The position numbers and the translations under genes were made by a program. The notes beneath the pieces were generated by a model. The model did not search any database. It saw only the letters and a list, made by a program, of their open reading frames with translations, and had not been told where the DNA came from. Shown here in pieces: positions 1 to 64,000 of a stretch of DNA of 64,000 nt. Source of the DNA: the human T2T-CHM13v2.0 reference genome, Homo sapiens; the NCBI GenBank assembly GCA_009914755.4, contig CP086569.2, positions 22,656,001-22,720,000 on the forward strand, read 5' to 3'. Each line of letters starts with the position of its first letter. Within the stretch, counting starts at the first letter, position 1.

Positions 1-3000
1 GAATCCACAGGATAGTCCCATGATCGCAGGAGGGGGCAGACATGAGCCAGTCTGAAGAAATGTCAAGAACAAGCCCCAGGAATAAACCACGAAATTCCTA
101 AGGATCTAAAAGGAACTACAGGATTCCTCAGGCCTGCCTAGACTTTGTAGGGGGGGAGATTTTTGAAACTGGCCCCACTGTGATTTCTAGATACAGCATG
201 CCTGTTTTAATGGGGGTTGCTCTCTCCCTGGTAGGTCTTCCTGCAGAACCATGCAGCCTCAGGAGCTGCTGGCTGTATGTTTCTGTAAGAGTGTTGGGAG
301 TGGTCATGTCTGAGTGTGTGTGTGTGTGGCATTGTGTGTGTGTGTGTGTGTGGGAAGGGCAGGGGGGAATGTGCCTGTAAATGGAGTAGGCTTAAAGGAA
401 TGTGGCTAACACACTTCAGCACTTCTTTTTTTTGAGTCTCCCAACCTTTTGGTAGCCTGTGGTTGTGGCTCTGCTTTGGCTGCGGGGCTCTGTGTTCTTT
501 ATTTTTCTTTGGATCATTAATCCACAGTGAAGTGGCAAGCTGATCGAGACCTGCTGGCATCCAAATCACCTCCCCCTGAGAAAAAAAAAGCCACCCTTCT
601 AGAAAGAAGAGGAGCACACAACACCAAGAAAAACAGGCATCTCCCAGTGTTTCATTTTCCTGTGGCCAACCCTGGGAAAGACATTAACAGTCCTGTCCAC
701 AGTGCCCCTTGAATTTACCTCGAATTCAGTTCCCAGCTGAGCAGGTGTTTCACAACATGAAGGGGCACTCCTCCATTGTCTTGGGATTTCATTCTGGGAA
801 ACAGAGTTTGAGCAGCAATAAGGTCAGATAGGAGTGAGGATAAAATCTTGTGAGGGGTGGATGGGGTCCCACAACTTCACCTGCAAAGAAATGAAGACAG
901 GTAACAAAGAAGGCACTTCCAACTCCATCCTTGCATTCCCTTAACTGCACAAGCAGTCCACACCATGGCCCAGTGTTCATGTGAGAGTACTCCAACATGC
1001 AAGGAATATTTGGAGTGCAAATTGGGGTCAACCTGGCAAATTTCCGATTTGAGGGCTTTCATACCCCGAGCCAAATGAGATTGGAATGGATTGATGCTGG
1101 GTTTCATGTGGCCTCCACACTTACCTCTTCTTTTCCTGACTTCCATTTTCCCAGTCAGCCTAGGGTTTCCTGTGTCTGGCTCAAGGACTTGCACACTAAA
1201 CTCTTCCCAATTCACAGAGAATGACCCTCATAGGAATCCATTGCAAAAGTGCTTCCTTCTAAACACTGTCGCATTTTAATGACTGGGCAGCTTTGATAAT
1301 TTTAATACTGTAAAGTCCCATTTCAGCTGCCAACAAGGAAAGTCTTGTTCTCCTGCTTCTTTCGGAGGGCTGGATGATTACTTTATTATGAGAAGCAGGC
1401 AGCTGTGTTTGGCTTTTTCCTGGTAATCTAGTCTCTCTTTCATTTCATCTGCACAGGTTTCTCATTGTGAAGGGGCTCTTTCATTGAGATATTGCAGGAT
1501 GGGACTGTTTCTTGCTACAGATTATGTAGCTGCCACAGATTTCAGAGAGCAAAAGAGACGTTGGGTAAGCTGGCTGTGCTCCAGGTTGGGTGTCGTTCTC
1601 TCGTTATGGGAGTTGAAGTTGTTTGCACTTTGCAGGAAGCTTTACGGTCCTCTGACAGGAATCTTTGTACATTGCTTAGACTCAAATACAAGGTGTCTTG
1701 TTCTCTCAGGCGAGCTTTGATTTTTCTTTGCCTTCATGAGGAATCCACTGTGCCCCCCAACAGCACTACTGGACATCCCCATCACAACAGGCGGCCTCTG
1801 AGACACTGTCTCAACCTCAACTGCACCTGTGAGAGGCTAATCCGAGGTGTGAGAAAACTGCTTCACCGTGGACTTGCCTTTGTCATGGTTTCTGCCTTTC
1901 CCAGATAGCCCTGCAAGTCCCAGGATGAAGGGAGAAAGTGAGGTCATGAGCCTGGCCGTCTTTCACTGACACCCACCTCTAGGATCTCAGGTATGATTCT
2001 ATCACCTAAAGAACCCTTAATGACACAACAGAGTATGTCCCAATCCCCAAGGGATTCCATTCTTGCACACAGCCTCTTTTGGGCATGGAGTCAGAAGAGC
2101 AGTTTCCAGCAACTACCTCACAGTCTCAAAACGCCTCCTCCTCCAGTGGGACCGGTCCACGTACACAACCTGAAGTGGCCCTGAGGTGGAGATTTCTAGG
2201 GTCCTACAGCGGGTTTTTACAGGGAGCCTTTTTCCCGACATCATGCCGGCTTGGCCTGTACCATTTTCCTCTGCTTGCCTGCCTCAGGAATGTGCATGGG
2301 CTAGTCTCAGGTCACCAGCCGTGATTGTGAGCTCTGGCTAGTGCCATAATGAATGTCACCATTGCATAGCAACTAGTCCCTGCAGCTTAACAGTGAAGGA
2401 GACCCCCATGGGGGTGCATAGGTGGTGGACTCTCACCTGTCTTCTCTGTGGGATGCAAGGGATATTCCCATGACGCTAGGAGGGGACAGAAGTGAGCCAG
2501 CCTGAAGAAATGTCAAGCACAGCCCCAGCAATAAGCAGTGAAATCTGTAAGGATCCAAAAATCTCTGCAGGATTGCTCAGGTCTGCTAGACAATGTAGGG
2601 GTGAGTCTTTTTGAACCTTCTCCCACTGTGATTTGTAGGTACAGCCCACCTGTGTTCCTTGGGGTTGCTCTCTCCTGGGTGTGGCTTCCTGCAGAACCAT
2701 GCAGCCTCAGGAGCTGCCGGGCTGGGTGTTTCTGTGGGAGTGTTGTGAGTGTCAGATGCCTGCATGTGTCTGTGTCATTGTGTGTTTGTGTGTGCATGTG
2801 TGTGTGCCTGTAAGTGGAATCGGCTTAAAGTAATGTGGATAATGCACTTCAATCTTTCTTTTTTTGAGTCTCCAAACCTTTTGGTGGCCTGCGTATGGCT
2901 CTGCTAGGGCTGAGGTGCTCAGTGTTCTTTGATTTTCTGTGGATCTTCAATCCACAGTGAATTAGGAGGAGTGCCAAGATGCACTAAATCACCTCCACCT

Positions 3001-3036
3001 GAAAAAAAAAGCCACCCTTCTAGAAAGAAAAGGAGC

Positions 3037-3082
<46 letters not shown>

Positions 3083-6000
3083 TTTCCCAGTGTTTCACTG
3101 TCCGGCAGCTAACCCAGGGAGAGACATTAGCTGTCCTGCCTGCAGAGCCTATTGAATTTACCTAGAATTCAGTTCCCAGCTGAGCAGTTCCTTCAAGTTC
3201 TGAGGGGGCACTCCTCAATCGTCTTGGGATTTCATCCTGGGAAATAGAGTGTGAGCAGCAATAAGGTAAGACAGAGGTGAGAATACAATCATACAACCTC
3301 TTGAGGGGAAGGTTGGGTCCTGCAACTTCACCTGCAAAACAAAAATGAAAACAGATGACATAAAAGGTGCTTCCAACTCCATCCTTGCATTCCCTTAATT
3401 ACACAAGCCGTCCACATCTTGGCTTGGTGTTCAGGTGGGAGTACTCCAACGTGCAAGCCACATTTGGAGTCCAAAATGAGGCCATCCTGTCAAATTCCCC
3501 ATTTGAGGGCTTTCATACCCAGAGCCAAATGGGAGTGGAATGTGTTGATGTTGGGTGGGATATGGCCTCCAGACTTGCCTCTTCTTTTCTTTACTTCCAT
3601 GTTCCTCATTGGCCTAGGGTTTCCTGGGTCTGGCTCAATGACTTCCGCACTAAATGTTTCCAACTTCATGGACAACATGCCTGATGGGAATCCATTGTGT
3701 GAGTGTGTTCTTCTTAACACTGTCACGTTTTAATGATTGGGCTGCTTTGACACTTTTAAAACCATAAATTCTCACTACAGCCACAAACAAGGAAACTCTT
3801 TGTTTTCTCACTTCTATCAAATGGCTGCATGGTTCCTGTAGGATGAGAGGCAGGCAGCCATGACTGGCTTTTGCCTGGTAATCTAGCCCCTGTTTTATTT
3901 CATCTACATGGCCTTCTCATTGTGGAGGGGTTCTTTCTTTGGAACTGGATGGGACTGCGTCTCATCACAGATTATTCAGCTGAAAGTGATTGCAGAGAGC
4001 AAGAGGCACTTCAGGTAGGCTGGCTGCACTCCAGTTTGTGGGTTGTTCTCTTATTGTGGTTGCTGAGGTTGTTTGCACTTAGCAGGAGGTTGTTGGGTCC
4101 TCTCACAGAAATCATTGAACATTGCTTGGACTCCAGCACAAGGCAGCTCATTCTCTTAGGCAAGCTTTGATTTCTCTTTGCTCTCATAGGAAATCCTCAG
4201 TGCCCCTCAACAGCACTACTGGACATCCCTATCACCACAGATGGCCTCTGAGACATTGTCTCAACCTCATCTGCACCTGTGAGAGGCCAGTCCGAGGGGT
4301 GAGAACACTGATCCACTTTGGACTTGCCTTTGTCCTGGTTCCTGCCTTTCCCAGAGAGCCCCTGTGAGGCCCAGGATGAAGGGAGGCAGTGAAGTCAACA
4401 GCCTGGCCATATTTCGACACTACAACTGCCTCTGGGGTCTCAAGTATGATTCTATCTCCCAAAGAACCCTCAACAACACACCACACTATATTCCAATCAC
4501 CATGGACCTGAGTCTTGCACACAGCTTCTTTCAAGAATGGAGTCAGAAAAGCAGTTATCAGCAACGACCTCACAGTCGTGAATTGCCTTGACCTCCAGCG
4601 TGACCCGACCACAGAGATGACTCGAAGGGGCCCTAAGATCAAGACTTTCAGGGTTTCCCAGTGGGTTTTCGTAGGCGGACTTTTTCCCGATATCAGGCAG
4701 GCTCTGCCGGTACCATTTTCCTCTGCATAGGCAGGCTGACATCTCTGACAGCCTAGCGTGGGCGCCTCCATCGCGAATGCGCATGCGCTAGTCTTAGGGC
4801 ACGGGGCCTGAGCTGTGAGCTGTGGTTAACATCCCAATAAATGCCTCCGTTCCCTAGCCACAAGTCCCTGTGGCTCGACTTAGAAGGACACCTTGGTGGA
4901 GGTGCGTCGGCAGTGGTCTCTTGCCTGCCTTATCTGTGGGATCCATGGGATAGTCCCATGTTCCTAAGAGAGGTCAGACGTGAGCAGCCTGAAGAAACCT
5001 CAAGCAGAGCCCAAGGAATAAATCACGAAATCCCTAAGGATCTAAAAGGATCTGCATGATGCCTCAGACCTGCCTAGATGTTGTAGGGGTGAGTCTTTTC
5101 GAAATTTGCCCTACTGTGATTTATTGGTACAGCCCTCCTGTATTCCCAAAGATGCTGTCTCCCAAGTGGGGCTGTCTGCAGAACCATGCAGCCTCAGAAG
5201 CTACTGGGCTGTGTGATTCTGTGAGAGTGTTGCAATTGTTGGGTATCTGCCTGTGTGTGGCTGTGTGTGTGTGTGTGGGTGGGTGTATCTGTGTCTCTGT
5301 CTCTGTCTGTATGCCTATAAGTGGAGTCCGCTTAAAAAAATGTGGCTAACACGCTGCAGAGCTGCTTTTTGTATTTTTTGTTTTTTTATTCCTCCAAGCT
5401 TTTGGTGGGCTGTCTCTGTGGCTCTGCTTGGGCTATATGGCTCCGTGTTTTTTATTCATTCTTCTGTGGGTCATGAACTTATAGTGAATTGGGAGTTTGA
5501 CTGAGACCAGCTGGGATCCAAATCACCTCCCCCTGCAAAAGAAGCCACTCTTCCAGAAAGAAGAGGAGCACACCACACCCATAAACAGACATCTAGTGTT
5601 TCATTGTCCTGTGGCCAACCCAAGGAGGGATACTAGCATTCCTGTCTGCAGACCCCATTGAATTTACATCACATTTGGTTATCGGTTGAGTAGGAGCTTC
5701 ACATCATGAGGGGACAGTCCTCTGTCATCTTCGTTCTGGGACAGAGAGTGTGAACAGCAATAAGGTCAGTTAGGTGTGTGGATACAATCTGGTGAGGGGT
5801 GGATGGGGTCCTGCACCTTCACCTGAAAAATGGTGAAGACAGTTGACACAGAAGTTACTTCCAACTGCATCCTTTCATTCTCTTAACTGTACAAGCAGTC
5901 CACATGATGACCCAGTGTTGAGGTGGGAGTACTTCAACGTGCATGGAACATGTGCAGTGCAAACTGGGACCATCCTGGCAAACTCCTGATTTGAGGGCTT

Positions 6001-9000
6001 TGATAACAGGAGCCAGATGAAAGCAAGATGGATAGTTGCTGGGTGGGATGTGACCCCTACACTTGCCTCTTCTTTTCCTTACTTTCATGATCCTCATCCT
6101 GGATCTGGTCAATACCGTCCACACTAAATATTTCCTAGTTCACAGAGGACGACCCTCATGAGAATCAATTGTGTGAGTGTTTCCTTCTAAACACCGTCAT
6201 GTTTTAATGACTGCACATCTGAGATATTTTAAAACTGTAAATTCCTGTTAAAGCCACCAACAAGAAAACTCTTATTCTCCCACTTCTATGTGAGGGCTGC
6301 ATGATTCCTGTAGGATGAAAAGCAGGTAGCCATGTCTGGCTTTTGCCTGGTAATTTAGACTCTGTTTCATTGTGCTTGCATGTCCTTTCTCACTGAGGAG
6401 TGGGTGTTTCATTGGGCTGTTGCTGTATGGGACTGTCTCTCACCACAGATCCTTGCTGGAGATTTCAGAGAGCAAAAGAGACTTCAGGTAGGCTGACTTC
6501 ACTCCAGGTTGTGGGTTGTGGTCTCGTCTTGGGGATTGAGGTTGTCTGCACTTTGCAGATGGATTTGGGTCCTCTGAAAGTAGTGTTTCAGCATTGCTTG
6601 GACTTCAACACAATTCAGCTGATTCTCTCACAGGAGCTTTGATTTTTTCTCATTTTCATGGAGAGTACACATTGCCCCTAAAGAGTATTACTGCACACCC
6701 TTTTCAGGCTTACGGTCACAACAAATGGCCTCTGAGACACTGTCTCAACCTCATCTGCACCCATGAGAGGCCAGTTCGTGGTGTGAGAACACTACTCCAC
6801 CATATACTTGCCTTTGTCGTGGTTCCTGCCTTTCCCAGAGAGCACCTGTGAGGCCCAGGATGAAGGCAGGCAGTGACGTCCAGGGCACAGACATGTTTTG
6901 TTGACACCTGCCTCTGCAGTCTCAGGTATGATTCTATCACCCAGAGACCCCTCAACTACTCACCAGACTATATTCCAATTGTTATGGGACCCGATTCCTG
7001 CTCACAGCCTCTTTCAGGAATGGAGTTAGAAGTGCAGTTTCCAGTGACCAGGCCACAGTCTCAAATTGGCTCCACCTCTAGTGAAACCCGACCAAGAAGA
7101 TGGCTTGAAAAAGACCTAAGGGTGAGAATTTTAGGGTCTCTCAGTGGGTTATCTCAGGCAGCCATTTTCCCAGCACCAGGCCAGCTCTGCCTGTACCATT
7201 TTTCTCTGCTTAGACAGGCTGACAGCTCTGAGAGCTGGACCCCCAAGCCTGTGACACGAATGCAAATGTGCTAGTGTCCTGTCACCAGGCCAGAGTTGTG
7301 AGCTCTGGCAAGCGTCACAATGAATGACAGTGTTGCCTAGCAACAAGTCCCTGGGGCTTGGTGGAGAAGGAGGCCACCGTAGATGTGTACTGGAAGTACA
7401 CTTTCACCTGTCTTCTCTGTGGGATCCACAGGATGTTCTGGTTATCCTAGGAGAGGGCAGACACAAGCCATCATGAAGAAAGATCAAACATAGCCCCAGG
7501 AATAATCTGCAAAATCCCTAAGGATCCAGAAGAATCTGCAGGATGCCTCAGGCCTCCCTAGACATAGTAGGGTTGAGTCTTTTTGAAACTTGCCCCCACT
7601 GTGATTTCTTGGTACAGCCCACCTGTGTTGCCTGGGGTTGTTCTCTCCCAGGTGGGGATTCCTGCAGAACCATGCAGCCTCAGGACCTGCAGGGCTGTAG
7701 TTTCTGTGGGAGTGTTGTGAGTTTGGTTGTCTCTGTGTGTGTGGCTTTGTGTGTGTGTGTATGTGTGTGTGTGCATTTAAGTGGAGTCTGTGCAAGTGAA
7801 TTAGGCTAATGCACTGCAGCACTTTTTTTTGTTTCCCATCCTTTTGGTGGCCTGTGTGTCTTTGCTTGGGCTGTAGGTCCCTGTGTTCTTTATTTTTATG
7901 TGGATCAAGAATCCACAGTGATTTGGGAGGCTGGCTCTTACCTGCCATGGTCCAAATCTCCTACACATGCAAAAAAAACAGCCACTCTACTAGAAAGAAG
8001 AGGAGCACACCTCACCCAATAATGTACATCTTTGACTGTTTGACCTGTGGCCAACCCAGGGAGAGACACCAGCAGTTCTGTTGGCAGGGCCCCTTGAATT
8101 TACCTGTAATTCAGTTCACAATAGAGCAAGTGTTTCCCATTGTGAGGGAGCACTCCTCAATTATCTTGGGAATTCATCGTGGGACATTCAGTGTGAGCAG
8201 CAATAAGGTCAAATAGGAGTGAGGATACAATCTGGTGAAGTTTCAGTGCGGACCCACACCTTCACCTGCAAAAAAGCTGAAGACTGATGGTGCAGAAGTT
8301 ACTTCCAACAGCATCCCCACATTTTCTTAATTGCACAAGCCATCCACATCATGGCCTGGAGTTCAGGTGGGAGTACTTCTCCATGCAGGGAACGTTTGGA
8401 CTGCATACTCAACAATGCTGGCAAACTCCCAATTTCAGGGCTGTCATACCCAGAACTAAATGGATGTGGTATGGATTGATGCTGGGTGGGATGTGGCCTT
8501 CACACTTGACTCCTCTTCTCCTGACTTTCATTTTCCCTGTTGGCCTAGGGTTTCTTGGATCTGCCTAAATGTCTACCACAGTAAATTTCCCAGTTCATGG
8601 AGGATGACCCTCATTTGAATCCACTGTGTGAGTGTTTCCTTCTAAACACTGTCAAGTTTTAATGACTGGGCAGCTTTGATACTTTTAAAGCTGTAAATAT
8701 CAGTTACAGCTGCCAACAAGGAAACTCTTATTCTCCCACTTCTTTCAGAGGGCTGCAAGATTCCTGTATGATGAAAAGCAGGCAGCCGTGTCTGGCATTG
8801 CCTGGTAATCTAGCCTCTGTTTCAATTCATCTGCAAGTCCTTTCTCATTGTGGAGGGGCTCTTTCATTGGGTTGTTGCTGCATTGCATTGCCTCTCGCCC
8901 CAGATCTCTTGGCTGCCAGGGATTTCAGGGAGCAAAAGGGACTTGGGGTAGGCTGGCTGCACTCCAGGTTGTGGGCCATTGTCTCATTGTGGGGGCTGAG

Positions 9001-12000
9001 ATTGTTTGAACTTTGCAGGAGGCTTTGGGTCCTCTTACAGGAATCATTGAGTATTGTGTGGACTCCAGCACAAGGCATCTCATTCTCTTAAGGGAGCCTT
9101 GATTTTTCTTTGCTTTCATGGAGAATCCACAGTGATACACAACAGCACTACTAGACACCCTTTTCAGGCTTTCCATTGCCACAGACGGCCTCTGATACAC
9201 TGTCTCAATCTCATCTGCATCCGTGAGAGGCAAGTCCAATGAGTGAGAACACTGCTGCACCTTGGGCTTGCCTTTGTCATGGTTCATGCATTTCCCAGAG
9301 AGCCCCTGTGAGGCCCAGGATGAAGGGAGACTGGGAGGGCATGAGCCCAGCCATCTTCCTCTGATACCCACCTCTGGGGTCTCAGGTATGATTCTATTGC
9401 TCAAAGAACTCACAACAAACAACAGACTATATTCTGATCCACAGTGTACCTGATTCTTGCACACAACTTCTTTCAAGAATGGAGACAGAAGTGCCGTTTC
9501 CAGTGACCACTTCAGAGTGTCGAAAAGCCTCCTACTTCAGCAAAAGCTCACCACCAAGACAGCCAGAAGTGTCTCTGAGATTGAGACATTTAGGGTCCCA
9601 CAGATGGTTTTTGCAGGCAGCCTTTTTTCCGATACCAGGCTGGCTCTGCCTGTCCCAGTTTCCTCTGCTTAGGGAGACTGACAGCTCTAACAGCATGGTG
9701 CCCAAGCCTGCCACATGAGTGCACATATGCTAGCCTCAGAGCACCAGGACTGCCTGTGAGCTCTGGTTAGCCTCACAGTGAATTTAACCATTGCTTAGCG
9801 ACCAGTCCCTGTGGCTTGGTGGAGAAAAAGTCATCCATGGAGGTCTGTCAGTGGAAGACTCTCACCTGTCTTCTCTGTGGGATCCAGGGGACAGTCCCAT
9901 GATCCTAGGGGAGGACATACATCAGCCAGCCTGAAGAAACATCAAGCAGAGCTCCAGGAAGAACCTACAATATATCTAATGTTCCAAAAGTTTCCACAGG
10001 ACTCCTCAGGCCTGCCTAGACATTGTAGGGGTGAGTCTTTTTGAAACTTGCTGCACTGTGATTTCTAGGTACAGCCTGCCTGTGTTCTCCAGGTTACTTA
10101 CTCCCATGTGGGGCTTCCTGCAGAACTATGCAGCCTCAGGAAATGCTGGGCTGCCTGTTTCTGTGGAATTGTTGAGAATGTTTGATGTCTGTGTGTGTGC
10201 TGGACATTGTTTGTGTGTGTGTGTGTGCTGGACATTGTTTGTGTGTGTGTGTGTGTGTGACTGTAAATGGAGTCTGCTTAAAGGAACATGGCTAACGCAC
10301 TTCAGTGCTTCATTTCTTTGAGTCACACAACCTTTTGTTGGCCTGTCTGTGTGGCTGTGCTTGGGCTGCTGGTACCTGTGTTCTTTACTTTTCTGTGGAT
10401 CATGAATCCACAGTGAATTGGGAGGCAGGCAGAGACTCGCTGGCATACAAATCACCTCCCTTTGCAAAACAAAAAACAAAAAAAAAAAAACACCGGACAC
10501 AGCACAGTACACCAAAAAACAGACATCTCCCAGTGTTTCATTGTCCTTTGGCAAACTCAGTAAGAGACATTAGCAGTCCTGTCCACAGGGCTCCTTTTAT
10601 TTACCTCGAATTCAGTTCACAGGAGAGCAGGTGCTTCATATCATGAGGGTACACTCCTCCATCATGTTGGGATTTCATCCTGGGACATAGAGTGTGAGCA
10701 GCAATAAGATAAGATAGGGGTAAGGATACAATCTGAAGGGTGGATGGGGTCCCACAACTTCACCTGCAAAAAAAATGAAGACAGATGACACAGAAAGTGC
10801 TTCCAACTCCATCACCATATTCCTTTAATTGCACAACCAGTCCACACCATGGCTCTGTATTCAGGTGGGAGTACCCCAACCTGCAAGAAACATTTGGAGT
10901 GCAAATTAAGGCCATTTTAGAAAACTGACAATTTGAGGGCTTTCATGCCAGGAGACAAATAGGAGTGGAATGGATTGATGCTGGGTGTGATGTGGCCTGC
11001 AGATTCGGCCTCTTCTTCTCCTGACTTCCATATTTGTTATCAGCCTAGGGTTTCCTGCATCTGGCTCAAGGACTTCCACACTAATCATTTCCCAGTCACA
11101 GAGAACGACCGTTACTGGAACCCATTGCATGAGTGTTTCCCTCTGAACACTGTCAGGTTTTAATTACTGGGCTGCTTTGATACTTTCAAAACCATAAATT
11201 CCCATTACATCTGCTCACAAGGAAACTCTTGTTCTCAAGCTTCTATTCGAGGGCTTCATGACCCCTGCAGGATGAGAAGCAGGTAGTCATATTTGGCTTC
11301 TGCTTGGTAATCTAGCCTCTATTTCATTTCATCTGCATAGGCTTTTCATTGTGGAGGGGTTCTTTCATTGGGCTGTTGCTAGATAAAGCTGTCTCTCACC
11401 ACAGATTATTTAGATGTCAGGGATTGCAGAGAGCAAAAGGGACTTTGGGTAGGCTGTCTGCACTCCAGATTGTGGGTCATTGTCTCCTTTTGGGGGTTGA
11501 AGTTGTTTGCACTTTTCAGGAGGATTTTGGGTCCTCTGACAGGAATCAGTGAACATTGATTAGTCTCCAGCACACGGCAGCTCATCCTCCCAGGTGAACT
11601 TTGATTTTTCTTTGCTGTCATGGGGAATCCACAGTGCTCCTCATCAGCAGTTCTGTACACCCTTATCATGCTTGCCATCAACACATATCGCCTCTGAGAC
11701 AGGGTATCAACCTCATCTGCACCAGTGAGATGTCAATCCGAGGTGTAACAAAACTGTTCCACAGTGGACTTGCCTTTATCATGGCTCCTGCCTTTCCCAG
11801 AGAGCTTCTGCAAGACCCACAATGAAGAGAGGCAGTGATGGCAAGAGCCCAGCCATCTTTCTCTGACACCCGCCTCTGGGGTCTCAGGTATGATTCTATC
11901 ACCCAAAGAACCCTCAACAACCCATCAGATTATATTTCATTTCCTAGCGGACCCAATTCTTACACAAAGTTTCTTTCAGCAACGGAGTCAGAAGATCAGT

Positions 12001-15000
12001 TTCCAGTGACTACCTCACAGTATCGAAACGTCTTCTCCTCCAGCACAACCCGACCACAGAGATGGCACGAATGGTTCCTGAGTTTGAGACTTTTAGGGTC
12101 TTGAAGTGGGTTTTGACAGCCAGCCTTTTTCACAATAACAGGTCACTTCTGCCTGTACCATTTTCCTCTGCTTAGGCAGCCTGACAGCTCTGATGGCCTG
12201 GCACCTGAGCCTGCCTCACAAATGCACATGCACTACTCTTGGGGCACCAGGCCTCATTGTGAGCTCTGGCTAGAGTCACAACATATGTCACTGCTGCCTA
12301 GGGACAAGTCTCTGCAGCTTGGCAGAGAAGGAGAACTCCGTGGAAGTGCATCAGCAGTGGACTCTCGCCTGTCTTCTCAGTGGGACACAGGGCATATTCC
12401 CATGATCCTTGGAGAGGGCAGATGTGAACCAGCCTGAAGAAACATGAAGCACAGTCCCTTCAATAAATTGTGAAATCCCTAAGGATCCAAAAGGATCTAC
12501 AGGATTCTTCAGGCCTGCCTAGTTTTTGTAGTGGTGAATCTTTTTGAAACTTGCTCCACTGAGATTTCTAGGTAGAGCCCACCTGTGTCCCTGTGATCAT
12601 TCTCTCCCAGGTATGGCTTCCTGCAGAACCACACAGCCTCAGGATCTACCAGGCTGTGTGTTTCCATAGAATTGTTGCTAGTGTTGGATGTCTGTGTGTG
12701 TATATTGCATTGTGTGTTTGTGAGTGCTTGTGTGTGTGTGTTTGCCTGTAAGCGGAGACTTCTTAAAGGAATGTGTCTAATGCACTTCAGCACTTTTTTA
12801 TTGTTGTTGAGTCTCCAAACATTTTGGTTGCTTTTCTGCGTGGCTCTGCTTGGGCTGTGTGGCTCCATGTCATTCATTTTTCTGTGGGTCTGAATCCACA
12901 GTGAACTGGGAGGTGGGCAAAGACCCACCGGCTTTCAAATCACCTCCCCCTGCAAAAAAACAAAACAAAACAAAACAAAACAAACCTCTCTTCTAGAAAG
13001 AAGAGGAGCCCCTACCACATGAAAAACAGACATCTCCCAGGTTTTCATTGTCCTGTGGCCAACCCAGGGAGAAACCCTCACAGTCCTGTCTGCAGTGCCC
13101 CTTGAATTTACATTGAATTCGGTTCCCAGGAGAGCAGGTGTTTCACATTGTGAGGGGACACTTCTCCATCATCTTGGGATTTCATTCTGGGACATACAGT
13201 GTGAGATGCAATCAGTTCAGAAAGGGGTGAAGATACAGACTGGTGAAGGGTGGATGGGTTCCTGCAACTTCAACTGCAAAAAGATTGAAGACAGGTGTCA
13301 CAGAAGGTGCTTCCAACACCATCTCTACATTCAATTAATTACACAAGCAGTCCACACTATGGCCTGGTGTTCACGTGAGAGTATTCCAATGTACAAGGAA
13401 CATTTGGAGTGCAAATTGGGGCCATCCTGGTACACTCCTGATTTGAGGGCTTTCATACCCAAAGCCAAATTGGAATGGAATGGATTGATGCTGGGTGAGA
13501 TATGACCTCCACACTTGCCTCTTCTTTTCTGGACTTCCATGTTTCTCATTGACCTAGGGTTTCCTGGTTATGGCTCAAAGACTTCCACAGTAAACTTTTT
13601 CCAGTTCACAGAGAATGATCCTCATGGGAATCCACTGTGTGAGAGTTTCCTTCTAAACACTGTCATTTTTAATGACTGGGCAGATTTGATACTTTTAAAA
13701 CTGTAAATTCCCATTACATCCACCAGCAAGGGAACTCTTGTTCTCTCACTTCTATCAGAGTGCTGCATGATTTCTGCAGGATGAAAAGCAGGTAGCCGTG
13801 TTTGATTTTTGCCTCATAATCTAGTGTATTTTTCACCTCATCTGCATGTTCTTTTCACTGTGGAGGGGCTGGCTCCTTCATTGGGCTGTTGCTGCTTGGG
13901 ACTGCCTCTCCCCACAGAGTAGTTAGCTGCCAGGAATTTCAGACAGCAAAACGGACTTCGGGTATGTCAGCTGCCCTTCATGTTGTGGGATGTTGTCTCG
14001 TTGTGGGGGCTGAGGTTGTTTACATTTTGCAGGAGTCTTTTTGGTCCTCTGACAGGAGTCATTGAACATTGCTTGTACTCTGCCATAATGCATCTCTTTC
14101 TCTCAGGCAAGCCTTGATTTTTCTTTGCTTTCAAGGGGAATACACAGTGCCCCTCAACAACACTACTGGACACCCTTTCAGACTTTGCACTGCCACAGAC
14201 ATCTTCTGAGATACTTTCTTAACCTCATGTGAACCTGCAAGAAGCCAGTCCGAGGTGTGAGAACACTGCTCCACCTTGGACTTGCCTTTGTTGTGGTTTC
14301 TGCCTCTCCCAAAGAGCCCCTGTGAGGCTCAGGATGAAGGGTGGCAGTGAGGTCAAGAGCCTGACCATCTTTTGCTGGCACCCACCTCTGGGATCTCAGA
14401 TGTTTCTATCACCGAAAGTACCTTCAGAAACACACCAGACTATATTCCAATCCCCATGGGACCCTATTCTTGCCCACAGCCTCTTTGGAGAATAAAGTCA
14501 GAAGAGCAGTTTCCAGTGACCACCTCACAGTCTGAAAATGCCTCCTCCTCCAGTGGGACCAGACCACAGAGATGGCCCCAAGGGGCCCTGTCGTGGAGAA
14601 ATTTAGTGTCCCACAGTGGGTATTCGCAGGCAGCCTTTATTGCAACACCAGGCCAGTTTGGTCTGCAGTATTTTCCTGTGCTTAGGCAGGCTGACAGTTC
14701 TGACAGCCAGACATCCTTGCCTGCCTCAGGACTGCGCATGTGCTAGACTCAGGGAACGAGGCCTGATTATGAGCCCTGGCTTGTGTCAAAACAATTGTCA
14801 TCGTTGCCTAACTACAAGGCCCTTGGCTTGGCGGCAAAGGAGGCCTCTGTGTAGGTGCAATGGCAGTGGGCTCTCGCCTCTTTTCTGTTGGATTCTCCAG
14901 ATAGTCCCATGATCCCAAGAGAGGGCAGATGTGAGCTAGCCTAAAGCAACCTCAAGCACAACCCCAGGAATAAATTGTGAAATCTGTAAGAATCCAAAAG

Positions 15001-15193
15001 TATCTGCAGGATTCCTCAGGCCTGTATAGCTGTTGTGGGGGTGAGTCTTTTTTAAACTTGCCCCACTGTGATTTCTAGATACAGCCTGCCTGTGTTCCAA
15101 CAGGTTACTCTCTCCCAGGTGGGGCTTTCGGCAGAACCATGCGTCCTCAGTAGCTGCTGGGCTGTGTGCCTGTGGGAGGCTTGCGAGTGTTGG

Positions 15194-15237
<44 letters not shown>

Positions 15238-15575
15238 ATCTGCCTCTAAGTGGAGTCTGTTTAAAGGAATGAGGCTGACACACTTAAGCGCTTCTTCTTT
15301 TTTTTTTTTTTCAGTCTCCCAACCTAGTGTTTTCCTGTCTGTATGGCTCTGCTTGGGCTGCAGGGCTTTGTTTTCTTTATTTTTCTGTGGATCATGAATC
15401 CACAGATAATTGGGAGGTGTGCCATGAACCACCGGCTTTCAAATCAGCTCTGCCTGCAAAATATAAACAAACAAACAAACAAATAAATGCCACACGAAAA
15501 AACAGGCATCTCCCAGTGTTTCATTGTTCTGCAGCCAACCCAGGGAGAAACATTAGCAATCTTTTCCACAGGGAG
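1..15575 (+). repeat. Macrosatellite tandem array, + orientation: 6 complete units plus 1 truncated unit, each about 2.45-2.51 kb
   Basis: The unit-start motif (ggatcc acag gatagtcccatga ... gccagcctgaagaaatgtcaag ... ctaaggatc) recurs at 1, 2451, 4938, 7422, 9880, 12383 and 14890. Collinear similarity across whole units was judged by eye; no percent identity was computed. CpG is depleted, at about 20 CpG per unit. Confidence 0.9.
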
Positions 15576-16348
15576 ATACACAAAGCCACACGCACATGCA
15601 GACATCAAACACTCACAACACTCTCACAGAAAAAGACAGCCCAGCATCTCCTGAGGCTGCCTGGTACTGCAGGAAGCTTCACTTGGGAGACAGCAACCCT
15701 GGGGAACCCATGTGGGCTGTGCTTAGAAAACAGAGTGGGGCAATTTTCAAAAAGACTCACCCCTACAACATCTAGGTAGAACTGAGGCATCTTGAAGATC
15801 CTTTTGGACCCTTAGGGATTCCCCGGTTAATTCCTGCAGCACTTCTTGAAGTTTCCTCAGGCTGGCTCACGTCAGCCTTCTCCTAGGATCATGGGATTAT
15901 CCTGAGGATCCCACAAAGAAGACAAGTGAGAGTCTCCCACCGACCTACCTCCATGGAGGTTTCCATCTCCGCCACACTGCAGGGACTTGTCTCTAGGCAA
16001 CGGTGGCATTCATTGTGACGCCATCCAGAGCTTACAGCTCAGGCCTCCTGCCCTGAGACTAGCACATGCAAATTCGTGAGGCAAGGTTGGGTGCCCAGCT
16101 GTCAGAGATTTCTGCCTGCCTAAACAGAGGTAAATAGTACAGGCAGAGCCGGCCTGGTATCAGAAAAAAGCCTGACTGTGATAATTCACTGAGGGACACT
16201 AAAAGTCTCAACCTTAGAGCTCCCTCCGGTTGTCTCCATGGTCTGGCCTTACTTCAGCAGGACACATTTTGAGACTATGAGGTGGATGCTGGAAACTGCT
16301 TTTCTGACTCCTTGCCCAAAAGAGGCTGTGTGTTAAGAATCAGGTCCT

Positions 16349-16993
16349 ATTGAGAGAAGCTGGCTGGGCTTCTGGGTCCAGTGGGGACTTGGAGAACTTT
16401 TCTCTCTAGCTAAATGATTGTAAACACACCAATCAGCACTCTGTAAAAATGGACCAATCACCACTCTGTAAAACAGACCCATCGGCACTCTGTAAAATGG
16501 ACCAATCAGCAGAACGTGGGTGGGGCCAAATAAGGGAATAAAAGCTGGCCACCTGAGCTAGCAGTGGCAACCCGGGGGGTTCCTCCCATGGTGTGGAGGG
16601 TTCCTTCTTTCGCTCTTCACAATAAATCTTGCTGCTGCTCAGCCTTTGGGTCTGCACTACTTTTATGAGCTGTAACACTGACTGAAAATGTCTGTGGCTT
16701 TACTCCTGAAGTCAGCGAGACCATGAACCCACCAGGAGGAACAAGCAACTCTGGAGGCGCCACCTTTAAGAGCTGTAACACTCACTGGGAAGGTCTGCGG
16801 ATTCACTACTGATGTCAAGTGGGACCATGAACCCACCAGAAGGAAGAAACTCTGGACACATCTGAACATCTGAAGGAACAAACTCTGGACACACCATCTT
16901 TAAGAACTACAACACTCACCCCAAGGGTCCACAGCTTCATTCTTGAAGTCAGCAAGACTAAGAACCCACCAGAAGGAACAAATTCTGGTCACA
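16349..16993 (+). mobile_element. Solo LTR12 (HERV9 LTR), 5'-short form, inserted in the satellite
   Basis: Diagnostic LTR12 sequence is present: ggacttggagaacttttctctctagctaaatgattgtaaacacaccaatcagcactctgtaaaa, then tggaccaatcagcag..gtgggtggggccaaataagggaataaaagctggccac, then ..ctttcgctcttcacaataaatcttgctgctgctca. This is followed by the three 'gagctgtaacactcac..gaaggtctgc..' R/U5-type subrepeats. Satellite sequence resumes on both sides (caggtcc | LTR | ccatgggg attggaata). Confidence 0.8.
16437..16513 (+). promoter_or_regulatory. Three CCAAT boxes in the LTR12 U3 region (candidate NF-Y sites), with the LTR poly(A) signal AATAAA at 16629-16634
   Basis: ccaatcag occurs at 16437, 16462 and 16509. 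caataaatcttgc is at 16628-16640. Confidence 0.45.
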
Positions 16994-19900
16994 CCATGGG
17001 GATTGGAATATAGTCTGGTGAGTTTCTGTGGGTTTTTGGGTGATGGAATCATAACTGAGACCCCAGAGGCGGGTGTCTGCAAAAGATGGCTGGGCTCTTG
17101 ACCTCATCCTCCCACTGCCCACTGCCTCCCTTCATCCTGGCCTTATAAGGGCTCCCAGAGAAAGGCTGGAACCATGACAAAAGTAGGTCCAAGTTGGAGC
17201 AGTGTTCTCACACCTCAAACTGGCCTCTCAAAGGTGCAAACAAGGTTGAGACAGTGTCTCAGAGGCTGTCTGTGACAATTGCAAGCCTGGAATGGTGTCC
17301 AGCAGTGCTGTTGAGGGGCAATGTGGACCCCCCATGAAAGCAAAGAAAACTCAAAGCTTGCCTGAGAGAATGAACTGACTAGTGTCAGAGACGCAGCAAT
17401 ATTCAAAGGTATATGTCAGAAGACCCAAAATCCTCTGTCAAAGTGCAAATAAATTCAGCCCCCAAAATGAGAACACAAGCCACAACCTGGAACATAGCCA
17501 GCCTACCTAAAGTCCTTCTTGCTCCCTGAAATTCCTGGCATCCAAAAGATGAGTGATGATAGGCAGTCCCATTCAGCAAGAACACAATGAAAGATCCACT
17601 CAACAATGAGAAGACCATGCAAATAAAAGTGAAACAGAGTCTAGATTACCAGGTAAAAGCCAAACACAGCTGTCTGCTTCTCATCCTACAGGAATCATGA
17701 AGCCCTCTGATAGAAGTGAAAGAACAAGAGTTTCCTTGTTGACAGCTGTCACGGCAATTTATGGTTTTAAATTATCAATGCTGCCCAGTCATTAAAAAGT
17801 GACAGGGTTTAGAAGGAAACACTCATGTGATGGATTCCCATGAGGGTCATTCTCTGAGAAGTGGGAAAGATTTAGTGTGGAAGCCATTGTGCAAGACCCA
17901 GGAAACCCTAGGCTGACGAGGAACCTGGAAGTCAAGAAAAGAAGAGGTCACCCCTCCCAGCATTAACCCATTCCATCCCCATTCCAACCTATTTGGCTAT
18001 GGGTGTGAAAGCCATAAATCAGGAGTTTGTCAGGATGGGCCCAATTTGCACTCCAAATACTCCCTGAACATTGGATTACTTCCACCTGAAAAATAGGCCG
18101 TGATGGGGACCGCTTGCACAATTAGCAGAATGGGGGGATGGATTTGGAAGCAACTTCAGTGTCATCTGTCTTCATTTTTTTTTTTGCAGTTGAAATTGTG
18201 GGACCCATCCACTCCTCACTAGATTGTATCCTCAACCCTATCTGACCTTATTGCTGCTCACACTCTGTGTCCCAGGATGAAATCTCAAGATGATGGAGGA
18301 GTGCCCCCTTTGACCTGAAGCACCTGCTCAGCTAGGAACCAAATTCAAGGTAAGTTTCAGAGTTACTGGGGAAAGGACTGCTAGTGTCTCTCATTGGGTT
18401 GACCACAGGACAATGAAACAGTGGGAGATGTCTGTTTTCTAGTGTTGTGTGTTCCTCATCTTTCTAGAAGAGTGCTTTTTGTTCATTTGCTTGTTTGTTT
18501 GTTTTGCAGGGGGAGGTGACTTGGACGCTGGCAAGTCTCGACCCGCCCCCCAATATACTGGGGATTCATGATCCACAGAAAAATAGAGAACACAGCCCTG
18601 CGACTAAAGCAAAGCCACACAGACAAGCCATCAAAATGTTGAGAGACTCAAATAAAGAAGCACTGAAATGTGTTAGCCACATTCTTTTAAGCAGACTCCA
18701 TTTGCAGGAACACACACACACAAAGACACAATACCACACAAACACATGCAGAAATCTGACACTCATAACACTCCCACAGAAACACACAGCCCGGCAGCTT
18801 CTGAGGCTGTGTGTTTCTGTAGGAAGCCCCACCTTGGAGAGAGCAACCCCAGGGAACAGAGGCAGGCTCTAACTAAAAATATCATGGGGGCAAGTTTCAT
18901 AAAGACTCACTCCTAGAACTCCTGGGCAGGCCTAAGGAATCCTGCAGATGATTTTGGATCCACAGGGATTTTGTAGTTTATTCCTGGGGCTCTGCTTGAC
19001 ATTTCTTCAGGCTCACTCACATCTTTCTCTCCTAGGATCATGGGATTATTCCATGTATCCCACAGAGAAGACAGGTGAGAGTCCACCAGCGCACCTCCAC
19101 AGAGGTCTCTTTCTCCACAAGCTGCAGGGACTTGTCTCTTGCCAACAGTGACATTCCTTGTGACACTTGCCAGAACTCAAAATCAGGCATGGTGCCCTGA
19201 GTCTAGCTCATGCACATTCGTGAGGCAGGCTCTGGCATCCGGCTGTCAGAGCTGTCAGCCTGACTAAGCAGAGGAAAATGCTGCAAGCAGAGCCGGCCTT
19301 GTATCAGGAAAAAGGATGCCTATGAAAACCCACTGCGAGACCCTAAAAGTCTCAAACTCAGGGCCTCTTTGGGCCATCTCCATGGTCAGGTCCCACTGGA
19401 GGAGGAGGTGTTTCAAGACTGTGAGGTGGTCGCTGGAAACTGCTCTTCTGACTCTATTCCTGAAAGAGGCTGTGTGCAAGAATCAGGTCCCATGGAGATT
19501 GGAATAGAGTCTCTTGTGTTGTTGGGGTTCTTTGGGTGATAGAATTATACTTGAAACCCCAGAGGTGGGCATCACTAAAAGATGCCCGAGCTTGACCTCA
19601 TGGCATCCCTTCATCCTGGGTCTCACAGGGGCTGTCTGGAAAAGTCAGGAACCATCACAGAGGAAAGTCCAAGGTGAAGCAGTTGTCTCACACCACAGAC
19701 TGGTCTCTCCTTGGTGCAGATGAGGTTGACACAGTGACTCAGAGGCTGTCTGTGGTGATAGTAAGCCTGAAAATTGTGTTCAGCAGTGCTGTAGTGCTGT
19801 TAAGGGTCATTGTAGATTTTTCATGAAAGCAAGGAAAAAACAAGGCTTGCCTGAGGAAATGAGCTGCCTTGTGCTGGAGTCCAAACTTGGACTGAACTCT

Positions 19901-22900
19901 TATGGGTAAAGATAAGGTAGAGACCATGTCTCAGAGGTCATCTTTGATGATGCCAAGCCTGAAAATGATATCCAGTAGAGCTGTTGAAGGACACTGTAGA
20001 TTGTCCATAAAAGCAAAGAAAAATCAAGGTTCACCTGATAGAATGAGCTGCATTGACCTGGAGTTTAAGCAATGTTCAATGCTTCCTGTTAGAGGTCCCA
20101 AAAGCCTCCTGCAAATTGCAAACAACCTCAGCCCCCATAACGAGACAACGACTCAAAACTTGGAGCACCGCCAGACTCCTCAAAGTCCCTTTTGCTCTTT
20201 GAAATCTCTGGAAGCAAAATAATCTTTGGCAAGAGGCAGTCCCATCCAGCCACAGCCCAATGAAAGAACCCCCACTCAACGAGAAGACCATGTAGATGAA
20301 AAAAATCAGAGACTAGATTGCCAGGCAAAAGCCAGACAGGGCTGCCTGCTTCTCATCCTACAGGAATCATGCGGAATGCCAAGAGAAGTGAAAAAAAAAA
20401 GAGTTTCCTTGTTGGCAGCTGTAAGGGAATTTACAGTTTTAAAGGTATCAAAGCTGCCCAGTCATTAAATTGTGACAGTGTTTAGAAGGAAACACTCAGG
20501 CAATGGATTCCCATTAGGGTCATTCTCTGTGAACTGAGAAACGTTTACTGTGTCATTGAGCCAGACACAGGAAAACCTGCACCAACAAGAAACATGGACA
20601 TCAGAGAAAGAAGAGTCAAGTGTGGAGGCCATATCCCACCAAGCATCAATCCATTTCATTCCCATTTGGCTCCCGGTATGAAAGCCCTCAAATTGGGAGT
20701 TTGCCAAGATGACCCCAATTTGCACTCCAAATGTTCTTGCCCATTGGAGTACTTTCACCTGAACACCATGCTATGGTGTGGACTACTTGTGCAATTAAGG
20801 GAATGTTGGGATGGAGTTGGAAGTATCTTCTGTGTCATCTGTCTTCATTTTTTTGCAGGTGAAGTTGTGGGATCTCATCCAATTCCCACCAGATTGTATC
20901 CTCACCCCTGTCTGACCTTATTGCTGCTCACACTCTATGTCCCAAAATGAAAACCCAAGTTGATGGAGTATTGCCCCCTCATGATGTGAAGAAACTGCTT
21001 GGCTGGGACCTGAATTTGAGGTAAATTCAAGGGCCCTATAGACAGGACTGCTAGTGTCTCTCCCTGAATTGGCTGCAGGACAGTGAAACACTCAGAGATG
21101 TCTGTTTTTTCATGTGGTATGCTCCCCTTTTTTCTAAGAGTGGCTTTCTTTTGGAGTGGGAGGTGAGTGTGACGCTGGTGGGTCTCAGCCTGTGTCCCAA
21201 TTCTCTGGGGATTTATGATCCACAGAAGACTAAAGAACATGGAACTCCACAGCCCAAGCAGTGCTGCACAGACAGGCCACCAAAAAGTTGGGAGACTCAA
21301 AAAAAATAGCTAAAATGTGTTAGCCACATTCCTTTAAGTATACTCCACTTATATTCTAACACGCACACACACACACACACACACATGCAGACATCCAATA
21401 CCCTCAATACTTTCACAGAAACACACAGGCTGGCAGCTCCTGAGGCTGTGTGGTTCTGCAGGAAGCCCCATTTGGGAGAGAGCAACCTCGAGGAACACAG
21501 CTGCTGTATGTGGATATCACAGTAGGGCAAGTTTCAAAAAGACTCACCCCTACAAAGTCTAAACAGGTTTGAGGAATTCTGCAGATTGTTTTGTATTCTT
21601 AGGGATTTCACAGTTTATTCCTGGGGCTCTGTTTGATGTTATTTCTGGCTGCCTCATGTCTTCCCTCTCCTAGGATCATGGGACTGTACCATGGATACAA
21701 CAGAGAAGACAGGCCAGAATCCACTGCTGACACACCTCCAGGGAAACCTCTTTATCTGCCAAGCTGCAGGGATTTGTCACTGGCAAAGGTGACATTCATT
21801 GTGAAGCTAGCCAGAGCTCGCAATCAGGCCTGATGCCCTGAGACTAGGGCACGCACATTAATGAGGCAGGCTCTGGCCCTGGCTCTCAGACCTGTCAGCC
21901 TGCCTAAGCAGAGGAAAATGGCAGAGGCAGAGTCGGTCTGGTATCGGGAAAAAAGCTGCCTGTGAAACCCACTGAAGGACCCTAAAAGTCTCAACTTTGG
22001 GGGTTATTCAAGCCATCTCCATGGTTGTGTCCCACTGGAGGAGGAGGTGTTTTGAGACCATGAGGTGGTCGCAGAAACTGCTCTTCTCTTCTGAGTCCGT
22101 TCCCAAAGGAGGCTGTGTGAAAGAATTAGGTCCCATAGGGATTGATATATAGTCTGGTGTGTTCTGGAGGGGTTTTTTGGGTGATAGCAGCAGACCTGAG
22201 ATCCCAGAGGTGGGTGTCAGCAAAAGATGGCCAGGCTCTTGACCTCTCTGCCTCCCTTCATCGGGGGCCTCACATAGGCTCTCTGGGAAAGGCAGGAAGC
22301 AAGACAAGGCAAGTATAAGATCAACACTGTTCTCACACCTCGAACTTGCCCCTCATGGGTGCATATGAGGATGTGACACCATCTCAGAGGCTGTCTGTGG
22401 TGACGGCAAGCCTAAAAATGGTGTCCAGTAGTGCTGTTGAGGAGCACTGTGAATTCTCCATGAAAGCAAAGAAAAATCAAAGCTCACCTGAAACAACAAG
22501 ATGCCTTTTGCCAGAGTCCAAGCAATGTTCAATGATTCCTGTCAGAGGACCCCAAAGACTCCTGCAAAGTGCAAACAACTTCAGCTCCCACAACATACAA
22601 CAATCCACAATCTGGAGTGCAGCCAGATGATGCAAAGTCCCTTCTGCTCTCTGATATCTCTGGCAGCTAAATAATTGGTGGGAAGAGGCATTCCTATCCA
22701 GCAACAGAACAATGCAAGAGCCCCTCCACTATGAGAAGGCCATACAGATGACAGGAAACAGAGGCTAGTTTACCAGGCAAAGCCAGACACAGCTGCCAGC
22801 TTGTCATCCTACAGGAATCATGCAGCACTCCAATAGAACTGGGAGAATAAGAGTTTCCTTGTTGTTGGCTGTAACAGGAGTTTATGGTTTTTAAAGTATC

Positions 22901-24981
22901 AAAGCTACCGAGTCATTAAAACATGAGAGTTTTTAGAAGAAAACACTCATGCTATGGATTCCCATGAGGGTCATTCTCATGAACTGAGAAACATTTAGTG
23001 TGGAAGCCGTTGAGCCAGACACAGGAAACCCTAGGCTGGTAAGAAACATGGAAGTCAGAAAAAGAAGAGGCAAGTGTAGAGGCCACATCCTACCCAGCAT
23101 CAATCCATTCCACTCCCATTTGGCTCTGGGTATGAAAGCTCTCATATTGGGAGTTTGCCAGGATGACCCCAATTTGCACTCCAAATGCTACTTGCACATT
23201 GAAGTACTCTCAACTGAATTCTGGGCCATGGTGTGGACTGCTTTTGCAATTAAGGGAATGTTGGGTTGGAGTTAGAAGCATCTTTTCTGTCATCTGTCTT
23301 TATTTTTATTTTTATTTTTTTGCAGGTGAAGTTGCTGGACCCCATTTTCCATTCAGCAGATTGTATCCTCACCACAGCTGACCTTATTGCTGCTCAGACT
23401 CTATGTTCCAGGATAAAATCACAAGAAGATGTAGTAGTGCCCCCTCATGATGTGAAGCATGTTCACAGCTGGGAACCAAATTCGAGGTTAATCTAAGTGG
23501 CCTTGCAGACAGATCTGCTAGTGTCTCTCCCTGCGTTGTCCTCAAGATGATGGAAACACTGAGAGATACCTGGTTTTTGGTGTGGTGTGCTACTCTTCTG
23601 GAAGAGTGGTTTTTAGTGCAGGGGGAGGTGATTTGGACGCTGGCGGGTCTTGGCCCACCTCCAAATTCACTGCGGATTCATGATCCACAGAAAAATAACA
23701 CGGAGCCATGCAGCCCAAGCATAGCCACACAGACAGGCCACCAAAATGTAGTGAGGCTAAAAACAAGAAGCACTGAAGTGTGTTAGCCCCATTCCTTTAA
23801 GCAGACTCCACTTACAGGCACACACACACACACACAATGCCACACACACTCGATGTCAAACACTCACAACATGCCCACAGAAACACACAGCATGGCAGAT
23901 CCTGAGGTTGCATAGTTCTGCAGGAGGCCCCACCTGGGAGACAGCAACCCCAGGGAACACAGGCAGGCTGTACCTAGAAATCACATTGGGGCAAGTTTCA
24001 AAGCCCATACAACTTATAGGCTGGCCTGAGGAATTCTGCAGATCCTTTGGGATCCTTAGGGATTTTGCAGTTTATTTCTGGGGCTGTGGTTGATGTTTCT
24101 TCAGGCTGACTCCCACAAGCTCTCTGACCTTGGTTGATGTTTCTTCAGGCTGGCTCACATCTGCCCTCTCATAGTATCATGGGACTATCCTGTGGAATCC
24201 ACAGAAAAGACAGGGGAGAGTCCACTGTCAATGCACCTCCAAGCAGATCTCCTTTTCTGCCAAGCCACAGGGACTTTTTGCTAGGCAACAGTGACATTCA
24301 TTGTGAGGCTAGCCAGAATTCACCATCAGGCCTGGTGCCCTGAGAATAGTACATGCACATTCTTCAGGCAGGTTCAAGAACCCAGCTGTCAGAGCTGCCA
24401 GCCTGCCTAGGCAGAAGAAAATGCACAGGCAAAGCTGGCCTCACATCGGGAAAATGGCTACCTGTGAAAACCCACTGTGACACCCTAAACGTCTTGACCT
24501 TAGGGTCCCATGGGCAGTCTCCACGGTCTCCTCCCGCTGGAGGAGTAGGCATTTCAAGACTGTTAGGTGGTCGCTGGAAACTGCTCTTCTGACTCCATTC
24601 CTGAAAGAGAATGTGTGTGTACAATACCCCAATCCCATGGGGATTGGGATATAGTCTGTTGTGTTGTTCAGTGTTCTTTGGGTGATAGAAGACCCCAGAG
24701 GCAGGTGTCAGCAAAAGCTGGCCAGACCCTTAATCTCACTGCCTCCCTTCATCCTGGGCCTCACAGGTGCTCTCCCAGATAATCAAGAACCAAAAGAAAG
24801 GCAAGTCGATGTTGGAGACATGTTCTCACACTTTGAACTGGCCTGTCATGGGTGCAGATGAGGTTAAGACAGTGTCTCAGAGGCGGTCTGTGGAGATTGC
24901 TACCCTTAGGGTATCCAGTAGTGTTGATGTAAGAGCACTGTGGATTCCTAATGACAGGAGAAAAAAATCACTTGAGAGAAT

Positions 24982-25572
24982 TGTTGGGAAACCAGCCCCA
25001 CAATGCCCCGTGGGTACCCTAAATCCAACAGAGACAAATAATTAGAAAGAGACAGAATGAGAGTTTAAAAGGCAGGTCCAGGGGACCAGAGAATTGGAGG
25101 CTTGCTCATGGCCTGGAGCTCTCAGCCACCACCCAATTTATTGCTTTACAAGCTCTTTGTTCTTAGGGCAGATCTGAGGGGTAGGAAGGGCTGAGGGAAA
25201 GGATTAATCAGTGAGGGAGAACCCGTGAGTCATTCAATAAGATGTATAGCAGTAGCAGTTTCTGTGAATTTCCTCTAGCAAAGGCGTGTGTCTAAACTAC
25301 TTAATATATTTAACTTATCAGGACTGAAATGGATGGGAGAAGGCTTCAGGAGAAGCCAAGATGTTTGATTATACTCCACTGCTTCAAGAGAGTGTTATTT
25401 CCCTGAGCAACCTGTGGCAGCCCGCTGAGCTGTTATGCTCTCTGGGCATAAGGACATGAAGGCAATAAGGAGACTTTTCTCCTCAGAGGCCACCCATGGG
25501 AGTGACTCCCCATGGGAGTCTCACACCGGAGAGATCAACTCATTTGGCATCCCAGAAACTCTCTTTCCCACA
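24982..25572 (-). mobile_element. 3' LTR (591 bp) of the HML-type provirus
   Basis: Aligns with 30111-31008 apart from the Alu. The adjacent internal sequence in provirus sense is ..gagacaaaaaagtgggaca|TGTGGGAAAG, a purine-rich polypurine-tract-like run. Confidence 0.8.
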
Positions 25573-25689
25573 TGTCCCACTTTTTTGTCTCCATTTTTTT
25601 AAATTAATAACCACCATTGCTATCATAGCTCATTCACGGTGTCTATCTACTCTCCCAAGATGCTGTCTGCATCAGTAGGTTAAAAAAAA

Positions 25690-27470
25690 AACAGCATAAA
25701 AAGACACACACCAAAGTAATATTTGCAATTGATGATCCACCTATGGTTTTAATTCACTTTAAAGGATTAGTGTTAAAAAGGCCCTCAGTGGTTCCAGCAA
25801 GAATATCAGCTCTAGGCAACAGGATGGGATGAGCCTGAGATGCGGCAAAAAGTTGTTTTTTCAGTTTAGCAGGATCTAATGTTAAATTATCTTCTTCTCC
25901 TGGTAGGTGATGTCTAATCATCTCCCAGTGGTGTTCAGTGATATTATAAGAGCTAGGAGGAATACGAAATCAGAAGTATTCCAATCACATTGCATTTGAA
26001 TTCTATGCTCCAAGTTCATAATCCGATCTCCCATTCAGATTACTGTCTGATGATCATTAATTTGATTTGCCAATTTTTGATCTATTTGGCTTTGGGAATT
26101 CCAAAGCTTGGAAGAATTTTTCTGCCAACTATGCACAGCGCTCGCAGGTTGAATAGAAGAGTGCAAAGCAAAGCCAGCAGCAGCAGCTATAGCTGTGACA
26201 GATTTAAGACCCATGATGAGAGCTATTAAAGTAAATATGAATCTCTTTGATCATTAAGTATTTCTTTTAGTACTGCAGTGATAATATATATGGAGGAAGA
26301 GGACTCCCAAGTTCTATTGAGGGAAACAGGTATCCAAACTCCTTCTTGGGCCCTAACCAGTAAAATGCTATTATCTTTATTAAAGGTAGAATTAATGCAG
26401 GTAAAAATATGACAGCTGAGGCATGATATGCTTTGAGAGTCAAGCAGGATATTAACTTTTCCTGCTGCTAACATAAAAGGAGGTTTAACACAACTCTGTA
26501 ATGGGACTGTCTGATTAGATATCATGGCTACAACAAATTGAAGTTTTTTACTCTGGGTGTCTGTTTTATATTCTCCTTTCTGAATCCCAACTGGGGTTTG
26601 AGACATCATTAATTTCCACATTTTGGATGTTCTGGACTTATAATTGGATCAATCATTTTTGGCTTTGGAGGAGCCATACCGTTCTCTCCTACTTAATAGG
26701 GTAATTTGTTTCAATTCTTCTATATAATATTGGTACATTATCTGGGTAGTCGTTTGTAAAGGAGTCTCTCTAAAGTCTTTGCTCTGTCCAGTACAATTTA
26801 CTGAAAAGTGACCCCTAGGGGCCCAATCAGTGATGAATCCAATGGAATTATTTTCAATACTGCAGCACTGTTTGCAATACAGTCTTCCCAGGTTAGCATC
26901 TCTAGCTTTTCAGATCATTTAGTGGCCTGCCTGGGGCAGGACTTCTTATTAGGTTTAAATTTATTAATCTGATGATGTGTCATAACATAGCCATGCTCAA
27001 GGTATTTAATTGTGTCCAAAGATTGAAATGTTCTTCCACTGATTACATGAATAGAGGCCTTTCATCCATTATGTGCAGGGACATAAACCATCTGACATTG
27101 TTGATCATAATTTAAACATCCTGCTGTTGGCCCCAGGCAGATGGGAGGAAAGTGATAACCAATGGAAACTTTCATTAACATTCCTTCCTCCTCTGGATGA
27201 GTAGGACCTCAGTTATCTATTGGTCCAGGCATCCAGACACTAGCATTAACATAACCTTCACTGGGGCATCTAACCTTGTAACAGGTCTAATCAGTGGTGG
27301 GAATGGGATGTAGGTCCAATAAGTGTAATTTTGATCTGCCCCTCTGCAGGGAGACTCACCACCAAGGGGATTACCACCATCATAGCTACCATTAGATTAC
27401 TGGTGGTCAGCAGCTTGTGCTGAGACCTCAGTTTCTCTTCTTCAATGTGAGCTAGTCTCCTCATCTGCCC
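25690..27470 (-). pseudogene. env (SU and TM) of the HML-type provirus, nearly full length with frameshifts and stops
   Basis: Minus-strand translations include ..FITDWAPRGHFSVNCTGQS.. and ..TVPLQSCVKPPFMLAAGKVNILLDSQSISCLSCHIFTCINSTFNKDNSILLVRAQEGVWIPVSLNRTWESS.. on the SU side. TM-side matches are ..[68 protein letters not shown].. and ..[31 protein letters not shown].. All parallel HERV-K Env. Confidence 0.75.
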
Positions 27471-27699
27471 CCAGGTCAGTGGAGTTGTTTAGTGAGTTTT
27501 ACTGGTTTCCACCTGCTTAACAAAGATGTTCATCTGAGCCATCTGATGAACTGGTGGTGCAAGGACTTTCTGAGGTCTTTTCCTTTTGCTTGAATTCTGG
27601 CTCTTGGCACCACTTAACATGTCTTGTGGGTACCCAGAGAAGAAGCTGATTCTCTCCTGGTGAGATGCAAGCAAATCCTCACCCCCAAAAAGACCCACT

Positions 27700-27838
27700 G
27701 GGGCCTTTTGTTTGGGCCAGTTTTTTGGCTATTGATAAAGAACTATGATTGACATGTCTGCTCTTGTGTCGACCAGACCCTTAAATTGTTTTCCTTGAAT
27801 AGTGACCATACAAATAGGTCTATTGTCAGAGACTTGAT
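27700..27838 (-). pseudogene. Protease active-site region, with a mutated active site
   Basis: Minus-strand translation ..LVDTRADMSIIVLYQ*PKNWPKQKAPVGLFGG versus HERV-K ..LVDTGADVSIIALNQWPKNWPKQKAVTGLVG. The catalytic DTGAD has become DTRAD. Downstream, protease is truncated and joins env within about 250 bp, so RT, RNase H and integrase are absent. Confidence 0.65.
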
Positions 27839-28210
27839 TTACCCAATGGGCAGCCTTGCCTGCTGAATTTGTGCTTCCAAATCCTCCTTTTTTTCTGAGC
27901 TTTCTCGTAACTTAACATATGGTAAAAGCAACAGTTGAGCTATTCTGTCATCTGGATTAGTACTCCAGTGGACAATGGAGGAAATAACAATTTGAATTTC
28001 TCCCTGGCAATCAGAGTCCACTACTCCGGTATGTACTTGAATTCCCTTTAATTTTAAGCTGGACCTTCCCAGTATAAGTCCCACCATGCCATTTGACAAT
28101 GGGCGATAGACTCCCATTGGGATCTTCCTGCGAGTCTCCCCAGGAAGGAGGAATACAGCTTTTGTACAGCATGTATTTACTGCCCCACTTTTATCTCTGG
28201 AGGGGGACAA
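27839..28210 (-). pseudogene. dUTPase domain of the pro ORF (betaretroviral hallmark)
   Basis: ..LKGIQVHTGVVDSDCQGEIQIVISSIVHWSTNPDDRIAQLLLLPYVKL versus HERV-K dUTPase ..[44 protein letters not shown]. Confidence 0.75.
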
Positions 28211-28503
28211 TTGCTGTACATTTGTAAAGGGATAGACTGGGATGGGAATACTCTGTTTGGAGTCAGGGATGACCTGCCCTGAATTGGGAATGCCCTGTTT
28301 TGAATCAGGGCCTGGTCCTGAGTTTTGCCTTTTTTGGCTCTTTGTACACTCTCTTTTTGTATGTACTATCCGTCCACAATTATATCAAGATCCAGGGAAC
28401 ACTCATGTGCTTTTTGTTACCCTTAGTCCAGCCACTGCCTGAGAAAGGAGGTTGGCCTTATATAAGTGCCCCTCAATGCCATCACAGGCTGTAATATATT
28501 CAC

Positions 28504-28734
28504 TTAAAGTTTTTCCTCATTTAGATCTGCCTTTACCTTAATAGATCTAATTTCTGCCTGACATTCTGTATTCACATTTTCATAAACAAGCAGCTGAATG
28601 ATCACTTTCCTGGCACAGGAATTCAAAATAGCCTTTTGAGCATCTTCTTGCAAATGTAGCAATAAAATCTGGATAAATCTCCCTTGGGCCCTGTCAAACT
28701 GAGTTAAAAGAAGGATAAGTAGTAACAGGGTCAT
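28504..28734 (-). pseudogene. gag capsid C-terminal / major homology region fragment
   Basis: ..ARKVIIQLLVYENVNTECQAEIRSIKVKADLNEEKL versus HERV-K ..ARKVIVELMAYENANPECQSAIKPLKGK. Confidence 0.7.
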
Positions 28735-29481
28735 GAATTTTTTTCCTGGTATCTTCAGCGTATAGTTCTGAGCTGATCAACAGACTCATCACCCATTACC
28801 ATCTGTTGATTTACAGTACCCAATGCCTGTCTGATTCCAAGCAATAGATCAGATGTGATATTAATGGGAGGTTGGGCTTGAGCATGTCTGCATGCCTGAT
28901 TTGTTGCTTCATCTGTCCACCAGGTTTTAAAATGGAGAAACTGAGAGGGAGACAGGGTGGATCGAGCTAATCACTCCCAATCCATAGGTATTAAATGCCA
29001 GTTATAAGCCACAAATTGTAATGAGGAATGAACATAAGAAGAATTTGGCCCATATTGTCCACTTGCTTGCTTTAAATCTTTTTTAATATTTTAAAGGGAA
29101 ATGGCTCCCAGCATGCCTCAGCATGTTCTCTGGGCTTTTCAGCTGGAGAAATAATTATTGGAAACTGCCAAGCATCGAAATCCCCTATTTCTTGTGCCTG
29201 TCAAATGGATGCCTGAATTGCCACTGCACCATAATTTGTATTTGGACTGGCTGGATGCCTGAATTGCCCCTGCACCATAATTTGTATTTGGACTGGCTTA
29301 CAGTATTTTTCTCCCATAATTAACAGGTGGACAAGCCTGGATCATTCCCTCACTGTAACTGGCTGTTGGGCTGTTGAAGCTTCCCTTTACCATAGTCAAT
29401 GGTAGGTCATGCAACAATGGGAGCAGCAAGCCACGTCTCAGTCTCCCATTCCAAAAACTCATAAGGCTGAGGTGGAGGTGG

Positions 29482-29955
29482 TCATTCTGCACCTTCCCCT
29501 AAAGGCACAGTAGGGGGAACTGTTTCTTTCATATGTTTTTGGAAGTTAGCATATATTCCTTCCCATTTCGCCCCTTTTTTTTTTAAACTAGACAGTGATG
29601 GTTCACTTTGCTGATTATCAGACTCCTGATTATTAAACTTTTCTATGTCATCCTGAAACTTCTCCTTCTTCTCCTCAGTGTGGAAGGGCTCCAGTGCTGT
29701 TTTAATTGCTGACCACCCAGAGCAAGTGGAGAAGGGAATATTGTGGCCCTCTTGGTGTGCTCCTTTTAAGTCTGGTCCGATCTTGTCCCAGTCTTTTACA
29801 TTCATGGTTCCATATTCTGGGAACCAAGGAGAATACTTTTCTATGAGATGGAAAACAGAGGTGAGATTCTGAGTACTCATAATTACTCCTCTATGGCTCA
29901 ATAACTGCTGCACCAGGCTTAAGTAATTAGCAAACTTGTTTTCACCCTGACCCAT
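29482..29955 (-). pseudogene. gag N-terminal (matrix) region of the HML-type provirus
   Basis: ORF MGQGENKFANYLSLVQQLLSHRGVIMSTQNLTSVFHLIEKYSPWFPEYGTMNVKDWDKIGPDLK.. parallels the HERV-K Gag N-terminus (MGQTKSK..YASYLSFIKILLKRGGVKVSTKNLIKLFQIIEQFCPWFPEQGTLDLKDWKRIGKELK). Confidence 0.8.
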
Positions 29956-30110
29956 ATTTTCCTGAGGTTGCCCTGGAATTCTCTGAGAGCCCTACTGACC
30001 TATAGAGCGTGAGTGAAAAGGTACTCAGCTGTCCTTTGTCAGTCATCCTCCACTTTCCATGCTCTGGCTTTTCCTCACTGGATTATTTGTAGATATTATA
30101 GGGAGCACCA

Positions 30111-31008
<898 letters not shown>

Positions 31009-31735
31009 GAGAATGAGTTGCCTTGTTCTGGAGTCCTAGCAATGTTCAATGATTTCTGTCAGAGAACACAAAGCCTCCTGCAAAGTGCAAACATCCTCAC
31101 CCCCCAAAACGAGACCAAAACCCACAACCTGGCTTGTGGTCAGCCTACACTAAGTCCCTTGTCCTCCCTGAAATCCCTGGCAGCCAATAAATCTGTGGTG
31201 AGAGGCAGCCCAACTCAGCAAAAGCCCAATGAAAGACCCTTTCCACAATGGGGAAGGACATGCAGATGGAATGAAACAGAGTCTAGATTACCAGGCAAAA
31301 GCTAGAAATGGCTGCCTGCTTCTCCTCCTAAAGTTATCAGCCCTCTTGTAAAAGCTGGAGAGCAAGAGTCTCCTTGTTGGTGGCTGTAACAGGAATTTAT
31401 GTTTTTAAAATTATCACAGATGTCCAGTCATTAAAACATGACAGTGTTTAGAAGGAAACACTCATGCAATGGATTCTTTGAAGGTCATCTTCCATGAACT
31501 GGGAAATGTTTTATGTGGAAGACATTGAGCCAGACCCAGGAAACACTAGGCTGATGAGAAACAGGTAAGTCAGAATACAAAGAGGCAAGTGTGGAGGCTA
31601 CATCTTGCCTTGTATCAATGGCTCTTACTCCGATTTGGCTTCTGGTATGAAAGCCTTCATATGGGGGTTTGCCAGGATGGCCCAAATTTGCAATCCAAGT
31701 CTTCAAATGTTCCTTGCACATTGGAATACTCCCAT

Positions 31736-32198
31736 TGTAGTGGCATAAGCCATGGACAAAACCCTTCAGACACTGGCTTAAAGAAGGAAGTGACTTTATT
31801 CAGCCGGGAGCATCAGCAGACTGTGTCTCAAAAACCAAGCTCCCTGAGAGAGAGATTCCTGCCCTTTTTAAAGGCTTACAACTCCAAACGGCTCCCTGTG
31901 AAGGGGTCATGATTGATTGAGCAAGCATGGGGTATGTTGCTGAGGCTGCATCTATTGGTAATCAGGATAGAAGAGAACAAAACAGACAGTTTCACGATGC
32001 TTCCTCATACAGTGTCTGGAATCTATAGATAATACAAGCGGTCAGGTGAGGGGTTGATTTTTAATTACCAGTCCTGGAGTGTGGTGCGTGTTCCGTCTGA
32101 CAGTTGAATTCATTTCTGCCTTTCTTTAGGTTTTGATTCCTCTTTCTTTTTTTAAGGTATGAGACAATAGGAGAGGTGGTCTCCCTCCTTATTCCCCA
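31736..32198 (-). mobile_element. 3' LTR of the class I provirus
   Basis: Homologous to 37227-37680. Contains aaataaagccacttcc (poly(A)-signal-like) and tttaaaagg (TATA-like) in provirus sense. Confidence 0.7.
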
Positions 32199-32216
32199 CT
32201 TTGAGAATCTCACTTA

Positions 32217-32786
32217 TTAGTTGGATTTCTCACTCTCATCCTCCCTAACTAGGTCTTCCTGCAAGACAGATCTATAGTAGTTCATGTAATATACAGGTGC
32301 TGAAGCATTTTGGTGGACCAAGGCAGTAACAAGGCTTCTCATTATTTGAAGGAGTACAAGTAGCAAGCAGGGGAGAAACAAGCAGGTTCCTATTACTATT
32401 ATTATTCCTACTATGAGAGTTTTAAATCTTCCTAACACTGGGAACTGTTTTCCAAATATTGATCCTGGATCAAACCAATGTCAGTGGATATTTTTCATTC
32501 TTTTTCCAGGTAGCCAAAATGACAGTACGTGTGCAAGCTGTGTCCTATCTCTGATTATATTTTTGACCACTTGCCCTTGATGATCTATATACAGACAGCA
32601 ATTGGTTAGGTTAAATTTTCCACAGACCCCTCCTTCAGCTGCTAGCAAGTAGTCTAGGGCTAATCTATTTTGATAGATAGTGTTTCTTATCTGGGTTTCC
32701 TGCCAGGCTAAAAGACTCAAAGCTCTGCCTGTTTTATTAGTGATTATTTCTAAGACAGTGTGTAACTGTATGATTTGGTTGAGCAT
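32217..32786 (-). pseudogene. env TM of the class I provirus, with immunosuppressive domain, CX6CC motif and membrane anchor
   Basis: ..[58 protein letters not shown].. (gamma-type ISD LQNRRGLDLLTAE.GG.C ... CC). The downstream ORF has the hydrophobic anchor ..LIVGIIIVIGTCLFLPCLLLVLLQIMRSL... Confidence 0.75.
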
Positions 32787-32912
32787 GTAAATGGGGGTTC
32801 AGTATCCCCATGAGCCATCTTGTGTCCAAGTGGCAGGCACATAGTATTGTATGATTCTTTTAGGGAGACACTCGATATATTTCCATTTACCTATAGCTAT
32901 GCTCCTCTTTTC

Positions 32913-33560
32913 TCAGGAAGCATAGACTGGGAAGCCTATGAGTTCATGCGTTTTCATGGGCAGTAGGAAAAATGATGGTTTAATTGTGCCGATAACACAA
33001 CTACCTGCCCAGTGTTCAGGTAATGTGTATGCTCTATGCCCAGATATCCAGTATAGTCCAGCATGGGCTGTCCAGTCCTGATGAGACTCTGTGTGGGTCC
33101 ACATGGTTTGCAACTTTGGAAATTTACCAACAGATTTTTCTCAGTGTGGTTTGCACCCCACCATGTGGCTGTTTTTACTGTGCTGTTATACGGCATTTGC
33201 CGAGCTTTTCCCCAAGGCAGGTAAACCTTCCCACAGGGAGGATGAAGTTGTTTCCTTCTATAGCTATTCAATACTGCCCAATAATTGAGGTTCTTTGGAC
33301 CCAGAAGTTGCCAGTGTGAGTCTTCTGGATTGTAATCATATTGGGAATTGGATCAGTAGGCACTTATTCTTGGGCTTCTTAAAGCTATTGGTCTCCCATA
33401 GTGGTTCCCTCATATACATAAAAGGAAGAAACATTGAGGGAATGGACTACATTTTCTGCTAACTGCAGAAACAAATTCTTTGTCTTCCCTGGGAACTCTG
33501 GTACGGGCAGATTTAATTCATCACAGATGGTCTGAAACACTGGTTTGTGAGAACACATTT
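32913..33560 (-). pseudogene. env SU remnant of the class I provirus (degenerate)
   Basis: Minus-strand ORFs carry cysteine-rich SU-like motifs (..NFQSCKPCGPTQ.., ..AGSCVIGTIKPSFFLLP..). The assignment is weak. Confidence 0.35.
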
Positions 33561-34198
33561 TGACCTCTTGTCTGACTGAAATATTTACTCAAGGATCCAG
33601 TCCAGCTACATTGATCCCAAGAGTTACATGTTTTCCCTTTTTCCAGTGGGGGTATAGGGGACTGGTGATTATTGGTTCTAAGGTGTTACAGTGGCTGCTT
33701 GTGCAAGAGGAATCGCTCTTTCCTTTCTGAAGCCATACTGGATATTTTTCATTGTTTTTCCAGGTAGCCAAAATGACACAAGACCAGTAATTACATGCTT
33801 TGTCACATCAGCCTAACTCGTAGCAAATATACTTATTCTCTGCTGGATAACTTTTTTCTCAGTCTATACAGCCACATCCTTATCCTTCCTTGATGGTTAA
33901 TATTAATGGTGGCACAACCATCATAATTTAAGATTTTGTGTTTGGGGATTCATTTTTCTTCTGTTTTGCTATTGTTTTATTTGTATAACTTAGAAAAGGA
34001 AGAGTTCTTAATCTTGTTTCAAAGACTGTGATCACAGGAGATTCAGATGCGTTATAGCACATCTGAGTGAAGTTACACAGGCAATTTTCTTTTAAAGTTC
34101 CCAGGCATTCAGAATATCTATAAAAGAGAAAGATTGTTTTAACTTGTTTCCCTACCTCAGTAACATGATGAATACACAGGGAACAGTCCTCCATGTTG

Positions 34199-34290
34199 GG
34201 AACATGACAGGGTTTAGAAGGAAACACTCATGCAATGGATTCTTTGAGGATCCTCTCCCATGAACTGGGAAACGTTTAGTGTGGAAAACA
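34199..34290 (-). repeat. ~90 bp fragment of the host macrosatellite embedded inside the class I provirus, at the pol deletion point
   Basis: gaacatgacagggtttagaaggaaacactcatgcaatggattctttgaggatcctctcccatgaactgggaaacgtttagtgtggaa closely matches satellite positions 31434-31520. Both share the local variant 'ggattctttgaagg' of the flanking unit. Confidence 0.7.
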
Positions 34291-34395
34291 TCCACAGTAA
34301 ACATTGTATAATCAGTCTTTATTATACAAGTCCAAATTTTAAGGAGAATAAATCCCACCATGAGTTTTCTCATGCTTCAATCATGTGTAGACCAG

Positions 34396-34842
34396 TCAGC
34401 TTAAAAGTGTGACTGGAGCAGGACTTGTCATCTTTCTGAGTGTCACTTTGCAGTGGTTGCCTGGTCTTGGTCTTACCTCCCAGGTCTCAGGCACTGAAGG
34501 TGTTTCACGATGGTGATGGATCCAGGCTGTGTATGGGTTAGGTACTGTTGGATGTAAAGTCACTGTAGTGTGATTGACTAAGAACAAGTCCTGTATTGGC
34601 CTGTAGTCCTTGGTCCCTGGCTTGAGAACAGGCAAGAGGGGAGTGTTCCATGGTGACTGACAAGGGACTATAATTCCAAAGGCTCTCTGGCATTTGAGAT
34701 GAACCTGGCTGGATACCTTGTCAAGAGCTTGTCTGGGGACTGGGGACTGTCTTTGTCTGACCAGCTGGGCCCCAAAATTAACTTCTATGAGTATGGGGGC
34801 TTGGTTGACTGCGAGCTCTGGAGGCATATCTTTTGCCCACAC
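34396..34842 (-). pseudogene. Reverse transcriptase N-terminal fragment of the class I provirus
   Basis: ..[52 protein letters not shown].. versus MLV RT ..[50 protein letters not shown]. Confidence 0.8.
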
Positions 34843-34892
34843 CCTTGGCCACCACTTAGCCAGAGCTAGTCCTAGCTCTTGGCCTGGCTTAG

Positions 34893-35135
34893 TTAAGAAA
34901 AGTCTCCATTCCTCCTCCCGGGGTAGATAAGCGCCATAATGAACAGTGATTCAGGTGCCCCTACAGTACAAGTCTGGGGCAAGCAGAAAACTTGTTTTGC
35001 TGAGACCCCTGTGGCTCTGATTATATCAATAGTCTTTTTGGATAAAGGGGTGACCGGGGTGGTTACTACTGAATGTTCCACACCAGTATTGACAAGAAAA
35101 TCAATGTGTTTGCCCCTGACTGTCATACTGACCAT
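34893..35135 (-). pseudogene. Protease of the class I provirus
   Basis: ..KHIDFLVNTGVEHSVVTTP.. corresponds to the LVDTGA active-site context (DTG mutated to NTG). Confidence 0.65.
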
Positions 35136-35283
35136 GGGCTCATTGGGAGCACCTGAGCCCAGTTCCCCTCAGTCCAGTAAATCTTCTGCCAGATTAAACA
35201 AGGACACTTCATCCTTGCTTGAGACCTCTGGCTCAGGCCATTTTGTTTCTCTTTTAACTGGGGGCACTTGTCTTTCCAATGCC

Positions 35284-36167
35284 CTATTTCTTTACAGTAT
35301 GCACACTGGTTATGCTGCAGGTGTGGTTGGTCAAACTGGGTGTTTTTTTTCCAGGGCCTCCCTTTCGTTGGCCCTTCAGGTGAACCCCTCTAATAGCTGC
35401 GGTTAGGAGGTTGGCCTTTTGCCTAGCTTTGTGCTCACTTTCTTTGCAGTTTTCTCTATGGCCTGATGCATCTCTATTCACAAACACCTGATTGGCTATT
35501 TCCAATAACAGTGAAGTGTTTATACCCTCAAACCTAGCCTGTTTCTGAAGTTTTCTTATAATGTCTCCTGTGCTTTGATTAACTAAAGCCATGTTAATCA
35601 CGCATTGATTTTCAGGGCTTTCAAGATCAAAGGGTGTGTACATACAATAGGCCTCAACATCTTTCATAAAATTGTGCTGGACTCCCTTCTTTCCCTTGAA
35701 TGACCTCAGACACTTTGCTAACATTTCTGGCCTTCTGAGCTCTCTTCTTAACCCTTCTAGGATGCCTTCCCTATATTGCTTTAACCTTTCTATACCTTTC
35801 CCTGCATTTGGGTCCCACTGGGGGGTTGTTTCTGGTAATTGGATCCTCATGTACTCCTGCAGATTTGGTAACTGGCCAGAGCATGTCCCTCCAGCCACTT
35901 GGTTGCTGCCTGGAGCACCCTTTGCCTTCCATCTGTGTTACGGAGGTACAAAAGCAGCTGGTGGCAATCAGCCCAAGTAGGGTTGTGGGTCTGGATAATA
36001 GTTTGGAGAAAACCCATTAAAGTTTGAGGTTTTTCAGTATAAGATGGGGTATTATTTTTCCAATTTAGGAGATCAGCAGAGGTAAAGGGTTGATACAAAA
36101 AGGCACACCTTTTTAATATATGCCCATCCTCATCTACCCCACTATGCTGCTGCTCCCACAGGGGCAT
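35284..36167 (-). pseudogene. gag capsid region of the class I provirus (two overlapping ORFs)
   Basis: ..FLYQPFTSADLLNWKNNTPSYTEKPQTLMGFLQTIIQTHNPTWADCHQLL.. versus MLV CA ..[49 protein letters not shown]. Confidence 0.75.
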
Positions 36168-36566
36168 TTGAATCTCAGCCTTAGGTCATAAGTGAGCTGC
36201 CAAGGGTGCGGTTTATCCCATGGCTTCACATCCTCTCTTGTCTACTGTGGTGGCATAGGGGTGGGTGTGTGTCCTTCAGAGACACAGATGCTGTGGGCTC
36301 GGGAGTAGGGAGTCTCTCTTCTCGGTAAGGTTGGGGTATCATCAGTGCCATTTCCTGCCATGAGTCTTCTGATATTGGGTCAGACAGAACTTTAGGAGCC
36401 GACTTCCTTTGGCGGGTGGAGTGGGATCCTTCGTTGGCTATCTGTCCCATTGCCACTAGCACTGCTGCTGCTGCCTATCCTCTTAATCACTGTGCAGGGG
36501 GGTCTAAAACCAGCTATAACCAAGTGTCTATGTATGGGAACTTATCTGGGTGCCCTGGTTTACAGA

Positions 36567-36785
36567 TTACAATTCCTTTGAAACAAGGGACCTATCTAGG
36601 CTTCCTTCTGATGGCCAACCCACTTCTAATGCTTGCCTGTCTATCTCACACAAAGTTCTAAGTTTCCCTGATGTCATAGTAACTCCATAGTCTCCTTTAA
36701 ATCTCTTCTTGAAATTTTTCAACATAGTTCCTAGCAGGGTGGGCTTACTTTGTGTCTGATCCATTTTTCTCCCAAGAAAAGACAA
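36567..36785 (-). pseudogene. gag matrix N-terminus of the class I provirus
   Basis: MDQTQSKPTLLGTMLKNFKKRFKGDYGVTMTSGKLRTLCEIDRQALEVGWPSEGSLDRS.. has gammaretroviral MA-like features (MGQT.., ..LCE..WP..GWP.EG..). Confidence 0.6.
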
Positions 36786-37226
36786 TACTCACACTGCAAG
36801 AGGGAAAGGGTAAAAGTCACACACTCGTCTAATTCACACTAAATCAAGTAATTAAATCCAAGTCAAAATCAAAACCTAAACCAAAGTGCCAATAAAGGCA
36901 TGCCATGGGTATCAGGCCATGCTTCCGCTTGGAGTAGGCAAGTTCCCAAGACCAGCCATACTATGTTCCAGATGTCCAGACTCCAAGTGCCAGTTCCTTC
37001 CTGGTGTACAGCCACTGCATCAATCCTTTATGGGTGCCTGCTGTGCACTGCTCTGGTGAGGCATTCCACTGGGGCAATTGCCTACCCAAGAGCGCTCTCA
37101 GGATCCACGTCGCTCAAGCTGGATGGAGCCCTCCACAAGGATGCTCCACAGGGCAGACCTAAGCCACCTAATGGGCTGCGTCAACCTTCTGCTAATCACC
37201 TTGCTTCCCAGTCAAGGAAGTGAAAA

Positions 37227-37680
37227 TTGTAGCAGGAGAAGCCATGGACAATACCCTTCAGACACCGGCTTAAAGAAGGAAGTGGCTTTATTTGGCTAGG
37301 AGCGTCAGCAGACTTGTGTCTCAAAAACCAGGCTCCCTGAGAGAGAGATTCCTGCTCCTTTTAAAGCTTACAAATCTAAGGGGTCCATGTGAAAGGGTTG
37401 TGATCAATTGATCAAGCATTGGTATGTGGCTGGGCTGCATGTATCAGTAATCAGGACAGAACAGAACAGAACAGAAACTTTGACAATTCTTCCTCATACA
37501 ATGTCTGGAATCTATGGATAATACAAGCTGTTAGGTCAGTGTTGACTTTTAAGTACCAGGCCTGGAGTGTGGTGCCAGCTTTCTGACTATTGATCTCATT
37601 TCTGCCTTTCTTTAGTTTTTACTTCCTCTTTCCTTTTCTGATTTATGAGACAATAAGAGAGGTGGCATCTTTCCTCACCA
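37227..37680 (-). mobile_element. 5' LTR of the class I provirus
   Basis: Homologous to 31736-32198. gag begins about 460 bp downstream in provirus sense (MDQTQSKP.. at ~36763). No recognisable primer-binding site. Confidence 0.7.
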
Positions 37681-40600
37681 CCTGAACACTGGGCCATGGT
37701 GTGGACTACTTGTACAATTAAGGAAATGCAGGGATGGAGTTGGAATCACCTTCTGTGTCACCTGTCTTCATTTCTCTTCCAGGTAAAGTTGTGGAACCCA
37801 ATCCACCCCTTACCAGGTTGTATCCTCACCACTATCTGACCTTATTGCTGCTCACACTCTATGTCCCAGGATGAAATACCAGGATGATGGAGTGCCCCCT
37901 CATGACTTGAAGCACCTGCTTGGCTGGGAACTGAATTCGAGGTAAGTTCAAGGGGCCCTGTGGACAGTACTGCTAGTGTCTGTCCTTGGGTTGGCTGCAA
38001 GACAATGAAACACTGGGAGATGTTTGTTTTTTGTTATGGCTTTTTATTTTTTTGCAGTATTAGGTGATTAGGATGCCAGAGGTTCTTGGACCCCCTCCCA
38101 ATTCACTGAGGATTTATGATCCACAGAAAAAAAAGAGAAAAGAAAAAAACATAGAACACTGCAGCCCAAGCAGAGTCACACATATAGGCTACCAGAATGT
38201 TAGGACACTCAAAACAATAAAGCCATGTAGTGTGTTAGCCACATTTCTTTAAGTAGACTCTACTTACAGGTGCACACATACATACACACCCCCACACACA
38301 CAAATGCCACAAAAACACATGCAGACATCCAAGAGTCACAACACTGTAACAGAAACACGCAACCCGGCAGATCCTGAAGCTGCGTGGTTCTGCAGGAAGT
38401 CCTACCTGAGAGAGAGCAACTCCAGTGAACACAGGTGGGTTGTACCTAGAAACAACAGTGGGGCAAGTTACAAAAAGACTTACCCCTTCAATGTCTAGGC
38501 AGGACTGACAAATCCTGCAGATACTTTTGGATCCTTAGGGATTTTGCAGTTTTATCTTGGGGCTCTGCTTGACTTTTTTTTTGGCTGGCTCAACTCTGCC
38601 ATCTCCTAAGTTCATCAGACTATCCACTGGAACCCACAGAAAAGAGAGGTGGCAGTCCACCACCGATAAACCTCCATGGAGTTCTCCTTCTCCACCCAGC
38701 CACAGGGACTTTTGGCTAAGCAATGGTGACATTCATTGTGACACCAGCCAGAGCTCACAATCAGGCATTGTGCCCTGAGACATGCTTATTCCCATTCATG
38801 AGGCAGGCTCAACTGCCTGGCTATCAGAGCTGTCAGCCTACCTATACAGAGAAAAATGGTAGAGGCAGAGACAGTCTGGTATCGGTAAAAAGGCTGCCTG
38901 CAAAAATCCACTGCAGGACCCTAAGAGTCTCAATCTCAAAGCACCTTCAGGCTGTCTCCGTGGTCAGGTCCCCCTGGAGGTGGATGTGCTTCGAGACCCT
39001 GAGGTGGTTCCTGGAAACTGCATTTCTCACTCTTTTCCCAAAAGAGGCTGTGTTCCAGAATCAGGTCCCATGAAGATTGGAATATAGTCTGCTGTATTTT
39101 TGAGGGTTCTTTGGGTGATAGAATCATATCTGAAACCCCAGACGTGGCTGTCTGTGAGAGATGGCCAGGCTCTTGACTTCACTGCCTCCCTTCATCGTTG
39201 GCCTTGCAGGAGCTCTCTGGGGAAGGCAGGAACCACAACTAAGGCAAGTCCAAAGTGGAGCAGTGTTCTCACATCTTGCACTGACCTCTCATGGGTATGG
39301 ATGAGGTTGAGACAGTGTCTCAGAGGCCATCTGTGGTGATGGCAAGCCTGAAAACTATGTCCAGTAATTCTATCGAGGGGCACTGTGGATTCCTGAAGAA
39401 AGCACGGAAAAATCCAAGGCTCAGCTGAGAGAACAAGCTGCCTTGTGCTGGAGTTGAAGCAGTGTTCAATGATTCCTGTCAGAGGATCCAACAGCCTCCT
39501 GCAAAGTGCAGACAACCTCAGCCCCCACAATGAGACAAGGACCTGAAACATGGAGTGCAGCCAGCCTACCCAAAGTCCCTTTTGCTCTTTGAAATCCCTG
39601 GCAGCAAAATAATCTGTGGCAAGAGGCAGTCCCATCCATCAACAGCCCAATGAAAGAGCCCCTCCACAATGAGAAGGGCTTGCAGAAGCGCCATCCCATC
39701 CAGCATCAATCCATACCATTTCCATTTGTCTCTGGACATGAAATCCCTGAAATCCAGAGTTTGCCAGCATAGCCCAAACCTACACTCCAAATGTTCCTTG
39801 AACGTTGGAGTACTCCCACTGAACACCGAGCCATGGTGTGGTCTGCTTGCGCAATTAAGTGAATGTGGGTATGGAGTTGGAAGCAACTTCTGTGTCATCT
39901 GCATTCATTTTTTGTGTGTGTGGGTGAAGTTCCATGACCCCATCCACCCCTAGCCAGATTTTATCCTCACCCCTGTCTGATCTTATTGCTGCTCACACTG
40001 TATGTCCCAGGATGACATCCCAAGATGATGGAGGAGTTCCCCCTCACAACTTGAAGCACCTGCTCAGCTGGGAAGAGAATTCTAGATAAATTCAAGGGGC
40101 CCTGCAGACAGGACTGGATAGTGTCTCTCTTGGGCTTGGCCACAGGAAAATGAAACATGGCGGGAGAGGTCTACTCTTGTGTGAAGAGGAGTGGCTTTTA
40201 TTGCAGGGGTAGGTGATTTGGACCCTGTCAGGTCACATCCGCCTCCCAATTCACTGAGGATTCTTTATCCACAAAAAAATAAAGAACACAGAGTCACACA
40301 GCCCAGGCAGAGCCACATAGATAGGCCACTAAAAGATTGGAAGACTCAAACAAAAGATGCATTACAGAGTGTTAGCCACATTCATTTAAGCAGACTCCAC
40401 TAACACACACACACTCACACACAAAGGCAAAGCCACACACATAAGCAGACATCCGACACTCACAACAATCCCACAGAATCACACAGCCAGACAGCTTCTG
40501 AGGCTGCATGGTTCTGCAGAAAGCCCCACCATGGAGAGAGCAACCATGGAGTACACAGGTGATCTGTTCCTCGAAATCACACTGGGGCAAGTTTCTAAAG

Positions 40601-43600
40601 GACTCACTCCTACAACGTCTAGGCAGGCCTGATGCATCCTGCAGATACACTTGGATCCTTAGGAATTTCACTGTTTATTCCTGGGGCTTTGCTTGACTTT
40701 TCTTCAGGTTGGCTCACGTCTGCCCTCTCCTAGGATCATGGGACTCTCCCGTGATCCCACAGAGAAAACAGCCAGAATCCACCACCTATGCACCTCCACG
40801 GAGGTCTCCTTCTCCACCAAGCCACAGGGACTTGCTGCTATGCAATGGTGGCATTCATTGTGATGCCAGACAGAGCTGACAGCTTAGGCCTGGTAGCCTG
40901 AGAAGAGCGCATGTGCATTCGGAAGGCAGGCACAGGTGCCCAAATATCAGATCTGTGAGCCTTCCTAAGCAGAGGAAAATGCTACAGGCAGAGCCAACCT
41001 GGTATCTGGAGAAAGGCTTTCTGTGATAACGCACTATGGGACCCTGTAAGTCTCAACCTTAGGGCTCCGTCGGGCCATTTTTGTGGCCTGGTCCAGCTGG
41101 AGGAGTTTCAAGACTGTGAGATGATTGCTGGATGCTGCTCTTCTGACTCCATTCCCAAAAGAGGCTGTGTGCAAGAATTGGTTCCTATGGGGTTTGGAAT
41201 ATAGTCTGGTGGGTTGTTCAGGGGTCTTTGGTTGACAGAATCATACCTGAAACCACAGAGGTATTGTCAGCGAAAGTTGGCCGGGCCGTTTACCTCACTT
41301 CCTCCCTTCACTCTGAACCTTGCAAGAGCTCTCTGGGAAAGGCAGGGACCATGGCAAAGGAAAGTCCAAGGTGGAGCAGTGTTCTCACACCTCTAAGTGG
41401 GCACTCACAGGTGCAGATGAGGTTGAGACAGTGTCTCAGAGTCCATTTGTTGCCATTGCAAGCCTGAAAAGCGTGTCCAGTAGTGTTGTTGAAAGTCACT
41501 GTGGACCCACAGTGAATGTGGACCCGCAGAGAATGAGCTGCCTTGTGCCATGCAGCTCTGCCATGCAGAGCAAAGAAAAATCAAAACTCACCTGAGAGAA
41601 TGAGCTGACTTGTGCTGGAGTCCAAGCTGGAGTCCAAGCAATGATCAAAGATTCCTGTCAGAGGACCCAAATCCTCTTGCAAAGTGCAAACAAATCCAGT
41701 CCCCACAAAGAGACCAGGACCCACACCCTGGAGTGCAGCCAGCCTACCCAACTTCCCTTTTGCTCCCTGAAATCCCTGGCAGCCAAGAGATCTGTGGAGA
41801 GAGGCAGTTGCATCCAGCCACAGTCCAATGAAATACTTCCTCCACAATGAGAAAGGACATGCAGACACAATGAAACACAGCTTAGATTACCAAACAAAAG
41901 CCAGGCATGCCTGCCTGCTTCTCATCCTACAGGAATCATGCAGCCCTCCAACAGAAGTGGGAGAAAAAGAGTTTCCTTTATGGCATCTGTAATGCTGATT
42001 TATGGTTTTAAATGTATCAAAGGAGCCCAGTCATTAAAATGTGACAGTGTTTAGAAGGAAACATGCAATGAATTCCAGTGAGGGTCATCCTCCATGAATG
42101 GGGAAATGTTTAGTGTGTAAGACCTTAGCCAGACCCAGGAAACCCTAGGCCAACAGGGATCATGGAAGACAGGAAAGGAAGAGGCAAGTGTGGAGGCTAC
42201 ATCCCACCCAGCGTCAATGCATCTCACTCCCATTTGGCTATGGGAATGAAAGCCCTCAAATCAGGAGTTTGCCAGGATGGCCCCAGTTTGCACACCAAAT
42301 GTTCCCTGCACGTTGGAGTACTCCCAGGTGAACACAGGGTCATGGTGCACACTGCTGGTGCAATTAAGGGAATGCAGAGATGCATTTGGAAGCACTGTCC
42401 ATGTCCTCTGTCTTCACCTTTTTTGCAGGTGAAGTTGCAGGACCCCGTCCACCCCTCACCAGATTGTATGCTCACCCCTATGTGAACTTATGGCTGCTCA
42501 CACTCTCTGTTTCAGAATGAAATCCCAAGACAATGGAGGAGTGTCCCCTAATGACATTAAGCACGTGCTTGGCTGGGAACCGAATTGGAGGTAAATTCAA
42601 GGGGTCCTGTGGACAAGACTGCTGGTGTCCCTCCCTGGGTTGGCCACAGGACAATGAAACACTGGGAGGCGTCAATTCCTGGGTATGACGTGCCCCTCTT
42701 CTTTCCAGAAGAGTACCTTTTTCTTTTTTGGCAGGGGAGGTAGTTTGGCCTCCGGCGGGTCTCAACCAGACTCTCAATTCACTGCAGATTCACGATCCAC
42801 AGAAGAATAAAGAACACAGAGACCCACAGTCCAAGCAGAGCCACAGACACACAGGCGACCAGAATGTTGAGTTACCGAAAAAAAAGAAGAGCTGCAATGT
42901 GTTAGCCACTCTACTATAAGCAGACTCCGCTTACAGACATGCATACCCACACATACACCTGCAAATACACAAAGCCACACAGTCAGGCAGACATCCAACA
43001 CTTGCAACACTCCAACAGAAACACAGCCCAGCAGCTCCTGAGGCTGAATGGCTCTTCAGGAAGCCCCACATGGGAGAGAGCAACCCCAGGGAACACAGGC
43101 GGGCTGTATCTAGTAATCACCGTGGGATAAGTTTCAAAAATACTCACCCTTACAATGTCTAATTAGGCCTGAGGCATCCTGTAGATCCTTATGGATCCTT
43201 AGGGATTTTGAAGTTCATTCCTGCGGCTCTGCTTGATGTTTCTTCAGGCTGACTCACATCTACCCACTCCTAGATTCATGGGACTGTCCTGTGGATCTCT
43301 GAGACAAGACAGGCAATATTCCATCGCCAACACACCTCCAGGGAGTTCTCCTTCTCTGTCAAGCCACAGGGACTTGTCACTAGGCAATGGTGGCATTCAC
43401 TGTGAAGCTAGCAATAGCTCCCTGCTCAGGACTGGTGCTTTGAGGCTATCACAGGCGCATTCATGAGGCAGGCTTGGGTGCCTGGCTGTCAAAACTGTCA
43501 GCCTGCCTAAGCAGACAAAAGTGGTACAGGCAGAGCTAGACTGGTATTGAGAAAAAGGCTGTCTGCAATAACCTACTGTGGGACCCTAAAAGTCTTGACC

Positions 43601-46600
43601 TTATTGACCCTCTGGGTCATCTCGCTGGTCAGGTCCCGGTGGAGGAGGAGGTATTTCGAGACTGTGAGGTGGTCGCTGGAGATGGCTCTTCTGTCTCCAC
43701 TCCTGAAAGAGTCTGTGTGCAAGAATCAGGTCCGACGGGGATTGGAATAGAGTCTGGTGAGTAGTTGAGGGTTCTTTATGTGATGGAATCATACCTAAGA
43801 CCTCAGAGAATAAAAATGGCTCATCACTTTACCTCACTGCCTCCCTTCATCCTTGGCCTCACAGGGCCTATCTGGGAAAGGCAGGAACCACGACATAGGC
43901 AAATGCAAGGTTGAGCAGTGTTCTCTCACCTTGATCTGGCCTCGCTTGTGGGCAGATGAGCTTGTGACAGTGTCTAAGAGGCCGTCTGTGGCGATGGCAA
44001 GCCTGAAAAAGGTGTCCAGTAAAGCTATTGATGGGCAATGTGGACACCCCAGGAAAGCAAAGAAAAATCAATGCTCACCTATGAGAATGGGCTGCTTTGT
44101 GCTGGAGTCCAAGCAATGTTCAATGATTCTTGTCAGAGCACCAAAAATCCTTCTGCAAAGTGCAAACATCCTCAGCCCCCAACACACAACCAGGACCCAC
44201 AACCTGGAGTTCAGCCAGTCTATCTGAAGTCCCGTTTCCTCTCTGAAATCCCTGGAAGCCAAAAGATCTGTGGCAAGAGGCAGTCCTATCCAGCAACAGC
44301 CCAACGAAGGAGCCCTGCGACAATGAGAAAGGATGTGCACATGAAATGAAACAGAGCCTAGATAACCAGGCAACAGTTAGACACTGTTGCCTACTTCTCA
44401 TCCTAAAGGAATCATGCCACCCTACAATACAAGTGGGAGATCAGTAGTTTCCCTGTTGGTGCTGTGTGGGAATTTACATTTTAAAACTATCAAGGCTGTC
44501 CAGCCATCTAAAACATGAGTGTTAAGAAGGAAACACTCATGCAATGAATTCCCACGAGGGTCATCCTTCTTGAACTGGGAAATGTTTTGTGTGGAAGATG
44601 GTGAACCAGACCAAGGAAAACCTAATTCAATGAGGAACACAAAGTCAGAAAATGAAGAGGCAAGCGTGGAGGCCACATCCCACCCACATCAATCCATCCC
44701 ACTCCCATTTGGCCCTGGGTATGAAAACCCTCAAAGTGCAAAGCCCCAGTTTGCACTCCATATGTTAATGGCAGGTTGGAGAATACCCACTTGAACACAG
44801 GGCCATGGTGTGGGCTGCTTGTGCAATCAACGGAATGTGGGGATGCAGGTGGATGCAACTTCTGTGTCATCTGTCTTCACCTTTTTTTCAGGTGCAGGTG
44901 TGGGACACAATCCACACCTCACCAGATTGTATCCTTTTCCTTATCGGACCTTATTGCTGCTCACACTCTCTGTCCCAGAATGAAATCCCAAGATGATGAA
45001 GCAGTGCCCCCTCATGACGTTAAGCACCTGCCTGGCTGGTCTGACATATTGATTAATCATACTTATAATTGTTTACATTCATTGTTAAACACAATGTTTC
45101 ATTTTTCTTCCTTATTCTCCACCATTTATTTTCTTCTCATATTAGTTACAGTTTGTAACTTATTTAGTTAAATATATACAATGAAGTAACACTGCAGTAT
45201 TGCAGAAAACATACTGCACTGGAAACAGATTCATATTGAAACAGGAAAATGTTCCTTATCCCCCATTACTGGGCAAGAAATGAGAACAGGTTTTGGGGCT
45301 CCGACCCCAGGCAGCATCCAGGGGTGAATTTTTACAGCTCCTGAATCCCCATTGGGCATATGTTACATGGTGTTAATTTAGTTTATCCTAGGTCAGTGAG
45401 CATCGTCCTGTTGGTGGAGCCCTAGCCAAGAACCACACCCTCCTCTACCAGACACGTCCCTGCCCCCCTTCCATATCAATATTTTTTAAATTTAAAACTC
45501 CAAAAATAGTACCCAAATCCTTTAGAGAAGACAATTGGAGAAGACAGCATTAGAAGAACCAGTCTAGGATTAGGGTCACTACATAGAAAATGGAAACACA
45601 GAGAGCATGTCCTGAAGGCCGTGGAATCACTGTGGAAACATATCTCTTACTGAGAAGGAAAGGGAAACAAACTGGCTTCTCTCATCTTGTTCTCTAATCT
45701 CTGCAGTGTCACCCATTAACTGAACTAAAATAGAAAGTCAATTTTATGTGAGCCTAGGAACCGTGCCTCTCAGGGGCCAGGCCTCTCTATAACAGAATAG
45801 TGCCAGGGAGAGGTGAGTGATGTTATCTGTGGGCATACAAACCCAGGACCTCAAACAAAGGAGTATCAGAGAGAAATATAGTATGAAGAGATTAAGAGTG
45901 AAGTAGTATCAGGAACAATTCATGCATGATATTTGTGAAAAGACCAAAAAATAAAACAGAGCTTATGAAGTAGTAGACATAATAAGAACATAAAGAAAAG
46001 CAGGCAAAATTGTAAAGTCCAGGGTATTTAACTTTCCTTTATAGGATTTTGAAAATCCCTTCCAGAATCGTTTTCCCAATAGCTTCCTTTCATGGATTCA
46101 TTCAAGAAATATTTAGTGAGCTAGTATGGTCTAAGAATTGGTCAGATGGCCTCATATGCATTGTTAGTACTTCTTTCATTGACAAAAAGAATGTTTCTTT
46201 TTTTCTACAATGTTTTTCTTCCAAACATTCTTCATGCAAATTCGAATCCTTACTGATCCAATCAATTGTTCCTGCCCTCAGAATGTTCCCCAAACCGCTG
46301 CAAACCCCGTTAAGAACTTCATTCCTCTCCAAGTTACTAAATTGTGTCTATTTTAACACTTGTCAGAGTACATTACAATTATTGCTGCTCTCTTTATTCT
46401 CCAATTAAACTATGACTATTTTGAAGGAAATATCTATAAACACAATAGCTTGTCATTTGTCAATACTTATTGTACGAAAGGTTATTAGATATTAACATAT
46501 AATATTCTAATATAATTATCCTAATTTTTGGAAAACAATACAAACAATGTTCACTGCCAATTCCCCATGAACTGCTCAACTTTAAACAATGTCTATGCTT

Positions 46601-46671
46601 TGGAGCAATTATACAAACTTCCAAAGAACACCTGAAAGTGTTTTTATTTTGACTTTGTTTTGTTATATTGA

Positions 46672-46940
46672 ATTATTATGTAGAAACAAAGTCTTGCCCC
46701 ATGGCCCAGGCTGAAATGCAGTGTGCAATCACAGCTCACTGGAACCTTGAACTCCTGAGTAAATAGAAAAACAGGTGTGTGCCATTATGCCCAATTTAAT
46801 TAATTAATTAATTAGTTACCTTTGTAGAGATTGGTCTTGCTATGTTGCCTGTGCTAGTCTCCAACTCTGGGTTTGAAGCAATTCTCCCTTCTCAGCCTCC
46901 CAAAGAGCTGTGATTCCAGGCATGAACCACCAGATCTCAA
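46672..46940 (-). mobile_element. Old Alu (minus orientation), internally rearranged around a (TTAA)n tract at 46795-46816
   Basis: gtcttgccccatggcccaggctgaaatgcagtgtgcaatcacagctcactggaacc ... ttgtagagattggtcttgctatgttgcctgtgctagtctccaactctgggtttgaagcaattctcccttctcagcctcccaaagagctgtgattccaggcatgaaccacc is the reverse complement of the Alu consensus. Confidence 0.6.
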
Positions 46941-47206
46941 AGAGGAAATTTTAAATTTTAGAATATTGCAATATGTTAGACTCCATTTCTTCTTTCAATT
47001 TTGCATTTGCAGTGGCACTTAAGAAGAATTATTTCTTATGGTGAGAGTGTGATTTCTCATATTTGGTCAACAAATTTTGAAATCTTTGTTTACTTAAACC
47101 CTAATAACTGGTAGTCAAGTCAGCTGAAAGTCAAGTACATGTCAAATACATGGGTGTTTTTGTGTTGAGGTTTTGAAGGCAAATGTAGAGAGATATTAAG
47201 AACCAA

Positions 47207-47210
<4 letters not shown>

Positions 47211-47259
<49 letters not shown>
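47211..47259. repeat. (TA)n microsatellite, about 24 repeats
   Basis: An uninterrupted tatata run. Confidence 0.95.
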
Positions 47260-47261
<2 letters not shown>

Positions 47262-49172
47262 TAAAGTTGCATCCTTGCAGGTGAGGCATCATACACGGCA
47301 AGGATAGTTTTATACAATACCATGAAATACATAATTTAGTAACCAATTCAGCACTTGAAATTTCCCAACTTTGTTTTCACCAGGAGTTAATGATGTATGG
47401 CACTTCTAGTAAGTAAATTAATGTTTGAACTGCTGTTATTTAAGTCATTGCTCAGCTAATCATTTATCAAAGATTTTTACTTGTGCAATATCATAAATGC
47501 TGGACATTAAAAATTAATCACTAGGGTTTATGTATCTAAGAGCTACCATCTAATGTGATATTCTTCACTAAGTTGACAACAATAATTATGCAGAAAAATA
47601 GTCATTCCCATAGTGTGAGCCATTACAGCAATTTCCACCGGAGGATTTCACAGTCAGAGTCCAGATCTGGGCAACAGTGATTAATATAAAGGTTTTTTAT
47701 GAGAAGAGATTTTGATATATCTAGCTGTCTTTAGATGTCAGTGCCTTGAATAGACGGGTTTGCTATTAATAAGAAAGGGTGCATTGGACTGGATACTAAG
47801 AAACATACTGAATTGTTTTTCTTGTTCTCTATAACATGAAAGCTCAACCAGAGATATAGAAACAATGGAAAATTTCACAGCATGGCCTGACATTTCACAG
47901 CACTTTTATTTTTTTTTAGCCATGTACAAATTCTTTAAATATACAAAGGTAGGACTGTTACAGGAAAAAAGTGTTGGCGTGAGAAGTCACAATCCACAGC
48001 AAAGTTAGTGTCTTGTGGATGGCACCTTGAGTGATGAATTAGAGTGAGAATCAACTTTCAGGCTGCCAACAGGGGACAAAGAGAATGAAGTTATCATCAG
48101 TTAACATTATTGGATCAATTAAAGTGAATGTTGACAGAGATTTTGTTGGTTTTACATCAAATTGAGTATAGTACTTCAAATTGATTATTTGATAAAGATA
48201 AACTCTTACCAAATTTCCCACATGTAAAATTGAGGATTAAAATATTACACAACCCACACATTATGGGTATCTCATATAAATTTATATACACATGTGCAAA
48301 CTTGCAGTGTGCTAATATTTGTCTATATCTAAATATATCCAAATCCACTGATGAACAGTTAGAAATTTAGAAATTATTCTCCCATTTTACCATTCCCTTT
48401 CTTAGAATTTTGTCACAAATATAATTTTTCCATCTATTTGAAGGCTACTCTCTGGAGTCATGTAATGTATGGTTACAGTAAAGCCATGCATGAGCTATCA
48501 CAGGGTTTCTATCAGAGAAATCAATAAAACTGGTGTTATAAAAGATCCACTGTGAGGAGAAATTTATACTTCACATGACTACAAATACAGAAGTGTTATT
48601 TCATTGAAAGCTGGTATCAGTCAATACAATTTGTTTTTAAAGTTTTATTTAAAATACTTAATCTCAAAAGGATTATTCGAGTAGAATAATGTTATTGGTA
48701 ATAAATAATGATTAAGAATTTCCTTTCCTTTGTTGATTATTTAAAATGCAAGTAAAATACTAAAAAGTACTGTATAGTGTAGTTTCACCATGCATTCTCC
48801 GTGGTTTTTGTAAAATTAATGGCCTCAATGGAATTTTTTGACACAGAGAAATTTCCTTATATCATTTTATTAGTGTACTTTCACTTTATTACTTGCTTGC
48901 ACATCATAACTGATGGAAATAAAAATATTTTTATTTACACATATACAAAGCATGGAATTGTATGTTTTCTAGTGAGAAAAAGTCACCAATAATTTTATCT
49001 GTATAGGAACATTTTGATATGCCCAAAGTTCTTAACTTTCTTTTCTTTAGAAGTTTCATATTTCAGTCTAGGTATGAGATGGAATTGACTGACTGTGATC
49101 ATTGTTTTTATTTCACTATGACTACTGAGTTTCTGACACAGTGATACTAATGTATAGACTTAAAAGCTTGCC

Positions 49173-49270
49173 GCTTCCTCCTCCTCCTCCTTCTTCTTCT
49201 ACTTCTTCTTCCTCTTCTTCTTCTTCTTCACCTCCTCCTCCTCCTCTTCCTCCTCATCCTCCTCCTCCCC
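49173..49270. repeat. ~100 bp polypyrimidine (CTT/CCT)n tract on the + strand
   Basis: gcttcctcctcctcctccttcttcttctacttcttcttcctcttcttcttcttcttcacctcctcctcctcctcttcctcctcatcctcctcctcccc. Confidence 0.95.
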
Positions 49271-50345
49271 GCTTTGGACCTGTCCATGTGATTTCTGCAG
49301 TAATATGCACCGTTTTCTGAAATAAGGTTGCTGAAAGATACAAGCGTAAGTGGAGTTCTTTATTTTTGTGAACCTTTAGGAACAGAGAAGTAAAACTGAA
49401 ACATAGTTGTGATATGAATTTAAGTCTGCAGTTTCTCACAGAAGTACCAAAAGGATGAAAATAAATTTAAAAATACATGGCTTATCCAAAACATGACGTA
49501 GAATAATGAAAAATTTAAATTGACATAAAGACCAATTTAAAAGTTATAATTATTCCAGGTGAGAGAAAGTAGCACTAAAAATCCTATTTTCCCTGTTTAA
49601 ATACATAACTATTACTGTATCTTTAGGCTTAAAAAGTGTTAAGTCTAACTTAAGCAACAACTTGGCAATTTCTAACAATGAGTGCATCATCTTAGAATTT
49701 CTCCAAGAATCTTTTGGGAGAAATATAATCTAATCTTGCTCTATAAACAATTGAATTAATCAAGGAAATTATTATGACTGTAGTCTTGCAATTTCATTGT
49801 CCTTCTCTTTTCAGTTTTTACATATTCTCTTTAAAATTCAAAATCCCCTAGGGAAAATATGATAAATAACAATGACTGAAACAGTTGAAAAACAAAAACT
49901 GAACAGCGGACACATTTCAAGGTTTCCTTTATGAGAATGCTTCACTAACCATGTAATACACACATGATATAAATCACTGTGAGAAAAAAAAATTTGTATA
50001 GCTACTTGACAGTTTATACAGTAACAGCAAATATTCTCATTTGAACTTCAAAAGGGTTTTTAAACTTGTGTTTCATAAATGAGGAAAATGTGGTTTCTAT
50101 TTCCTGTATTTGCCTATTACAGCAGTTATCACACTTATTATTCCTCATTTATCTCTGTGCCTGTAACAACTGCACTCTCAGAAGGACCATGTTTTTCTGA
50201 GCTTCTTGCAGACTGCCAGGCTTACTGTGGCATTTAGAAACTATCTGCTGAATGTTTGTGATATCTTAATGCAAGTTAGATTCTAGGCCACTGATACTAA
50301 TTTTCTATTTAGTATTTGGGTTTGTAGAGCTATTTTTCCTTTTCA

Positions 50346-50683
50346 GTTTTTTTTCTTTTTTTTTTTTTTTATTATACTTTAAGTTCTAGGGTACATGTTC
50401 ACAACGTACAGGTTTGTTACATAGGGATACATGTGCCATGTTGGTTTGCTGCACACATCAACTTATCATTTACATTAGGCATTTCTCCTAATGCTATCCC
50501 TCCCCAGCCCCGCATCCCACCAACCACCCCATGTGTGGTGTTCCCCACCCTGTGTCCCTGTGTTCTTATTGTTCAACTCCTACTTATGAGTGAGAACATG
50601 CGGTGCTTGGTTTTCTGTCCTTGTGATAGTGTGCTTAGTATGATGGTTTTCAGCTTCATCCATGACCTTGCAACCACAAAGAG
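50346..50683 (-). mobile_element. L1 3' end fragment (minus orientation) with its poly(A) tail seen as poly(T) at 50346-50370
   Basis: tttttttttattatactttaagttctagggtacatgttcacaacgtacaggtttgttacatagggatacatgtgccatgttggtttgctgcac... is the reverse complement of the canonical L1 3' terminus. It continues through ..ccatgaccttgcaaccacaaag. Confidence 0.85.
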
Positions 50684-50773
50684 ATACCATCTCATGTCAG
50701 TTAGAATGGCAATCATTAAAAAGTCAGAAAACAACAGATGTTGGAGAGGATGTGGAGAAATGGGAATGCTTTT
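50684..50773 (+). mobile_element. L1 ORF2 C-terminal fragment in + orientation, abutting the inverted L1 3' end
   Basis: ataccatctcatgtcagttagaatggcaatcattaaaaagtcagaaaacaacagatgttggagaggatgtggagaaatgggaatgctttta matches L1 sense ..catctcacaccagttagaatggcgatcattaaaaagtcaggaaacaacaggtgctggagaggatgtggagaaataggaacactttta. Confidence 0.8.
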
Positions 50774-50809
50774 AAGGTTTTTTTTTTTTAAGTATACTAT
50801 AAGGATATA

Positions 50810-53800
50810 CTTATCTGGACGTGGAGTGGACAGTGAGTGGACAGTGCAGGTCATGGTCAGTGGGACCTCCAAAGGAGGCACCCCATTCAAATTGGAGGCT
50901 CTGCAGGAGAGGGCAGCCAGGGCGCAGAGTTCGAAGGCACTCTTGGGGGAGGAGAAGGTGCTGGTGGTGGACAACATCATGGCATGGTCCAGGTGGTGGT
51001 TGAGGAGAAGCCTGACATGGAGCCTGGTGGAGGACCAGCAGACAGCCTGGCCCTGGATCCAGCACACCCCAGCCAGCCACAGACTCGCTGGAGGCCCTTC
51101 ACTTGAAGCAGAGTTCCATGAATAACCAGTCCACATGGCCTGCCCACAGCTGAGATGTAAGCTTTGGCAGAGGTGCCTTCCCAGCCTGGATGGCACAGGG
51201 GCCATCAGCCAGGGCATCTCCAGCTTCTGGGCCAGAGGCACATCTTTGCAGCTGCCCATTCGGAATGACTGGCAGCAGGGGGTGGGCATCTGGCTTCTTG
51301 GGGTGGGGAGCAGGGGAGCCAAGCAAGGGGCACACGGGGACAACCAGGAGGCAGGGGATGGGGGATAGCGAAGGGAGCTGAGGCCAGGGTCCTGCAGATA
51401 GGAGGGCAGCTTGCTTGGGGGTGCCCTGAGAGCACATGGTAGGGACTGGGAGCCAAGCTCAGCACTCACAAGGGAGAATAGGAGCCCCATGGACCCTTCA
51501 CTCACAGCAGAAACTTGAAGGGCATGTTTCCATGAGAAAGTCCTTGGAGGAAGGGGAGTCTGCAAGCCCATGCCAGCCATAGAAACCACCCTGGCTGCCC
51601 ATGTCTGTGGCCAGCAGCCTTACCCCAGAAACACAAGGTGCTTAAGACTTGGGTTCACGGTGCACTGGGCTGCTGTCCTCTGCAAGGCAGGCACAAACTC
51701 CCCAGATACGCTTTCTTCCTTCTGCCTGTACTGCACCCAAAGAGCTGAGCATATACAACCTCCGTTGCACAAACACCTCCATTACACACATGGAAGCCCC
51801 ATGGGGAGCAACAGGCACAGCCCTGCAGTCCCCTCTATCCACAGCAGCTCCCTCAAGTGAACACGCCCACCCCTCAGGAAGACCAGGAGAAGAGGGGACT
51901 GCACACCTGGACACCCTCAGCAGAGCCAGTCCAGCATCCAGCACACAATGACCATGTGCAGCTCAGCAACTCTGAAGATACAGCCGCCTCACACAACAGC
52001 ACCCCACACCCAATCCCCTGCCTACTTGTGCCGCCCGCTCCTTGTTGGCAGGAGCTTTCCGGGCCTCCCTCCACCCTCCCACAAGACCACCACAACCACT
52101 ACCATGCCCCCAACACTGGACAGAGACAGGACCACCAATGCAGGGTACCAGGTCAAAGGTTTTGGGATAGCCCTGCCAAACACTCTCCCAGCTCTTGCAA
52201 AGTTGTGGGGTGTTTCCTGGCATGCCCACCCAATCATCTGGAGGTTCCTTGACCAGAGGCAGATTGTGCAGCACACCTACATGTCGGCAGAGTTCAGAAA
52301 CCATGAGGAAGTCCTGCTAAGTAAGCTACAGGATGGATTTGAAGCTCAGCCTGAGGAGCCGGGGTCTGCGGGACGGGTCCAGGGTCTTGCTCAGGTTGAG
52401 GTCCTCCTGGGGCACAGGGGTTCTGAGTGGTAGAGCTGGGAAGGGGCAACACATGCTGCACCCCAGTCAGCAGGCCCTCAGCCCAGATAGATGAAATGGA
52501 TCCTTTGAGTCTGTCCTCTTCTTCTTGGCATGGCAGGTGGAGGAACTCAGCCATCCCAGGTACCGGCAGCAGGATGAAGTGTTCCTTTTGTCACAACCTT
52601 TATTTCCACAATAAAGTGATCATTAAGGAATATCGTGTTCACATCCTTGGTAAGGAGTGCCTCCTGGTGTGGTAGAGGGTGGAGTGTGGGACGCTAGGCC
52701 TGGCATGAGCCTTTTTGACTCTTGTTCCAGGATGCAGGGCCACTGGCTCTAGTGTAGTCCAGTGGTTCTAGAGTCATCAGAAGAAGCCCCACCTTCAGTA
52801 AGGACACAGCCTACCTGAGCTTCCTCAGCTAGTTGGCTGACTGTGACCACTCAGGGTCAGCCAGGACTGCTGAGGCAGGGGCCGCTGTGGGGCGTCATGG
52901 GAAAGGACCTTGCTGGTCTTTCCTTGGCATCTTGGGAACTGGCTTTGAACTATGACCTGACCTTTCACAGACCACTTTCCCCACTCCTCCAGATCATCAG
53001 TCAGGGCTTCCGTCTCAATCCCCTGCAGCACTACCTAAGGATTAGGTCCTCAGAGAGGGAACAGAGAGGAGGCCAGGTAAGCAGCCCACAGCTGGGGGCT
53101 CAAAGGCCTGTGGGTCCTGCAGCTGTGACACACATGGAGAACTCAAGGCTCAGGGAGGAGCCTGCAGTGAGAAATCCCAGGCCATCCCTGGACTGGGGCA
53201 GAAAGGCCCATCAGGGAACTGTAACACTCATATTTCAGAATTGGGGAACCTGAAGTGCCTGAGGCAGAAGTGGCAAAGGTCAATGGGTGAGAAGCAAGGC
53301 TCAAGGGATAGCTGTCTCATCATCCTTCTCTGGCTCCCTTCTATGCCTTGAGGCCTGCTACTACCTGGGGCTCAGTTTGGGCTCAACTAGAGTGCACGCA
53401 GGGCGTGCCTAGGTCTACGTACTTCTAGAATGGCTATCCCAGCCCTGTCACGTTTTGTTTCAATGACCCCAGGCTCCCCTGACATGCTTTATCCCCTCTG
53501 CCATCCTCATTCATGCTTCCCCGGCTCTCAAGACATTTCCTATGACATTAAAAAATAGACATAAAGTTTTTTAAATGCCTTAATAATATAGATGCAGATA
53601 AAAGATTTCATTATAAAAAGTGCTTTTCCTCTTTACTTGTATCAAAGTCTTTTTCATGATGGGGAAAAGAATGCAACATACTTTGGTAAGTTAAAAAAGT
53701 ATAAAAGTAAAAATAAATCCTACTGCAGATGATCAATTAAATGGCAGGGGATCTTCTGTGTGTGTCCAGGGAGGGTACGTGGCTGAGCAGTAAGCCTCAC

Positions 53801-55375
53801 CTGAGTATTGGTGTAGACACCCAGTTTCCCTCGTACCAGTGTGGGTATGGGCACATTCCAGTTTGCGTGTCCAGCCTGTGTGTCTAAGCTGATGCACGCA
53901 TGTGCACACGTGTGCCTGTGTACCTTTGTGTACCTTGGTTTTGGGAGGGCCGACACTCCTGCCCACAGGTGTGCCTCAAACTCAGCTCTTAAGCTGGCAA
54001 GCAGGGTGCCGCTGGGTTTGGCAATCCAACTTCAGGACCCGTGAAGTCTGCATGCTAGGGAGAAGCAAAGAGTCCTCATGGTTCTCACAAATGGCAGAGG
54101 GAGGAGGAAAAGGGTGGCTGGCACAAGCTACCTAGAGGAGATGTCATAAACCTGAAATGACACCCAGAGGGATATAAAACCTAGTAGCTGCCTGTGTTTA
54201 CCTGTGTGTTCGGCTGGGGCATTCAGGTAAGAATCAGTGAAACCTGCAGGGCTTTGGGATTCGCTATTCGGGAATCCCTGTGCACCAGAGTCTCCGGCCC
54301 ATGAGAGAGGACAGCATGTGGGTCCGGCAGGGCCTGAGTCTCCAGGGAGGGTGGCATTCTCCCTAAGAGGGCATGGGTCAGTAGGTGGAAGAGAAACCTG
54401 GGCTGTGGGTTCAGGTAGATGGGACACTTGCCACTTAGCCAGGTGGGAGCTCAGGAGAGGGCCAGGAGAGCCTAACTGGCCGGTGACACCCCGTCCCAGT
54501 GCTGGGTGTGCGCACACGAGCTTTGCCCCATGCACCCTCTCCAGGATGCCTCACCTGGGCAGACAGGAAGCAAGGCACACAAGATCCTAAGCTTATGGTC
54601 ATGAGTGGACCCAGACTGGGGGGTCCCTAGGATCACTGTTCCCAGGAGAACCAGGCATGCAGGGTCTCTTCAGGACAGGGGTAAAATGCATAAGCCCAGC
54701 TCTCCACCCAGTGAGTGTCATGCCCTGATGATGTCAGCCATGGCAGATACAGGTCTTCCACCTAGATTGCAGATCCACAGGCTTACAACCTCCCCCTGGC
54801 CTTCTCTGGGACAGACCCCTGGACTCTGGAACAGCCAGTGCCCCAGGACTGTTCCTTCCCCGCCTCCAAGCTCGTGGGAGGCTCAGTGAGGACTCTCCTC
54901 CTAGTACATGGCCACCCACAGGCACTGTCAACAACCCAGGGCCCTTCTACATTCCGGGGTCCTGCCACCTTACCCAGCAGTGGGATAATGGGAAGGCAAA
55001 GAGCGGGAACAGACAGAGCGGGGGCCACAAGCCTCACCCTCCCACATGACAAGGGAATGAGGGGATCCTTCTCAGCGCAGGCAGCTGCTTTCAGAACATA
55101 CCTGGAGGCACAGCACCAGCTGAGGGATTCACTCTGCCACAGCTGGGCATGGGGGATTTCAACATGTGCCAGGGACCTTGATCCTGGTTGCTGTACCAGG
55201 TGTATCTCTCTTCCAGATCACAATATGCTCACACCCTCCTTAACCTGAATGGACTCCTTGTCCTCACCACATGGTGTTAGCGGGAACTGCTACTCCTGGT
55301 GCCCCAGCTGCAGTTTCAAGGTGAAGAGATAGAGCAGCACACCCCTGAGTCCTTGTCCTCTTATCCAAGTAATAT
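50810..55375. other. 4.5 kb GC-rich block with sharp edges against AT-rich flanks; no recognisable repeat or gene
   Basis: Composition shifts abruptly at ~50810 and ~55375. CpGs are sparse, so it is not a CpG island. Internal TG-rich low-complexity sequence lies at 53720-54000. AATAAA on the + strand at 52608 follows GC-rich sequence. Confidence 0.5.
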
Positions 55376-56671
55376 CCATAGAAATAGTAAAATAGTGGCA
55401 TATTAGACCTATTGACATTTTTAAGGCTGATCTCTTTATAAGCATTTCATCCATATATTTATGACTTTATCTCATGTATTTTATTTATAACTCTCATTTC
55501 AAAATCAATTTTTGCTCAAGTTATTTCAACATATAGCCAAATGTTCAGAGCTATGATACATAGGTTTCAAGTTTAAAAGTCTGTATCTGCTATTATTTTG
55601 GGAAAAACCCATCGAGCACTTGTAAAAATAAGGAATTATTAGGCATGACCACTGTAGTGGTCTAAAACACACTTTGAAATTCTTCTCACACCCATTTGAA
55701 AATATTCCTGATGGGACTGAACACAGTACTTGCTTGTAATGAATAGAAAACAGTGCAAGCATTTTCTGGATACTGGACCACCTCTGGCCTAGTTTAGAAA
55801 AGGTGACACAGCTCTGCCTAACTCTCCTGCTCTCATCCCCCTTAGGAGCCCCCGACCAGTACATCACGAAGTCTAACACCCTGATGACACTATGCAGAAG
55901 GGACATCCAATGGAGAGACTCAAAGAAATAGAAAAAGATGTCTGAGGATCTCAGCAGTCCAGCCCCTGCTATTTGAGTCACGCTAGCCATGGCACCAGGG
56001 AGATGAGAAGACACCCGCCAAAGTCCCCAACCTTGGCCATCACTAGATTGCGTCCTCCTGAGTGCCCCAGAACCACAATCATTTGGCTGAGAGACTGCGG
56101 GGGATTGCAGAGACTGACAGTTAGTAAATTATAATTATTGTTTAAGCCACTAAGCTTTAGATAATTCTGAAAAGCACTTTAGACTCCTAGAAAAACTGAG
56201 TTGTCTACTGACTTAATTGCAGAGAGCTGTAAAGGCCAACATCATGAATGCTAATACCCTGGAAAAGTCAAATCATCGAGACTCTTCTAAACACAACAGA
56301 TCTTTAATGCCCCTTCGCTATGGCTGGAGAATAATCTAACATGTATCTGATAGAGTTGTTTGAAAGCCTCTGTTCACATCTCTCAGCCTGGTATGGGTCA
56401 ACTCTGGTCTGCTTTAATTCTAGGCAACTGCAGCAGTTCACCTTCCATTTTAGGTCGTGGCCTACACTGATTTTTTGATCACTGACCGTGTCTTTGTCTG
56501 TGTGTGTATGTTTTGTGTGTTATCATATTTTATCTGAGGAGGCTAAATAATAGTACTATAGTTTTGTAAACAGAAAACATTCCAGGAAGTCAGTATTGCT
56601 TATAAACTGAGCTTTAAAATAGATATGAAATTAGACATGGCAAGATGCCATGTCTACTATCATACCAAAGC

Positions 56672-56850
56672 TAGCCAAGCTTGGTGGCCCATGGATATTA
56701 TCCCAGCTACTTGGAAGGCTGATGCAGGAGAATCCATTGAATCCTGGTGATGGAGTTTGCAGTAAAGTGAGATCACACCACTGTGCTCCAGCCTGGGCAG
56801 CACAGCGAGACTCTGTCTCAGAAATAAAAAGAGAATAAAATAATAAAATA
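56672..56850 (+). mobile_element. Partial Alu (right-monomer-like)
   Basis: gcttggtggcccatggatattatcccagctacttggaaggctgatgcaggagaatccattgaatcctggtgatggagtttgcagtaaagtgagatcacaccactgtgctccagcctgggcagcacagcgagactctgtctcagaaataaaa. Confidence 0.75.
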
Positions 56851-56885
56851 GGAGAGATTACTGAAGAGACAAATGCATAAAACTG

Positions 56886-57014
56886 GGTGGGCATTGTGGC
56901 TCACGCCTGGATCCCAGCATTCTCAGAGGATGAGGTGAGTGGATCACTAGAGGACAAGAGTTCAAGACCAGCCCGAGCAAATATTGTGAAACCTGGTCTC
57001 TACTGAAAATAGAA

Positions 57015-57059
<45 letters not shown>

Positions 57060-57216
57060 GGATTGGTGTCATATGACTGCAGTTGCAGTTGCTTAGGAGA
57101 GTGTGACTGGACAATTGCTTGAACCCGTGATAAGGAGGGAGCAGTGAGCTGAGATCACGCCACTGCACTCCAGCCTAGGTGACAGGGCAGGATTCTTTCT
57201 TAAAAAAAAAAAAAAT
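56886..57216 (+). mobile_element. Alu with a (CA)n microsatellite (57016-57058) in its middle A-rich linker
   Basis: ggtgggcattgtggctcacgcctggatcccagcattctcagaggatgaggtgagtggatcactagaggacaagagttcaagaccagcc.. (CA)21 .. ttgaacccgtgataaggagggagcagtgagctgagatcacgccactgcactccagcctaggtgacagggcaggattctttcttaaaaaaaaaaaaa. Confidence 0.9.
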
Positions 57217-57298
57217 CAGTGAGAGAAAAAGATACAGAGACAAAAAGAAAGAAAGACAGGAAGGAAGAAAGGAAGGGAGGGAAGGAGGAAGGGAATGA
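57217..57298. repeat. (GAAA/GGAA)n purine-rich simple repeat
   Basis: agaaagaaagacaggaaggaagaaaggaagggagggaaggaggaagggaatg. Confidence 0.85.
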
Positions 57299-57586
57299 AA
57301 ATTTGTACCTAACAGTTGTAGATACTTTTGGCATACATGTGATATTTTGATACAAGTAATGTGAACTGGTAAGCGAGGGATCAAAGAGGGGATGGGGGTG
57401 GGTTAAATTATACTTGCTTAGAAGGAATAATATCTAGTGTTCAGTGGCACAGGATGACTACACTTAATAATGATTTATTGTACATCTCAAAATAATTAAT
57501 AGAGCGAAGGTGGAATGTCGCTGATACCAAGAAAAGATACGCCAGACTCAGTGAGGTGGAATGTCGCTCATAATGAGAAAAGATAT

Positions 57587-57894
57587 GCCAGACTCAGTGG
57601 CTCACGGCTATAATCACAACACTTTGGGAAGCCAGGGAAGGAGGATTATTTCGGTCTGGGAGTTTGAGACCAGCCTGAACAATATATCCAAAGCATTGTC
57701 CCTACCACACACACACAAACACAAAAGCTGGGCACGGTGGTTGGTGTGTGTCTGTAATTCCAGCTACTTGGGAGGCTGAAATGGAAGGCTTGCACATTTC
57801 AAGCCCGTGTTCAAGGCTGCAGTGAGCTATGATGGTGCCACTGCAGTCTAGGCTGGACAACAGTGTGAGACCTTGTCTCTAAAAAAGAAAAAAG
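57587..57894 (+). mobile_element. Alu (+). Its first ~13 bp are included in a 47 bp tandem duplication (57509-57555 and 57556-57600)
   Basis: gccagactcagtggctcacggctataatcacaacactttgggaagccagggaaggaggattatttcggtctgggagtttgagaccagcctgaac ... gcagtctaggctggacaacagtgtgagaccttgtctctaaaaaagaaaaaag. The preceding 47-mer ggtggaatgtcgct[g/c]ata..aagata[c/t]gccagactcagtg is duplicated. Confidence 0.9.
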
Positions 57895-57961
57895 AATCGG
57901 TAAGTGCTTGAACTGAAGGATACCCTATTTATTATGTATATATTTGTTGATTGATATAATT

Positions 57962-58248
57962 ATTTTTGTGTTGGAGTCGCACTCTGTCACCCAGGCTAGA
58001 GTGCATGGTGCAATATCGGCTCACCGCAGCATCAGGCTCCCAGGTTCAAACCACTGTCCTGCCTGAGCCTCCCAATTAACTGCAACGTACTACAGGCAGG
58101 CACCACCATGCCCGGCTAATTTTTGTATTTTTGGTAGAGATGGGGTTTCATGGTGTTGGCCAGCCTGGTCTTCAACTCCTGTCCTAAAGTGCTCTGCAAG
58201 CCTCGGCCTCCCCAAGTGTTAGAATTAGAGACCTGAGCCATCACACAT
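57962..58248 (-). mobile_element. Alu (minus orientation)
   Basis: tttttgtgttggagtcgcactctgtcacccaggctagagtgcatggtgcaatatcggctcaccgcagc ... ggccagcctggtcttcaactcctgtcctaaagtgctctgcaagcctcggcctccccaagtgttagaattagagacctgagccatcac. Confidence 0.9.
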
Positions 58249-58711
58249 GGACAGTAAGATACACAAGACTCGGGAGATTTATCTTTTCACTTCATCCTCA
58301 CAATGCTACAGGTGAATGAAAACACTCCATAACATGAATAACTCACTTGAAAATCAAAGTTGGTAACTTCTCCCTTTAAAATTATTTGTACCCTTACCCT
58401 GTAAAAATTGATGATTCTGTCAAAATTTTTCAAGAAAATACTTCCTCCTTGCAGATTAGTCTGTCAATTGTAAGAATTATGGACTGCAAAACTTCTGGAA
58501 CTTGATGTATTTCATTTCTTTAGTTTGTATAATCAGGAAAATTAATTCATTTAGTTATTTCGGTCTAAATATTTGTATCATTCAGTGATGTCTTAAAACT
58601 TTAAGCAATCCCGTCGGAAACTTTATGCTGTTGTTTATGTTTTATACACTTCACTTTCCCCTAAGTATGAGGTTTAAAGCGTTTCCATTCATATTATCAA
58701 TTAAATACGAT

Positions 58712-58995
58712 AGGCTGACAGTGGTGGCACACGCCTATAATCTTAGCACTTCGGGAGTCTGAGGAGGGTGGATCAGGATTTTAAGAACAGCCTGGCAAAC
58801 AAGGTGAAACGCTGTCTGCACTAAAAATACAAAAATTGGCCCCGCTGTGCGGCACACATATCTAATACCAGTTACTCAGGATGCTGAGGCAGGAGAATAG
58901 CTTGGATCCAGAAGGCAGCGGTTGCCATAAGCCAAGACAGAGCCACTGCACCCCAGCTTCGGCGACAAAGCTATACACTTCACCTCAAAAAAAAA
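58712..58995 (+). mobile_element. Alu (+)
   Basis: aggctgacagtggtggcacacgcctataatcttagcacttcgggagtctgaggagggtggatcagg ... gccactgcaccccagcttcggcgacaaagctatacacttcacctcaaaaaaaaa. Confidence 0.9.
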
Positions 58996-59617
58996 CTGAT
59001 ACTATCCCAACCACTCTAGATTATTCCTATCTGTAAGAACATATTACTAAACCATTACTTACAACATCCACTGTCAAAATATTCAAGAAAAAATTAACGT
59101 GGGAACCTCACAAGACAAAACACTTACTTTCCACTATTTAAACTACGAACATTTAAATTCATTATGCTACGCACCTGAGAAACTTAGCTGGTTCACTTCT
59201 GATTTAGGTGAAAAAAAAAGTTTTCATTACCGTTATCCTCTTCAGTCACAGAATGCTTCACATAGAATGTTCCGGATGTCTTAAACTTTAGTATCAATAC
59301 ATCTAATGATTTCCTTTGACCTGTACTATTCCTCTAAAAAATAAACGTTTTATGGTGAGGCAGACAGTTTTGTAGTCTTTCTGAAGACTTCTCCAACATT
59401 TTAACCTTGTTAGTTTTTAAAGAGAAACAGCCTAATTACAAAACTTGAGCAGCTTGCAAGGGCGACATAACACATCCCTAATTTTGTACCTATGTTCAAA
59501 GAAACAAAGGAAAATGTACAACAGACTACACAATTTACTCTCCTATTGAATTTGCTTTAAGCATGCGCGGCTAACCAATAACACCAGGCATCTTGCAGTA
59601 CATGTCAAATTTTATTG

Positions 59618-59623
59618 TGAAAA
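59618..59623 (-). terminator. RBMY1: Candidate polyadenylation signal (AATAAA on the minus strand) about 250 nt downstream of the RBMY stop codon
   Basis: The + strand tttatt at 59618-59623 reads ..cacaataaaatttgacatgtactgcaag.. on the minus strand. Confidence 0.4.
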
Positions 59624-59870
59624 TTTTAAGGTAGATATTACATCTAAACACTTTTCAAATAGCATCAACAAGTATGAAATTACTTTGAAAACAATTCCTT
59701 TTCCTTTGAATACCTCAAAAAATTCATGGAGGAAGTTAGTATCTACCTCTCTCCACAAAACCAACATGTTTCTTTCAGTAATATGCAGGTAACAATGCAG
59801 AAATAACATTTCAATTTTTGATTTGCAAACAAGGATTGGTATGCAATAACTATTATTTTCAATGCTTGCT

Positions 59871-60169
59871 TTAATATCTGCTCGAGTCTCCTTTTTCAGA
59901 TCGACTCTCCCCACCATCTACTATAGATGCCACATAACTTGAGCTACCACATGCTTCACGAGGATCAGGGAGCACCCTACCCAGAGAAGGCGGATTCCTT
60001 TGGTCTTTTCTGCAAACATGCTCACGATCACAATAATGAAAATCACCACAGCTCGAGTAACTCTCCCAACTTCTGCCATATCTATCTCGTGTATTACTAT
60101 ATGCGTGGCAGGTGCTTCCACCATAAGACATCCGAGGCCCTCTTGCAGGTGGTGCACCATGAGAGGTCC
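59871..60169 (-). CDS. RBMY1: RBMY-family last coding exon (C-terminal region through the stop codon)
   Basis: The minus-strand exon follows acceptor ccctgcag. It encodes (G)[98 protein letters not shown] with stop TAA at 59871-59873. This matches the RBMY1 C-terminus as I recall it. Confidence 0.85.
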
Positions 60170-60580
60170 CTGCAGGGTTGGTAAAATAATATGTGGGACT
60201 ACATTTAAACATTTTTACTGCTATCATTAAAGCATGAATTAGTTAAAGTACTATTTGGAAATATCTGCTTTCCTCCGCCTTTGTTGACAGGATATTAATC
60301 AAGGCTTTAATAGTCAGAAGGTTTTATTTAAGAGAAGTGTAAGAGTAGTATTTTGCAGCTTAACAAACTTAATTCTAAAGTAAATGCTCAGTCACATTTT
60401 CTTAACGTTAACTGAAGTTCTCACCTTCATATCATTCCCTAGGCTTTATACTGTTAAGAATACTCAATATTTAAACATGTTGCATATGGCCTTTACAATT
60501 TTCCTTAGAATTTCATTAAAATAACAATCTGGTCTATTAAATAAAATTCTGTAATTTACAAATCCATCCTGGACCCTTAC

Positions 60581-60669
60581 CGTATCTCTGAAGTGCATCT
60601 CTATAAGAACTTCCACTTAGATGTTCAGAATGATCTCTACCAAGGGCCTCACCGTAGCCATCATGATAA
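60581..60669 (-). CDS. RBMY1: RBMY-family penultimate coding exon (89 bp)
   Basis: Flanked by acceptor aatttag| and donor |gtaagg on the minus strand. Encodes (S)[29 protein letters not shown](G) in frame with the neighbouring exons. Confidence 0.85.
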
Positions 60670-60756
60670 CTAAATTGAAAAAAAAAAAAGTCTTTTCAAT
60701 TTCAGAATGAACAATTTAAGAAATCCATTTGATAAATCCAGATAACATGTTAGTAC

Positions 60757-60867
60757 CTATATCCTCTAGAGGAATGTTCATCCCAACTAGAATGACCATA
60801 ATCACGGTATGCATAGTCTCTATGTGGTGGAGCATAATCCCTGGTTTCTCGGGAACTTGGATGATTT
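60757..60867 (-). CDS. RBMY1: RBMY SRGY-box exon (fourth box, 111 bp)
   Basis: acgcag|AAT CAT CCA AGT TCC CGA GAA ACC AGG GAT TAT GCT CCA CCA CAT AGA GAC TAT GCA TAC CGT GAT TAT GGT CAT TCT AGT TGG GAT GAA CAT TCC TCT AGA GGA TAT AG|gtacta gives [36 protein letters not shown]. Confidence 0.85.
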
Positions 60868-61251
60868 CTGCGTGCACGAGTTGAAGCAAGGAATTTTAAA
60901 TTGTCACCTTCTAGTATCCAAAACATAACTACATTACAACTTAAACACAATTAAATTGCCAAACATCTAAATAAAATGCCCACAGAGCCCAAATGCCCAA
61001 AATGCCCAAATGCCCAAAAAGCACATGAAACAGATACTCATAATCAGTGATTCAGGAAATGCATTTCAAATAAAAAAGGAGCTTCCACACTTCACACACA
61101 CACACTGGAAGGGCAAAAAATTTTCAAAAGCAGGAAATAACAAGTGTTTGAGAGGATGTAGATAAATTGGAGCCCTGATACAATGTTAGTTGGAATGAAC
61201 AATTTAAGAAATCTATTTGATAAATCCAGAAAAAGTTACAGTATCTATATC

Positions 61252-61362
61252 CTCTAGAGGAATGTTCATCCTGCCTAGAATGACCATAGTCTCAGTATGC
61301 CTAGCCTCTAGATGGTGGAGCATAATCCCTAGTTTCTCGGGAACTTGGATGATTTGTGTGTG
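61252..61362 (-). pseudogene. Degenerate SRGY pseudo-exon within the tandem array (two in-frame stops, lost AG acceptor)
   Basis: The same 111 bp register translates [34 protein letters not shown] (TAG and TGA). The acceptor position reads acacaa| instead of ..cag|. It is presumably skipped or intronic. Confidence 0.7.
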
Positions 61363-61787
61363 CATAAGTTTAAGCAACAAGTTTTAAATTTTCATCTTCT
61401 AGTATCGAATACATGACTAACTTACAACTTTAAATTAAAAGGCCAAACATCTAAATAGGTATTTCTCCAAATAAAATAGGCAAATGCCCAAAAAGGACAA
61501 GTGACAGATACTCATATTCAGTGATTCAGAAAATGCATTTCTTTTTGTTTTATTATACTTTAAGTTCTAGCATACATGTGCATGATGAGTTAATGGGTGC
61601 AGAAAATGCATTTCAAATCCAAAATGAGATATCATATTTCACACACACAGATGAATGGCAATAGATTTTCAAAAGCAGGAAATAACAAGTGTTTGAGAGG
61701 ATGTAGATAAATTGGAGCCCTGATACAATGTTAGTTGGAATGAACAATTTAAGAAATCTATTTGACAAATCCAGAAAAATTACAGTA

Positions 61788-61898
61788 CCTATATCCTCTA
61801 GAATAACTTTCATGTCGACGAGAATGACCATAATCACGGTATCCATGGCCTCTAGATGGTGGAGCATACTCCCTAGTTTCTCGGGAACTTCGACGATT
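61788..61898 (-). CDS. RBMY1: RBMY SRGY-box exon (third box, 111 bp)
   Basis: catacag|..|gtactgt encodes [36 protein letters not shown], which is intact. Confidence 0.85.
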
Positions 61899-62333
61899 TC
61901 TGTATGCATAAGTTTAAGCAACAAATTTTAAATTTTCAACTTGTAGTATCCGATATATGACTAACTTACAACTTAAACAAAATTAAAAGGCCAAACATCT
62001 AAATAGATATTTCTCCAAATAAAATGGGCAAACGCCCAAAAAGCACATGGGACAGATACTCATATTCAGTGATTCAGAAAATGCATTTCTTTTTTTTATT
62101 ATACTTTAAGTTCTAGGGTCCATGTGCATGACGAGTTAATGGGTGCAGAAAATGCATTTCAAATCCAAAATGAGATATCATATTTCACACACAGATGAAT
62201 GGCAATAAATTTTCAAAAGCAGGAAATAACAAGTGTTGGAGAGGATGCAGATAAATTGGAGCCCTGATACAATGTTAGTTGGAATGAACAATTTAAGAAA
62301 TCTATTTGACAAATCCACAAAAAGTTACAGTAC

Positions 62334-62444
62334 CTGTATCCTCTAGAATAACTTTCATCCCGACGAGAATGACCATAATCACGGTATGCATGGCCTCTAG
62401 ATGGTGGAGCATAATCCCTAGTTTCTCGGGAACTTCGATGATTT
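62334..62444 (-). CDS. RBMY1: RBMY SRGY-box exon (second box, 111 bp)
   Basis: catacag|..|gtactg encodes [36 protein letters not shown], which is intact. Confidence 0.85.
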
Positions 62445-62885
62445 CTGTATGCATAAGTTTAAGCAACAAATTTTAAATTTTCAACTTCTAGTATCCGATA
62501 CATGACTAACTTACAACTTAAACAAAATTAAAAGGCCAAACATCTCAATGGATATTTCTCCAAATAAAATGGGCAAATGCCCAAGATGCACATGGGACAC
62601 ATACTCATATTCAGTGATTCAGAAGACGCATTTCTTTTTTTTTTAATTATACTTTAAGTTCTAGGGTCCATGTGCATGATGAGTTAATGGGTGCAGAAAA
62701 TGCATTTCAAATCCAAAATGAGATATCATATTTCATACGCACACACTGGAAGGGCAATAAATTTTCAAAAGCAGGAAATAACAAGTGTTTGAGAGGATGT
62801 AGATAAATTGGAGCCCTGATAGAACGTTAGTTGGAATGAGCAATTTAAGAAATCTATTTGACAAATTCAGAAAAAGTTACAGTAC

Positions 62886-62996
62886 CTATATCCTCTAGAG
62901 GAATGTTCATCCCGATTAGAATGACCATTATCACGGTATGCATAGCCTCTAGATGGTGGAGCATAATCCCTCGTTTCTTGGCAACTTGGATGATTT
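62886..62996 (-). CDS. RBMY1: RBMY SRGY-box exon (first box, 111 bp). Upstream exons lie beyond the window end
   Basis: cacacag|..|gtact encodes [36 protein letters not shown], which is intact. Confidence 0.85.
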
Positions 62997-63369
62997 CTGT
63001 GTGCATAAGTTTAAGCAACAAATTTTAAATTTTCAACTTCTAGTATCCAATACATGACTAACTTACAACTTAAACAAAATTAAAAGGCCAAACATCTAAA
63101 CAGATATTTCTCCAAATAAAATCGGCAAATGCCCAAAAAGCACACGGGACTGATACTCATATTCAGCGATTCAGAAAATGCATTTCTTTTTGTTTCATTA
63201 TACTTTAAGTTCTAGGATACATGTGCATGATGAGTTAATGGGTGCAGAAAATGCATTTCAAATCGAAAATGGGATATCATATTTCAAACACACATTTGAA
63301 TGGCAATAAATTTCAAACAGCAGGAAATAACAAGTGTTTGAGAGGATGTAGATAAATTGGATTGCTGAT

Positions 63370-63900
63370 ACAATGCTAGGTTGGAACGGAAAATGATGCA
63401 GCTACTATGGAGAAATGTGATGGTTCCTCAAGAAAACAAACATCATTATCATAGGACCATGCAATTCCACTCATATACACCCAGAACCGAGTAAGCACAC
63501 TCAAACAAATATTGGTGCGTAGAAATACTCGGGTGGAAACAACGCAGATAAAATAATGGGTTAATAGCTTGTGGAAGGAGTGAAGTGCTATGATGTAAAT
63601 GAACCTTCAGGACATCATGCAAAAGGAGAGGAGACAAATACAAAAAGTCATGTAGTGTTTGAGCACATTAACATTAAATACCCACAACAGGTAAGTTCAG
63701 AGGCAGAACACTGACTGGTGTTATCTAGCAGCTGAGGAAAAGGAGAAAATGGGAGGGACTGCTTAACTGGTAGTAGGAGTTTCAATTTGGAGTGATGAAA
63801 ATGTTCTGGAACTCGATGGAGGTAGTTGTTGCATGGCACAGAATGTATCAAACACCACCTAACTGTTCACCTTATAATATTTAATTTTGTTATGTGAATT
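63370..63900 (+). mobile_element. Old L1 ORF2 3'-region fragment (+), contiguous with the L1-derived part of the SRGY tandem unit
   Basis: ..atgcagctactatggagaaatgtgatggttcctcaagaaaac..ccactcatatacacccagaaccgagtaagcac.. is diverged L1 ORF2 sequence (..atgcagccactatggaaaacagtatggcggttcctcaaaaaact..). The assignment is moderate. Confidence 0.5.
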
Positions 63901-64000
63901 TCATCACCACAGGAAAAAAAAATCAACTGTGCTTTTTAATTTTTCCTTTACCCATCGTTAGTTGCATAACCATCATGTCTTGTTGACATGCGATCATTTC

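What the first reader, a model, noticed from the sequence alone, without database searches (positions are those of the whole stretch)
15231..15575. Orientation-switch junction lies inside a unit with no foreign spacer
The + unit runs normally to unit position ~686 (..cccagggagaaacattagcaatcttttccacaggg). It then joins directly to the reverse complement of unit position ~340 (agatacacaaagccacacgcacatgcagacatcaaacactcac..), at a GT-microsatellite region. A breakpoint at a microsatellite suggests the inversion arose by replication template switching or microhomology-mediated repair, rather than by insertion of a spacer element.
Basis: seen in the sequence. Interest (0 to 1): 0.5.

Follow-up and report, generated by a model that had tools for sequence, protein, structure and literature searches.

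The report
Strand flip inside old tandem repeat
A decayed 2.5-kb tandem repeat in a primate genome switches strand at one clean point, a fossil of an inversion or inverted duplication of part of the array; this kind of rearrangement scar is ordinary and has no sign of function.

Summary
A non-coding, CpG-depleted ~2.48-kb tandem unit runs on the + strand to base 15573 (unit position 332). From 15574 to 45040 it runs on the - strand, starting 11 positions inside the unit's terminal (GT)n tract. No foreign DNA lies between; at most 4 ambiguous bases (AGAT).

Both arms belong to one amplification burst. All 13 full units are 75-80% identical to each other. There is no +/- subfamily split, no mirror-pair signal and no neighbour signal.

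New point: the - block ends at 45040 at unit position 360, only 27 positions past where the + arm stops (p~0.02). Flipping 15574-45040 restores a continuous + array that ends in a GT tract. A simple two-break inversion is therefore the best fit, with 45040/45041 as its second junction. Divergence cannot date it.

A fold-back inverted duplication is the main rival: 337-bp spacer, 4-5 nt inverted microhomology, not significant. Template switching or microhomology repair cannot be shown, and only one of the two breakpoints lies in the microsatellite.

I could not obtain orthologous junctions, the left flank, or an independent contig across the junction. Strand switches inside tandem arrays are well known. 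Low interest.

The parts
1..15573 (+). + oriented part of the 2.48-kb tandem array: partial unit P0 (cut by the window edge), full units P1-P6, partial unit P7
   Evidence: nhmmer map; BLAST to a reference unit; MAFFT alignment
15197..15236 (+). (GT)20 microsatellite that ends unit P6. It is the last GT tract of the + arm and the inverted partner of the CA remnant at 15574
   Evidence: TRF; regex scan; sequence
15237..15573 (+). Partial unit P7 (profile 2-332). This is the 337 bp between the two inverted arms. It is ordinary unit sequence, and would be the 'spacer' under the fold-back reading
   Evidence: nhmmer 15241-15573 = profile 2-332; alignment columns 1-437
15573..15574 (.). Junction J1: + unit position 332 joined directly to the reverse complement of unit position 2465
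   Evidence: abutting nhmmer hits; sequence against consensus
15574..15607 (-). Decayed (CA)n-rich start of the - arm (AGATACACAAAGCCACACGCACATGCAGACATCA). Only ~5-9 nt of the distal GT tract are kept, against 12-50 nt in other units
   Evidence: alignment of unit 3' ends; consensus comparison
15574..45040 (-). - oriented part of the same array (units M1-M7). About 16.85 kb of array (6.8 units) plus three later insertions
   Evidence: nhmmer map; BLAST
16348..16993 (+). Later insertion in unit M1: solo LTR resembling HERV9 LTR12 (identified from memory of the consensus, not tested with a tool)
   Evidence: gap in the unit alignment; sequence with CCAATCAGC...TGTAAAA repeats and ~100-bp internal repeats
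24982..31008 (.). Later insertion in unit M4: LTR retroelement (TG...CA ends) with ~590-bp LTRs 85-88% identical, a 6-bp target duplication GAGAAT, and an Alu-like piece in the 3' LTR
31736..37677 (-). Later insertion in unit M4: endogenous retrovirus fragment with a Gag_p30 ORF at 35284-35898
   Evidence: Pfam PF02093, E 2.3e-19; gap in the unit map
45040..45041 (.). End of the - array at unit position 360 against non-array DNA. Candidate second (reciprocal) junction J2 of the inversion
   Evidence: nhmmer 42953-45040 = profile 360-2475 and nothing unit-like up to 64000 at E<=1; sequence

Best explanation
The junction is the scar of a single two-break inversion of the distal block of one tandem array.

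Before the event the 2.48-kb units all ran on the + strand and the array ended in a (GT)n tract next to the DNA now at 45041. One break fell inside a unit between positions 332 and 360, and 27 bp were lost. The other break fell in the terminal GT tract. The 17-kb block between them was rejoined the other way round; it is now 29.5 kb with later retroelement insertions. That produced J1 (15573|15574: position 332 joined to the reverse complement of position 2465) and J2 (45040|45041: reverse complement of position 360 joined to flank).

**Shown:** the anatomy, the abutting junction without foreign DNA, and the shared origin of both arms.

**Inferred:**
- that J2 is the reciprocal junction;
- that the GT tract (a Z-DNA-prone, break-prone sequence by general knowledge) was the site of the second break;
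- that sealing was by end joining with little or no microhomology.

The feature has no detectable function. The age of the flip is not fixed by the data, because an in-place inversion does not reset divergence.
For: - **Junction anatomy.** Abutting + and - alignments at 15573/15574.
- **One burst for both arms.** Pairwise identities are 75-80% for all pairs and each unit is 85-88% identical to the consensus. There is no P|M split, no diagnostic columns above random, no mirror-pair excess (0.7678 against 0.7671, p=0.40) and no adjacency effect.
- **The far end fits.** The - array ends at profile 360, against 332 for the + arm. Two independent ends would fall within 27 positions of each other in 2476 about 2% of the time. 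Flipping 15574-45040 restores ...332|360... in phase.
- **Break in the GT tract.** The - arm starts 11 positions inside the GT tract and keeps only ~5-9 nt of it.
- **Weak orientation signal.** Substitution asymmetries lean, not significantly, towards the two arms having evolved in opposite genomic orientation (lnL gain 5.07 against 2.0).
- **Precedent.** Inversions inside tandem arrays are common in the human assembly (PMC2588610).
Against: - After 45040 there is no + oriented continuation of the unit. The second break must therefore have been at the very end of the array, or the rest of the array was deleted in the same event.
- The 27-position match is a post hoc observation with p about 0.02-0.04.
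- The left end of the + array lies outside the window, so the rival palindrome model is not excluded.
- No independent contig or orthologue across J1 or J2 could be found.
Confidence: 0.45

Rival explanations
1. Fold-back (or template-switch) inverted duplication at or just after the birth of the array.

A break at unit position 332 left a 3' end. That end folded back onto the CCTG just 3' of the preceding GT tract and copied the array backwards. The 337 bp at 15237-15573 would be the uncopied loop ('spacer'). The - array would be a reverse copy of the + array, making a ~35-kb palindrome.
For: - The architecture matches the fold-back signature reported for human inverted duplications: an unduplicated spacer between non-inverted and inverted copies, and 2-8 bp of inverted microhomology at its end (PMC3907307).
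- The + end ...CAGG(G) is complementary to the unit start GTGCCTGTAAG, in the right register next to the GT tract.
- The - array is one partial unit plus 6 units. The + array visible in the window is also a partial unit, 6 units and the spacer. The arms would be exactly symmetrical if the + array starts ~1.77 kb left of the window.
Against: - Mirror pairs (P6-M1, P5-M2 and so on) are no more alike than any other pair. The copy would have to date from the first ~10% of the array's history.
- The microhomology is 4 nt if the + end was still the ancestral TCCGCAGGG. Matches this good arise at 1-6% of random positions.
- The spacer is shorter than any in the cited series (766 bp minimum).
- Two further units of the same burst (L007, L008, 81-83% to consensus) match no unit in the window. 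This hints that the array, or the family, is larger than a symmetrical palindrome allows. They could, however, come from another locus or species.
Confidence: 0.25
2. A primordial head-to-head pair of units arose first. Each member was then amplified separately into its own array.
For: This would give a junction inside units with no spacer and arms of the same family.
Against: It needs two independent bursts at the same time to give one star-like tree with no arm-specific substitutions. It does not explain why the far end of the - array falls 27 positions from the end of the + arm.
Confidence: 0.08
3. Assembly artefact, or a polymorphic or very recent inversion. The 29.5-kb block 15574-45040 would be mis-oriented in this assembly, or inverted only in this individual or species.
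For: - Flipping the block gives an almost seamless one-orientation array.
- Divergence cannot date an in-place inversion.
- No independent contig across either junction was found.
Against: - There are no Ns or gaps in the window.
- The arms are only ~76% identical, so an assembler has no repeat-driven reason to mis-join them.
- 27 bp are missing at the join and the GT tract is truncated, as expected of a real break.
- Short-read contigs from other samples match the window at 100% where they overlap it, at 3051-6500 only.
- The weak strand-asymmetry lean favours long residence in opposite orientation.
Confidence: 0.06
4. Two unrelated arrays of similar satellites happen to abut.
For: None beyond the strand switch itself.
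Against: Units of the two arms are interchangeable in every test. The junction lies inside units, not at array edges with flanking DNA.
Confidence: 0.02

Closest known systems
Inversions (strand switches) inside human satellite and large-unit tandem arrays, as catalogued by Warburton et al. 2008 (PMC2588610). Examples: GAATG, HSATII, GSATII and CER arrays, the 4p11 6-kb 'Acro' array and the 5p15.1 3.4-kb array, all flagged 'inv'
   Same: One repeat family on both sides, opposite orientation, and the switch lies within the array itself.
   Different: This array is far more decayed: ~76% between units, against mostly >95% in that catalogue's arrays of units >2 kb. It is star-like with no homogenisation. 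Here the breakpoints can be placed to the base within the unit, and a candidate reciprocal junction can be named.
Fold-back inverted duplications with an unduplicated spacer (Hermetz et al. 2014, PMC3907307)
   Same: Non-inverted copy, short unique spacer, inverted copy. A few bases of inverted microhomology sit at the end of the spacer.
   Different: The spacer is 337 bp, against 766 bp to 70 kb. The arms show no mirror-image relatedness. There is no terminal deletion or telomere context, and the microhomology is not significant.
SST1 and similar 2.5-kb macrosatellites
   Same: Unit length of about 2.5 kb in tandem (one search lists SST arrays of 2.5-kb units).
   Different: The listed SST arrays are 84-95% homogeneous. 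This array is ~76%, 47% G+C and CpG-depleted. No SST1 consensus was available, so membership was not tested. The resemblance is in unit length only.

Membership tests
Intra-array inversion of a tandem repeat | Same repeat family, with no subfamily difference, on both sides of the switch | tested here: met
   Pairwise identities. Permutation of arm labels ranks 1076/1716, with 3 diagnostic columns against 2.7 for random splits.
Intra-array inversion of a tandem repeat | Opposite strand orientation with the junction inside units and no foreign DNA | tested here: met
   nhmmer hits abut at 15573/15574: profile 332 (+) and 2465 (-). At most 4 ambiguous bases.
Intra-array inversion of a tandem repeat | A reciprocal second junction whose unit phase complements the first | tested here: inconclusive
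   The - block ends at profile 360, 27 positions from 332 (p~0.02). What follows is non-array DNA, not the expected + oriented continuation.
Fold-back inverted duplication | The inverted arm is a reverse copy of the adjacent non-inverted arm (mirror-image relatedness) | tested here: not met
   Mirror pairs average 0.7678 identity against 0.7671 for all assignments, p=0.40. This is compatible only if the copy was made while all units were still near-identical.
Fold-back inverted duplication | Unduplicated spacer between the arms | tested here: met
   15237-15573, 337 bp, lies between the GT tract at 15197-15236 and its inverted remnant at 15574.
Fold-back inverted duplication | [quoted passage not shown] | tested here: inconclusive
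   CAGG/CCTG, 4 nt (5 nt only after a CpG decay). 1-6% of random ends do as well.
Replication template switching (FoSTeS/MMBIR type) | Microhomology at junctions together with templated insertions or several clustered junctions | tested here: not met
   There is a single clean junction, no templated insertion, and no significant microhomology. Decay could have erased short signals.
SST1 macrosatellite | Sequence match to the SST1 consensus | not testable with these tools
   No eukaryotic repeat library was available. Rfam found nothing in the window. Only unit length is shared.

The most novel reading that the evidence does not exclude
The two arms are the halves of one ~35-kb perfect palindrome: 6.8 units each, with the + array starting at unit position ~360 about 1.8 kb left of the window, flanked by the reverse complement of 45041 onward. 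It would have been made in a single fold-back event during the burst that created the array, and would be a germline fossil of breakage/fold-back amplification in an early primate.
Probability: 0.2. Interest if true: 0.35.

Novelty: new member of a known kind. Interest (0 to 1): 0.15.

Why it matters
It matters little beyond annotation. The junction shows that this decayed macrosatellite was rearranged once, cleanly, with one break in its GT microsatellite. The pair of junctions at 15573/15574 and 45040/45041 gives a ready marker for dating the event across primate assemblies.

If the palindrome reading proved right, the locus would be a rare, well-preserved germline example of fold-back amplification.

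The array itself is the more unusual property: about 14 units that all diverged equally, with no later homogenisation. That could interest people who study how macrosatellites die.

Tried and rejected
- **Coding or RNA function of the unit: rejected.** No Pfam hits for the long ORFs in the array. No Rfam family in the window. Conservation is uniform at ~0.72-0.82 along the unit, with no exon-like block. CpG is depleted throughout.
- **Independent contigs across the junction: none found.** Exact-protein look-ups gave nothing for ORFs spanning or next to J1 (15327-15779 with V or M start, 15487-15654, 15605-15790) or at the left edge (207-617 with V or M start, 128-307). The gene caller behind that collection appears to keep mainly ATG-start ORFs of about 80 aa or more.
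- **Exact DNA scans of metagenome contigs: 0 hits.** Tried a left-edge 48-mer and the 28-mer junction.
- **Protein search with concatenated translations around the junction: nothing.**
- **Protein search with the 179-aa ORF of unit P2.** It gave L006, L007, L008 and L009. These helped with species and family size but not with the junction. L009 is a low-coverage contig, apparently noisy or chimeric, and was not used.
- **Mirror symmetry, arm subfamilies, neighbour similarity: all negative.**
- **Strand-asymmetry dating: not significant.**
- **Inversion by recombination between oppositely oriented microsatellites: rejected.** The CA-rich motif of the unit, expanded to (AC)21 in P2 at 3040-3082, lies ~75 nt upstream of the + breakpoint, not at it.
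- **The unit's internal inverted repeat as the cause: rejected.** The repeat is profile ~293-495 against the reverse complement of 1659-1857. The junction partner is position 2465, not the mate of that repeat.
- **Naming the repeat from the literature: not achieved.** No array in Warburton's tables matches a 2.5-kb unit at ~76% identity.

Full report
**What the window is.** The DNA is non-coding and CpG-depleted, with CpG observed/expected mostly 0.07-0.25. It carries Alu-like matches, an endogenous retrovirus with a Gag_p30 ORF, and a solo LTR at 16348-16993. From memory of the consensus I take that LTR to be of the HERV9 LTR12 type. The source is therefore a catarrhine primate. Rfam finds no RNA family in the window.

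**The repeat.** Self-BLAST shows a tandem unit of about 2.5 kb whose copies are only ~75% identical. That is too decayed for TRF, which reports only the (GT)n tract that ends each unit. I cut 15 units, aligned them with MAFFT and built a 2476-position profile; position 1 is the first base after the GT tract. The nhmmer map is as follows.
- + orientation from window 2 to 15573: P0 (cut by the window edge), P1-P6, and a partial P7 at 15241-15573 = profile 2-332.
- - orientation from 15574 (profile 2465) to 45040 (profile 360): M1-M7.
- Three later insertions interrupt the - array: the LTR at 16348-16993, an LTR element at 24982-31008, and an ERV fragment at 31736-37677.
- The LTR element has a 6-bp target duplication GAGAAT and LTRs 85-88% identical.
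- Nothing unit-like follows 45040, even at E<=1.

**The observation.** It is confirmed. The + and - alignments abut at 15573|15574. The text reads ...TTTTCCACAGGG|AGATACACAAAGCCACACGCACATGCAGACATC....
- The - arm begins 11 profile positions inside the distal GT tract and keeps only about 5-9 nt of it, against 12-50 nt in other units.
- AGAT is either decayed CA repeat or a 4-nt filler. There is no foreign spacer.
- The + side break at position 332 is in ordinary unit sequence, so only one of the two breakpoints is 'at a microsatellite'.

**Are the arms one array?** Yes.
- Every unit is 85-88% identical to the consensus and 75-80% to every other unit.
- K2P distance to the consensus at non-CpG sites is 0.12-0.15.
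- Exhaustive relabelling of the 13 full units shows no +/- split. Within-minus-between identity is -0.0006, rank 1076 of 1716.
- Diagnostic columns number 3, against 2.7 for random splits.
- Mirror-image pairs average 0.7678 identity against 0.7671 for all assignments (p=0.40). Neighbours are no more alike than non-neighbours (all).
- The tree is a star: one burst of amplification and no homogenisation since.
- Conservation along the unit is flat, so nothing in it looks selected.
- The LTR element inside M4 has LTRs that are 12-15% diverged, so the array is older than that insertion.

The + arm stops at profile 332 and the far end of the - block stops at profile 360. Two unrelated ends would fall within 27 positions of each other about 2% of the time; it is about 4% if a match to either junction coordinate is allowed. 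Turning 15574-45040 around gives a continuous + array reading ...332|360..., with 27 bp missing. That array ends in a GT tract next to 45041. This is what a plain two-break inversion leaves: one break inside a unit with a small loss, and one break in the terminal GT tract. On this model 45040|45041 is the reciprocal junction.

The weakness is that no + oriented continuation follows 45040. The second break must have been at the very edge of the array, or the remainder was lost. An array bounded by GT tracts is plausible if the first duplication arose by exchange between two GT tracts, but that is inference.

**The main rival.** The same text fits a fold-back inverted duplication.
- There is a 337-bp uncopied spacer (15237-15573) between a GT tract and its inverted remnant.
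- The + end ...CAGG is complementary to the unit start GTGCCTGTAAG immediately next to the GT tract.
- That is the signature reported for human inverted duplications: a spacer of 766 bp to 70 kb and 2-8 bp of inverted microhomology (PMC3907307).
- The unit counts would make a perfect palindrome if the + array starts ~1.77 kb left of the window.

Against it:
- Mirror pairs show no extra similarity.
- The + end was probably TCCGCAGGG originally; five units now read TG and five read CA at that CpG. That leaves 4 nt of homology.
- 1-6% of random ends do as well, depending on the tolerance allowed.
- Two further units of the same burst, L007 and L008, match no unit in the window. They are 81-83% identical to the consensus and 73-77% to every window unit. 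The family is therefore larger than a symmetric palindrome needs, although they might come from another locus.

**Dating.** An in-place inversion does not reset divergence, so the star tree says nothing about its age. I compared complementary substitution classes in the two arms. A model with asymmetry tied to the genomic strand fits slightly better than one tied to unit orientation (lnL gain 5.07 against 2.0, six parameters each). That is the direction expected if the arms have long been in opposite orientation, but it is not significant.

**Orthologues and independent support.**
- Short contigs from five sequencing or metagenome samples match the window over 3051-6500: four at 100% and one at 99.9%.
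- A contig from paediatric Crohn's biopsy metagenomes, hence human DNA (PRJEB21933; PMC5769311), is 93.8% identical to unit P2 and ~76% to all other units.
- Either the window comes from a species at about Old-World-monkey distance from human, or that contig is a human paralogue.
- If that contig is an orthologue, unit P2 was already an individual, diverged unit at that split.
- No contig across J1, J2 or the left edge could be found. The junction therefore rests on this assembly alone.
- Mis-orientation of the block cannot be excluded, but it is unlikely. There are no Ns, the arms are only 76% alike, and both joins show losses typical of real breaks.

**Comparison with what is known.** Strand switches within tandem arrays are common. 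Warburton et al. flag inversions in GAATG, HSATII, GSATII and CER arrays and in the 4p11 and 5p15.1 large-unit arrays (PMC2588610). This locus is one more case, in an unusually decayed array that I could not match to any named family. Break-proneness of (GT)n tracts is general knowledge and was not tested here.

**Verdict.** The mechanism cannot be called from the junction. The best model is a simple inversion whose second junction is at 45040/45041. A fold-back duplication at the birth of the array is a live alternative that 5 kb of upstream sequence would settle. This is an ordinary structural fossil of low interest.

Noticed in passing
window 1-45040 (array as a whole): All ~14 units are equally diverged: a star tree, ~76% pairwise, K2P 0.12-0.15 to consensus. 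There is no neighbour effect, so the macrosatellite was born in one burst and never homogenised afterwards. No match to the two Alu probe sequences tried lies inside array sequence proper; the one Alu-like match within the array's span (30624) sits in the inserted LTR element.
   Followed up: partly
L006 (ENA ERR2045130, PRJEB21933) against window 4246-5313: A contig from human gut-biopsy metagenomes is 93.8% identical to unit P2 only. This suggests that the window is from a species ~6% diverged from human (Old-World-monkey distance), or that human carries a paralogous copy.
   Followed up: partly
L007 (2363 bp) and L008 (2235 bp): Two more units of the same family, 81-83% identical to the consensus and 73-77% to every window unit. 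More units therefore exist outside the window: further left, at another locus, or in another species.
   Followed up: partly
unit profile ~293-495 against reverse complement of ~1659-1857 (e.g. window 668-860, 6947-7153, 14431-14621): Each unit contains a weak internal inverted repeat of ~200 bp, probably two old repeat fragments in opposite orientation. Both position 332 and position 360 fall inside its left copy.
   Followed up: no
window 3040-3082: An (AC)21 tract on the + strand of unit P2, of opposite polarity to the unit's own (GT)n. It expanded from a CA-rich motif (GCACACCACAC) that all units carry. Short-read contigs from other samples end here.
   Followed up: partly
window 18711-21355 (M2) and 38285-40406 (M5): M2 carries a ~185-bp internal tandem duplication (profile 1303-1487). 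M5 lacks profile ~744-1075.
   Followed up: no
window 24982-31008: Complete-looking LTR element with TG...CA ends, ~590-bp LTRs 85-88% identical and a 6-bp target duplication GAGAAT. An Alu-like insertion sits in the 3' LTR around 30460-30750.
   Followed up: partly
window 31736-37677, especially 34201-34291: ERV fragment with a Gag_p30 ORF (35284-35898, - strand). It contains a 91-bp piece similar to array unit positions 813-904. The origin of that piece inside the insertion is unexplained.
   Followed up: no
window 60705-63386: A separate tandem repeat with a period of ~547 bp, about 5 copies, 82-92% identical, in AT-rich DNA.
   Followed up: no
window 47211-47259 and 49176-49268: A perfect (TA)24 tract, which is self-complementary, and a (TCC)31 tract, both in a 31-34% G+C stretch right of the array.
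   Followed up: no
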